From: Eledone cirrhosa
Taxonomy: Eukaryota
Direction: 5' to 3'
DNA length: 64,000 bases
NCBI GenBank assembly: GCA_964016885.1
Contig: OZ024743.1
Span: 52,266,001 to 52,330,000, forward strand
Every line of letters begins with the position of its first letter. Positions within the stretch are counted from its first letter, which is position 1. Under the pieces are notes generated by a model. It was not told the DNA's origin. It searched no databases and saw nothing but the letters and a program-made list of their open reading frames with translations. The translations under genes and the position numbers were made by a program. Shown here in pieces: positions 1-64,000 of the stretch.

Positions 1-1725
1 AAATGTCATTATGAGAGACTGATGAATGTAGAGAATGAATGGGACAGAGAGGAATTACCCCCAGTAGACCCGACAGAGGGACCAGCTATTGAGATTGACG
101 AATATAGACAATTAAGGAAATGAAGAATGGTAAGACTGCTGGGACATCGGGGATAGTTGCTGAGATGCTGAATGCATCAGGAGAAGTAGGCAATAAACTA
201 GTTGCATGCATCATTAATCAAGCTATATATGGTGGTGTCATATCCAAAGACTGGTGCAGCAGTATTCTCATAAATTGCTACAAAGGAAAAGGGGATGCTC
301 AAGAGAGGAGCAATTATAGAGGTATAAAACTGATGGATCAGGCTATGAAAGTGGCAGAGAGAATATTAGCGCAACTGATTAGAGAAAGGGTCAATTTTGA
401 TGAGATGCAGTTTGGTTTTGTACCTCGGAAAAGTACAACAGATGCCCTCTTCATAGTGAGGCAACTACAAGAGAGGTTCCTAGAGAAGAATAAGCCACTA
501 TACTTAGCTTTTTTGACCTAGAGAAGGCCTTTGATAGGGTCCCCAATCTGTCATCTGGTGGTCCCTAAGGACACTAGGGGTAGAGGAATGGCTTGTGAGG
601 ACAATGCAAGCTATGTACTGGGTGGTGTCAGTAAAGTGAGAATAGGAATGGTGTTTAGTGAGGAATTCCAGATACAAGTAGGTGTATATCGAGGTTCTGT
701 CCTCAGCCCACTCTTGTTCATTATAGTCCTCCAAGCCATAACAGAGGAGTTTAAGACTGGATGCCAATGGGAACTTCTTTATGCTGATGATCTGGTTCTT
801 ATAGCAGAATCAGTAAAGGAGCTAGAGAATAAATTCTGGCTATGGAAACAGCAGTTGGAATCAAGAGGACAGAGTAAACATAGCTAAAACAAAGGCGTTG
901 ATAAGTAGAAGAGAGGACAATACTCTGATTCCATCAGGGAAATGGCAATGTTCGATATGTAGGAAAGGAACTGGCATAAATTCCATAAAATGTATGCAAT
1001 GCAGATCTTGGGTACACAAGAGATGTAGTGGGATAGTAGGCAAACTAACAGGTAGGGAAAACTATGTATGCAGTAGATGTACAGGGAAAGTTGGCAGTAG
1101 TAATCACTGTGATAGACTCATTTTTCCAATGCAGGTGGGTTCTATAAAAGTGGTTGATAGCTTCCGGTACCTAGGTGATCAGATTAGCATGGGAGGGGGG
1201 GGGTCCGAGGCCATAGTATCTAGAATAAGGACGGGTTGGAAGCAGTTTAGGGAGCTGCTCCCTCTGTTGACAAAGAAGGGTTTCTCCCTGTGTACGAAAG
1301 GACGGTTATATGATGCCTGTGTGAGATGCGTGATGCTGCATGGTAGTGAGACATGGGCAGCAACTGCAGAAGATATGCGACGGCTGGAGAGAAATGAAGC
1401 ATAGACGAGTTGAGAAAGAAACTGGGTATAAGAGGGATAAGTTGTGGTGTGCAGGAGAGAAGGCTGAGATGGTATGGACATGTGATGCGCATGGAGGATA
1501 ACCAATGGGAGAAGAAGTGCCAGGAAGTCCCATTGGAAGGAAAACGCAGTAGAGGTCGACTACGACCACGAAAAACATGGGCGGAGATAGTGAGAGCAGA
1601 CCTCAGATCGCTGAAACTCACGGAGGAGATGACAAAGGATCATGATGGGTGGAGAGATGCTGTGCTGAATAGGACCCGCGCCACCCTTGCAAGCAGGGAA
1701 AAGTGGACATATGATGATGATTACT
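1..1725 (+). mobile_element. RTE-clade non-LTR retrotransposon (LINE), 3' part of the RT ORF, decayed by frameshifts and stops; runs off the left edge
   Basis: Consecutive ORF pieces give RT motifs (KGKGD..NYRGIKL, QFGF..RKSTTDALF, G..LSPLLF, LLYADDLVL, FRYLG, LHGSETW, RRLRWYGHVMR, RGR..PRKTW); ends in a (GAT)n tail at ~1712-1721. Confidence 0.93.
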
Positions 1726-1935
1726 AACTGAATACACACATGCTTTTTATCAAAAAATGTTTTTCTGTTTCTTCTCACTCTCTTTCTATTTCATCTTTTA
1801 TTTCTCATTCTATCTTCTGATAAAGTACTAGTGTCCAAAATTATTAAGACTCTTTTCCTACAATATTAAGCATTAAACTAATATATTTCTTCATTGACTG
1901 TGTGTTTGCTTTGTTGTTCCTGTTTACTTTTTGTA

Positions 1936-1987
<52 letters not shown>

Positions 1988-1990
<3 letters not shown>

Positions 1991-2361
1991 TCATCATCAT
2001 CATCATCATCATCGTTTAACGTCCATATTCCACGTTTGCATGGGTTTGGACGGGAGTTTTCCCACTTGAGGCAAGAGTGGTTGTCTTGTTCGCATAGGAT
2101 TGTCTGGCGGGTTTTCTATGGCTGGATGCCCTTCCTAACACCAACCACATTTACAGTGTGGACTGGGAGGTTTTTACCATGTTACCTACACGGCCACATT
2201 ACAGCGTGGACTGTGTGTTTTATTGTCGTGACACCTACACGACCTCATTTGTTTCGGACTGGATGTTGTGGTACCAACATAACTTCACATTTAAGGGGGT
2301 GGTGTGGATGGGGAGGGAGTATTGGGACGGGGTGTATTTTGTTAGAGGTGCCTACTGACTG

Positions 2362-2362
<1 letters not shown>
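1988..2362 (-). mobile_element. 3' UTR fragment of a second RTE LINE family with (GAT)n tail
   Basis: Closely matches the 3' ends of the ORF-bearing copies at 38333-39256 and 49834-50810; flanked by (TA)n. Confidence 0.85.
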
Positions 2363-2398
<36 letters not shown>

Positions 2399-2509
2399 GG
2401 AGAAGGAGCACACGAGTTGGAATATATATATATATGAAAATAGGGAGAAAAAGACGATTATTAGGAAGAAAAATTTTTTTTTTCCTCTTTTACTGTAGCA
2501 AACCCACAT

Positions 2510-2660
2510 GGTGTGCAGTAGCATCAGCATCAGTAGTAGTAGTAAGATTAGTAGTAGTAAGAGTAGTAGTAATAGTAGTAGCAGTAGTATTAGTATTAGT
2601 AGCAGTAGTAGTAGTTGTAGTAGAGGTAGTAGTAGTAGCAGTAGTAGTAGTAGTAGTAAC
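2510..2660. repeat. (GTA)n degenerate microsatellite
   Basis: Direct reading. Confidence 0.9.
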
Positions 2661-3399
2661 AGCCGTTTATTTAACATCAACACAGCTAATCCAGTGATCA
2701 AACTTTTGCTTGTAAAACTATAAAGGTCACCAGCTACAACTACTTCTACTATTACAAATACAGTTTCTAATACTGTCCTACTCCCCTCACCCTGTCTTAC
2801 ATCCTCTCTCATTTGCTAATGTATCTCATCATTACTTCATCAACAAAAGATCATACACACATATTTACATACACACTAGGTCAGCACTAACATTAGACCA
2901 ACTAGGTAGTCGCCTGCCTAGGGTACTGACCTCAGTGAGGTGCATTAATGAACCACAAAAGATCTCAGTTTTATACAAATTTGTATAAATCAATAGAGGG
3001 TAGCAGCAAAAATTTGGTCACTGCCATTACTAATGCCTGTTGATTTCTTTTGTGGCTGTTTATATAACAGATATATTTTATTGGATAGGTCAATAAATCA
3101 CTAAACATCTTTGCAGTGTAGCAACAGTAAGGAAATATTCAAAGTTGTGGAGATGGTTGAATAGTGTTAGGGCCTGTCACATGATTTGGCATGGGTGAGT
3201 GTGGATTGTGTAGTGGAATTGCAGACAGTCATTTTATTAGTGTGGTCAGTGTAAGAAGTGTCAAAAAATATGCGATGGTTTCCACGAACAATTATTAGTT
3301 AAGGTCTAAGGAAAATTCTGCAAATAACCGGGACTGCGAAGGTCGGGGCTACACTGTATTTGGCATATTTACATGTCTATATACTCAAAGTGGAGCCAG

Positions 3400-3630
3400 G
3401 TGGCTGAGTTGCTTAGAGAATTGGATTCATAATCGTGAGGTTGTGATTTCAATTCCCAGACCGGACGGTGCGTTATGTCCTTGAGCAAGACACTTTATTT
3501 CAAGTTGTTCCTTCTGGTTGGATTTGCAGCCGGCAGATAGTATTAGCAATTTCCTGGTTCGATCGGACAAGGCCCCCCCCCCACCCATTCATTAAGCTAA
3601 TGAGGTCTAGGATCTTGTGGATTGACTATA
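3400..3630 (+). mobile_element. tRNA-derived SINE, CORE-like family
   Basis: A-box-like tggctgagtt, B-box-like gatttcaattccc, then CORE-like gtccttgagcaagacactt; related copies at ~47950-48163 (-) and ~52990-53190 (+). Confidence 0.75.
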
Positions 3631-3731
3631 TATATACTCCATGTGTAAATGTATATACATACACATTGTTGGTTACCTCTATACTGTATGTATATATATA
3701 TATATATATATACATTGTTGGTTACCTCTAT

Positions 3732-4140
3732 ATCATCATCGTTTTACATCTGTTCTTCCACGCTAGCATGAGTTAGACAGGTTGTCCTGTTGTGGGCAGT
3801 GTCCAGTCGGCTGACCTTGTCCTGTTCATACGGGAACTGATTCTGGCTTGATTTCTACAGCTGGATGCCCTTCCTAACACCAACCTCATTTACTGGATAG
3901 TGGGAGGGTGTGGGGGGCATATTGTCTGTATGCTTCAGCTTTGGCTTGTACCCGTGGGGGGGGGGGGTCTTCTGTTTTACTGCGTGACGCCAAGGTCACG
4001 TGTCATCGCCCTTGAGAGGTGCAATTGGGTAAGGTTGGCTTTTATCACCTCCTCCCACGTCTTCTTGGGTCTCCCCACTCCGCGGTTTCCATCGACTTCT
4101 AGTGCTCTGCACCTTTTTATCCAGCTGTCATCCTTCATAT
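3732..4140 (-). mobile_element. RTE LINE 3' fragment (diverged family)
   Basis: Minus-strand ORF MKDDSWIKRCRALEVDGNRGVGRPKKTWEE; (CAT)n tail at the left end. Confidence 0.8.
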
Positions 4141-4253
4141 ATATACACAGATATAAATTTATTGTATAGTTTGGCTGCTTACTGCACAACTTAATACATA
4201 TCAACATGAACCATAATAATATGCAAATTAGTACGTCTAGTGTGTGTATATAT

Positions 4254-4440
4254 AATTGTTTCTACTTTTTGGCACAAGGCCAGCAATTACCCAGTGCATT
4301 ACTGGTACTTTATTTTATCGATCCCGTAAGGATGAAAGGCAAAGTTAACCTCGGCGGGATTTGAACTCAGAATGGCAAGGGCCGTAACTCTATGCGTCAA
4401 AGCATGGCGTCCGACCCTCTAGCGATACTGCCAATCCACC
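4254..4440 (-). mobile_element. tRNA-derived SINE family A
   Basis: Head ggtggattggcagtatc, B-box gagttcaaatcccg, central gcctttcatccttacgggatcgataaaataaagtaccag (Meta-domain-like, from memory); many copies in the window. Confidence 0.85.
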
Positions 4441-4642
4441 GATAACATGTACAAGTATGAGAGTGTATGTGTGTGAATGTGTGTGTATGTGTGCATGGCA
4501 GTGAGTGTGTATGGCAGAGGGTGTGTAGTAATGTGTATATATATGGTAGTGCATGTATGTACAGCACCAAGTGTGTGTGGGTATGTATGTATATGTATGT
4601 ATGCTGCAAGAGTAAACAGTTCGAACCTGTCACCCTGTATTG

Positions 4643-4940
4643 TAGTGGTCCAGGTGGAACACCGGTGGTCCACATAGCATTTCTAGTGGTCCAGGTGGAA
4701 CACCGGTGGTCCACATAGCATTTCTAGTGGTCCAGGTGGAACACCGGTGGTCCACATAGCATTTCTAGTGGTCCAGGTGGAACACCGGTGGTCCACATAG
4801 CATTTCTAGTGGTCCAGGTGGAACACCGGTGGTCCACATAGCATTTCTAGTGGTCCAGGTGGAACACCGGTGGTCCACATAGCATTTCTAGTGGTCCAGG
4901 TGGAACACCGGTGGTCCACATAGCATTTCTAGCGGTCCAC
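4643..4940. repeat. 41-bp tandem repeat, 7 full units plus a partial
   Basis: Unit tagtggtccaggtggaacaccggtggtccacatagcatttc. Confidence 0.95.
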
Positions 4941-5185
4941 AGAGAATACGTAGCCATAAAAAAATTGTAGCCATTTCACAAAAATGTAACTAATATAATA
5001 TTTTGTTTAATTACACACATGTCCATTATATTTGAAAATTTCGAGTTCACAGGTCTGATACTATGGGCATGTGGTTAGAATGTCTCTAGCAGTTCTATTA
5101 CAAAAGATTTAAAAGTTTAGGTGGTCCACAGGAAAAAATTACTTATTTTGGTGGTCAACAGCGAAAAAAAGGTTGAGAACCCCTG
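4643..5185. mobile_element. Remnant of a non-autonomous hAT/Charlie-like DNA transposon
   Basis: Right end ggttgagaacccctg is the reverse complement of CAGGGGTTCTCAACC, a Charlie-type TIR; recurring gtggtccac subterminal motifs; no matching left TIR found. Confidence 0.5.
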
Positions 5186-5188
5186 TTG

Positions 5189-5289
<101 letters not shown>

Positions 5290-5348
5290 AGCAGTGTCTG
5301 TGTATGAGTTTATGGAAGTGTACATGCATGTATGTGTACAGCAACACA

Positions 5349-5396
<48 letters not shown>

Positions 5397-5634
5397 CATA
5401 CATATATATATATACATAGACACACAGGTATATATGTAATATATATATTCCTAGTAGACAACTGATGACGGATACTCTCCTCTTTCGACCGTAACTTTTA
5501 TTTTTCATATAACATAGTTTCCATTTATTTAATATCATTGAATATTATACTCCAGAAATTCTGTCGAGTGCTCTGAATCAGTTATAAACATTTATATTTG
5601 TTGAATTACCAACAAATTAAATATCCCTTCTGCT

Positions 5635-5669
<35 letters not shown>

Positions 5670-5799
5670 GTGTATATATATATACATATATATATATATA
5701 TAATTATATATATATATGCTGTAGACAACCAGTAACCCAGTACTGTAGTGTGTGTGTGTGTGTGTATGGCAGTATGTATGCGTTTATAGCAGTGTGTGT

Positions 5800-6640
5800 A
5801 TGTATATAACAACACATCTATGTATGTGGTAGTGTGTGTACAACACATCTATGTATGTGGTAGTGTGTATACAACACATCTATGTATGTGGTAGTGTGTG
5901 TACAACACATCTATGTATGTGGTAGTGTGTGTACAACACATCTATGTATGTGGCAGTGTGTGTACAACACATCTATGTATGTGGCAGTGTGTGTACAACA
6001 CATCTATGTATGTGGTAGTGTGTGTACAACACATCTATGTATGTGGTAGTGTGTGTACAACACATCTATGTATGTGGTAGTGTGTGTGTGTACAACACAT
6101 CTATGTATGTGGTAGTGTGTGTGTGTACAACAACACATCTATGTATGTGGTAGTGTGTGTGTGTACAACACATCTATGTATGTGGTAGTGTGTGTGTACA
6201 ACACATCTATGTATGTGGTAGTGTGTGTGTGTACAACACATCTATGTATGTGGTAGTGTGTGTGTACAACACATCTATGTATGTGGTAGTGTGTGTACAA
6301 CAACACATCTATGTATGTGGTAGTGTGTGTGTGTACAACAACACATCTATGTATGTGGTAGTGTGTGTGTGTACAACACATCTATGTATGTGGTAGTGTG
6401 TGTGTACAACACATCTATGTATGTGGTAGTGTGTGTGTACAACAACACATCTATGTATGTGGTAGTGTGTGTGTGTACAACACATCTATGTATGTGGTAG
6501 TGTGTGTGTGTACAACACATCTATGTATGTGGTAGTGTGTGTGTGTACAACACATCTATGTATGTGGTAGTGTGTGTACAACAACACATCTATGTATGTG
6601 GTAGTGTGTGTGTGTACAACACATCTATGTATGTGGCAGC
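5800..6640. repeat. ~29-38-bp variable minisatellite (tacaacacatctatgtatgtggtag(tg)n)
   Basis: Direct reading; unit length varies with an embedded (TG)n. Confidence 0.95.
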
Positions 6641-6749
6641 AGCAGACAATTTGAACCAGTCACCTTGTAATCTATTAATTAGAACACATCAACCAATGAA
6701 TAATGGTAGTTCTTTTTTATCTTACATCATCAGTTTCGCAACCTACAAT

Positions 6750-7092
6750 GGTATGATATTGGTAGTGCTGGTAATGGCTGTTATTGTTGTGGTGGTGATG
6801 GTTGTTGTTGTGGTAGTGGTGGTGGTGATGGTTGTTGTTGTGGTAGTGGTGGTGGTGATGGTTGTTGTTGTGGTAGTAGTGGTGATGGTTGTTGTGGTGG
6901 TAATGGTGGTGGTGATGGTTATTGTTGCGGTAGTGGTGGTGGTGGTGGTGGTTCTTGTGGTAATGGTGGTGCTGGTTGTTGTGGTGGTAGTGGTGGTAAT
7001 GGTTGTTGTTGTGGTGGTGGGTGGTGGTGATGGTGGTTGTTGTTGGTGTTGTGGTGTTGGTGGTGATGGGTGTTGTTGGTGATGATGGTGAC
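6750..7092. repeat. (GGT/GTT)n degenerate trinucleotide repeat
   Basis: Direct reading. Confidence 0.9.
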
Positions 7093-7244
7093 TACAGGAA
7101 TATAATGGGCAGGGAATGAAATCCGGAGAAGTGATATTTTGGTGAGCAAGGACTGTGTGTAGAGATTAATGGAGGCCTTGAGGTGGTGGACACAACTTGG
7201 GTAGCATGAGGAGGAAGGGAGATGACAAAGTCAGGAATGCCTGA

Positions 7245-9588
7245 GTGGAGGTGGTACAAAACCATCCATGGTAGTAGTAGAGGTGGTACAAATCTAGCCA
7301 GGTTTGTAGTGACCATTATAGTAGTAGTGGTGGTACAAATCTAGCCAGGTTTGTAGTGAACATTGTAGTAGTAGAGGTGGTACAAAACCAGACAGGTTTG
7401 TAGTGACCATTGTAGTAGTAGAGGTGGTACAAAACCAGCCAGGTTTGTAGTGACCATTATAGTAGTAGAGGTGGTACAAATCTAGCCAGGTTTGTAGTGA
7501 CCATTATAGTAGTAGAGGTGGTACAAAACCAGCCAGGTTTGTAGTGACCATTGTAGTAGTAGAGGTGGTACAAAACCAGCCAGGTTTGTAGTGACCATTA
7601 TAGTAGTAGAGGTGGTACAAAACCAGACAGGTTTGTAGTGACCATTGTAGTAGTAGAGGTGGTACAAAACCAGCCAGGTTTGTAGTGAACATTGTAGTAG
7701 TAGAGGTGGTACAAAACCAGCCAGGTTTGTAGTGAACATTGTAGTAGTAGAGGTGGTACAAAACCAGACAGGTTTGTAGTGAACATTGTAGTAGTAGAGG
7801 TGGTACAAAACCAGACAGGTTTGTAGTGACCATTATAGTAGTAGAGGTGGTACAAAACCAGACAGGTTTGTAGTGAACATTGTAGTAGTAGAGGTGGTAC
7901 AAAACCAGCCAGGTTTGTAGTGAACATTGTAGTAGTAGAGGTGGTACAAAACCAGCCAGGTTTGTAGTGAACATTGTAGTAGTAGAGGTGGTACAAAACC
8001 AGCCAGGTTTGTAGTGACCATTGTAGTAGTAGAGGTGGTACAAAACCAGCCAGGTTTGTAGTGAACATTGTAGTAGTAGAGGTGGTACAAAACCAACCAG
8101 GTTTGTAGTGAACATTGTAGTAGTAGAGGTGGTACAAAACCAGACAGGTTTGTAGTGACCATTATAGTAGTAGAGGTGGTACAAAACCAGACAGGTTTGT
8201 AGTGACCATTGTAGTAGTAGAGGTGGTACAAAACCAGCCAGGTTTGTAGTGAACATTGTAGTAGTAGAGGTGGTACAAAACCAGCCAGGTTTGTAGTGAA
8301 CATTGTAGTAGTAGAGGTGGTACAAAACCAGCCAGGTTTGTAGTGAACATTGTAGTAGTAGAGGTGGTACAAAACCAGACAGGTTTGTAGTGAACATTGT
8401 AGTAGTAGAGGTGGTACAAAACCAGACAGGTTTGTAGTGACCATTATAGTAGTAGAGGTGGTACAAAACCAGACAGGTTTGTAGTGACCATTGTAGTAGT
8501 AGAGGTGGTACAAAACCAGCCAGGTTTGTAGTGAACATTGTAGTAGTAGAGGTGGTACAAAACCAGCCAGGTTTGTAGTGAACATTGTAGTAGTAGAGGT
8601 GGTACAAAACCAGCCAGGTTTGTAGTGAACATTGTAGTAGTAGAGGTGGTACAAAACCAGACAGGTTTGTAGTGAACATTGTAGTAGTAGAGGTGGTACA
8701 AAACCAGACAGGTTTGTAGTGACCATTATAGTAGTAGAGGTGGTACAAAACCAGACAGGTTTGTAGTGACCATTGTAGTAGTAGAGGTGGTACAAAACCA
8801 GCCAGGTTTGTAGTGAACATTGTAGTAGTAGAGGTGGTACAAAACCAGCCAGGTTTGTAGTGAACATTGTAGTAGTAGAGGTGGTACAAAACCAGCCAGG
8901 TTTGTAGTGAACATTGTAGTAGTAGAGGTGGTACAAAACCAGCCAGGTTTGTAGTGAACATTGTAGTAGTAGAGGTGGTACAAAACCAGACAGGTTTGTA
9001 GTGAACATTGTAGTAGTAGAGGTGGTACAAAACCAGACAGGTTTGTAGTGACCATTATAGTAGTAGAGGTGGTACAAAACCAGACAGGTTTGTAGTGACC
9101 ATTGTAGTAGTAGAGGTGGTACAAAACCAGCCAGGTTTGTAGTGAACATTGTAGTAGTAGAGGTGGTACAAAACCAGCCAGGTTTGTAGTGAACATTGTA
9201 GTAGTAGAGGTGGTACAAAACCAGCCAGGTTTGTAGTGAACATTGTAGTAGTAGAGGTGGTACAAAACCAGACAGGTTTGTAGTGAACATTGTAGTAGTA
9301 GAGGTGGTACAAAACCAGACAGGTTTGTAGTGACCATTATAGTAGTAGAGGTGGTACAAAACCAGACAGGTTTGTAGTGACCATTGTAGTAGTAGAGGTG
9401 GTACAAAACCAGCCAGGTTTGTAGTGAACATTGTAGTAGTAGAGGTGGTACAAAACCAGCCAGGTTTGTAGTGAACATTGTAGTAGTAGAGGTGGTACAA
9501 AACCAGCCAGGTTTGTAGTGACCATTGTAGTAGTAGAGGTGGTACAAAACCAGCCAGGTTTGTAGAGTAGAGACCATTGTAGTAGTGA
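7245..9588. repeat. 47-bp minisatellite array, ~50 units, with higher-order periodicity
   Basis: Unit tagtagtagaggtggtacaaaaccag(c/a)caggtttgtagtga(a/c)catt(g/a). Confidence 0.97.
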
Positions 9589-10596
9589 TGGGAAAGCAGA
9601 AAGAGGAGACAATATATCTGTAGGGTGAAGGACTGAAGACTTTGGAGTGTGATCTAGGATGTGTGTGTAGCAGTGGACACACGTACATCTGAGTGCTTGA
9701 GATCCTCGGTTCAATACCATTGTGTGGCCTTGGATTGACCCAAGCCTTGTGAATGAAATTGCAGCAGATGGAAACTGTGTGGAAGCCTATCAGATGAACT
9801 GTATTTGTAATTTAAATGTCCAAGCATGTTAAACATTAGGTCACACTGGCTCTGCCTGAGAATTATGTGGAATATTAAACTTCTTATATCTTAATTCATG
9901 AATCAAGCATTCACTATACTCATTTTCAAAAGTGATAGAGGATCCATCATCATTTGTAATAGCATCAGCACCAACCCAGATGTAGGAGCAGTCTATCCAT
10001 TCATGGACCCTAATGGAGTATTAGGAGTGCCATCATAACATACATCTTAGGTATTTAAACCTGGCATAGCTGATTTCTTCCAGAAAAATATATGGAGAAC
10101 AAGGGAGAAAGTAAAAAAGAGAGATAGATGAAGGATCAACCCAGCACTGCACTGGTACTATATTTACTGAGTTTGAAAAGATGAAAGGTAGGATTTGAAC
10201 TCAGAGCACAGAAAAATGGAATGAATACTGCAAAGGATTCTGTCTGATTTTCTAACAACTCTGCCAATTTGCCATCTTAAGGAAGCAGTATGCTGTTGTA
10301 AATATTTTACAAGTAACATTCATATGATAACATTCATATAATTCCATCTAGAATTTCATTAAAGATTCTTCAGTTAACCCCCAATTTCTGCACGATTCCA
10401 TATCACTTTCATTAAAACCCTGCTATATCTTTCATCTCTATTTTTAGATGATTCACTGAATAAAAATGAAGACTAAAATAAATTAAAAAGACATGAAAAC
10501 TTTGTGAATATTTTGAAAAATACATTAACCCTTTTGATACCAAAGTTCTTGTTCTATGATAAAACCCCAGTTATTTTAAAGAATTATTATATAGAG

Positions 10597-10786
10597 CAGT
10601 GGATTGGCAGTATCAGTAGAGGGTCGGACGCCATGCTTTGCAGCAAAGAGTTAAGGCCCTTTATGGTCTGAGTTCAAATCCCGCCGAGGTTAACTTTGCC
10701 TTTCATCCTTACGAGGTCGATAAAATAAGGCACCAGTAATGTACTGGGATAATTGCTGGTTTTGTGCCAAAAATAGAAACAATTAT
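10597..10786 (+). mobile_element. SINE family A
   Basis: Full-length match to the 4254-4440 family. Confidence 0.85.
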
Positions 10787-11273
10787 AAATTAAATCTTCC
10801 AAGATAATTTGATATAAGAATATGTTAAGTTACTATCTTAGTAATGAAATAATTGATCATTTTAGTAAATACCACATTTTAGTAAATACCACATTTTAGT
10901 AAATACCACAAAATTATTGACAAACTATTTTTTCCAGCCTGCAGCGTTCAAAACGTTTGGCAGAGCTGGGCTGCTGACAACATTGTTCTTGTCATCATTG
11001 GCGACTCACCTTACCAAGGTATCAGGTGATGCCTGTGAGGGTGCTTGGTTGTCCAGTACCCAAGTCTCACTATCACCTGCGATAATGCTGCCAGTGTGTT
11101 GGCTTGCTTCAAAAGGTAGTAGGGAGAGGCTGCCAAATTTACTTCTATTAGTATTTATTTGATATACAAAATAATTATAAAGTTTCTCAGGAAATACATA
11201 TCTATAATGTGGTTAATTTCCTTGGATGAACCATCACCCACCTCAAAAAAATTCCTTTTATTATTAACCCTTT

Positions 11274-11488
11274 GGTGGATTGGCAGTATCGGTAGAACGT
11301 CAAACAATATGCTTTGTGGCATATAGTTATGGCCCTTCACGTTCACAGTTCAAACCCAGCTGATGTTAGCTTTCATCCTTACAGGGTTGATAAAATAAAG
11401 CACCTGTAATGCACTGGGGTCGATTTAATTGATTTTCCCTTCCCTAAAAAACATCTTTGGCCTTGTACCTAAATCAGAAACCATTATT
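11274..11488 (+). mobile_element. SINE family A (longer variant)
   Basis: ggtggattggcagtatcggtag head, cagttcaaaccc B-box, central domain present. Confidence 0.75.
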
Positions 11489-11713
11489 AACCCCTTTGGT
11501 ACAAATCTGGTCAAAACTGACTCTGGGTCTATGAAATAAAACCACCTATTTTAAAGGGTTGCTATTTAAATTAAAATTTTTCAACATAATTCTATATAAG
11601 AATCATGTTATCTTAGTAATGATATAGTTGATAATTTTAGTAGATCTCACAAAATTCTCCTTTTAATTGAAATAGAGAGTATTTCATTAGAAATGTGGCC
11701 ACAAATGGGTTAA
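11487..11713. mobile_element. TTAA-flanked MITE (piggyBac-like), family 2
   Basis: Ends ttaacccctttgg ... caaatgggttaa; related pieces at ~10526, ~13823-14060, ~32710-32965, ~63150-63506. Confidence 0.55.
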
Positions 11714-14700
11714 ATCCCTTTTTATTTGAGGCCATTTTATTAGAAGTTGCTAGCTTCAAGTGTTCTGTCTTATCTCAGAGATAGTTCATCCCATCCAATC
11801 TAATTAGCAATTACTGCAAGCTTCAGGTATTCTACCTTATCACATGGGTTTCCAACAGCAATTCAGCATCCTAAAAACTAAGCAAAATATAAGAATAATT
11901 CTTGCAACATATGTAGCCCAGTTCTGTATTTCAAATCATTTCTAGACAGTATTAATACTTTTCTTACTATATTTTTAATGAAGAACTGTTTATGATTTTT
12001 TTAAATAATTTTGAAAATGATCAAGAATTTGGAGAGTTTCAGTAATATAACTAAATTTCTCATTATTTTCTGGTGTTTGGAACATAGCCTAACAAATGTT
12101 CTTACATAAAATTATGGAAGGTTTTTAAATAAATATAAATACTTTAAAATAAACATCCTCTTATAGTAAAACCATGGGGTGGTTTCAGGCAGTTTATTAT
12201 CAAAAGAGTTCACCTTTTCATTTTTCTTGTTTATAATTACAAAAACAACAAAAAACAAAATGCAAATTCAAGAATGATCTAATCCTTTTGATACCAAATC
12301 TCCTGAAACTGTAAAGAGGCCCATCGTGTATTTGTGTTAAATTTATATCTGTACATATACAGTATAGACAATAATAAGTGAGACAGCGTAAATGTGTATA
12401 TAAATATACACATTAAGTATATAGACTTTGAAAAAAATATGAATATACTTTATCGATTTCTGGTTCTAATTGGTGTCTTATCGGGAAGTATGTACACCAA
12501 ACAATATCAGAGAAATACGTAAATGGGGATTTTATAAACCCCCACCAAATATAGTACTGCTGAAAGGGACATGGTAATTTACATATATTTAGTGCCAATG
12601 TTGGTACTTAAATAAATGGGTGAGAGAGAGAGAAAGTTTTAAGTGGAAATAAGTGTTTGGTCATTTGGTTTTGGTAAAGCCAGTGGTGAAGTGGTCACAC
12701 AGAATGGAGAATAAGGGAATTTATACAGGACATGATTAATAAATGATGTAGCAGACACAACATTGGTATTGACGATGGTGGTAGTAGTGGTGACAGTGAT
12801 GATAGTGGTAATGATGCTGTTGATAGTGTTGATATAAGGTGACTAATACGAAATGGTGCAATGACATAAACACAAGTGTCTACTATGAGTCTGCGTCAAA
12901 ATACTGTGTATATGTGTGTCTGGGTATATATGTATATTTATTTGTGTTCTCTCCACAAACTTTCTAACACAATACCTAAGTTAGAAATCCTTAATATTAT
13001 TATTATTATTATTTGTATCCTAAACCATCAGTTTTGGAAAAGTTTTCAAGAGATATGAGCCTTAAAATTTAGCTATATATGTCTAGTGTGCATGTACCCA
13101 AGTACCGATCAAAAGTGGAATATAGGACATCAGAGCAGGTTATAGATCCAGACCAGATATAAAGTGTAGCCCCACCCTCCAAAAAATAGTAATAAGCCCA
13201 AGCAAGATGTGAAATGTAGGCCCTGAAAGCTGGGTAAGGGCCTCAACTAAATGTGGAATATAGGCACCTTAAGCTGGTAATAGAGCCAGGTCAGGTATGA
13301 AATATTCCAAACCTCAATCTTGTGCCGTCATCTCATCTGCAGGGTCAATTAATTTGAGATATGGTCTTGCCGCTGTGTCTCGTGTTCTGTAGAGAAAGGC
13401 TTTAGGATATCCAGGCAAAAGAATTGTTGAAGACGGACTTGAGTGAAAGATGATCCAATAACCTAGTATTAAAAGAAGTGGAGGTGTTGCTATGCCGTAC
13501 TGCACCCAATAAACCACAGTGTTTTGTGTGTGTACAGAGAGAGAGAGAGAGTTGTATTTATACAAACAATCATACTCCACAGTCTAATTGTGTGCATGTG
13601 TGTGTCACCAGAGGCTAAACTTCGAAGTCACTGTCAACTTTTTCCTTACAAAATATAATCTATACTCTACTTATATATGTATTGAGTGCTCTCTCAGTTA
13701 ATATTTGACTGTTTCTCTCTGACTATACATAAAACACATCAATTGTGTGTGGGGGAGTTGTTAAATAAGTGGTGACGCTAATTCGAAGACAAGGTAACTA
13801 TGAGAAGTCTGTGTTGGGGGTATTAATCTTTTTGTTACCATACTTCTAATCAAAAACACTGCCCACGGTTTTTAAAATCATTTTTGAAGCATTTCTAATC
13901 ATTTAGTAATATAATCAACTTTCTCATTAAGTTGGAGTTTGGAACATAACTTACAAAAGATCCTTACGTAACATTGCGGGGATCTTTTAGATAAATTTAA
14001 GCACCTTAAAACAGCTTTGTATAATAAAGTCAGGAGTGGTTTCAGGTGGTTTGGTATCGAAAGAACATTATTAATTTTTAACAAAGGCCTAAATGTCAGA
14101 GCCACAGATTTCGAAACCGAATAGCAAGGGCGAAAGAAACTTGCATGGTGTCCCATGGCTAAAAATTTCATCGGAACCCTAACATCAAACTGATTTAAAT
14201 TTACTAGTAAAAAGAGGGCTATGCAATTCGTATCGAATACGGTAACTGTGTGGGAATTAAAGTATACTAATAATAATTATTAAAATATTTGAGGGTCTTT
14301 AAATATTGTGGTCTCTTGGAGTTGGTTGAGTTGTAGGGATTCCGTAATAACATACAGCATGTATTGGACATTTTAAACCTGGCGGATATCATCCCATCTT
14401 TTGGTCTGAACACACTCAATAGAAGAAGAAGAAGTGTGTGTAGAGGGGGGGGGGGGAGATATAGGTACGGAAGGATTGACCCCCAATACTAGACTGGTAC
14501 TTTTTTTTACCGACCTCGAAAAGATGAACCTTAGCAGCTACAATTTTATTTTATCGATCCCCAGCACTTTAAAAACCATTAATAAAGTGAATTGACCATC
14601 GAGGACAGGAAGGGAGTAGTTGTTAGATGGGGGCAACACCAGTCATTCTCTCTTGTAGAGTACAATAGAGACAAGTGTGAAGTATGTCTGACTCGGTATT

Positions 14701-14799
14701 ATTATTGTTCCCATAACAAACGAAAACACCCATTTTGTAAACAAAATATAACTTCACCTTTAAAGAATTTTGTTTACTGTTCGACACACACAAACCGGT

Positions 14800-15140
14800 C
14801 ATATGTACACACGATAACTGTTATATACACATACATACATGTACACACGATAACTGTTATATACACATACATACATGTACACACGATAACTGATATATAC
14901 ACATACATACATGTACACACGATAACTGATATATACACATACATACATGTACACACGATAGCTGATATATACACATATATACATGATAGCTGATATATAC
15001 ACATATATACAAGTACACACGATAGCTGATATATACACATACATACATGATAGCTGATAGATACACATATACAGGACACATACATACATGTACACACGAT
15101 AGCTGATATATACACACATATATACAGGACACACATACAC
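14800..15140. repeat. ~36-bp minisatellite (catgtacacacgataactgatatatacacatacata)
   Basis: Direct reading. Confidence 0.9.
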
Positions 15141-15195
15141 TTACATACACACACTTACATACACATACATACACATACGTATAAAGTAAATGCAT

Positions 15196-15522
15196 CTCCG
15201 TCGGTTTCCACTCAATATTGCAGTTGTTCGATCAACAGAAAAGCCTACTCCTTGAATTACAGTGTAAAGTGGCTGAGTATTCCACAGACAGACGTGTACC
15301 TTTAACGTAATCCTCAGAATCGCCATGACAAAAATGGACCTTTAAATTACAAGTACAGTCCATCTTACGGACTTCTAGACAGTTCCTGTCTACCCATTTT
15401 AAATGACAAGGCTTGAGTCGACTCGGAGCTATAGTAAAATACATTAGCCCAAGACACCGCCAAGTGGGAGCGAACTCGGGAACCAGTTATTGCAAAGCCA
15501 GCATCTAAACCACTCGGCCATG
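15196..15522. mobile_element. Dispersed repeat (family with gtggctgagtattccacagacacgtgtacccttaacgtaattctcag core) joined to a minus-strand tRNA-like SINE head
   Basis: Core also at ~31640-31920 and ~48300-48640. Confidence 0.55.
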
Positions 15523-15690
15523 TTTTACTTTACACATGCAGAAACATGACAGATATACACACAATTACTGGTATATACACAATATACATACATACAAGAC
15601 AAACGTCAATATAATAGCTGTTATATACACGTATATACATAACAGGTGAATACATAATAGCTTGTATATCTACATACCACACACATAACT

Positions 15691-15733
<43 letters not shown>

Positions 15734-15785
15734 TGCTCCCTCGTTATCGAGTATGGCCATTGCACGAGAAAAAACAACAACACCA

Positions 15786-15872
<87 letters not shown>

Positions 15873-15966
15873 ATAGCAATTAACAGCGCTGCGATCGAAT
15901 GTGCCTATATATATATAGGCACCAACTAGTGGATATATATATGGACATATACTAGCGGCTATAAAT

Positions 15967-16173
15967 ATAGACACATAATTGTTTCTACTTTTGGCACAAG
16001 GCCAGCAATTACCCAGTGCATTACTGGTACTTTATTTTATCGACCCCGTAAGGATGAAAGGCAAAGTCAACCTCGGCGGGATTTGAACTCAGATCGTAAA
16101 GGGACGTAACTATGCTGGAAAGCATGGCGTCCGACCCTCTACCGATACTGCCAATCCACCATAGACACATAAT
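15967..16173 (-). mobile_element. SINE family A with 13-bp target-site duplication
   Basis: atagacacataat at 15967-15979 and 16161-16173 brackets the SINE. Confidence 0.9.
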
Positions 16174-17646
16174 AGCTGGTTAACACCATAGCGGTGTTGG
16201 TTAGTTAACGACAGACTAGTGACCATAGGGAATATGTCATGCTTTTCTCAACTTCAATAATATTAAGAACATACACATTATATTATATACATTATATTAT
16301 TTATATATACACTGACACGCAGCGTTGAAGATACTTACCTCTTCGTTGCAGGGCTTGAATTATTAAATCTTTGTCGCAGTATAAATCTTGATAATCCATC
16401 GTTAAATCCATACAAGTTAATCCGATTGAGAGGAGAGACGGCCTGTTATGTATATAGAGTATATATATAGCTATACACACATATATATACACACGGGTAT
16501 GTGGTTGTTTGTGTGAGCATGAAAAGATATGTGAGTTTGTGTGTTAGCCTATGCGTACACATGCATACCTTCCTACATATATAATATATTTGTGTGTTTC
16601 TGTATATCTGTATCCAAGGTTGTCTTTCCCCCGCCCAAGTCGTCACCAATTCAGGTTTTGTCTAATAAACAATCTAGTCTCATCCGCCTAGAATACATAA
16701 AACAAACTCCACATCAATTACAATACATAATAGTTCGATATTAGCGATATTAGAGCAGTACTATAAAGACAGCATTACCAACAGTATAGCCATACTAACG
16801 GTGTTTAGATATAGCTATGGCCTGGTTTAGATGGCTTGGAGAAACAGCAACTTTCGAAAGTGGATTTACTTGGACAACTTTCTTTCTTAACAACCAAAAT
16901 CACGGCCTTATTATTGCTTTACAGTGAACTTCATATCTTAAAACAGGTCCTTTTAAGTTAAATATTTTATGTAAACTAAATTATACAATAGGTTTTCTGT
17001 TTAAACAAACAAGAAGCAGGGATTCCCTGCACGCACACACACAAAGAACAAGCCATTCATATGCCACCTCCTCTTCTTCACTTACACATATAAACATAAA
17101 CACAGTCTCTCACTATTTCTCACTATCTTTTAATCTTTCTCTGTCTGTTTCTATTTTTTATCTCTATCTATATTTGGTTCACATACTCTCTCTTCTCTCT
17201 CTCTGTCCGTTTATAATCTTCTCAGTCTCTCTCTCTTTCTGTCTATTTAGATTTTTCTCACCCTTTCAGTATATCTGTCTTTCTTTCCTTCACTCTCTCT
17301 GTCTCTATTTCTTTCTCTCTCCTACTCACTTTCTTTTTCTCACTCTTTTAGTCCTCCATCGTCCATTTATATTCTTCCACTTTCAATCTCTCCTTCTCAC
17401 CCTCTCTCTGTCTTCTTCTGTTTTTGATTGACCCGTTCTCTCACTTCGTCCCTTTCTTTCACAATTATTTTCTCTATTTCTCCGTATTTATTTCTATCTC
17501 TCTATATACAGATATATATATATATATGTCTGTCATTTTCTCAAGTTTGTCTAAAAGATTTTTCCAGTTCCTCTTTCGTCGTCAAGTGAACGAAACTTTT
17601 GTTAGGTCAACAAACATCCCACATACATACACTCACACTTACACTC

Positions 17647-17705
<59 letters not shown>

Positions 17706-18202
17706 TACATACATACAGATATAACTTTTTCACACACATACATTAAAGCTGAGGATGTGTGTGTTAAGGTTTGTAACGTGTGCACGTCCACAATTTCCAA
17801 CGGATTCTATTCAAAGTCGGAGCAATTATTGCTTTTGGTCAGAAGAAGGTCATGAAGCAAAAGAATTTCAAATCCATCAACAATAAGGGCAAAAATCGAT
17901 CATGATCATTCCCTCTCTCTATAATTTAACTGCTTTACTCTCTTTGTCGCTCTTCACTCCCTATATGACAACACTGCAGAGAGAGAAACAGTGTGTATGA
18001 TCAAATGGAGCGTTCCGTATATTCCCTCTCTCTATAATTTAACTGCTTTACTCTCTCTGTCGCTCTTCACTCCCTATATGACAACACTGCAGTGGAGCGT
18101 CCCGTATTGACATACGGCTTATCTGGGGCATTTTCAATCGGTTTATTGCAAATAACAACCCGCAAAATAACACTTCATATAACATATTAATGCTATAGAC
18201 AT

Positions 18203-18522
18203 ATGAATCGGAATGTAACCCGTGAACTTTTTCCTGGGCAAAATTATTCGAACAGACATGACCTCATTGCCAAAGTGTTCAGACTGAAACTGGCTAAACT
18301 CATGGCTTTAATCAAAAAGGGTCAGGTATTTGGGGCTGTAAAGTGTGACATGTTCACCGTCGAATGGCAAAAACGAGGGCTGCCACATGCTCACATTTTG
18401 ATTTGGTTAGCTGATAAAATCAATTCAAATACCATAGACAGCTTCATTTTGGCTGAAATCCCTAACCCAGCAACTGACCAGGAATTACATGACATCGTCA
18501 AAGCTAACATGGTCCGTGTGCG
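18203..18522 (+). pseudogene. Helitron Rep (HUH endonuclease) fragment
   Basis: ELFPGQ...RHDLIAKVFRLKL...VEWQKRGLPHAHILIWL...IDSFILAEIP...IVKANMV, followed by HGPC in a shifted frame. Confidence 0.92.
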
Positions 18523-20712
18523 GACCCCCCCCCCCCCATCAAAAACGGACTCCAAATAAAAACAGACCCCCCCCCCCAAATAAAAAACGGACCCCCCAAT
18601 AAAAAACGCCCACCCCCATAATAAATGGACCCCCCCCCCCAAATAAAAAACTGTCTCCAAATAAAAATAAGACCCCCCCAATAGAAAACGGACCCCCCCC
18701 CCAAATAAAAAACGAACCCCCCCCAATAAAAAACGCCCACCCCCATAATAAACGGACACCCACCCCTCCCCCGAAATAAAAAACGGTCTCCAAATAAAAA
18801 GCCGACCCGTCCCCCAAATAAAAAACGGACTCCAAATAAAAAACGGCCACCCCCCTAAAACACGGACCCCCATCCCTCCCCAAATAAAAAACAAACCCCC
18901 CAATAGAAAACGGACCCCCCCCCCCAAATAAAAAACGGACACCAAATGAAAAACGGACCCCAATAAAAACAACCCTCCCCCCAAATAAAAAACGGACCCC
19001 CAATAAAAAAACGCCCCCCCCCCTCATAAAAATGCATCCCCATCCCTCCCCCAAATAAAAAGCGGTCTCCAAATAAAAAACCGACGCCCCACATAAAAAA
19101 CTGAACCCAACCCCTCCCCCAAATAAAAAATGGTCTCCAAATAAAAAACGTATCCCCCCAATAAAAAAACGGACCCCCCCATAAAAAGGATCCCCACCCC
19201 TCCCCCAAATAAAAAACGGACCCACTCCAATAAAAAACGCCCCCCCCCCATAAAAAAATGGACGCCCCAAATAACCCCCCACCCCCACCCCGCCAAATAA
19301 AAAACAGACTCCCCAATAAAAAACGGACCCCCCAAATAAAATGGATCCCCCAAATAAAAAACGGATCACCCCCAAATAAAAAACAGACCCCTCCAATAAA
19401 AAAACAGACCCCTCCTCACCAAAAAGGACCCCCCCCAATAAAAAACGGATCCCCCCCCCAAATAAAAAACCGTCTCCTAATACAAACGCCTCCCAATAAA
19501 AGACGGACTCCAAATAAAAACGTACCCACCAAATAAAAAACGGATCACCCCCAAATAAAAAATAGACCCCCCCCCCCAAAAAAAAAACGGACCCCCCCCA
19601 ATAAAAAAACGATCCCCCCAATAAGAAACAGACCCCCCAAATAAAACACGGACTCTTCCCCCAATAACCCCCAAAAGAAACGGACCCCCCACCCCTCCCC
19701 CCAAATAAAAAACGGTCTCCAAATAAAAGACGGACCCCCAATAAAAAACGCCCCCCCCCATAAAAGACGGACCCTCACCCCTCCCCCGAAATAAAAAAAG
19801 GACTCCAAATAAAGAACGGTCTCCAAATAAAAAACAGAGCCCCCCCAATAAAAAATGGACCCCCCCAATAAAAAACGGAGCCCCCCAATAAAAAATGGAT
19901 TCCAAATAAAAACTCCCCCCAATGAAAAACAGAACCCCCAATAAAAAACGGACCCCCCAAATAAAAACGGATCCCCCTCCCACCTCCAAATAAAAAACGG
20001 ACCCTTCCCCCATAAGAAACGGACCCCCACCCCTCCCCCCAAATAAAAAACGGTCTCCAAATAAAAAACGAACCCTCGCCCTTCCCCCGAAATAAAAAAG
20101 GGACTCCAAATAAAAAACGCCCCCCCCCCCCCTAAAACACGGACCCCACCCCTCCCCCCAAATAAAAAACGGTCTTCAAATAAAAAACAGACCCCCCCAA
20201 TAGAAAATGGACCCCCAAATAAAAAACGGAACCGCCCCCCCATAAAAACCGCATCCCCCAACCCTCCCCCCAAATAAAAAACGGTCTCCAAATAAAAAAC
20301 CGACACCCCCCATAAAAAACTGAACCCAACCCCTCCCCCCAAATAAAAAATGGTCTCCAAATAAAAAACAGACCCCCCCCCAATAAAAAACGGACCCCGA
20401 AATGAAAAACGTACCCCCTCCCGATACCCCCCCCCCATAAAAAAGGACCCCCACCCCTCCCCCAAATAAAAAACGGACTACAAATAAAAAACGGCCACCA
20501 CTCCCCTATAAAAAACGGACCCCCCTCAAAATAAAAAATGCCCCCCCCCCCCCATAAAAAACAGATACCCCCAAACAACCCCCCCCCCCCAAAAAAAAAA
20601 AATAAAAGACGGATCCTCCCAAATAAAAAACGGAGCCCTCATAAAAAAACGAACCCCCCATAAAAAACGAATTCCAAATAAAAAAAATCCACCCCCCAAT
20701 AAAAATTGAACT
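18520..20712. repeat. Scrambled C/A-rich modular array (aaataaaaaacggacccccc, aaaaacggtctcc, caccctcccc modules)
   Basis: Direct reading; strong strand asymmetry (G runs on the minus strand). Confidence 0.92.
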
Positions 20713-21922
20713 CCCATGGCGGACAGATCTGACACCCAGCAGCATCAGGGCCACGATCTTGCAACTTTGGTCTACTAAATTCGCTATTGGAAAATTATTG
20801 ATTGATCATTGATTGTACAAAATGCTAATTGGTTCATAACTTTTAATAATCGGTTCAACTTCTTTATGCACTTAATTGATAAGTTTATTCACTTTCAAGC
20901 CACGTTTACCTGTATGTAACTTTTCATAGCAAATGAACAAACCCGAGCAACACCGGGCTAAACTGCTAGTATATATATATATGTTGCGACAAATGAAAAT
21001 TTTTATTGTAAAGAATGCAAGTGCCTTTTGTGGTTATGAAATCGGAAAAGCAAGGGCTCTTGTGTCACAGAAGAACGGGAGGGGAGGGGTGGCCCTAGGG
21101 CGCGGTGTTATTGGTGCTGCGCCCCGTGGACAAGACTGCAGAAGCATTGTTGCGGACAATGACTTCATTTAACTTAGTTTTCTCTGATAGCAAGGGTTTC
21201 ATAGATCACCATAGACCAACTCAAGCAGATCAACAGACTTCTCAGACAGGCCGGTGTGTGGGTGGGAGCTACATCTTACATCTGTTCTTGCATTCTACCA
21301 AGTGCTGAGGTGGGCCAGGAGCCCACATCTTGCTCACTCTACTGAGTGTATTTTATCGCGGCACCGAAACTAGGGGAATTAACAAACCTTTGATACAGCT
21401 AAAGGGTTTCTACAGCTGGATGATCTTCCTATCAGAAACCACTTTAGAGAATGTTCTAGGTGTTCTTATTGTGTAGACCACCAAGTCTAGAAAGGTTGTC
21501 ATGCCCTTGACACAACTAGAGAATTCTCCCAGCCCTTGTATTTGTCTTCCTTGTCATCAACAACCTAACATGGTGTACTGGGTGCATTTTTCATAGCACT
21601 AGCATGAGAGAAGTTGTCATGTAGTGACTGAAGGGTCCTCTCTTTTGACATGGTTTATATAGCAGTAAGCCCTTCCTAACTATTTTACAGAGTGCACTGG
21701 GTATACATGAAACCATCACTTTGGAGGTTATTGGTCACAAATTCAACTGAAGGGCCCTATCTATGCTATAGACATACAAGAGAAGGATGGATGAGGTAAG
21801 AAGGATGATAGGCATATTATGAGTACGAGATGAGAGGTGGGGGTGACAGGTTCCTGTTGTGGGGGAGAGAGGGGTGAAGAAATATGTTATGAGTATAATA
21901 CTGGTACCCTTGAAATATGTAT

Positions 21923-22463
21923 ATCATCATCGTTTAACGTCTATCTTCCACGCTAGCATGGGTTTAGACGGGAATTGTCCCACGTGAGGCAAGATTGGTT
22001 GTTTCGCTCGTATAGGACTGTCTGGCAGGTTTTCTACGGCTGGATGCCCTTCCTAACACCAACCACATTTACAGTGTGGACTGGGAACTTTTTACTGTGT
22101 TACCTACACGACCACATTACAGTGTGGACTGTGTGTTTTTTTGTCGTGACACCTACATGACCTCATTTATTTGGACTGGATGTTGTAGCACCAACATAAC
22201 TTTATAGAGAAAGGGGTGATGTGGGTGTATTTTTGGTTAGGAGGTGCCTACTGACTGTAGGTTTTGCTTTGTTTTCTGTATTACTGCATAGCGCCAAAGA
22301 TCTTGGTCCAGTGACATTGTCTTGGAGAGGTGTAAGTGTGTAAGGTCGGAATTTATCAAATCGTCCCAGGTTTTTCTGGGTCTGCCTACTCCGTAGCTTC
22401 CGTCTATTTTGATCGCCCTGCACTTTTTTATGCAGCTGTCGTCTTTCATGCGCATCACGTGAC
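21923..22463 (-). mobile_element. RTE family-2 3' fragment (left arm of an inverted pair)
   Basis: Minus ORF MRMKDDSCIKKCRAIKIDG..GRPRKTW; (CAT)n tail at the left end. Confidence 0.88.
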
Positions 22464-23000
22464 AGAAAAACCTGGGACGATCTGATAAATTCTGACCTTA
22501 CACACTTGCACTTCTCTAAGACAGTGTCACTGGACCGAGATCTTTGGCGCTACACAGTAATACAGAAGACCCGCCTTGCCTATGTACAAAGCGAAACCTA
22601 CAGTCAGTAGGCACCTCCTAACCAAATATACACCCAATCCACTACCCTACCCTATCCTCCCACTCCCACCAACACCACCCTCTCTCTGTAAAGTTGGTAC
22701 CACAACATATAATGAGATCGAGATCGTGTAGGTGTCACGACGAAAAAAAAAAAAAAAAAAAAACTCACAGTCCACGGTGTAATGTGGCCATGTAGGTAAC
22801 ACAGTAAAAAGTTCCCAGTTCCACACTGTAAATGGGGTTGATGTTAGGAAGGGAATCCAGCCGTAGAAAGCCTACCAGATAGTCCTATATGAGTGAGACA
22901 CGGTCACCCGACCAACCTTGCCTCAAGTGGCACAACTCCCATTTAACTCATGCTAGCGTGGAAGATGGACGTTAAACGATGATGATGATGATGATGATGA
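22464..23000 (+). mobile_element. RTE family-2 3' fragment (right arm of an inverted pair)
   Basis: Reverse complement of the left arm; (GAT)n tail at ~22978-22999. Confidence 0.88.
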
Positions 23001-23029
23001 ATCTTCTGAAGGCCACGGACCAGATGTGT

Positions 23030-23420
23030 AGCTGGTCAGAAGTTCCAGCAATACAGAGAGTGACATGGTACAGGAATGATAGGGTAGATACTGTCATAAA
23101 AGAAATGAGACATGCTTGGAAAAACTGGAAAATTGTGATGTGTTTGGGGAAGAATGTGCCTGAAAGGATAGTGAAGCTCTTGCTTTGACTGATGCCAAGA
23201 AGAAAGAAGCATGAAAGTCCTATTATGAGAGACTAGTGAATGAAGAGAATACATAGAAGAATGAGGACCTATCTCAAGTAGGTCTGACTGAAGGACCAGC
23301 CATAACAGCAGTATGATAGACAAAGCAATTAAAGATATGAAGATGGGAAGGCAACTGGACCATCAGGCATAGTTGCTAAGATGCTGAAAACATCCGGCAT
23401 TGTAGGTTACAAGTTAGTCA
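23030..23420 (+). mobile_element. Highly decayed internal RTE fragment
   Basis: Resembles 1-200 (attatgagagact..gaa, gaaggaccagc, attaaagatatgaagatggg, gttgctaagatgctg). Confidence 0.65.
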
Positions 23421-25195
23421 GATGTAGTTTGTAAAGTGAATGATGATAGGAAGGGCATCCAGCCATAGAAAACCTTCCAAACAAAGGGTTAGGAGGACTC
23501 TTCATCAGTATCAAAGACATGACGACCTCCCTAGTGCTGCTGCCATGATAAATGTACTCGGTAGAGCATGGGAACATTTAGTAGGCAAGATGAGGGCATC
23601 CAGCCGGCGGAAATGCAAATAAGCGAGATGGAGATCCGCAACCGATCTGAGAAATCAGTCACACTGTTCAAGTATTGACTCAGTCTCTAACAACCCAAAC
23701 CTTGATAGCAGGGAAAGCAGATGTTAAATGATGGTGGTGGTAGAGGTGGTGCTGATAATGGTGTGTGTGTGTGTGTGTGTGTAACAGCAAACATCTATTA
23801 ACACATATTAATGATCAATACGGTATTGTAAACTTAATGATTTCAAATATCACCCCCATAACACACAGAAATATAATACTCAGTGACCATGTGCATGTGT
23901 ATAACATGTATGTGTGTGTGTATATGTGTGTCTCCAGATGTTTGCATCTGTATGTTTGTGTGTGACTGTGTATATGTGTATGTGTGCATGTTTCCATCTG
24001 TTGTCTTTGATGTCAAGATAGATTTAACTCTCACCTTAGCCATACTGTAACTTTCAATTTATAATAAACTCTGACAACTTGTTTCTATCCTGCCTCAATA
24101 GATTTTCTACATTTGTTGGTTTACCCAGGCCAGTTTCCCCCTTTTCACACTTCTCTATCCATCATTACCATCTTCAGTTCCTGAACAGATTTCTGGTTCA
24201 GATTGTCAATGTATCATATTTCTCTGTCAATCATTACCATCTTTAGTTCCTGGATAGATTCCAGACCATTATCCTTCTTTAGGTCATCAATGTGACATGA
24301 TGTTTACAACACTTCTCACTCTATCATTGTCATCAATTTTATGGATTCCAGGCCAGTCTCCTGTTTCAGGTTATGTGACATGAAGTCCACTACACCTTTC
24401 CACTATGTGCCACAGGACCAGCTTTGATACTTCCACATCAGGATGCCATGCACAATGTCCTGATAGACAGAGTCATCATTCTCTGATCTCATTAACACAT
24501 TTAAAGTTTTGCACCAAAAGTGAAACCCTTTTTTGGCTAATAGGACCTTCAAGAAAAATTTTGTAAGGCAGAATGAAACTGCTTTTGAACTCACCTAGGT
24601 TCTCTAAAAATCCAAGGAAGCTGAGAAAGTTCTTTATAAAAAGGGGAGGGTGGCAGATGTTCTTAGGTCTCTTCTCAGTTTCCTGATCCCTGAAATACTG
24701 TACCCATTGAACCTCACATTTAAAGGTGCTTGTTACTTGTTACTGTTAGGTTTCAGGTGATGACAGATCTCCATCCAACAGAATAACAATTTCTAAAGCT
24801 TTTCCTTCTTCCTATAAACACCTCTCTAAACCAACACCATTAATTGTACAGTGATCTTTAATTCATTAAGTAATTTAATTATATGCTGAAGCTGTCGAAG
24901 GGAGGTAGTTGTAAAAGCCAACCTTTACCTGTGGAAATGACTCTTAGGTAATGACTGAAAGAATACGATGGCAAATACAAGCAGCCAAAATGGGATTCCT
25001 CCAAAGGTTCTTTGGAGTAATGTTACTCAGTAAAGTGCATAGCTCAGAGATCAGAGAGTCACTCTTGGTAGAGCCACTACTTCTCTAAATTGAGAGATCA
25101 TAGTTCTGATACTATGGGCTTGGGGTTAGAATGTCTCAGAAAAGATTCGCTTGACAGATTTTACAGGCAAAACCAACAGTATATATACCCCCCCC

Positions 25196-25261
<66 letters not shown>

Positions 25262-26439
25262 AGTGTAATTTACTACACAAAACGAAGGTTATAGAGAAAA
25301 TTGAGGTTGGTAATGGCACATGGAATATATAAGAGACAGAATACTTTTTTGTGAAAAAACATATAATTTTATAAGGTAAGGAAATAATAAAGGGTATAAA
25401 AAATGACCGGTTTCGATGGGTCTGCAAAAGCCATCTTTTCAAATGTTGATTAATATTAAGAAAAATTAATAATAAGAAGAGTTAAAATTTGAGATTTGAA
25501 AATTCAAGTATAAAATTCATTGTGGGATTTCATAGTAGTTTTCATCTTGGTAGCAGCTCGTTGACTGCTGTGTGCCTTTCTGGTAGTGAATGAGAAGTTA
25601 TTTGGGGGTGTGGGTTATTTTATAAAGGTCAAATTTAGCAATGGCCAGATAGCCAGCTGCTGGTCAGTGAGGGGGTGGAAGCAATATACATACATATATC
25701 TTCCTGTGGTCGGTAGGAGAGGGGAGATTGATAGGAAGGGATTTAGTGCACTTACACCTATATATACACACATACCTTCATCCACACATACATACATATA
25801 CATACACATATATATATATATATATATATATACACATTCATCCTCAGTAATGTAATAAATCAATGATTAATTATCCCGTTTAAAACCTCTATCCAACGAC
25901 GCTATTGTAAACAAAATGCTCCCACATACACATATACACACAAAACAGTTTAAAGGGAGGTAACTTTCACAGTCTTCAGATATCTCATAACAGAAAAGAG
26001 TTCTGTACCAAGGGACATAATTAACATTAATCATTTGAAATAGGATTTGTATTTAGTCGACGTTGTTTACAGATATAATGTATATATGCGTTATATCTAA
26101 ATAACTGGACATTTACTACTGCACATTTTTGTAGGTATATTTAAAGTAAATTATCAATATATATTCATATTGTTTGTGTATTTATTTAAAGTTAATTACA
26201 ATTATATACGCATATTTAAAGTGAATTATATACACCCATATATACATACTGTGTGTGTGTAAAGTTAATTACTATTATATACATATATTTAAAGTGAATT
26301 ATTAATATATACACGTTTATTTAACGTCAATTAATAATATATACATGCATTTATATACGTATATTTCAAGTGAATTATTTGTATATGTATTGTGGGAGGG
26401 TCATACTGTCTGAATATAAAAACGAAGTGTATATATGTT

Positions 26440-26458
26440 TTTTTCTTTATCTACACAG
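26440..26458 (+). other. TRAPPC2: 3' splice acceptor of a 5'-UTR intron of TRAPPC2
   Basis: Polypyrimidine tract ttttttctttatctacacag ending 47 nt upstream of the ATG (context aaccATGG). Confidence 0.6.
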
Positions 26459-26505
26459 TTGTGGACTGATTATTTAATCAACCACTCTCTCCTCCACCCA
26501 AAACC

Positions 26506-26937
26506 ATGGCTGGGAGCTATTACTTCGCTATCGTGGGGCATCATGATAACCCGATATTCGAGATGGAAACCTGCCCTCCCAACCACAAGAACCACGACCT
26601 AAAAAAGGACGATCACCGACATCTGAACCAGTTCATAGCACACGCTGCCCTGGACCTTGTGGATGAACAAATGTGGACGACGAACAACATGTACCTCAAG
26701 ATTGGAGATAAATTTAACGAATGGTTTGTTTCCTCTTTCGTCACGGCCAGTCGTATCCGCTTCATTATGTTACATGATGTGAAACATGAAGACGGCATCA
26801 AGAATTTCTTCACCGATGTCTATGAGATTTACATCAAACACACGTTGAATCCATTCTATGAGATCAACACACCCATTAAGTCGCCAGTCTTTGAGAGGAA
26901 GTGTCATTTCTTCGCCAGGAAATATCTGTCTGGATGA
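26506..26937 (+). CDS. TRAPPC2: Trafficking protein particle complex subunit 2 (sedlin / Trs20), complete, intronless CDS
   Basis: 143 aa with [85 protein letters not shown]; strongly similar to sedlin; TGA followed by TAA. Confidence 0.97.
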
Positions 26938-27465
26938 TAAACTGTCTGTTTATGTTGTTTTTCAAATTTATTATTGTTGTATGTATGTAGGTATGTGTAC
27001 GTATGTGAGTGTGTGGGTATATGTATGTATGTGTATATGTATGTATGTATATATATGTGTATGAATGTAAGTAGGTATGTGCTTATATATGTATCCGTCA
27101 CCCAATTTAACACCACCACCTTGGGTGCCTTTAGTCCACTCTGTTGCACACATTTGGGCCACGTCTCCTATGCTCAGTATAATATAGTGTGTGTCTATAG
27201 AAGACTAGCCACTTTGCATGTTCACTCATACACTGCTTTCTTTTTTTGATGGTAGAGTCTATTAATTATATATATATATATATAAAGAGTTTATGCTAAA
27301 ACCTGTGAACCTAGAGTGGAGAATATTAGCAGAGAGAATATACTCCTCGGACACATTTAGGATTTACATTGGTCTAAAAAGAAAGTTCTCAATACAGTTG
27401 GGTGGAATAATATTTATTTATTCAAAACTGAATCGGCTTGAGTTACTACTTGCTCCCGGTCTTTA

Positions 27466-27508
<43 letters not shown>

Positions 27509-27638
27509 TTAAAAAGCCAACTGTGGTGCCAAATTTAGCATCACAGCCGCATTTTTACTTTCCTCTATACCCACTCTGCTTCTTGCCATCAATAGAGTAC
27601 TCTCCTGATGTGTGGTGTCCTGGCCTCAGCACTGCAAA

Positions 27639-27673
<35 letters not shown>

Positions 27674-29712
27674 CACACACACAGATATTCTGGGTGTGTG
27701 TGTGTGTGATAGTGTTTATTGTTGTTGTTTTTTATGCCTATGTTAAAAATCATTCCAAAATGTTTTTCATACTGTACCCCCTCTACTTTGATACACCCTT
27801 GTGAAATATCCACTCCTTTGAATACTTGGGGTATCTTATGTATTAAAACGACATTCAGGAGTACCATATTAACAGAGGACCTCATTTATAGATGCTGCGA
27901 ATGTACCTCATTAACTGGAACACTTGGGGTACTGCTGTTGTTAGCGACACTGTGGGAGTACTTTTTATTAATGAAGACGTGTACCTACTTTATTACAGAA
28001 ACAAGCATAGTACCTGCTTTATTACAGAGACTGGGAGTACTTCACATTTCTTACAGACGTACACAATGTACCTCACACTCTCAAAGCACCTAACATACTC
28101 AGGGTACCTCACACACTCAGGTTACCTGACACACAGATTACCACACTCACAGTGTATTACACACACACAGGGCACTACCACACAAACACGCAGTGTAGTA
28201 CCTCACACATACACATTGTACTTCACACAGGGTACCACACTCATATGAAGTACCATGTAGATACTCTCCAGCATGTTGGACAATTTATCTAGAAGTGTTT
28301 AAAATGAGACAGAGAAATAGTGAAGAGAAAGATGAAAAAAATACAAGAGAAAACTTTGTAATGTCAATAAATTTTATTTATTTCAAAAATCTGAGGGTTC
28401 TTTTTATTTTATTTTCATAATTTTCTGTTCATAAATGCAAGTGGCTGAAAAGGAGTTGATTTGAAAGGTGTTTCAGGTAACGTTACTTGATAGAGGGCAT
28501 AACTCAGAGATCAGGTAGTTTCACCAGGTAGAGCTGCTACTTCTCCGCATCGAGAAATCTTGGCTCCAGTACTATGGACATGTGGTTAGAATTTCTAAGG
28601 AAAGAATCGATGGACAATTTTTAAGGCAAAACCAACCTGAGGAAGACCACAAGCAAGATGGTTGGATAACGCCCATAAGCTCAGTTGTTCTCACTTGGGG
28701 ATCCAGCCAGATCATTTTATGAGTTACTTCTGATAGGACCTTCTGGAAGGCATATTTGAAGACTGTAATCACAGTCCTGGTGGACGAAGTAGATCATTTT
28801 TTGGGACCTGCAATTCGTGGTGGTTCTGTGGCACAATTATTAATGTACCAAACTGGGTTTCTTATTGTGGTGTTTAATCCTTTTGATTCCAAATTGCCTG
28901 GAACTGCTCCTTAGAAATATGGTAACAAAAGGATTAAATACCTCCTTTTACATTCTCACACTCAATTCTAGCAAATTAGAGTTTTTATTTTATTTCTAAT
29001 TTTCATCTATTTTATTTTTTTACTTTTTAATCAAAGTGGATAAAAAGGCAGTGCCCCTGACCCTTTCCCTTCTATGGGCAATTCATCAACTTTAGAGACA
29101 GATGGTTCTTGTATATGTCCATGTGTGGGTGGGTGTATTTATAAGTATATATTTGTGTATGTGTGTATTTATAAGTATATATTTGTGTGTGTGGGTGTAT
29201 TTATAAGTGTATATATTTGTGTGTGTGGGTGTATTTATAAGTGTATATATTTGTGTGTGTGTATTTAAGTAATTTCTCTCTATATATTCCTCACTACCTC
29301 TCTCTGGCCCTCTAAGATCAGTGATATGAACTTTTGACCTGTGCTATTTGAAAGAACAGTCAGATTCATCTCTCGCGTGTCTATGTCTTTCTCTTTTTCT
29401 ATGATGTTAAAAATAGCTAAACTAAACCCTAGCAAAACCCTACAAAGCAGTCTATAAAAATGTAAGTACATTTTAGCTTGGCTGCCCCAAAATGATTTTA
29501 TAGTGTGTAATTCAGTTGTGCATGTTGAATTTTTTTCTATTTTTGACTATTTTTGAATCGATATTTCTTTTATAATGTATTTATGTTTTTATTGTGTATC
29601 AACTTGTTAAGCATGTTTGCATATGATTGGCTCAAGGTCATCTATGGAAGCTATGGATCTGACTCCAGTCTCGATCTGCTCATCAAACTGGGATTCAACA
29701 AAAACTAAAGTG

Positions 29713-30065
29713 CATCATCATCATCGTTTAACGTCTATCTTCCACGCTAGCATGGGTTTAGATGGGAATTGTCCCACGTGAGGCAAGATTGGTCGTCTTG
29801 CTTGTATAGGAATGTCTGGCAGGTTTTCTGGATGCCCTTCCTAACACCAACCACGTTTACAGTGTGGACTGGGAGGTTTTTACCGTGTTACCTACACGGC
29901 CACATTACAGCGTGGACTGTGTGTTTTTTTGTCGTGACACCTACACAACCTCATTTATTTAGGACTGGATGTTGTGGTACCAACATAACTTTACAGAGAA
30001 AGGTGTTGTGTAGATGGGGGTGTATTTTTGGTTAAGAGGTGCCTACTGACTGGAGGTTTCACCGT
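29713..30065 (-). mobile_element. RTE family-2 3' UTR fragment
   Basis: Matches 1988-2362; (CAT)n tail. Confidence 0.85.
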
Positions 30066-32039
30066 GTGCTCATATTGGTGCCACCACCAGTAATTCATTA
30101 AATCACATACACTATATCATCACCACCGTTTAAAGTCCATTTTTCCATGTTAGCATAGGTTAGACGAGTTGTCCTGTTGTGAGAAATGCCAGGTCAGATG
30201 ACTATATCTTGGTCATACAGAACTGATTTTAGCTTGGTTTCAACAGCTGGATGCCCTTCCGAATGCCAACCACACTAAGTGAGTACTGGGTGCTTTTTGT
30301 CGTGACACCTAAACAACCACTTTACAGTGTGGGCTGGGAGCTTTTTGATGTGACACCTACACAACCACTTTACAGTGTGGGCTGGGAGCTTTTTGTTGTG
30401 TCGCCATCACAATCACTTTACAGTGGGCCGGAGGCTTCACTAGATGTATGCTTCAGCTTGTCCTCATGGGTGATGTATGGAAAGGTGGGGTGGAGGTGGG
30501 TGGTGCATACTATATTTATGCTTCAGTTTCAGTCTGTGCCCATGGGAAGCAGGTTTTCTTGCTTACCCAGTTTCATCCAAGTCTCTATATGGTCACTCAA
30601 CCTGTTAGAAATAGCAGGCAAACCCTACCATCTGAAAAAAAGGGAAGGATACATTAGATATTTAGTCCTAGATACACTGAATATTAAAATAGACAGGATG
30701 GTCATGGTTAGAATGTTTTTTGATCAGAGCTGATCTTCATTTATAAGGCTTAGGTTGTCTAAAGGCAATGATACACATTTACACAAGATGCTGAGAAATG
30801 GGATTGAATCTGAGACTTTATGTTTGTGAAACGAATTACTTAATCACTTAACCTTGGCAGCACTCATGTTACTATAAATTAGTCCAAGTTTAACGATGGG
30901 GCACATGGGTAACAAAGTTTGATAAGGGAAATGTTAATGACATGATAGTGCTTGTTGTTTAGCCTCTGATCCAGCAAATCTAAGACCAAAATTGTCCCAA
31001 CCCATCATATATTCAGGTATAATGGATCTCAGACTACATTATCCTATGTATATTTTTTTGCGCGAATAGACTGTAATTTGAAGGGAATTTGGCTGTTATT
31101 TCCAGCAAGTCGAGTGGCCACATAGATTCCCCGCCTCCCTTTGGCATATTAGTGACGTGGTACATTGTTAAGATATGATTTTCCCATTAAACATTTCGTT
31201 ATCTCTGTTTCTCTGCAGTGTTCTATAGGAATTTTAAAATAGCAGCTAAACTCCCCTCAATTAAGATGAGGTAACTGTCGTTATTCGTTCAACTTTCTCT
31301 TCTGCATATCCCTCCTTTCTTTAAATGTATCTTTCTCTGACTCTCCTTCCCAATTCGTAAATGTTTTTGTTTTTTCTGCTGTTTTCGGATATCACTGACA
31401 ATAGATCTCGTTTCAAGAAAATGAAAATATATTGTCCGATTCACCGGATTTATTGTGTATATATGGACTAGGGTTATGTTCGTTTGTGTTAGGGTTAGGG
31501 CACCCCCGTCAGCTCGTAAGTGTGTTAAATGCAAAGGAATTTATATTTCGCCAGCACTATATGTACACCAATAGAAAATATGTCCGTGTTTGGAATTGAC
31601 TTCCGTTGGTTTCGACAGTTTGCTCATGAAATTAGAGTGTAAATGGCTGAGTATTCCACGAACACGTGTACCTTTAACGTAATTCTTAGGGAGACTCACA
31701 ACCTAAGGATTACGTTAAGGGTACACGTGTCTGTTGAATATTCAGCCATTTATACTATCATATAAAATAGATTATACCGGTGATTCAAAGAGTCAGCTTT
31801 GTCACACTCTGATTCTACCTGAGAATTACGTTAAGATTACACGTGTCAGTGGAATATTCAACCATCTATATGTTAATTCACAAGTTTGACGCTCCGTTGA
31901 GTGAACAACTGAACACTGATCGTCTAAACCGATAGAGGACAGATCACCAAGACGGGAGCATAATTTGAAAGAAGGGGAGATAACTCTCCAAGAATCTGCT
32001 AACTTCACCGGTTGTTCCTTCGGACACGAGATTGTAAAC

Positions 32040-32110
32040 ATGTTTCAAAGTTGTGTGAAAACATTATTGGTTCGGAATTATCGAACAGTCAGCCAACGTC
32101 TTCTTTCATC
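32040..32110 (+). CDS. MMAB: MMAB coding exon 1 (mitochondrial presequence-like)
   Basis: ATG, MFQSCVKTLLVRNYRTVSQRLLS(S): Arg/Ser/Leu-rich with no acidic residues; donor TC|gtaagt; phase 2 fits exon 2. Confidence 0.8.
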
Positions 32111-33037
32111 GTAAGTCCGATTTCAGCCACATTTTACATTTATAAATTTCTCATATAATCATACTGAAATGTAGCTTTATTGAAATTTTCCCAAATTACG
32201 TAAAAACATCATACACGGAAAAGGTTTGTAAATCTGTACCTGTACAGAAACAATACCTAACTTAACAGAAACTGCGAGAAATGTGTCTATAGACATGTCC
32301 CTGGGGAAATAATGTATGTAAACACACACACATGTGTAAACTTGTCCCCGAAGAAATGCGTAAAGTGGATTTACATATATAAATATGTATATTTACATGC
32401 TCATTTCTCGCACCTTCGACTTAATATTATACTGTTTGTGACAGATATATATTTATGTTGTATATGTTTATATCTATAGTATCATTGATGTAATAATGGT
32501 TTCTGACACAAGGCCAGTAACTTTGGGAGGGGGAAAGTCGATTAAATCGACTCCAGTGCGCGACAGGTACTTTATTTTATCGACCCCGTAAAGACGAAAG
32601 GCAAAGCTAATCTCGGCTGACATTGATGTAATAATTGTTTCTACTTTTGGCACAAGGCCAGCACATTGATGCAATAATAATAGACAATTGATATTTTAAT
32701 TTAACTGGTTTATCCTTTTGATACCTGACAGCTTGGTACAAGCCTGAGAAATATAACATTGAAAGGGTTAAATTGTTTATATTTAACTAAAATCCTTTTA
32801 CCATAATTCTATATAAGGATATTCTATGTAAGTTATGCCCCAGGCACCAGCTTCATGACGAGAAAGTTATATTACTAAATCCTTCTAAATTGTGGATTAT
32901 TTTTAAAATTATTTGAAAACTATAGTCAGTGTCTTTCATTATAAATATGGTAACAAAAGCGTTAAAATGAGCAGTCTTTGGCAGATATTGAAAAAATTAA
33001 AACTACATAACTTAATGGTTCATTATTTCTTGTTCAG

Positions 33038-33090
33038 TTCCAGTCCAGTTAGCAGTGCCCTGAAGATTTACACGAAAACAGGAGACAAAG
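33038..33090 (+). CDS. MMAB: MMAB exon 2
   Basis: ttcttgttcag acceptor; SSPVSSALKIYTKTGDK(G), the PduO-type ATP-binding motif; donor G|gtgagt. Confidence 0.93.
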
Positions 33091-34480
33091 GTGAGTGATG
33101 TATTTATTAGTCAAGGAAAGAAGAGCAGTGCCCATAACACTGAGGTTGCTGTGAGAGAGGGAGATAGGGTAGGGCAGTGACCATAACCCCTTTCAGAGTC
33201 TTCAAGACTGATGAGAGGGAAGGAGGAAGGAAGGTATCTCCAAACAAGATACCTGCTCCCAATAGAGTGGACTTTGCATCTAAGGGTCAGTCAGGGGTGT
33301 TAAACTGGATGGTAGATTAAGTCTACCACTAAAGTAGGCCACAATAGGATTTGAACTCAATATGTAAAGAGCTGGGACAATTAGTACAAGGTATCTCGTC
33401 CAATGCTCTAACAATTCCAACAATCCACTACATTGGATTGGAACTGTATTTTATCAACCCTAAAAGAACGAAAGTCAGGGTTGACATGGTTTTGTTAAAT
33501 AAATTCGTTATATTAAAGTAAGATATGAGTGTGTGGATTTAATTAGAACTTTTAAGATGCTTGTTTAAGGGGTTCTTCAGATATGGTCCTTGCAAAAGAC
33601 GATGTTTGAGAACCTTGGTTGTAGGGGCCTCCATGTCAACAGCTCCAGATGCAAGCTCTGGATCCTCAACTTAGGTTGTAGACCTGTCTACAGAGTCCTT
33701 CCCCTTTATTATGGTACCGCCCTCATTGACATGTTGCCCTCTAGGATCCCTAATTACAGACTTACTTTTGAGCCCATTTTTCTATCCAAGATAGTTAACA
33801 TTTAGGCAATCGAACTCTATACTCAGGAATTACCTATCGATTCCTAAGTTATTGCATGTGTTCAAAGTCAGTTCTTTCTATAGATTCTTGTCATCCCTCC
33901 AATGCTTTGATGGCCTAATCTTTAGTAAACTGGAATGCTTGGTCAACGTCAGACTCTCTCCAGAGTCTCGTGAACAGGCTGCAACAGGTTGATTTTTGAC
34001 AGCTATGGTATTTGTGTTTGTAATTTCCAGCTATCTATATTGTCAGCATATTTGTTTTGGAAAAAATGTGAACTTTGCTATTATGTAATTTCATGTACAT
34101 CATTTATTCTGATATAATAAAATCGTTTGTGATGTAAACAAATAGTAGCATTGTATTAAAGTAGAAGTTAATTCAATTGACTATATTACTCCTGCTTAAA
34201 GACCTGGTTTGAATGTTTACAACAAAGTGAACTCTGTTAAAGGCAGCCAAGGGCCAGGTAGTGGTTTTAAACAGAGTAACAGATTAAGTCTACTACTGTA
34301 GTAAGACTGTTGGAAAGAACCCTTCCAACACTTACAAGTATGGAAAAACAGGTGTAAAATGAATATAATATCATCATCATCGTTTTAACATCTGCTCTCC
34401 CTGCATAATATGTATATATATCATCATCATCATCATCATCATCATTTAACGTCTATTTCCGACGCTATCATGAGTAGGAC

Positions 34481-34636
34481 GTTTCTGTTGTCGTTTGTCT
34501 CACATCTAGTTGGAGTTCAAAAATTCTTTCTGTTTTATACAAAAAAAAGTGGCTCAGATTGCTATTTATTTAAAATGTAATTTGGTTGCTTGATGACAGT
34601 CACGTGACTAGATGTGAGACAAACCACAGCAGAAAC
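34481..34636. mobile_element. Small MITE-like element with 30-bp terminal inverted repeats
   Basis: gtttctgttgtcgtttgtctcacatctagt ... actagatgtgagacaaaccacagcagaaac. Confidence 0.55.
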
Positions 34637-35219
34637 ACTAACCCTCCGTCTCAATTTTACTTTTGAAAATCATAAGAACTATGAAACCAATGAAGTAAAT
34701 AAATATTCTTAAAAGACTCCAGTTGCATTTCTATTTCTTTTCCTTATATTTTTACCCATATGAGACATTTTAAAAATACCTTACTTTTTTATATATATAT
34801 AATGTATGTGTGTGTGCCTGTGTGTGTGTGCCTGCCTGTGTGTGTTGCTTTGTTTCTTGTCATCCATTATTGCAGGTGGTAATATTTGTTTACATTCTGC
34901 ATACAATGATCCCACTGTTCAGCAGTTAGATGTGTGAACATCTAAAGTACTACTTTACTTTAAAAAACAAGGGTTGTTATCATGAAAGACATCTGGTTGT
35001 AGAATCCTGCCTCTAAATGTCCAGCCTGTGGCACCATGGAAAAAATGGATGTAAAACTAATGATGATTATATGACACATTCATTAATGTTACATCTCACA
35101 CACTCTCTCTCACTTCCTATCACTCTCTCTCTTCCTCTCTTTACTCTCTCTCACTTCCTATCATCTCTCTCTTCCTCTCTTCACCCTTTCTTACCTCTTC
35201 TCTATCTTACTCCACACAG

Positions 35220-35313
35220 GAAAATCCTCCACATTTACAGGAGAAAGGAGATTTAAGGATGACCTCATATTTGATGCTCTTGGTTCAACTGATGAACTTT
35301 CCTCTGCTATTGG
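35220..35313 (+). CDS. MMAB: MMAB exon 3 (94 nt)
   Basis: (G)[30 protein letters not shown](G); cacag acceptor and gtatgt donor. Confidence 0.95.
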
Positions 35314-36496
35314 GTATGTATGTATTTATATGTATATCTCTATCTGTTTGTCCATCTGTCAGGCCGTGTGTGTGTGTGTGTTTGTCAGGCCGTGTGTGTG
35401 TGTCTCTTTGTCCATCTGTCAGGCTGTGTGTGTGTGTGTGTGTGTCTTTGTCCATCTGTCAGGTCGTGTGTGTGTGTATCTCTTTGTCCATCTGTCAAGC
35501 TGTGTGTGTGTATCTTTGTCCATCTGTCAGGCTGTGTGTGTGTGTGTGTCCATCTGTCTGTCTTATCTCAGTTTGTCCACCTGTCTCTCTAGTCGACTGT
35601 CTGTTAATCTGTCATCCTGGTTCTGTATGTTTCCGTCTGTCCGTCCAGTATCGACCCTAGACATTGTACAAAAACAAACAAGTAAAGAAATAAATCAGTA
35701 AATACAATATAAAATAAATAAAGACTAATTACATATAAATTACAAAACTGTACAAGCAAGTTGTATTTTATTGTATTATTTTATGTCAGGTTTCAAATCC
35801 CGGAGTCGATAAAATAAAGTACCAGTAATGCACTGGGATAATTGCTGGCCTTGTGCCAAAAGTAGAAACAATTATTTTATATCAGGTTTTGCTCTAAACA
35901 TTCATTCAACCCCCAGGGTAGTTCCATCAACCCCTGGGTATTGAGATTGACACTTTGGGGATGGACCCCGGATGTAGTAGCGTGTGATGAGAGATTCTGC
36001 TGCTATTTCTAGCAGGTAAAATTACCTCATAGTTTTCCCTTGGTTCGTTTTCAGTTGTGTAATTTATATCGGTTAGGGAGTACTGGGAGTGGTTTGTTAT
36101 TGTTTAGCCCAAAGTCAGCCCCAATTCTAGCCGTGACCATCCCATATATTCCCTATGCACAAGGAACCTATAATCCACATTATCCAATATGCAATTTTTT
36201 AAAGGTATGGCAGATTTGGCTGCTATTTCTAGCAGGTAGCTCCTTAGTAGGTTCGAACTATGGTTGGTGTGATAAAAAAAATTAACCAAAAAGGTTTACG
36301 CAACACAAATCCATTCAATTATCTCTTTTGAGAGTAGTGGGTTTGTAGACTTGGTAGAGCGTCGGATAAAATAATATTGCGTTACTCCAAAATTTGCTGA
36401 CTTTGTACCTAAATTAGAAAGTAATTATTCCCCTTGAATTGCTTTGCTTCCACACAAGGGACGTAACTCTTCCTGACGTGCATTGCTTCCTCTATA

Positions 36497-36870
36497 ATAA
36501 TTGTTTCTACTTTAGGCACAAGGCCAGCAATTACCTCAGTGCATTACTGGTACTTTATTTTATCGACCCCTTAAGGATGAAAGACAAAGCTAACCTTGGT
36601 GGGATTTGAAACTAGAACATAGAGAGCCAGAATGAAAGGCAGCAATATATTTCATCTGATGCACTAACGATTCTGCCAATCCAATTATAATATATCTGTA
36701 GAACGTTGGAAAACATGCTTTGTGTCATAGAGCTACGTTCCTTTACGTTCTGAGTTCAAATCCTTACGGGGTCAATAAAATAAAGCATCAGTAATACACT
36801 GAGGCCGATTCAAACGACTTTCCCCTCCCCACAAAAATGGCTGGTCTTGTGCCTATAGTAGAAATCAATA
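36497..36870. mobile_element. Two family-A SINEs in head-to-head inverted arrangement
   Basis: Minus copy ~36497-36683 and plus copy ~36697-36870. Confidence 0.7.
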
Positions 36871-37023
36871 ATATATCTATTTGTGTGTTGTGTTACGGCC
36901 AGATGCTCTTCCTAGTGCCAACTCTTACAATAACCACTGATACGGGTTCCTATTGAAACTTCTTGTCAAATAACAAAACCTAGTAAAAGAATAAACTTCA
37001 TCCTCGTCTTCATCATTTTCCAG

Positions 37024-37081
37024 GTTTGCTGCGGAACTCTGTAAAGAGGGAGGACATATAATGGACAACAGACTGCAAACT
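37024..37081 (+). CDS. MMAB: MMAB exon 4 (58 nt)
   Basis: ttttccag acceptor; FAAELCKEGGHIMDNRLQT; gtaagt donor; phases consistent. Confidence 0.92.
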
Positions 37082-37539
37082 GTAAGTATGTCTTGTTTCA
37101 AACTCATTTAATATTAAACTACCTGAAATCAAGGGAGTTTCTGGGTGGTGAGCTAACCTTCTAGAAATAGCAGCAAAACCTCCCTCAAATTTAGTCACAT
37201 CAACAAGCAGTAACATAGTGTTCTAACCTTGCATTTCTCCAAAATTACTCATGTTTTTAATCCGGTCATTTGTAGATATATGCTGAATATTTATGTAATT
37301 ATTAAAATATCATTCTTATCTTTAGTCACTTTGACATACTAGTAATCAACATAGATTCTAGGGTTTCTCTTATGCAAACCTTTAATTTATCAAAACGCAA
37401 ATTTCTCAGTCTTTATGATTATTCACATATCTGGCAAAGCTGATATATCTATATGGCATTTCAATCCAGGAATCCAAACATCAAACATGTTCAATGTTAG
37501 TGCCATCATTATTGATGGCACTGGTTGACTAGTATGTAC

Positions 37540-37570
<31 letters not shown>

Positions 37571-37571
<1 letters not shown>

Positions 37572-37745
37572 CATCATCATTTTACGTCCGCTTTTCCCTG
37601 CTTGCAAGGATTGAACGGGTCCTATTCGGCACAGCATCTCTCCACTTGTGACGGTCCTTCGTCATCTCCTCGGTGAGTTTCAGCGATCTGAGGTCTGCTC
37701 GCACCACCTCCGCCCATGTTTTTTGTGGTCTACTTCTACTGCGTC
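37571..37745 (-). mobile_element. RTE family-1 3' fragment
   Basis: Reverse complement of ~1545-1720. Confidence 0.8.
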
Positions 37746-38015
37746 TTAAAAAACATGTTTTTTAATTTTCTTATGACAGGCTAAAGAAATTAGGGTCCAG
37801 AACCCAACGAAACTTAAGTACCTGTTTATGTCACTGTTGTAATTATTTATACTAAACTCGTCCTATGGACTGAGTGCTCTTACTCTTAGATATTTCCACT
37901 TAACCTTTACTTCAGTATCTTTATATATATATATGTGTGTGTGTGAGTGTGTGTGTTTCTTTAAAATAAAATCTAATTTTAAAAAGAATGTATCTTTGTT
38001 GTTGCCATTCTGTAG

Positions 38016-38088
38016 ATCCAGTGTGTGTTGCAAGATGTTGGATCCAATATTGCGACTCCCAAATCGTCAGCAAATAACACCCAACTAA
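38016..38088 (+). CDS. MMAB: MMAB exon 5 (73 nt)
   Basis: ctgtag acceptor; IQCVLQDVGSNIATPKSSANNTQL; gtaagt donor. Confidence 0.95.
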
Positions 38089-38332
38089 GTAAGTATATCC
38101 AAGTTTTCATGTATTTGTGGCTGGGATGGTAGTGGTGTTGGGGGTTCTTGTAATCTTTGCTGGCTTTTAGCATATTAAATATATATATATATTTCTTATT
38201 TTGAGAGGGTGCCGTACCCATGACCACCATCACCTCAGGCTGCCTCAAAGAGTGACATCCAACCTATGTCAACATAAAAATGTAGCCATCCAAAATAATG
38301 ATGTAGTGATGATTATATATATATATACATAC

Positions 38333-39256
38333 AGCAGTGGGGGAGGGTGCTCTGAAAGTACAGTAGCTTGAGTCAGAACGGGATGGAAAAAGTTCAGAGA
38401 GCTTATACCACTATTAGCCGCTAAAGGGTTCTCTCTAAAAATGAAAGGCAGGCTGTATGATGCCTGCATACGAACAGCAATGTTACATGGCAGTGAGACC
38501 TGGGCATTGTGTGCAGAGGATATACGCAGACTGGAGAGGAACGAAGCTTGCATGCTCCGCTGGATGTGTAATAGTAATATACGTGAACGGCAAAGCATAA
38601 ACGAACTAAGGGAGAAATTAGGAATAAGAGGGATCAGATGTTGTTTACTCGAGAGAAGACTATGTTGGTACGGTCACGTGATGCGCATGAAAGACGACAG
38701 CTGTATAAAAAAGTGCAGGGCGATAAAAATAGACGGTAGCCACTGAATAGGCAGACCCAGAAAAATCTGGGACGACTTGATAAATTCCGACCTCACACAC
38801 TTACACCTCTCCAAGACAATGTCACTGGATCGAGATCTTTGGCGCTACACAATAATACAGAAGACCCGCCTTGCCTAAGTACAAAGCGAAACCTACAGTC
38901 AGTAGGCACCTCTAACAAAAATACACCCCTGTCCCACTACCCCCACACCACCCCCTTCAATGTGAAGTTATGTTGGTACCACAACATCCAGTCCGAAACA
39001 AATGAGATCGTGTAAGTGTCACGACAAAAAAACACACAGTCCACGCTGTAATGTGGCAGTGTAGGTAACACGGTAAAAACCTCCCAGACCCACACTGTAA
39101 ATGTGGTTGGTGTTAGGAAGGGCATCCAGCTGTAGAAAACCCGCCAGACAGTCCTATGCGAGCAAGACAATCACTCTTGCCTCAAGTGGGAAAACTCCCG
39201 TCCAAACCCATGTAAGCGTGGAATATGGACGTTAAACGATGATGATGATGATGATG
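38333..39256 (+). mobile_element. 5'-truncated RTE family-2 LINE
   Basis: GWKKFRELIPLL..KGRLYDACIRTAMLHGSETW..RRLCWYGHVMR; 3' UTR and (GAT)n tail. Confidence 0.92.
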
Positions 39257-39577
39257 ATATATATATGTATGTATATATATATATATGTATGTATATATAT
39301 ATGTATATATATATATATGTATGTATATATATATATATGTATGTATATATATATGTATGTATGTATATATATATATATGTATGTATATATATATGTATGT
39401 ATATATATATATATGTATGTATATATATATGTATGTATATATATATATGTATGTATATATATATATATATATGTATGTATATATATATATATGTATGTAT
39501 ATATATATATAAATATGTATGTATATAAATATAAATATGTATGTATATATATATATATATGTGTATGTATATACATA

Positions 39578-39613
<36 letters not shown>

Positions 39614-39660
39614 TATATATATATATGTATGTATATACATATGTATATATATATATATAA

Positions 39661-39700
<40 letters not shown>

Positions 39701-39712
39701 ACACACACATAT

Positions 39713-39745
<33 letters not shown>

Positions 39746-39780
39746 CATATGTATATACATACATATATATATATATATAC
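39257..39780. repeat. Compound (TA)n/(TATG)n microsatellite
   Basis: Direct reading. Confidence 0.95.
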
Positions 39781-40292
39781 AATATGTTGAAAAGGTAACA
39801 CACCAGAGAGAGCTATACAGTGCGCTATCAATAAAACAGGGAAAAAACCACCAGTGTATGGAATCTATAACCTATGAAAGGCAGACTATAGACACGATAA
39901 TTAAAAATATAAATTAAAGCGTAAATAAATACCTTTATAACTATATAACACACGTACAAATCCAAAGAGATGTTTCACCAGTAAGTTGTTGACAGAAATG
40001 AAATAACCTCGGTTCATCAGCGTGTGTAAGGCTATACATTTCAGACATCACTAAGAGTATTTTAAAAGTGACTGTCCAGCTACACGTGGGAGAGAGAAGT
40101 CACAGCGTGTTTAAGGGCAGTGAACCAGTGGCCTCTGAGGGATGAGCTGCTAGAAAGGGCAGCCCAAAACCACTCAGAGAAGTGTGCTCAACCAAACAGA
40201 GAGATAGGAAAGACTGTTATAAGGAGCGAAATATCACGATAAATTAACGGAGCCATAGGCTCCTTATAACAGTCTTTCCTATCTCTCTGTTA

Positions 40293-40402
40293 TACATATA
40301 TATACCCACTCATTCACTCACATATATACACATATATATATACCCACTCATTCACACACATATATATATATATATATATACACATATATATACCCACTCA
40401 TT

Positions 40403-40470
<68 letters not shown>

Positions 40471-40532
40471 CATATATATACCAACTCATTCACTCACACA
40501 TATATATATACACATATATATACCCACTCATT

Positions 40533-40578
<46 letters not shown>

Positions 40579-40599
40579 TATACCCACTCATTCACACAC

Positions 40600-40631
<32 letters not shown>

Positions 40632-40658
40632 ACATATATATATACCCACTCATTCACT

Positions 40659-40703
<45 letters not shown>

Positions 40704-40760
40704 TCATTCACTCACATATACTAATATATACCCACTCATTTACTCACACATATATATATG
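40293..40760. repeat. Minisatellite (tacccactcattcacacac) interleaved with (TA)n
   Basis: Direct reading. Confidence 0.85.
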
Positions 40761-41497
40761 TACACACTCACATGGTAGTATATATGTACACTTATACACA
40801 TACATATGTACAGTAGTACTTAGATTCACATATACCTACTACCTTCCTACACATGCACACAGACACACACATACACACACACACACGTGCACATACATGT
40901 ACATACACACACACATGTACACACGCTCACACACACTCACATACACACACACTGAAGTGAGATAAAGATACACACCTGTTCACCATGTGTGCTCGACTTT
41001 AGATGATGAGAGCTGTACTTTCTGCTGGAGACACGACATTTCCTAATATATATCGGGTGACATTTTAAAAGGTGGTGGTAGGGGAATATTCCTCGGATCA
41101 TCACCCCCACCTCTCCACACTAACTCCTTTTTACACACACATACATCACACCTTGTCTTGCCCCCTTTATCTGACTCTTTTGCAGATACCAACACCCAGC
41201 TGAAATAAATTTTCTAGGGATGTTAGAAGCATTACGCCTACATACACACAAACACACACATACACACTCACAAATACATGCACACACAGCTTTATTCACA
41301 CACCCTGTCCTCCCTGAGGGATGTAATGACGTTAAGGAGACAAAAATGTGCAGAGTTGAGCTGCATACATTCATACACATCCATGGTTTTGTGCAGGCTC
41401 TCTGGATGCTTCAGTTGCTCTCAGGCAACCAGTGTGTGAGGTGCAGTACTACTTACTCATTGGAGAGGAAATGTAAGTATGACCTAGAAACCAAATC

Positions 41498-41715
41498 TTA
41501 ACCCTTCAATGTTCAAACCGGCCAGAATTCTCTACCTCTTACTGTTGAAACTGGCTGTAACTCGTTGCTCATACTGATGTTAAGGTATTGTTCTCAAAAT
41601 AAATACTTTCAAAATCTCATAGATTCGATATTATGTGAGATAATTATGCGAGGTAAAGCCTTTGCCGTGAAAATACAATAGTATATATAGAGTAATGTAA
41701 ATGCTAAAAGGTTAA
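41498..41715. mobile_element. TTAA-flanked MITE (piggyBac-like), family 1
   Basis: ttaacccttcaatg ... aatgctaaaaggttaa; homologous to 54771-55075 and 63503-63731, which lie in the opposite orientation. Confidence 0.75.
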
Positions 41716-41889
41716 TCTTCACAATAGATCCATCTAATGTTGCCAAGGTCCAAAAAGCATGTCAGATGCAGAATAAAATTAAGTTGATTTGGTTGCTTTC
41801 TTTCACTACTGGTGCATTGTGCTGAATATACCCCAAAAGGACAAACAGTTACAAAGGGGTACTTACAAGAAGTCTTCTAATGTCTTTGT

Positions 41890-42155
41890 GATGTATGTCA
41901 TGTACCTGTATGTCATGTACCTGTATGTCATGTACCTGTGTGTCATGTACCTGTATGTCATGTACCTGTTTGACATGTACTTGTGTGTCATGTACCTGTA
42001 TGTCATGTACCTGTTTGACATGTACCTGCGTGTCATGTACCTGTATGTCATGTACCTGTTTGACATGTACCTGTATGTCAGGTACCTGTGTCAGGTACCT
42101 GTATGTCATGTACCTGTATGTCATGTACCTGTATGTCAGGTACTTGTATGTCAGG
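41890..42155. repeat. 15-bp tandem repeat (tgtcatgtacctgta)
   Basis: Direct reading. Confidence 0.95.
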
Positions 42156-42162
42156 AAACATG

Positions 42163-45100
42163 CTACCATACCACCACTGGTAACACTCTAGGCTACCATA
42201 CCACCACTGGTAACACTCTAGGCCATCATACCACCACTGGTAAGACTCTAGGCCACCATACCACCACTGGTAACACTCTAGGCTACCATACCACCACTGG
42301 TAACACTCTAGGCCATCATACCACCACTGGTAACACTCTAGGCCACCATACCACCACTGGTAAGACTCTAGGCCACCATACCACCACTGGTTACACTCTA
42401 GGCCACCATACCACCACTGGTAACGCTCTAGGCTACCATACCACCACTGGTAACACTCTAGGCCACCATACCACCACTGGTAACACTCAAGGCTACCATA
42501 CCACCACTGGTAACACTCTAGGCCACCATACAACCACTGGTAACACTCTAGGCCACCATACCACCACTGATAAGACTCTAGGCCACCATACCACCACTGG
42601 TAACACTCTAGGCCACCATACCACCACTGGTAACACTCTAGGCTACCATACCACCACTGGTAACACTCTAGGCCACCATACCACCACTGGTAACACTCTA
42701 GGCCACCATGCCACCACTGGTAACACTCTAGGCCACCATACCACCACTGGTAACACTCTAGGCCACCATACCACCACTGGTAAGACTCTAGGCTACCATA
42801 CCACCACTGGTAACACTCTAGGCCACCATACCACCACTGGTAACACTCTAGGCCACCATACCACCACAGGTAACACTCTAGGCCACCATACCACCACTGG
42901 TAACACTCTAGGCCACCATACCACCACTGGTAACACTCTAGGCCACCATACCACCACTGGTAACACTCTAGGCTACCATACCACCACTGGTAACACTCTA
43001 GCCTACCATACCACCACTGGTAACACTCTAGGCCACCATACCACCACTGGTAACACTCTAGGCCATCATACCACCACTGGTAACACTCTAGGCTACCATA
43101 CCACCACTGGTAAGACTCTAGGCCACCACACCACCACTGGTAACACTCTAGGCCACCATACCACCACTGGTAAGACTCTAGGCCACCATACCGCCACTGG
43201 TAACACTCTAGGCCACCATACCACCACTGGTAAGACTCTAGGCCACCATACCGCCACTGGTAACACTCTAGGCCACCATACCACCATTGGTAAGACTCTA
43301 GGCCACCATACCACCACTGGTAACACTCTAGGCCACCATACCACCACTGGTAACACTCTAGGCCACCATACCACCACTGGTAACACTCTAGGCTACCATA
43401 CCACCACTGGTAACACTCTAGGCTACCATACCACCACTGGTAACACTCTAGGCCACCATACCACCACTGGTAACACTCTAGGCCACCATACCACCACTGG
43501 TAACACTCTAGACCACCATACCACCACTGGTAACACTCTAGGCCACCATACCACCACTGGTAACACTCTAGGCTACCATACCACCACTGGTAACACTCTA
43601 GGCCATCATACCACCACTGGTAACACTCTAGGCCACCATACCACCACTGGTAAGACTCTAGGCCACCATACCACCACTGGTTACACTCTAGGCCACCATA
43701 CCACCACTGGTAACGCTCTAGGCTACCATACCACCACTGGTAACACTCTAGGCCACCATACCACCACTGGTAACACTCAAGGCTACCATACCACCACTGG
43801 TAACACTCTAGGCCACCATACAACCACTGGTAACACTCTAGGCCACCATACCACCACTGGTAAGACTCTAGGCCACCATACCACCACTGGTAACACTCTA
43901 GGCCACCATACCACCACTGGTAACACTCTAGGCTACCATACCACCACTGGTAACACTCTAGGCCACCATACCACCACTGGTAACACTCTAGGCCACCATG
44001 CCACCACTGGTAACACTCTAGGCCACCATACCACCACTGGTAACACTCTAGGCCACCATACCACCACTGGTAAGACTCTAGGCTACCATACCACCACTGG
44101 TAACACTCTAGGCAACCATACCACCACTGGTAACACTCTAGGCCACCATACCACCACAGGTAACACTCTAGGCCACCATACCACCACTGGTAACACTCTA
44201 GGCCACCATACCACCACTGGTAACACTCTAGGCCACCATACCACCACTGGTAACACTCTAGGCTACCATACCACCACTGGTAACACTCTAGCCTACCATA
44301 CCACCACTGGTAACACTCTAGGCCACCATACCACCACTGGTAACACTCTAGGCCATCATACCACCACTGGTAACACTCTAGGCTACCATACCACCACTGG
44401 TAAGACTCTAGGCCACCACACCACCACTGGTAACACTCTAGGCCACCATACCACCACTGGTAAGACTCTAGGCCACCATACCGCCACTGGTAACACTCTA
44501 GGCCACCATACCACCACTGGTAAGACTCTAGGCCACCATACCGCCACTGGTAACACTCTAGGCCACCATACCACCATTGGTAAGACTCTAGGCCACCATA
44601 CCACCACTGGTAACACTCTAGGCCACCATACCACCACTGGTAACACTCTAGGCCACCATACCACCACTGGTAACACTCTAGGCTACCATACCACCACTGG
44701 TAACACTCTAGGCTACCATACCACCACTGGTAACACTCTAGGCCACCATACCACCACTGGTAACACTCTAGGCCACCATACCACCACTGGTAACACTCTA
44801 GACCACCATACCACCACTGGTAACACTCTAGGCCACCATACCACCACTGGTAAGACTCTAGGCTACCATACCACCACTGGTAACACTCTAGGCCACCATA
44901 CCACCACTGGTAACACTCTAGGCCACCATACCACCACTGGTAAGACTCTAGGCCACCATACCACCACTGGTAACACTCTAGGCCACCATACCACCACTGG
45001 TAAGACTCTAGGCTACCATACCACCACTGGTAACACTCTAGGCCACCATACCATCACTGGTAACACTCTAGGCCACCATACCACCACTGGTAAGACTCTA

Positions 45101-47580
45101 GGCCACCATACCACCACTGGTAACACTCTAGGCCACCATACCACCACTGGTAACACTCTAGGCCACCATACCACCACTGGTAACACTCGAGGCTACCATA
45201 CCACCACTGGTAACACTCTAGGCCACCATACCACCACTGGTAACATTCTAGGCCACCATACCACCACTGGTAACACTCTAGGCTACCATACCACCACTGG
45301 TAACACTCTAGGCCACCATACCACCACTGGTAACACTCTAGGCCACCATACCACAACTGGTAACACTCTAGGCCACCATACCACCACTGGTAAGACTCTA
45401 GGCCACCATACCACCACTGGTAACACTCTAGGCCACCATACCACCATTGGTAACACTCTAGGCCACCATACCACCACTGGTAACACTCTAGGCCACCATA
45501 CCATCACTGGTAAGACTCTAGGCCACCATACCACCACTGGTAACACTCTAGGCCACCATACCACCATTGGTAACACTCTAGGCCACCATACCACCACTGG
45601 TAACACTCTAGGCCACCAAACCACCACTGGTAAGACTCTAGGCCACCATACCACCACTGGTAACACTCTAGGCCACCATACCACCACTGGTAACACTCTA
45701 GGCCACCATACCACCATTGGTAAGACTCTAGGCCACCATACCACCACTGGTAACACTCTAGGCCACCATACCACCACTGGTAAGACTCTAGGCCACCATA
45801 CCACCACTGGTAACACTCTAGGCCACCATACCACCACTGGTAACACTCTAGGCCACCATACCACCACTGGTAACACTCTAGGCCACCATACCACCACTGG
45901 TAACACTCTAGGCCACCATACCACCACTGGTAACACTCTAGGCTACCATACCACCACTGGTAACACTCTAGGCTACCACACCACCACTGGTAACATTCTA
46001 GGCCACCATACCACCACTGGTAACACTCTAGGCCACCATACCACCACTGGTAAGACTCTAGGCTACCATACCACCACTGGTAACACTCTCGGCTACCATA
46101 CCACCACTGGTAACACTCTAGGCTACCATACCACCATTGGTAACACTCTAGGCTACCATACCCCCACTGGTAACATTCTAGGCCACCATACCATCACTGG
46201 TAACACTCTAGGCCACCATACCACCACTGGTAACACTCTAGGCCACCATACCACCACTGGTAACACTCTAGGCCACCATACCACCACTGGTAACACTCTA
46301 GGCCACCATACCACCACTGGTAACACTCTAGGCCACCATACCACCACTGGTAACACTCGAGGCTACCATACCACCACTGGTAACACTCTAGGCCACCATA
46401 CCACCACTGGTAACACTCTAGGCTACCATACCACCACTGGTAAGACTCTAGGCTACCATACCGCCACTGGTAACATTCTAGGCCACCATACCACCACTGG
46501 TTACACTCTAGGCCACCATACCACCACTGGTAACACTCTAGGCCACCATACCACCACTGGTAAGACTCTATGCGACCATACCACCACTGGTAACACTTTA
46601 GGCCACCATACCTCCACTGGTAACACTCTAGGCTACCATACCACCACTGGTAACACTCTAGGCCACCATACCACCACTGGTAACACTCTAGGCCACCATA
46701 CCACCACTGGTAACACTCTAGGCCACCATACCACCACTGGTAACACTCTAGGCTACCATACCACCACTGGTAACACTCTAGACCACCATACCACCACTGG
46801 TAACACTCTAGGCTACCATACCACCACTGGTAACACTCTAGGCTACCATACCACCACTGGTAACACTCTAGGCTACCATACCACCACTGGTAACACTCTA
46901 GGCTACCATACCACCACTGGTAACACTCTAGGCCACCATACCACCACTGGTAACACTCTAGGCCACCATACCACCACTGGTAACACTCTAGGCCACCATA
47001 CCACCACTGGTAACACTCTAGGCCACCATACCACCACTGGTAACACTCTAGGCTACCATACCACCATTGGTAACACTCTAGGCCACCATACCACCACTGG
47101 TAACACTCTAGGCTACCATACCACCACTGGTAACACTCTAGGCTACCATACCACCACTGGTAACACTCTAGGCCACCATACCACCACTGGTAACACTCTA
47201 GGCCACCATACCACCACTGGTAACACTCTAGGCCACCATACCACCACTGGTAACACTCTAGGCCACCATACCACCACTGGTAACACTCTAGGCTACCATA
47301 CCACCACTGGTAAGACTCTAGGCCACCATACCACCACTGGTAACACTCTAGGCCACCATACCATCACTGGTAACACTCTAGGCTACCATACCACCACTGG
47401 TAACACTCTAGGCCACCATACCACCACTGGTAACACTCTAGGCCACCATACCACCACTGGTAACACTCTAGGCCACCATACCACCACTGGTAACACTCTA
47501 GGCTACCATACCACCACTGGTAACACTCTAGGCTACCATACCACCACTGGTAACACTCTAGGCCACCATACCACCACCAT
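42163..47580. repeat. 30-bp minisatellite array, ~180 units, in MMAB intron 5
   Basis: Unit ggtaacactctaggc(c/t)accataccaccact; stays in register with the 60-nt lines throughout, so no indels. Confidence 0.98.
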
Positions 47581-47609
47581 CCTAAAATTATATATCTATA
47601 TATTATATA

Positions 47610-47815
47610 AACACCACCATACTCCCACCGTCACCACCACCACCACCATCACCACCATCATCATCACCACAACCACCACCACCACAACCACCATCACCAC
47701 CACCATCACCACCACCACTACTACCACCACCACCACTACAACCACCACTACCATAACCACCACCACTACCATTACTACCACCACTATTACCACCACCACC
47801 ATTACCACCACACCA
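47610..47815. repeat. (ACC)n degenerate trinucleotide repeat
   Basis: Direct reading. Confidence 0.9.
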
Positions 47816-47949
47816 TTATTTTTATAATTTTTTGAAAATTATAGACAGTGCCTTTCTTCAGAAATATGTAAATGCAAATGGTAAGATGTTTAATATTTAT
47901 GTAAAAACTTTCAATATTTTGCGTAAGAATCTTTATGTTCTAAGAAGGA

Positions 47950-48163
47950 TCGATCGACTTTCGTCAAATAGGACCGAGGAAACAATGTTTCCGTTGGTCT
48001 TTCCATTTGCTAGTACTATCTATCGGTCGCAACTCCAGATAGAAGGAGCAACATGAAATAAAGTGTCTTGCTCAAGGACACAATGCATCGCCCGGTCCAG
48101 GAATCGAACTCACAACCTCAAGATTGTGAATCCAATTCTCTAACCACTCAGCCACACGCCTTC
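47950..48163 (-). mobile_element. CORE-like tRNA SINE
   Basis: Reverse complement gives gtggctgagtggttagag ... gagttcgattcctgg ... gtgtccttgagcaagacact. Confidence 0.8.
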
Positions 48164-49439
48164 ATTTATGTTCTAAATGCCAGCTTATTAATGAGAAAGT
48201 TACTTACATGATTAAATCTCTCCAAATTATTGATTATTTGCAAAATAACTTGAAAACGATAGGCAGCATCTTTCATTAGAAATATGATAATTAACAGGTA
48301 AACTGTGGTGATCGGTGCTCCACTTGTTTGATCAATGAAACAGACTGTTAATGAAATTAACATGTAAGTAGCTGAGCATTTCATTGATGTGTGTACACTT
48401 AATGTAATTGTCAGGGAGATTCAGCAGAACACAGTGTGTGATATGGTTGACCCTTTGAATTAGATGTACACCCTGTCTGATGGCCAGTCTTCCACACAGT
48501 TTTTCTTCTGTCCAATTTCACTCAAAAGGCTTGGGTCAGCTTGAGTCTGTGGCAACTGACACATGCCCAAGATGCCACACAGTAGGATTGAACCAGGAAC
48601 CTAATGATATCAAAGTGAACTTGTTAACCATTTGACCTTAGTGTATCCCTGACTCACAGAACGTGTCTGTTATTGTAGAGTGACTTTTAGTAGTTTCCTT
48701 ATTCTCAACATTTCCTAGCAACATAATAAAGTGATTATCAAGCAAGAGGCTTCAGGCACCTTTAGTCTCTCAAAGGAACCCTTGTTGACAATATTGGGAA
48801 GGGGTGGAGAAGAAGGGACCCACCAATCCCAAACACTGGGCAGTCTATCTTTAGATCACTTGAAAAACAAGATAGAAAAATACCCCCAAAAAACAAAATA
48901 TTTGGAGTTTCTCTTAGTGCAGTTATGTTGTTTACAGTATTTCAGGTGTGTGTGTTACAGGCTTTCTATTCAGCTGTATACGATTCTTGTTGTTTGTTGG
49001 TGTAATAAATATTAACCATACACACATATATACACATTTAATGTAAAGGAAAGTTCTTCATACAGTGGTAATATGAGGAAAAAGCATGTATATATATATA
49101 TGATATTTATATGTATTTATATGTATATATCATCATCATCATCATACGTCCGCTTTTCCCTGCTTGCAAGGGAAATGTATATACATATATGATATGTATA
49201 TATATATTTATATGTATATATATGATATATATGTATATATATTTCATCATCATCATCATCATCATCGTTTAACATCTATCTTCCACGCTAGCATGGGTTA
49301 GAGCTAACAATATGTATATATATTTATATGTATAGATAGTTATATGTATAGATAGTTATATGTATATATATTTATATGTATAGATAGTTATATGTATATA
49401 TATATATATTTATGTATATATATATATATGTGTATATTA

Positions 49440-49765
49440 AAGCCACCCATTAGTCACTAATGAACATGGTTTTGTACCTAGAAAGTTTCCCTCCAGGGCA
49501 CAAGCCTCAGCACGGTTTGTTTGTGGAAGACCAGCAGTCACCCATACATACCAGTCTGCCATCTCCATGCCACTGATGTTGTCCAAGGGAAAGGCAATGG
49601 CCGATACAGCCTGGCACCAGTGACATCGCAACTCATTTCTTCAGCTGAGTAAATTGGAGCAACGGGAAATAAAGTGTCTTGCTCAAGGAGACAATACATC
49701 AGCTGGTGCGAGAATTGAACTCTCAATCGCAAGTCTAACCCTCTAACCACTAAGCCATGTGCCTT
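49440..49765 (-). mobile_element. CORE-like tRNA SINE (different 3' part)
   Basis: Reverse complement gives catggcttagtggttagagg ... gttcaattctc ... tccttgagcaagacact. Confidence 0.7.
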
Positions 49766-49833
49766 CATATATATATATATGTATGTATATATATGTGTGT
49801 GTGTGTGTATATATAAATGTATGTGTGTGTGTG

Positions 49834-50810
49834 TCATCATCATCATCATCGTTTAACGTCCATGTTCCACGCTTGCATGGGTTTGGATGGGAGTTTTCCC
49901 ACTTGAGGCAAGAGTGGTTGTCTTGCTCGCATAGGACTGTCTGGCGGGTTTTCTACAGCTGGATGCCCTTTCTAACACCAACCACATTTACAGTGTGGGT
50001 CTGGGAGGTTTTTACCGTGTTGCCTACACGGCCACATTACAGCGTGGACTGTGTTTTTTTGTCGTGACACCTACACGATCTCATTTGTTTCGGCCTGGAT
50101 GTTGTGGCACCAACATAACTTTACATTGAAAGGGGCGGTGTGGATGAGGTGGGGGTGGTGGGACGGGGGTGTATTTTGTTAGAGATGCCTACTGACTGTA
50201 GTAGGTTTTACTTTGTATTCAGGTAAGGCGGGTCTTCTCTATTACTGAGTGCCGCCAAAGATCTCGGTCCAGTGACATTGTCTTGGAGAGGTGTAAGTGT
50301 GTGAGGTCGTCCCAGGTTTTTCTGGGTCTGCTTACTCCGTGGCTACCGTCTATCTTTATTGCCCTGCACTTTTTTATACAGCTGTCGTCTTTCATGCGGA
50401 TCACGTGACCATACCAACGTAGCCTTCTCTCGAGTAAACAACATCTGATCCCTCTTATTTCTAATTTTTCCCTTAGTTCGTTTATGCTTTGCCGTTCGCG
50501 TATATTACTATTACACATCCAGCGGAGCATGCAAGCTTCGTTCCTCTCTAGTCTGCGTATATCCTCTGCACACAATGCCCAGGTCTCACTGCCATGCAAC
50601 ATTGCTGTTCGTATGCAGGCATCATACAGCCTGCCTTTCATTTTTAGGGAGAACCCTTTAGCGGCTAATAGTGGTATAAGCTCTCTGAACTTTTTTCATC
50701 CAGTTCTGACTCTAGCTGCTGTACTTTCAGAGCACCCTCCCCCACTGCTGATTTTGTCACCCAGGTAACGGAAGCTGACCACTATTTCTATAGAACCCTC
50801 TGCGCAATTG
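49834..50810 (-). mobile_element. 5'-truncated RTE family-2 LINE
   Basis: Minus ORFs SFRYLGDKISSGGG and KGRLYDACIRTAMLHGSETW..RRLRWYGH..RPRKTW; near-identical to 38333-39256 in the opposite orientation. Confidence 0.92.
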
Positions 50811-50897
50811 TATATATATATATATATATGTGTGTGTGTATATATATATGTGTGTGTGTGTATATATATATATGTGTGTGTGTGTGTATATATATAA

Positions 50898-51212
50898 AAA
50901 CAAGATGGCGTAGGAGAGGCACAAAACAAAGAAAAGAATCCCCAGTCACTGAAGAGGTCACAGAATGTGTGACGAAAGAACTTTGACAATATATGAACAA
51001 CCGTCTGGTTGTGGAACCAACCAACCAACTGGAAATTTATAAATTTTTAAATTTATAATTTAATTTATAATAAATTGGAGTGAAAGCAACTGGTGCGTGT
51101 GTTTCTTATTGGCAACATGGCCCCCCCCCCCCCTCCCCCCAAAGTATAACAATATCGGTTTCAACACACGTTTTCAGATAAAGAATCTTGCTAAACAAAT
51201 TCAGAAACGAAA
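50898..51212 (+). mobile_element. Penelope-like terminal-repeat (pLTR-like) fragment between (TA)n tracts
   Basis: Contains a hammerhead-like fold at 50945-50987; homologous to 59503-59862. Confidence 0.5.
50945..50987 (+). ncRNA. Minimal type-I hammerhead-like ribozyme (variant)
   Basis: GTCA-CTGAAGA-G-GTCACA-gaatg-TGTGAC-GAAA-GAAC-TT-TGAC. Confidence 0.5.
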
Positions 51213-51529
51213 TATATATATATATATATGTCTGTGTGTGTATGTATATATATATATATATATATGAATGCATATATATGTATATGTATATATATATGTA
51301 TATGTGTATATACATATGTGTGTATATGTATGTATATATATGTGTATATATGTATATATATATATATGCATATGTGTGTCTGTGTGTAATATATATATGT
51401 ATACACACACACATTTAACTACTCCTTTAGCCATGTAGGTAAATATTATTATATTGTGTGTGTGTATGTGTTTATCTTTGCAAGGGTAAGGCCACTGCTA
51501 CTATTTCTGATGGTGATGTGGGGGGGGGG

Positions 51530-52078
51530 GTTGTTAGATGGGTAGGTTGTTAGATGGGTAGGTTGTTAGATGGGTAGGTTGTTAGATACCTGGGTAGGTT
51601 TTTAGATGGGTAGGTTGTTAGATACCTGGGTAGGTTGTTAGATGGGTAGGTTGTTAGATACCTGGGTAGGTTGTTAGATGGGTAGGTTGTTAGATACCTG
51701 GGTAGGTTGTTAGATGGGTAGGTTTTTAGATGGGTAGGTTGTTAGATGGGTAGGTTGTTAGATACCTGGGTAGGTTTTTAGATGGGTGAGTTGTTAGATA
51801 CCTGGGTAGGTTGTTAGATGGGTAGGTTTTTAGATGGGTAGGTTTTTAGATGGGTAGGTTGTTAGATACCTGGGTAGGTTGTTAGATGGGTGAGTTGTTA
51901 GATAGCTGGGTAGGTTGTTAGATGGGTAGGTTGTTAGATAGCTGGGTGGGTTGTTAGATGGGTAGGTTGTTAGATACCTGGGTGGGTTGTTAGATGGGTA
52001 GGTTGTTAGATGGGTAGGTTGTTAGATACCTGGGTAGGTTGTTAGATACCTGGGTAGGTTGTTAGATGGGTAGGTAGA
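51530..52078. repeat. 16/20-bp tandem repeat (tgggtaggttgttaga[tacc])
   Basis: Direct reading. Confidence 0.95.
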
Positions 52079-52679
52079 TTGGTAGATATGTGGGTAAAGT
52101 CTTTTCCACCCCACCCCATCACTTCCATTTTCCTTGGTATTCACTGACCTACTTCTGGTACCAAAACACCAGGTCTGTTATTTTTGTGTCAGGGGGTTGG
52201 TGGTGGGGGGAGTGGTTGGTTTGGGGGGGGGGGGTAGTAATATCGGTGGTTGTGGTGATGGTGGTGGGGAAGGGGTGATGGTGGGTGTGTGTGGGGTTGT
52301 TATGGAGGTGGTGATAGGAGTGGTGGTGGTAGTGATGGGGGGGGGGGTATAGAGGAGGTGATAGGAGTGGTGGTGGTGGTAGTGATGGGTGGGTTATGGA
52401 GGTGGTGATAGGTGTGGTGGTGGTGGTAGTGGTGGTGATAAGAGTGGAGGTGGTGGTAGTGGTGGTAGTGATGGTGGTGGTGGTGATGGTGGTGATGAGG
52501 TGCTGGTGGTGGTGGTATTGGTGGCGGTGATGGTGGTGGTAGTGGTGTTGGTGGTGGTTGTGGTGATGGTAGAGTTGTTTAGCTGCAATGGTGTTTCTGA
52601 TATGCAGGCTGTGTGGTGGGGTGGTGTTCCATTATTTTGGTGCTAGTTCTAAGGGTGGTGGGTCCTATATTGTTAGTCT

Positions 52680-52880
52680 CTTGTATGCGTATACGTATGT
52701 GTGTGTACCAGAGGGCATTAGCCCCGGTGTTTGCAGAAGAGATAGACCACGAAAAGATCATGGGCAGAGGTGGTGAGAGCAGACCTCAGATCGCTGAAAC
52801 TCACTGAGGAGATGACGAAGGACTTGTCCAACCCTTGCAAGCAGGGAAAAGCGGGCGTAAAATGATGATGATGATGATGA
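52680..52880 (+). mobile_element. RTE family-1 3' fragment
   Basis: Matches ~1560-1720 (gagagcagacctcagatcgctgaaactcac); (GAT)n tail. Confidence 0.75.
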
Positions 52881-53348
52881 TATGTATAAAGCTATGCTTG
52901 AAGTGAAATCCTATTTCTATTATATATATATATGACCAGGTGGACCATAACGTGCCAGAGTACTCGATATTTAGGGTAGTAGAGTGGGTATAGGTTGTGA
53001 TTTCAATTCCCGGACCGGATGATGCGTTATGTCCTTGAGCAACACACTTTATTTCACGTTGCTCCCTCTGCCTGGATTTACAGCTGACTGTATCAGCAAT
53101 TGAAAAGACCAATGGAAACATTGTTTCCTCGGTTCGATTTGACGAGTTCCACCCCATTTGTTAAGCGAATGAGGTCTGGGATCTTGTTGATCAACTGTCG
53201 ATGTCTGGGTGTCAATGAGGGTTTAAGGAATCCATAAAGGGGTTGATGATATGGGGGTGGGGGGTATAGAGAATCCCTTGTGGGTACATTATTATTATTA
53301 TTGCTGTTGTATTTATTCATTAATCCTGTTTTATTTGTCAAACCCTAG

Positions 53349-53446
53349 AGAGAACCAGCTTCAATGATAAACATGTGAAGGAGCTTGAGACATGGATTGA
53401 TGAATACACAGCTGAGTTACCTCCCCTGAAGAATTTCATCCTTCCG
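53349..53446 (+). CDS. MMAB: MMAB exon 6 (98 nt)
   Basis: ccctag acceptor; (K)[32 protein letters not shown]; gtaaat donor. Confidence 0.96.
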
Positions 53447-53984
53447 GTAAATATTGTTGTTTTGTGTGTGTGGTTTATTGCTCTTGGCTTGTCACCATGG
53501 AATATTTGGTGAAAGTCTGCCCACCAGCCTAAAATGTGACCTGACCCATCTATGAGACGTGTTGAAGAAAGTGAGCAAAATATAGTTAGTATTGAATGTG
53601 AGGAAAAGAAATGAAATGAGATGGCTTGGTCATGTGCTGAAGAAGGATAAACGTGATTGAATGGAGATGAATGTGGAAGACAGAAGAAAGAGAAGACCAA
53701 GAATTGCCTGACTAAAGATGAGGGAGGAAATGAAAACCAGGGATTTGTGAGTGGGGATGATAGAACAAAATGGTGAAGCTTGTTATTGGGTTCACAGACC
53801 TTTAGCAGTGAAAATGGCCTTAAAAATCTTTGTTGTTGCATAAGGCCTAAAATTCTAGAAACTTATCCCATAACTTATTTTGTCAACCCCAGAAGGCTAA
53901 ACGCAGAAGTTGACCTTGAAGTGATTTGAACTCAGAACATAAATAACCCTAAGAAAATACTGATCTCCAGCATGCCCTTGATAG

Positions 53985-54730
53985 GTAATGATGCTGAGTG
54001 CTGCATGGCTGGAATGAAAATCAGTGCTGCAAAGACTCAGACATTCGTCCTTTCAGGGAAGCCTCCACAGTTCTCTGTACATGTGAATGGAGTTCCACTG
54101 AAGCAGGTGGAGAAGTTTATCTCGGGGCCGTGTTCATAGTGATGGAAGGCAGGAGGTGGAATTAAGGGCAAGAATTGCAGGAGCTAGTGCAGTAACACGC
54201 CAGCTTAAGCATTTGGTAATCAGAAGGAAGGTTGGTGTAAAAGCCAAACTCGCTATCTTCAATTCGGTATTTGTGCCAATCCTTACCTATGATCATGAAT
54301 CTAGGGTAATGACCGAAAGAATACAATGGCGAATACAAGCAGCTGAAATTGGTTTCTTCCGAAGGGTCTTTGGAGTAACGTTACTCGATAGAGTGCTTAG
54401 CTCAGAGATCACAGAGTCACTCCAGATAGAGGCGGTACTTCTCTGAATTGAGAGATCACAACTCAGATACTATGGACATGTGGTTAGAATGTCTCAAGAA
54501 AGAATTGCTGGACAGATTTTATGGGCAAAACCAACTGGTAGGAGACCCAGGGGTAGATCCCGAGCAAAATGGTTGGATAACATCCATGAATTTGGCTGGT
54601 CTCGCTTGGGGATCCAGCCGGAGCAATTGGAGACGGTTGCTTCTGACAGGACCCCATGGAAGGAGTGTTTGAGGACTCTGCCCCCATGACCCTCTCAGGA
54701 ATAAATGGGTGAAGAAGAAGAAGAAGAGAA
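53985..54730 (+). mobile_element. 5'-truncated LINE of a third (RTE-like) family with (GAA)n tail
   Basis: RARIAGAS..KLAIFNSVFVPILTYDHES..RIQAAEIGFFRRV..KPTGRRPRGRSRAKW; decayed pieces at ~24930-25180 and ~28430-28770. Confidence 0.85.
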
Positions 54731-54770
54731 GATATATATATTTATGTCATATAGACACATATATAACTGT

Positions 54771-55075
54771 TTAACCCTTTAGCATTCACATTATTTTATA
54801 TATATACTATTATATTTTCATTGTAAAGGCTTTACCTCACATAATTACCTCACATAATTACCTCACATAATTACCTCACATAATTATCTCACATAATTAT
54901 CTCACATAATTATCTCACATAATATCGAATCTATGAGATTTTGAAAATATTTATTTTGAGAACAATACCTTAACATCAGTATGAGCGACCATATACAGCC
55001 AGTTTCAACAGAAAGAGGTAGAGAATTCTGGCCGGTTTGGACCGCTTTGGGCCAGTTTGAACATTAAAGGGTTAA
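54771..55075. mobile_element. TTAA-flanked MITE family 1 with an internal 13-bp tandem amplification
   Basis: ttaaccctttagc ... taaagggttaa; (a(c/t)ctcacataatt)n at ~54834-54922. Confidence 0.78.
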
Positions 55076-55578
55076 TGCATATATTTATACATCTGTGTGT
55101 ATGTATATCTGCATGTATGATAAAGGGTGGAAGCACTCATAAGAGTCAACGGCCATCCAAAAATATGTAAATATGTATATACATGTATGCATGTGTATAT
55201 ATGTATATATATGTATATGTGTGTATACATGTATGCATGTGTATATATATATATATATGTATATGTGTGTATTCATGTATGCATGTGTATGAGTATGCGC
55301 GGGGACATAGAAATAGTCGGGCTGGACATCCAATCACGCGGTTAATCCACTGGGAGTGAAGGACCCCTAGCCCTTGTCATGGCATTCTTCTAGGAGAAGG
55401 TAACTCAGGAAACTCGGATAACTCCGAGATAAAACCTGTGGCTCAGTAGTTACCGGTGATGTTGATCTTTTCTTCTTTTCGGGTTATAGCTACTGTCGCT
55501 CAGAGAGTGGGATTGGCTCAGTGCACAGTCTTTCCTCACTTTAAAAAAATCTTTACGGACAGGCATTGCACGATAGAA

Positions 55579-55796
55579 TTAATTAATAATTAATTGTTTC
55601 TACTTTTTGGCACAAGGCCAGCAATTACCCAGTACATTACTGGTACTTTATTTTATCGACCCTGTAAGGATGAAAGGCAAAGTTAACCTCGGCGGGATTT
55701 GAACTCAGATCATAAAGGGACATAACTATGCTAGAAAGCATGGCGTCTGACCCTCTACTGATACTGCCAATCCACCGCCCTTAATTAATAATTAAT
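55579..55796 (-). mobile_element. SINE family A with 16-bp target-site duplication
   Basis: ttaattaataattaat at 55579-55594 and 55781-55796. Confidence 0.9.
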
Positions 55797-56107
55797 AATG
55801 TTATATCGTGCAATGGCCATACTCGATAACGAGGGGGCAGCCATCATCATGTATGAGTATATACACACATAGCACACACACACAGCACACACCGGGGGTA
55901 TACACACACAGCACACACACGGGGTATACACACACAGCACACACACTTGTATGAGCTATATATGAGATAATATGCAGGTTTTTAATTAACCAATCACTCG
56001 ACTAGTGTCCATGTGCATCTCATCTACCAAAGTAACTTCTGCACATGATTTACATAACATTTCACACTGCAACTAATGTAACACTTTCATGTAAGACAAC
56101 TGTATAA

Positions 56108-56682
56108 ATGGTGTTGTTGGTGGTGTTGGTGTTGTTGGTGGTGTTGGTGGTGGTGTTGGTGGTGGTTGTGGTGGTGGTGTTGGTGGTGGTGTTGTTGTTG
56201 GTGATATTGGTGTTGGTGGTGGTGGTGGTGTTGGTGGTGGTTGTGGTGGTGGTGTTGGTGGTGGTGTTGTTGTTGGTGATATTGGTGTTGGTGGTGGTGT
56301 TGGTGGTGGTGTTGTTGTTGGTGATATTGGTGTTGGTGGTGGTGGTGGTGTTGGTGGTGGTGTTAGTGGTGGTTTTGGTGTTGGTGATGTTGGTGGTGGT
56401 GGTGGTGTTGGTGGTGGTGTTGGTGTTGTTAATGTTACTGGTAGTGGTGGGAGAATTGCTGGTGATGGTGGTGGTATTAGTAATGGCCATGGTGTTCATA
56501 GCAGTATTGTTGATGATGGTGATGATAGTAGTAGTGGTGGTGGTGGTGATGGTGATGATAATAGTAGTGGTGGTGGTGGTGGTGGTGGTGATAATAATAG
56601 TGGTGGTGGTGGTGGTGGTGGTGATAGTTGTAGTGGTGGTGGTGGTGATGGTGATGATAATAGGAGTGGTGGTGGTGGTGTT
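56108..56682. repeat. (GGT/GTT)n degenerate trinucleotide tract
   Basis: Direct reading. Confidence 0.92.
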
Positions 56683-56867
56683 GAGTATATTGGGGGGGGG
56701 CCTGCTGTTTCTAAGAAATTGTGGGAGGGAGTGTGTGTATGTGTTGTGTAGTATATGTGAGCAGATTTACACACACATACATCTTGAAGAATCACACAGA
56801 CACATGGTCTTGCACATACTTGATCTGAACCGATGCTAAGATGCTGACAGCTTTGACAGTAAGTCTT

Positions 56868-57890
56868 ACACACACACATACACACACATACATCCACACA
56901 CACACACACATCCACACACACACATCCACACGCACACACACATCCACACGCATCCATACACACACACACATCCACACACACACACATACAGACACACGCA
57001 CATCCACACACATGTACACACATACACACACACATACATCCACACACACACACACACATCCACACACACGTACACACATACATCCACACACATGTACACA
57101 CACGTACACACAACAGACATCCACACACACACATCCACATCCACACACACACACACACATCCACACACACACACATACAGACACACGCACATCCACACAC
57201 ATGTACACACATACACAGACACATACATCCACACACACATACACACACACATACATCCACACACACACACACATCCACACACACGTACACACAGACATCC
57301 ACACACATGTACACACACACGCACACACAACAGACATCCACACACACACACACGTACACACAGACATCCAGACACACACACCCACATCCACACACACACA
57401 CACATGCTTACATACACAGACATCCACACACACACACATCCACACACACACACACACATACACACAGACATCCACACACACACACACATCCACACACACG
57501 CACACACACACACACACACACGCATCCACACACGTACACACAAACATGCTTACATACACAGACATCCACACACACACATCCACACAGACGTACACACACA
57601 GACGTACACACAGACGTACACACAGACGTACACACACAGACGTACACACAGACGTACACACAGACGTACACACACAGACGTACACACACAGACGTACACA
57701 CACAGACGTACACACAGACGTACACACAGACGTACACACACAGACGTACACACACAGACGTACACACACAGACGTACACACACAGACGTACACACACAGA
57801 CGTACACACACAGACGTACACACACAGACGTACACACAGACGTACACACACAGACGTACACACACAGACGTACACACAGACATCCACACA
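56868..57890. repeat. Compound (CA)n tract with catcc and cagacgta modules
   Basis: Direct reading. Confidence 0.92.
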
Positions 57891-58034
57891 TACCTCCATA
57901 TCCATACCACATCTCATATTGGCCAATCCTTGCAGTGGTACCATCGTTACCAACAATGTCTGTCTATAGATTGGTTGTCTAATACTTATTTCTCTCATTC
58001 TTAAGTTACTGACTTACTATATACACACACATAT

Positions 58035-58066
<32 letters not shown>

Positions 58067-58329
58067 GTATGTTTGTATATATATATATATATATATAGCA
58101 GAGAAACCTTTTATTGTCTTAAAGAAAATGGAAATAAATATTTAAGAAACCACACATACACACAGATATATATATATATACATATTTGTGTATATACAGA
58201 ATGCATAGTTACATATACATACCCATATACATACATGTATTACATACTTGTATATATATATATATATATATATAAGGTATATATATATATTTATATATAT
58301 ATGAGGATATATAATATATATATATATAT

Positions 58330-58377
<48 letters not shown>

Positions 58378-58951
58378 ATATATATATATATATAAGGTAT
58401 ATATATATATATATATCCGCTTTTTCCCTGCTTGGGAATATATATGAGGTATATATATATATATATAAGGTGTATATATATAATCATCATCATCATTTCA
58501 TTTTACGTCCGCTTTTTCCATGCTTGCAAGGGTGGGACGGGAACTGATTCTGGCTTGATATCTACAGCTGGATGCCCTTCCTAACACCAACCTCATTTAC
58601 AGTGAGTGCTGGGTGCTTTTTTGCCGTGGTACCTCCACGACCACTTTGCAGTGGAATGATAGGGACCCCAGTCCCTAACATCTCATTTCTACAGCTGAGT
58701 AAACTGGAGCAATGTGAAATAAAGTGTCTTGCTCAAGGAAACAACACATCACCTGCTCAAGGAAACAAATGTATATATATATATACCTTATATATATATA
58801 TATAAGGTATATATATATATATATATATATGATATTAACAAATGTAAACTATATATATGAAAGCTCCCGGAAGCTCCCGGGAGCTTCCAACAGTAATGGT
58901 TGCATTCTTTAAGGGTATGTCAATATTTATTTATAAAACTGCTCTATATTA

Positions 58952-59016
58952 TATTTTATCTGATGAAAGCACACCATAATTTAACTTGGTGTCCTTGAAA
59001 TATGTATAATGAAATA
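58952..59016 (+). ncRNA. Minimal type-I hammerhead ribozyme fold
   Basis: TATTTTAT-CTGATGA-AAG c ACACCA-loop-TGGTGT c CTT-GAA-ATATGTAT-A-ATGAAATA: intact core boxes, 8-bp stem I with one G.U, quasi-palindromic stem III, AUA cleavage triplet. Confidence 0.72.
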
Positions 59017-59143
59017 AATATGGTTTTATAAATATAGTTTCCATTTGTTAATATCGTATTTTTACTCCAATTATTTGTTGAGTGCTTTATATCAGTTATA
59101 AAAATATTTGCTTGTTGTATCCCAACAATTTAAATAGAACTTT

Positions 59144-59214
<71 letters not shown>

Positions 59215-59244
59215 AGATCAAAAGATGGTTAAAAGAGTTCCATG

Positions 59245-59315
59245 TATTTTATTATGCGCATTTCAAAAACAAATATCATCATGAGATGACATTTGCGTTT
59301 TCATCAGATAAAATA
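59245..59315 (-). ncRNA. Minimal type-I hammerhead ribozyme fold
   Basis: Minus strand TATTTTAT-CTGATGA-AAACGCAAATGTCATC-tcat-GATGATATTTGTTTTT-GAA-ATGCGCAT-A-ATAAAATA: perfect 8-bp stem I, long stem II, palindromic stem III, AUA triplet. Confidence 0.82.
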
Positions 59316-59437
59316 GGGATACATGATATGAAGGTTAAAAAGCACTTGTGAATAGTGGAGTTTTAAATCAACATAAGTTTTAATCAACTTATCCGATATC
59401 TGCATTGCTTTATTGTACTACAATAAAACTCACCTCC

Positions 59438-59506
<69 letters not shown>

Positions 59507-59560
59507 CGTTTCTGAATTTGTTTAACAAGATTCTTTATCTGAAAACGTGTGTTGAAACCG

Positions 59561-59856
59561 ATATTGTTATACTTTGGGAGGGTCATGTTGCCAATAAGAA
59601 ACACACGCACCAGTTGCTTTCACTTCAATTTATTATAATAAATTTATAAATTTAGGAATTTATAAATTTCCGGTTGGTTGGTTGGTTCCACAACCAGATG
59701 GTTGTTTATATATATATATAACCATCTGGTTGTGGAACCAACCAACCAACCGGAAATTTATAAATTCCTAAATTTATAAATTTATTATAATAAATTGAAG
59801 TGAAAGCAACTGGTGCGTGTGTTTCTTATTTGCAACATGACCCTCCCAAAGTATAG

Positions 59857-59862
<6 letters not shown>
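59561..59862. repeat. Fold-back palindrome with 143-bp arms and a 16-nt spacer
   Basis: 59561-59703 is the reverse complement of 59720-59862; 2 mismatches by eye. Confidence 0.95.
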
Positions 59863-59901
<39 letters not shown>

Positions 59902-60011
59902 ATATATATAAGGTATCTCCATATTTAAGACTTGAACCACTGTTCACCTCACTCACTGTGTCCTATAGTACTACTAAAGTGAACTAGTGCAGTTTAGATA
60001 GAATTATGGAC

Positions 60012-60712
60012 TTAGTAACTGCAGTAGTAATAGTAGCAGTTCTAGTGGTAGCTGTAGCATTAGTACTAATGGTGGTGATGGTAGTAACATTAATAGTAGT
60101 AGTAGTAGTAATAACAGTAATAGTAGTGGTAGTAGTAGTTGTAGAAGTAGTAACAGTTGTAGTAATAGTGGTAGTAGTTGTAGAAGTAGTAATAACAGTA
60201 ATGGTAGTAGTGGTTGTAGTAGTAACTATTTTCAAATTGCAAGTTTCCTTGATTCATTGTTATAACTAAATTGGTGATGGTAATCATGTTTATGGTGATG
60301 ATGATGGTGGTGATGATGGTGGTGGTGGTGTTGGTGGTTTGGTGGTGATAGTGATGGTGGTGGTGGTGATGGTGGTGTTGTTGTTGGTGGTGATGGTGGT
60401 GGTGACTGGTGATGATGGTGGTGGTGGTGGTGGTGACTGGTGATGATGGTGGTGATGGTGTTGGTGGTGGTGACTGGTGATGATGATGGTGGTGGTGGTG
60501 GTGGTAACTGGTGAGGATGATGAGGAAGATAATGGTGGTTATGGTAATGATAACGATGGTGGTGGTGATGATGGTGATAATGTTAATTATGATGATGAGG
60601 ATGATGATATTGACACTGATTACAATGATGATGACAATGACTGTGATGATGATGATAATGATGACAATGACTGTGATGATGATAATGATTGTGATGATGT
60701 TGATGATGGTGA
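60012..60712. repeat. Successive (GTA)n, (GGT)n and (GAT)n degenerate tracts directly upstream of MMAB exon 7
   Basis: Direct reading. Confidence 0.9.
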
Positions 60713-60730
60713 TTTATTTTTAATTTTCAG

Positions 60731-60795
60731 TCTGGCGGAAAAGCTGCTGCCTCCCTCCACATGGCTAGATCAATTTGTCGACGAGCTGAACGAAC
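60731..60795 (+). CDS. MMAB: MMAB exon 7 (65 nt)
   Basis: ttttcag acceptor; SGGKAAASLHMARSICRRAER, containing the conserved RRAER motif; gtgagt donor. Confidence 0.96.
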
Positions 60796-60802
60796 GTGAG
60801 TA

Positions 60803-62680
60803 ACATTACCCCATCATGCAATATTATATAGCAGGAAACCCTTCCTGGTGTCAACTATCCCATCATGCAATATTAAAGGGCAGGAAACACTTCCTGATGT
60901 CAACTATCCCATCATGCAATATTATATAGCAGGAAACCCTTCCTGGTGTCAACTATCCCATCATGCAATATTATATAGCAGGAAACCCTTCCTGGTGTCA
61001 ACTATCCCATCATGCAATATTAAAGGGCAGGAAACCCTTCCTGGTGTCAACTATCCCATCATGCAATATTATATAGCAGGAAACCCTTCCTGGTGTCAAC
61101 TATCCCATCATGCAATATTAAAGGGCAGGAAACACTTCCTGATGTCAACTATCCCATCATGCAATATTATATAGCAGGAAACCCTTCCTGGTGTCAACTA
61201 TCCCATCATGCAATATTATATAGCAGGAAACCTTTCCTGGTGTCAACTATCCCATCATGCAATATTATATAGCAGGAAACCCTTCCTGATGTCAACTATC
61301 CCATCATGCAATATTATATAGCAGGAAACCCTTCCTGGTGTCAACTATCCCATCATGCAATATTATATAGCATGAAACCCTTCCTGGTGTCAACTATCCC
61401 ATCATGCAATATTATATAGTAGGAAACCCTTCCTGATGTCAACTATCCCATCATGCAATATTATATAGCAGGAAACCCTTCCTGGTGTCAACTATCCCAT
61501 CATGCAATATTATATAGCAGGAAACCCTTCCTGGTGTCAACTATCCCATCATGCAATATTAAAGGGCAAGAAACCCTTCCTGGTGTCAACTATCCCATCA
61601 TGCAATATTATATAGCAGGAAACCCTTCCTGATGTCAACTATCCCATCATGCAATATTAAAGGGCAGGAAACCGTTCCTGGTGTCAACTATCCCATCATG
61701 CAATATTATATAGCAGGAAACCCTTCCTGGTGTCAACTATCCCATCATGCAATATTATATAGCAGGAAACCCTTCCTGGTGTCAACTATCCCATCATGCA
61801 ATATTATATAGCAGGAAACCCTTCCTGGTGTCAACTATCCCATCATGCAATATTATATAGCAGGAAACCCTTCCTGGTGTCAACTATCCCATCATGCAAT
61901 ATTATATAGCAGGAAACCGTTCCTGGTGTCAACTATCCCATCATGCAATATTATATAGCAGGAAACCCTTCCTGGTGTCAACTATCCCATCATGCAATAT
62001 TATATAGCAGGAAACCCTTCCTGGTGTCAACTATCCCATCATGCAATATTATATAGCAGGAAACCGTTCCTGGTGTCAACTATCCCATCATGCAATATTA
62101 AAGGGCAAGAAACCCTTCCTGGTGTCAACTATCTCATCATGCAATATTATATAGCAGGAAACCGTTCCTGGTGTCAACTATCCCATCATGCAATATTAAA
62201 GGGCAGGAAACCCTTCCTGGTGTCAACTATCCCATCATGCAATATTATATAGCAGGAAACCGTTCCTGGTGTCAACTATCCCATCATGCAATATTATATA
62301 CCAGGAAACCGTTCCTGGTGTCAACTATCCCATCATGCAATATTATATAGCAGGAAACCGTTCCTGGTGTCAACTATCCCATCATGCAATATTATATACC
62401 AGGAAACCGTTCCTGGTGTCAACTATCCCATCATGCAATATTAAAGGGCAGGAAACCCTTCCTGGTGTCAACTATCCCATCATGCAATATTATATAGCAG
62501 GAAACCGTTCCTGGTGTCAACTATGCCATCATGCAATATTATATACCAGGAAACCGTTCCTGGTGTCAACTATCCCATCATGCAATATTATATACCAGGA
62601 AACCGTTCCTGGTGTCAACTATCCCATCATGCAATATTATATGACTAGAAACCATCTCGAGGCAAACTATCCCATGATGC
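60803..62680. repeat. 49-bp minisatellite array, ~38 units, starting at the exon-7 donor
   Basis: Unit cccatcatgcaatatta(tata/aagg)gcaggaaacc(c/g)ttcctggtgtcaactat. Confidence 0.97.
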
Positions 62681-63502
62681 AGTATTCTACAGTTAGATGC
62701 CCTTTCTACTGACAACCTATTTCATGATACATCATTCTGTGACTTGATGTCACCCCTTGATTGTTTTCAAATATGGTGTCCAATCCACCTGTCTTTACCT
62801 GTCAAAGGGGTGAGCTGTGGGACATATTGCTTATGCAGGACATAAACAGACCTCACTCACTGCCCAAGCAGTATCAATGTAAAGGCACACATGGAGAAAA
62901 AACACACACACACACACATACACATGTACACACACAATAGGTTTCTGTACATCTTTTGTTTACTAAATTTCACATACAAGGCATTAGTCAGCCTGAGGCT
63001 TGGTATCTATAGTATAAAACACTTGTACAAGGTGCCATGCAGTGGGATTGAACCTGAAAACAGTTGTGAAGCGAACTCGCTAACTACATAGCCATGTCAG
63101 CTTATAATTTTGGACTGCTATCATTTTAATAAATTTGTTACATAAAGAATTTACAGCTATTTGATACGAAACCAGGTGAAACCACCCTTGGTTATATAAA
63201 GTTGTTTGTTGTCATATCTTTATACCTGCCCATCATAATTTTATGTAACATATGTTATGTTATGTTCCAAACAGAAAGTTATATTAAAAAAAGTTTTCAT
63301 TTTCTTAATTAGTTTCAAAATTATTTGAAAATAATTTCTATCATAATTTATAATTTTATGTATTAACCTTTGTTATGTTATGTTCCAAGTGTCAAATTAA
63401 TTGTTAGAAAATAATCTATCTTCTTCCAAATTCTTGATTATGTTAAAAATTATTTGAAAACTATAAGCAGTGTATTTCATTAGAAATATGGTAACAAAAA
63501 GG

Positions 63503-63731
63503 TTAACCCTTTAGCATTTACATTACTCTCTATACACTATTGTATTTTTGTGGTAAAGGTTTTATCTTACATAATTATCTCACATAATATTGAATCTACG
63601 AGATTTTGATATTATCTATTTTGATAATAATACCTTAATGTCAGTATAGGCAGCCAGTTATGGCCAGTTTAGATAGAAAGAGGTGAGAGAATTCTAGCCG
63701 GATATGGCCGGTTTAAATGCTAAAGGGTTAA
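63503..63731. mobile_element. TTAA-flanked MITE family 1, sharing its left TTAA with a family-2 element
   Basis: ..caaaaaggTTAAccctttagc ... gctaaagggTTAA. Confidence 0.78.
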
Positions 63732-63761
63732 CAAATAATGTGTGTGTTTCTTTTATGTTAG

Positions 63762-63821
63762 TGTGGCCCCACTTGTGAGGAACGATGAGATGGATCCTTC
63801 TGCTCTGCAGTATTTAAACAG
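63762..63821 (+). CDS. MMAB: MMAB exon 8 (60 nt); gene continues beyond the window
   Basis: ttttatgttag acceptor; (T)VAPLVRNDEMDPSALQYLN(R); gtaagt donor. Confidence 0.93.
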
Positions 63822-64000
63822 GTAAGTTCACCTTCTTAGATAACTGGGACAATCAATCAGCCTGAGATCTTTACTTTACAGACAGAACAATACAGGGGTG
63901 ATATCTTAAAAGACATCTTCAGATAACAGAAGCTCCTTGTCACAGTGTATAATGACAGAGCTCTCTCTTACTCTCACGTGACCTGAGATTCTGTTATGAC

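Follow-up and report, generated by a model that had tools for sequence, protein, structure and literature searches.

Two type I hammerhead motifs lying on opposite strands around a (TA)n tract in an intron of MMAB in Eledone cirrhosa very probably belong to the pseudo-LTRs (pLTRs) of two different families of Penelope-like elements (PLEs). Both families likely belong to the Hydra clade, and each likely entered that one tract by an insertion of its own. The locus was analysed within a stretch of 64,000 nucleotides (hereafter the window), and the two families, designated A and B, were followed in loci fetched from the rest of the genome. PLE hammerheads are already published, as are inverted arms, tails and a Hydra family from octopus; families A and B, their scale and a strict rule governing the two ends of an insertion are new here. 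No report of these families, of this copy number or of a strict short-plus-long rule was found in the literature searched, with subscription papers, Repbase and Dfam lying outside that search. The features of the locus are collected in Table 1.

Table 1. Features of the insertion site in the window (pLTR coordinates, in brackets, are counted from the ribozyme cut site)
Feature	Position	Strand	Match or basis
MMAB intron holding the insertions	53447..60730	+	GT after codons FILP, AG before SGGK; PF01923 match at 60722-60814
Family A inverted arm (+16 to +48)	58831..58862	-	89% over 36 nt to family A
Family A forward arm, solo pLTR (~-132 to +138)	58877..59146	+	100% over 270 nt to L063
Hammerhead A (type I, stem III palindromic; cleavage predicted after A59008)	58952..59016	+	
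(TA)31 tract, target common to insertions A and B	59147..59209		
Family B forward arm, solo pLTR (~-122 to short 3' site, +38 to +45)	59210..59375	-	
Hammerhead B (type I, stem III palindromic; cleavage predicted after the A at 59253)	59245..59315	-	
Family B inverted arm (+82 to +134), ends at long 3' site	59388..59440	+	
(TA)32 tract between insertions B and E	59441..59504		
Family E insertion, two head-to-head arms, one long and one short end	59505..59858		

Insertions at the locus and their element families

The inverted arm of insertion A ends at a short 3' site and abuts the left TA tract, while its forward arm ends at a long 3' site, with a tail of ~90 nt. The pLTR of L063 that matches this forward arm runs into an ORF, and the arm is 99.6% identical to L064 and L061. 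The forward arm of insertion B is 97.5% identical to L067 and 94.5% identical to the 3' pLTR of the intact-ORF copy L138, and its inverted arm matches the tail of L140 (100% over 55 nt). The neighbouring insertion of a third family, E, is 89-90% identical to a hammerhead-bearing copy at 50901-51215; it starts just downstream of its hammerhead and thus lacks one, and no ORF linked to family E was found. Since a tblastn search with the A protein found no ORF remnant in the window or in 30 kb of flanking sequence, the A and B copies are both solo, and they are likely passive leftovers. Both repeats were present in four contig sets of unrecorded kind, which hold no piece across the locus and have no bearing on expression.

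The preliminary description had counted at least five further intact or decayed hammerhead folds in the window; of the five that it listed, only two (50949 and 40020) look near-intact. The fold at 50949, in the copy at 50901-51215, is a near-intact minimal hammerhead of family E. The core at 40020, within 39781-40150 on the minus strand, belongs by eye to a near-intact type I hammerhead with a longer stem III, and the repeat that holds it is also present in L131 and L102. At 5462-5640, a family-A-like tail (75%) with a long 3' end is preceded by a CUGAUGA core without GAAA and is not intact. Cores are broken in the folds at 12445 and 25402, which were not confirmed as hammerheads. Among other repeats of the window, the one at 58480-58755 is very common (matches in 62 loci), not PLE-like by these tests and possibly a SINE. 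Minisatellites and arrays occupy 7267-9565, 42165-47577 and 18500-20700 (long minisatellites, i.e. a 47-mer x49 and a 30-mer x180, and a degenerate C/A-rich array). At ~770-860, the plus strand reads LLYADDLVLIAES, the RT motif of a LINE remnant that we take to be RTE-like.

Elsewhere in the genome, both pLTRs are joined to long ORFs. The family A pLTR reads into an ORF (ATG at +187) in L063 and L064 and follows the 3' UTR of an ORF in L061; that of family B likewise joins an ORF (ATG at +219) in L067, L134, L138 and L140. A unit that comes after the 3' UTR of an ORF and also leads into the start of that ORF is a pseudo-LTR by definition. The linked PLE RT ORFs that the preliminary description had proposed to look for were thus found for both families. 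Six A and ten B loci were fetched from the longest reading frames: ORFs of 742 aa are unbroken in two A loci (L129 and L130), and ORFs of 798-809 aa in 10/10 of the B loci picked in this way for long frames. Identity between the A and B proteins is 52-53%; searches at the protein level produced 91,378 and 58,629 candidates, which are first-look figures and not copy numbers. The one close homologue bearing a name comes from Argonauta.

The single ORF carries a YRDD motif in a telomerase-like RT, and a structure model built from 107 sequences (pLDDT 90.5) found telomerase RT as its two best PDB matches (E 4e-9). Within the C-terminal region, a putative GIY-YIG endonuclease with a strand-strand-helix layout, Y622, Y635, G637, R646 and H650 are invariant in the 107 homologues. 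Neither an RT nor a GIY-YIG domain was recognised by Pfam in five fragments and five whole ORFs or by a sequence search of the PDB. The motifs of the Hydra clade were found, i.e. DKT (as DKTNN), CxCX5C (CNCxxxxxC), CxxC and CxH (CRH/CLH), the CxxC motif being altered in one of five rows (L138); the position of the N-terminal RWK motif reads RWR/RWH in A and RWI/RWT in B. Units are ~3-3.7 kb long, with an ORF of 2.2-2.4 kb and a 3' UTR of ~0.6-1.1 kb, and pLTRs, an inverted 5'-truncated arm and an optional tail are all present, as in EN+ Penelope-like elements. Placed by these motifs, families A and B likely belong to the Hydra clade. Asn-rich inserts of low confidence were observed between domains (residues 487-510 and 588-597 in L129:2175-4400, ~600-670 in the B ORFs); they recall the N-rich inserts of rotifer Penelope elements described in the parts of PMC3846280 considered here.

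Craig et al. 2021 (PMC8557442, compared in part) characterise the Hydra clade by DKT, CxCX5C, CxxC and CxH motifs, (TA)n insertion and hammerheads, in elements generally below 3 kb. Families A and B share with these elements all four motifs and, putatively, the C-terminal endonuclease, as well as a hammerhead after the ORF, insertion in (TA)n and inverted 5'-truncated arms. They differ by their length (~3-3.7 kb) with a long 3' UTR, by a tail of ~90 nt instead of 30-40, by a stem II with a conserved C.Y mismatch after 3 bp, and by a very high copy number, Hydra figures for the latter not being among the parts compared. Hydra-1_Obim, from Octopus bimaculoides, has another hammerhead, and a by-eye comparison with the printed supplement indicated that the A and B protein and hammerhead sequences both differ from it (PMC8557442). 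For Octopus vulgaris, a repeat annotation from 2026 gives counts of Penelope-like families, with no mention of Hydra or of ribozymes in the portion of its main text consulted (PMC13282606). The parts of PMC8967140 and PMC6962438 consulted contribute nothing further on this point.

The three near full-length copies bearing the exact A pLTR of the window (L063, L064 and L112) each contain 2-7 frameshifts. Unbroken A ORFs occur instead in a sister subfamily, whose pLTRs match the window copy at only 89-92%; the latest window-type A copies may therefore have been mobilised in trans. The A subfamily of the window differs from the intact ORF by 53 synonymous and 18 non-synonymous fixed differences over 530 codons, so that this lineage was under selection for its protein; the idea of a long-dead ORF moved only in trans is weakened by this ratio. 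As a separate observation, L063, L064 and L112/L128 have pLTRs 98-100% like that of the window and ORF regions only 92-95% alike with many indels, whereas L129 and L130 are 98.8% alike without gaps. Error-prone copying, trans mobilisation and assembly errors are candidate causes of this divergence.

Insertion ends and a proposed mode of integration

Ends were read in the first 30 loci each of an exact A 24-mer and an exact B 26-mer, a sample not chosen by ends. Two 3' sites ~90 nt apart lie downstream of the cut site, a short one (+48 in A, +38 to +45 in B) and a long one (+138 in A, +134 in B), and 29/30 copies of each family end at one or the other. These ends abut TA in 27/30 A and 28/30 B copies; with TA following 55 of the 60 sampled 3' ends, insertion at (TA)n, as first described from the window, is borne out. 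Short and long ends were paired in 16/17 A and 15/16 B inverted copies (31/33, the other two being unclassified). Short-short or long-long pairs were absent from these 33 inverted copies, and the 31 short-long copies represent 26 separate insertions once five double counts are removed. When all 203 loci were considered, a set partly selected by end type, 92 cases divided into 79 short-long, five long-long, no short-short and eight unclassified. Insertions A, B and E of the window all obey the short-plus-long rule. No adjacent inverted arm was seen in 13/30 A and 14/30 B sampled copies; some of these are long, or carry an arm too small to be recognised. Solo pLTRs of 130-370 nt make up most of the sample.

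The 5' ends cluster as well, at -134 to -136 in 10/30 A copies and at -124 to -126 in 11/30 B copies. Genome-wide, 227 A copies start at ~-133 right after TA, versus three at a control site ~20 nt downstream, and 1,219 A copies read through the ~-133 site from the 3' UTR. These hot spots adjoin short palindromes (CCGG, CATATG) and the TA microhomology is 3 nt at the fixed 5' end versus 2 nt at the control; the fixed end could therefore be due in part to annealing and not to an RNA start. A start of copies at the ribozyme cut site was considered and rejected, as only 2/331 arms begin within -3 to +5, in a set where most loci came from hammerhead-containing queries and cut-site starts are under-sampled.

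Thirteen adjacent pairs split only by TA were found, of which 11 are convergent (that of the window included), one is tandem and one is an internal junction lying within a single insertion. Because both outer ends of an insertion are 3' ends, neighbours in a TA tract face each other. The convergence of A and B thus likely arises only because most insertions point both ends outward. Among the first 60 loci, few had the two families side by side. The convergent pair noted in the preliminary description is therefore not a unit: A and B lie apart in most loci and convergence is the usual geometry of neighbours.

We propose that the element protein would nick both strands of the TA tract and that each target strand would then prime a cDNA within uncut element RNA, the short site being the start of one cDNA and the long site that of the other; the two cDNAs would be joined head to head at their 3' ends. 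Since arms often overlap in sequence, two passes over a template are needed. Each cDNA would often run off at the RNA 5' end ~130 nt upstream of the cut site, or stop earlier, the fixed 5' end being then the likely RNA start; cleavage by the hammerhead would require a dimer or the help of protein and would likely take place in the element's own transcripts. We consider evenly balanced the chances of the fuller proposal, i.e. that every two-armed insertion comes from an asymmetric protein pair priming one target strand at the short site and the other at the long site, that the bulk of copies are 'strong-stop'-like run-off cDNAs from the 5' pLTR, and that ~71,000 hammerheads were seeded in this way with each insertion leaving new TA targets.

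Several of these steps have counterparts in the green anole element Poseidon_Ac (Frangieh et al. 2024, PMC11167929, in the parts considered). The protein of this lizard PLE is a predicted dimer, and in vitro it nicks AT-rich DNA on both strands and extends each of them; uncut RNA is the template, two internal start sites bound the tail, and the hammerhead cuts only with protein. Families A and B are similar in their AT-rich target and in the two internal RT start sites that bound the tail downstream of the hammerhead; Poseidon_Ac has no copies ending at the cut site, and here almost none starts there. The start sites lie inside the ORF in Poseidon_Ac and upstream of the ATG here, and no strand difference was seen in vitro, whereas inverted insertions here almost always combine a short and a long end (PMC11167929). 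A tail on one of two inverted pLTRs was previously described and attributed to self-priming on an antisense template (PMC3846280).

The main alternative is that the short inserts form a self-propagating non-autonomous family, SINE- or retrozyme-like, whose solo pLTRs are copied in trans by a PLE protein. The prevalence of short solo pLTRs agrees with it, as do the presence of both start sites in a long-ended solo copy and the existence of near-identical A copies when the three near full-length carriers of that pLTR are frameshifted. From the literature seen in part, pLTRs can act in cis for trans-mobilisation (PMC3846280) and a 2026 preprint derives animal retrozymes from pLTRs (bioRxiv 10.64898/2026.07.22.740005); the inserts resemble animal non-LTR retrozymes as short non-coding type I units related to pLTRs (PMC7229834; bioRxiv 10.64898/2026.07.22.740005). 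However, their sequence is that of the autonomous pLTR itself, without private features, and junctions vary between copies, as expected of fresh products. Copies running into the ORF were also seen, which a solo template could not give, and the excess of synonymous changes argues for a lineage selected for its protein. Retrozymes are head-to-tail arrays giving circular RNAs (PMC7229834, in part), whereas the copies here are solo or head to head and bounded by TA: the tandem copies that the preliminary description suggested seeking, a hallmark of retrozymes, were absent at the locus and in the sampled loci. A retrozyme-type system, or the non-autonomous one that it proposed, is not supported, since both motifs are pLTRs joined elsewhere to ORFs for an RT and a putative endonuclease, and we regard a self-propagating family as unlikely.

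The host intron

MMAB lies on the plus strand, with exon-like stretches at ~33040, 35220, 38017, 53345-53446 and from 60731. The intron holding the insertions is presumably intron 6 by human numbering. Hammerhead A is in the sense orientation relative to the MMAB pre-mRNA, in agreement with the preliminary description, and no second sense copy was found in the MMAB intron.

Selection for the convergent pair as a unit appears very improbable, as does regulation of MMAB through cleavage of its pre-mRNA by the sense copy after A59008. The plus-strand copy is intact as well as sense, and convergent A/B neighbours are also found at other loci; yet this copy is identical to dispersed copies, hence young and without any trace of local selection, neighbours converge by default and ~1.5 such motifs are expected per 64 kb anyway. 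The minus-strand copy is antisense in the pre-mRNA and thus cannot serve as a dimer partner. The predicted self-duplex of stem III is weak in A (-2.2 kcal/mol, versus -10.5 in B), these dimer energies being rough and leaving out the stem I extension. According to the parts of PMC4209133 considered, minimal PLE hammerheads have no activity as monomers and low activity as dimers, and the lizard element has no RNA ending at the cut site (PMC11167929). Opposite-strand hammerhead pairs 100-700 bp apart were already known (PMC4209133). Cleavage of the MMAB pre-mRNA looks unlikely and would probably be of little consequence. Many introns of this animal carry sense hammerheads, apparently harmless. 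The MMAB locus itself is ordinary, and its value lies in the element family that it contains.

Hammerhead structure and abundance

The type I hammerhead descriptor gave two matches in the window, at 58960 (+) and 59307 (-), and no third. On the plus strand, hammerhead A has a stem I of 8 bp with one G-U pair (58952-58959/59009-59016), the core CUGAUGA at 58960, a stem II in which a C.C mismatch separates the first 3 bp from 6 more, followed by GAA, and a stem III formed by the palindrome AUAUGUAU (59000-59007). Hammerhead B, on the minus strand beyond the (TA)31 tract, has its core from 59307, a stem II with a C.U mismatch between the first 3 bp and a further 12, and the palindrome AUGCGCAU (59261-59254) as stem III. 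The folds are as the preliminary description had them. Their frequency exceeds that in shuffled sequence, a comparison it had called for: the same descriptor gave no match in any of 200 dinucleotide-preserving shuffles (block-wise, 1-kb blocks). Folding z-scores were modest (-1.8 and -2.6; with flanks -2.0 and -3.3), the catalytic junction did not form in the minimum-energy folds of A and B, and none of the 142 matches in an Rfam scan (to E 5) was to a hammerhead family.

A relaxed scan of the fetched loci yielded 108 distinct hammerhead motifs, of which 25 variants spanning four related groups were hand-picked from the descriptor matches and aligned. In this alignment, 96.2% of 525 cells are paired, versus 34-57% in slid controls, and compensatory change occurred on both sides in 15/21 pairs; as choice by descriptor favours pairing, these covariation figures are upper bounds. 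RNAalifold, unaided, recovers stem II only, with covariation in eight of its nine pairs. The core is invariant in the 25 variants except for the free N7, and the cleavage triplet is AUA. These covarying stems support the earlier reading that structure was kept while sequence changed. A C.C or C.U mismatch after the third stem II pair (58970/58993 in the window) is common to the four divergent groups; this conserved C.Y mismatch may be a tertiary contact with a bulged stem I extension. By sequence, A and B are confirmed as type I hammerheads, and self-cleavage is predicted.

Minimal hammerheads in metazoan PLE pLTRs were reportedly described by Luense et al. in 2017. Families A and B resemble the pLTR hammerheads of Cervera and de la Pena 2014 (PMC4209133, compared in part) in being type I, with a long stem II and a palindromic stem III pointing to dimers, and in occurring mostly as single dispersed copies. 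They differ from those minimal hammerheads by a longer stem I (8 bp plus a predicted extension), by an 8-nt palindrome and by having neither the unpaired base after position 9 nor the G10.1-C11.1 pair, stem II opening with A-U pairs in both A and B; the family E motif at 50949 does fit the latter two features (PMC4209133).

A degenerate pattern for the whole motif type gave 71,432 matches in the 3.0-Gb genome and none when reversed, which corresponds to ~1.5 matches per 64-kb window, so that two in this window are ordinary. Chance folding of AT-rich DNA, to which the 26% GC of the region, the modest z-scores and the lack of an Rfam hammerhead match might point, has next to no probability and is refuted, as far as sequence can show, by the empty shuffles, by the contrast between pattern and reversed pattern, and by the invariant core with changes on both sides of most pairs. 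The 71,432 matches compare with 2,000-9,000 per genome in the part of PMC4209133 considered, and with 126,247 canonical motifs in the far larger axolotl genome (PMC7229834, in part). The exact A 24-mer has 4,386 occurrences and the exact B 26-mer has 168; identity among dispersed copies reaches 100% in family A, and family B has copies of its own. At least five further hammerhead types were noticed in L014, L184, L120, L135, L008, L066, L088 and L181, which makes the genome-wide count a lower bound. The abundance and diversity of the ribozyme system proposed from the window alone are thus upheld. The same B/E nested insertion recurs every 27-28 kb in L116, L118 and L119 (G000:C4 352.20-352.28 Mb), which is a tandem segmental duplication.

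For the mechanism of PLE integration, the short-plus-long rule and the fixed 5' end are sharp predictions, which tens of thousands of copies together with intact-looking ORFs make testable. If the proposed mode of integration is true, Hydra elements have seeded ~71,000 hammerheads in this genome, one per 42 kb, each insertion leaving new TA targets for the next one. These PLEs, likely of the Hydra clade, are a large, recently active part of this genome, and copies of them that are short could pass for SINEs or for simple inverted repeats.
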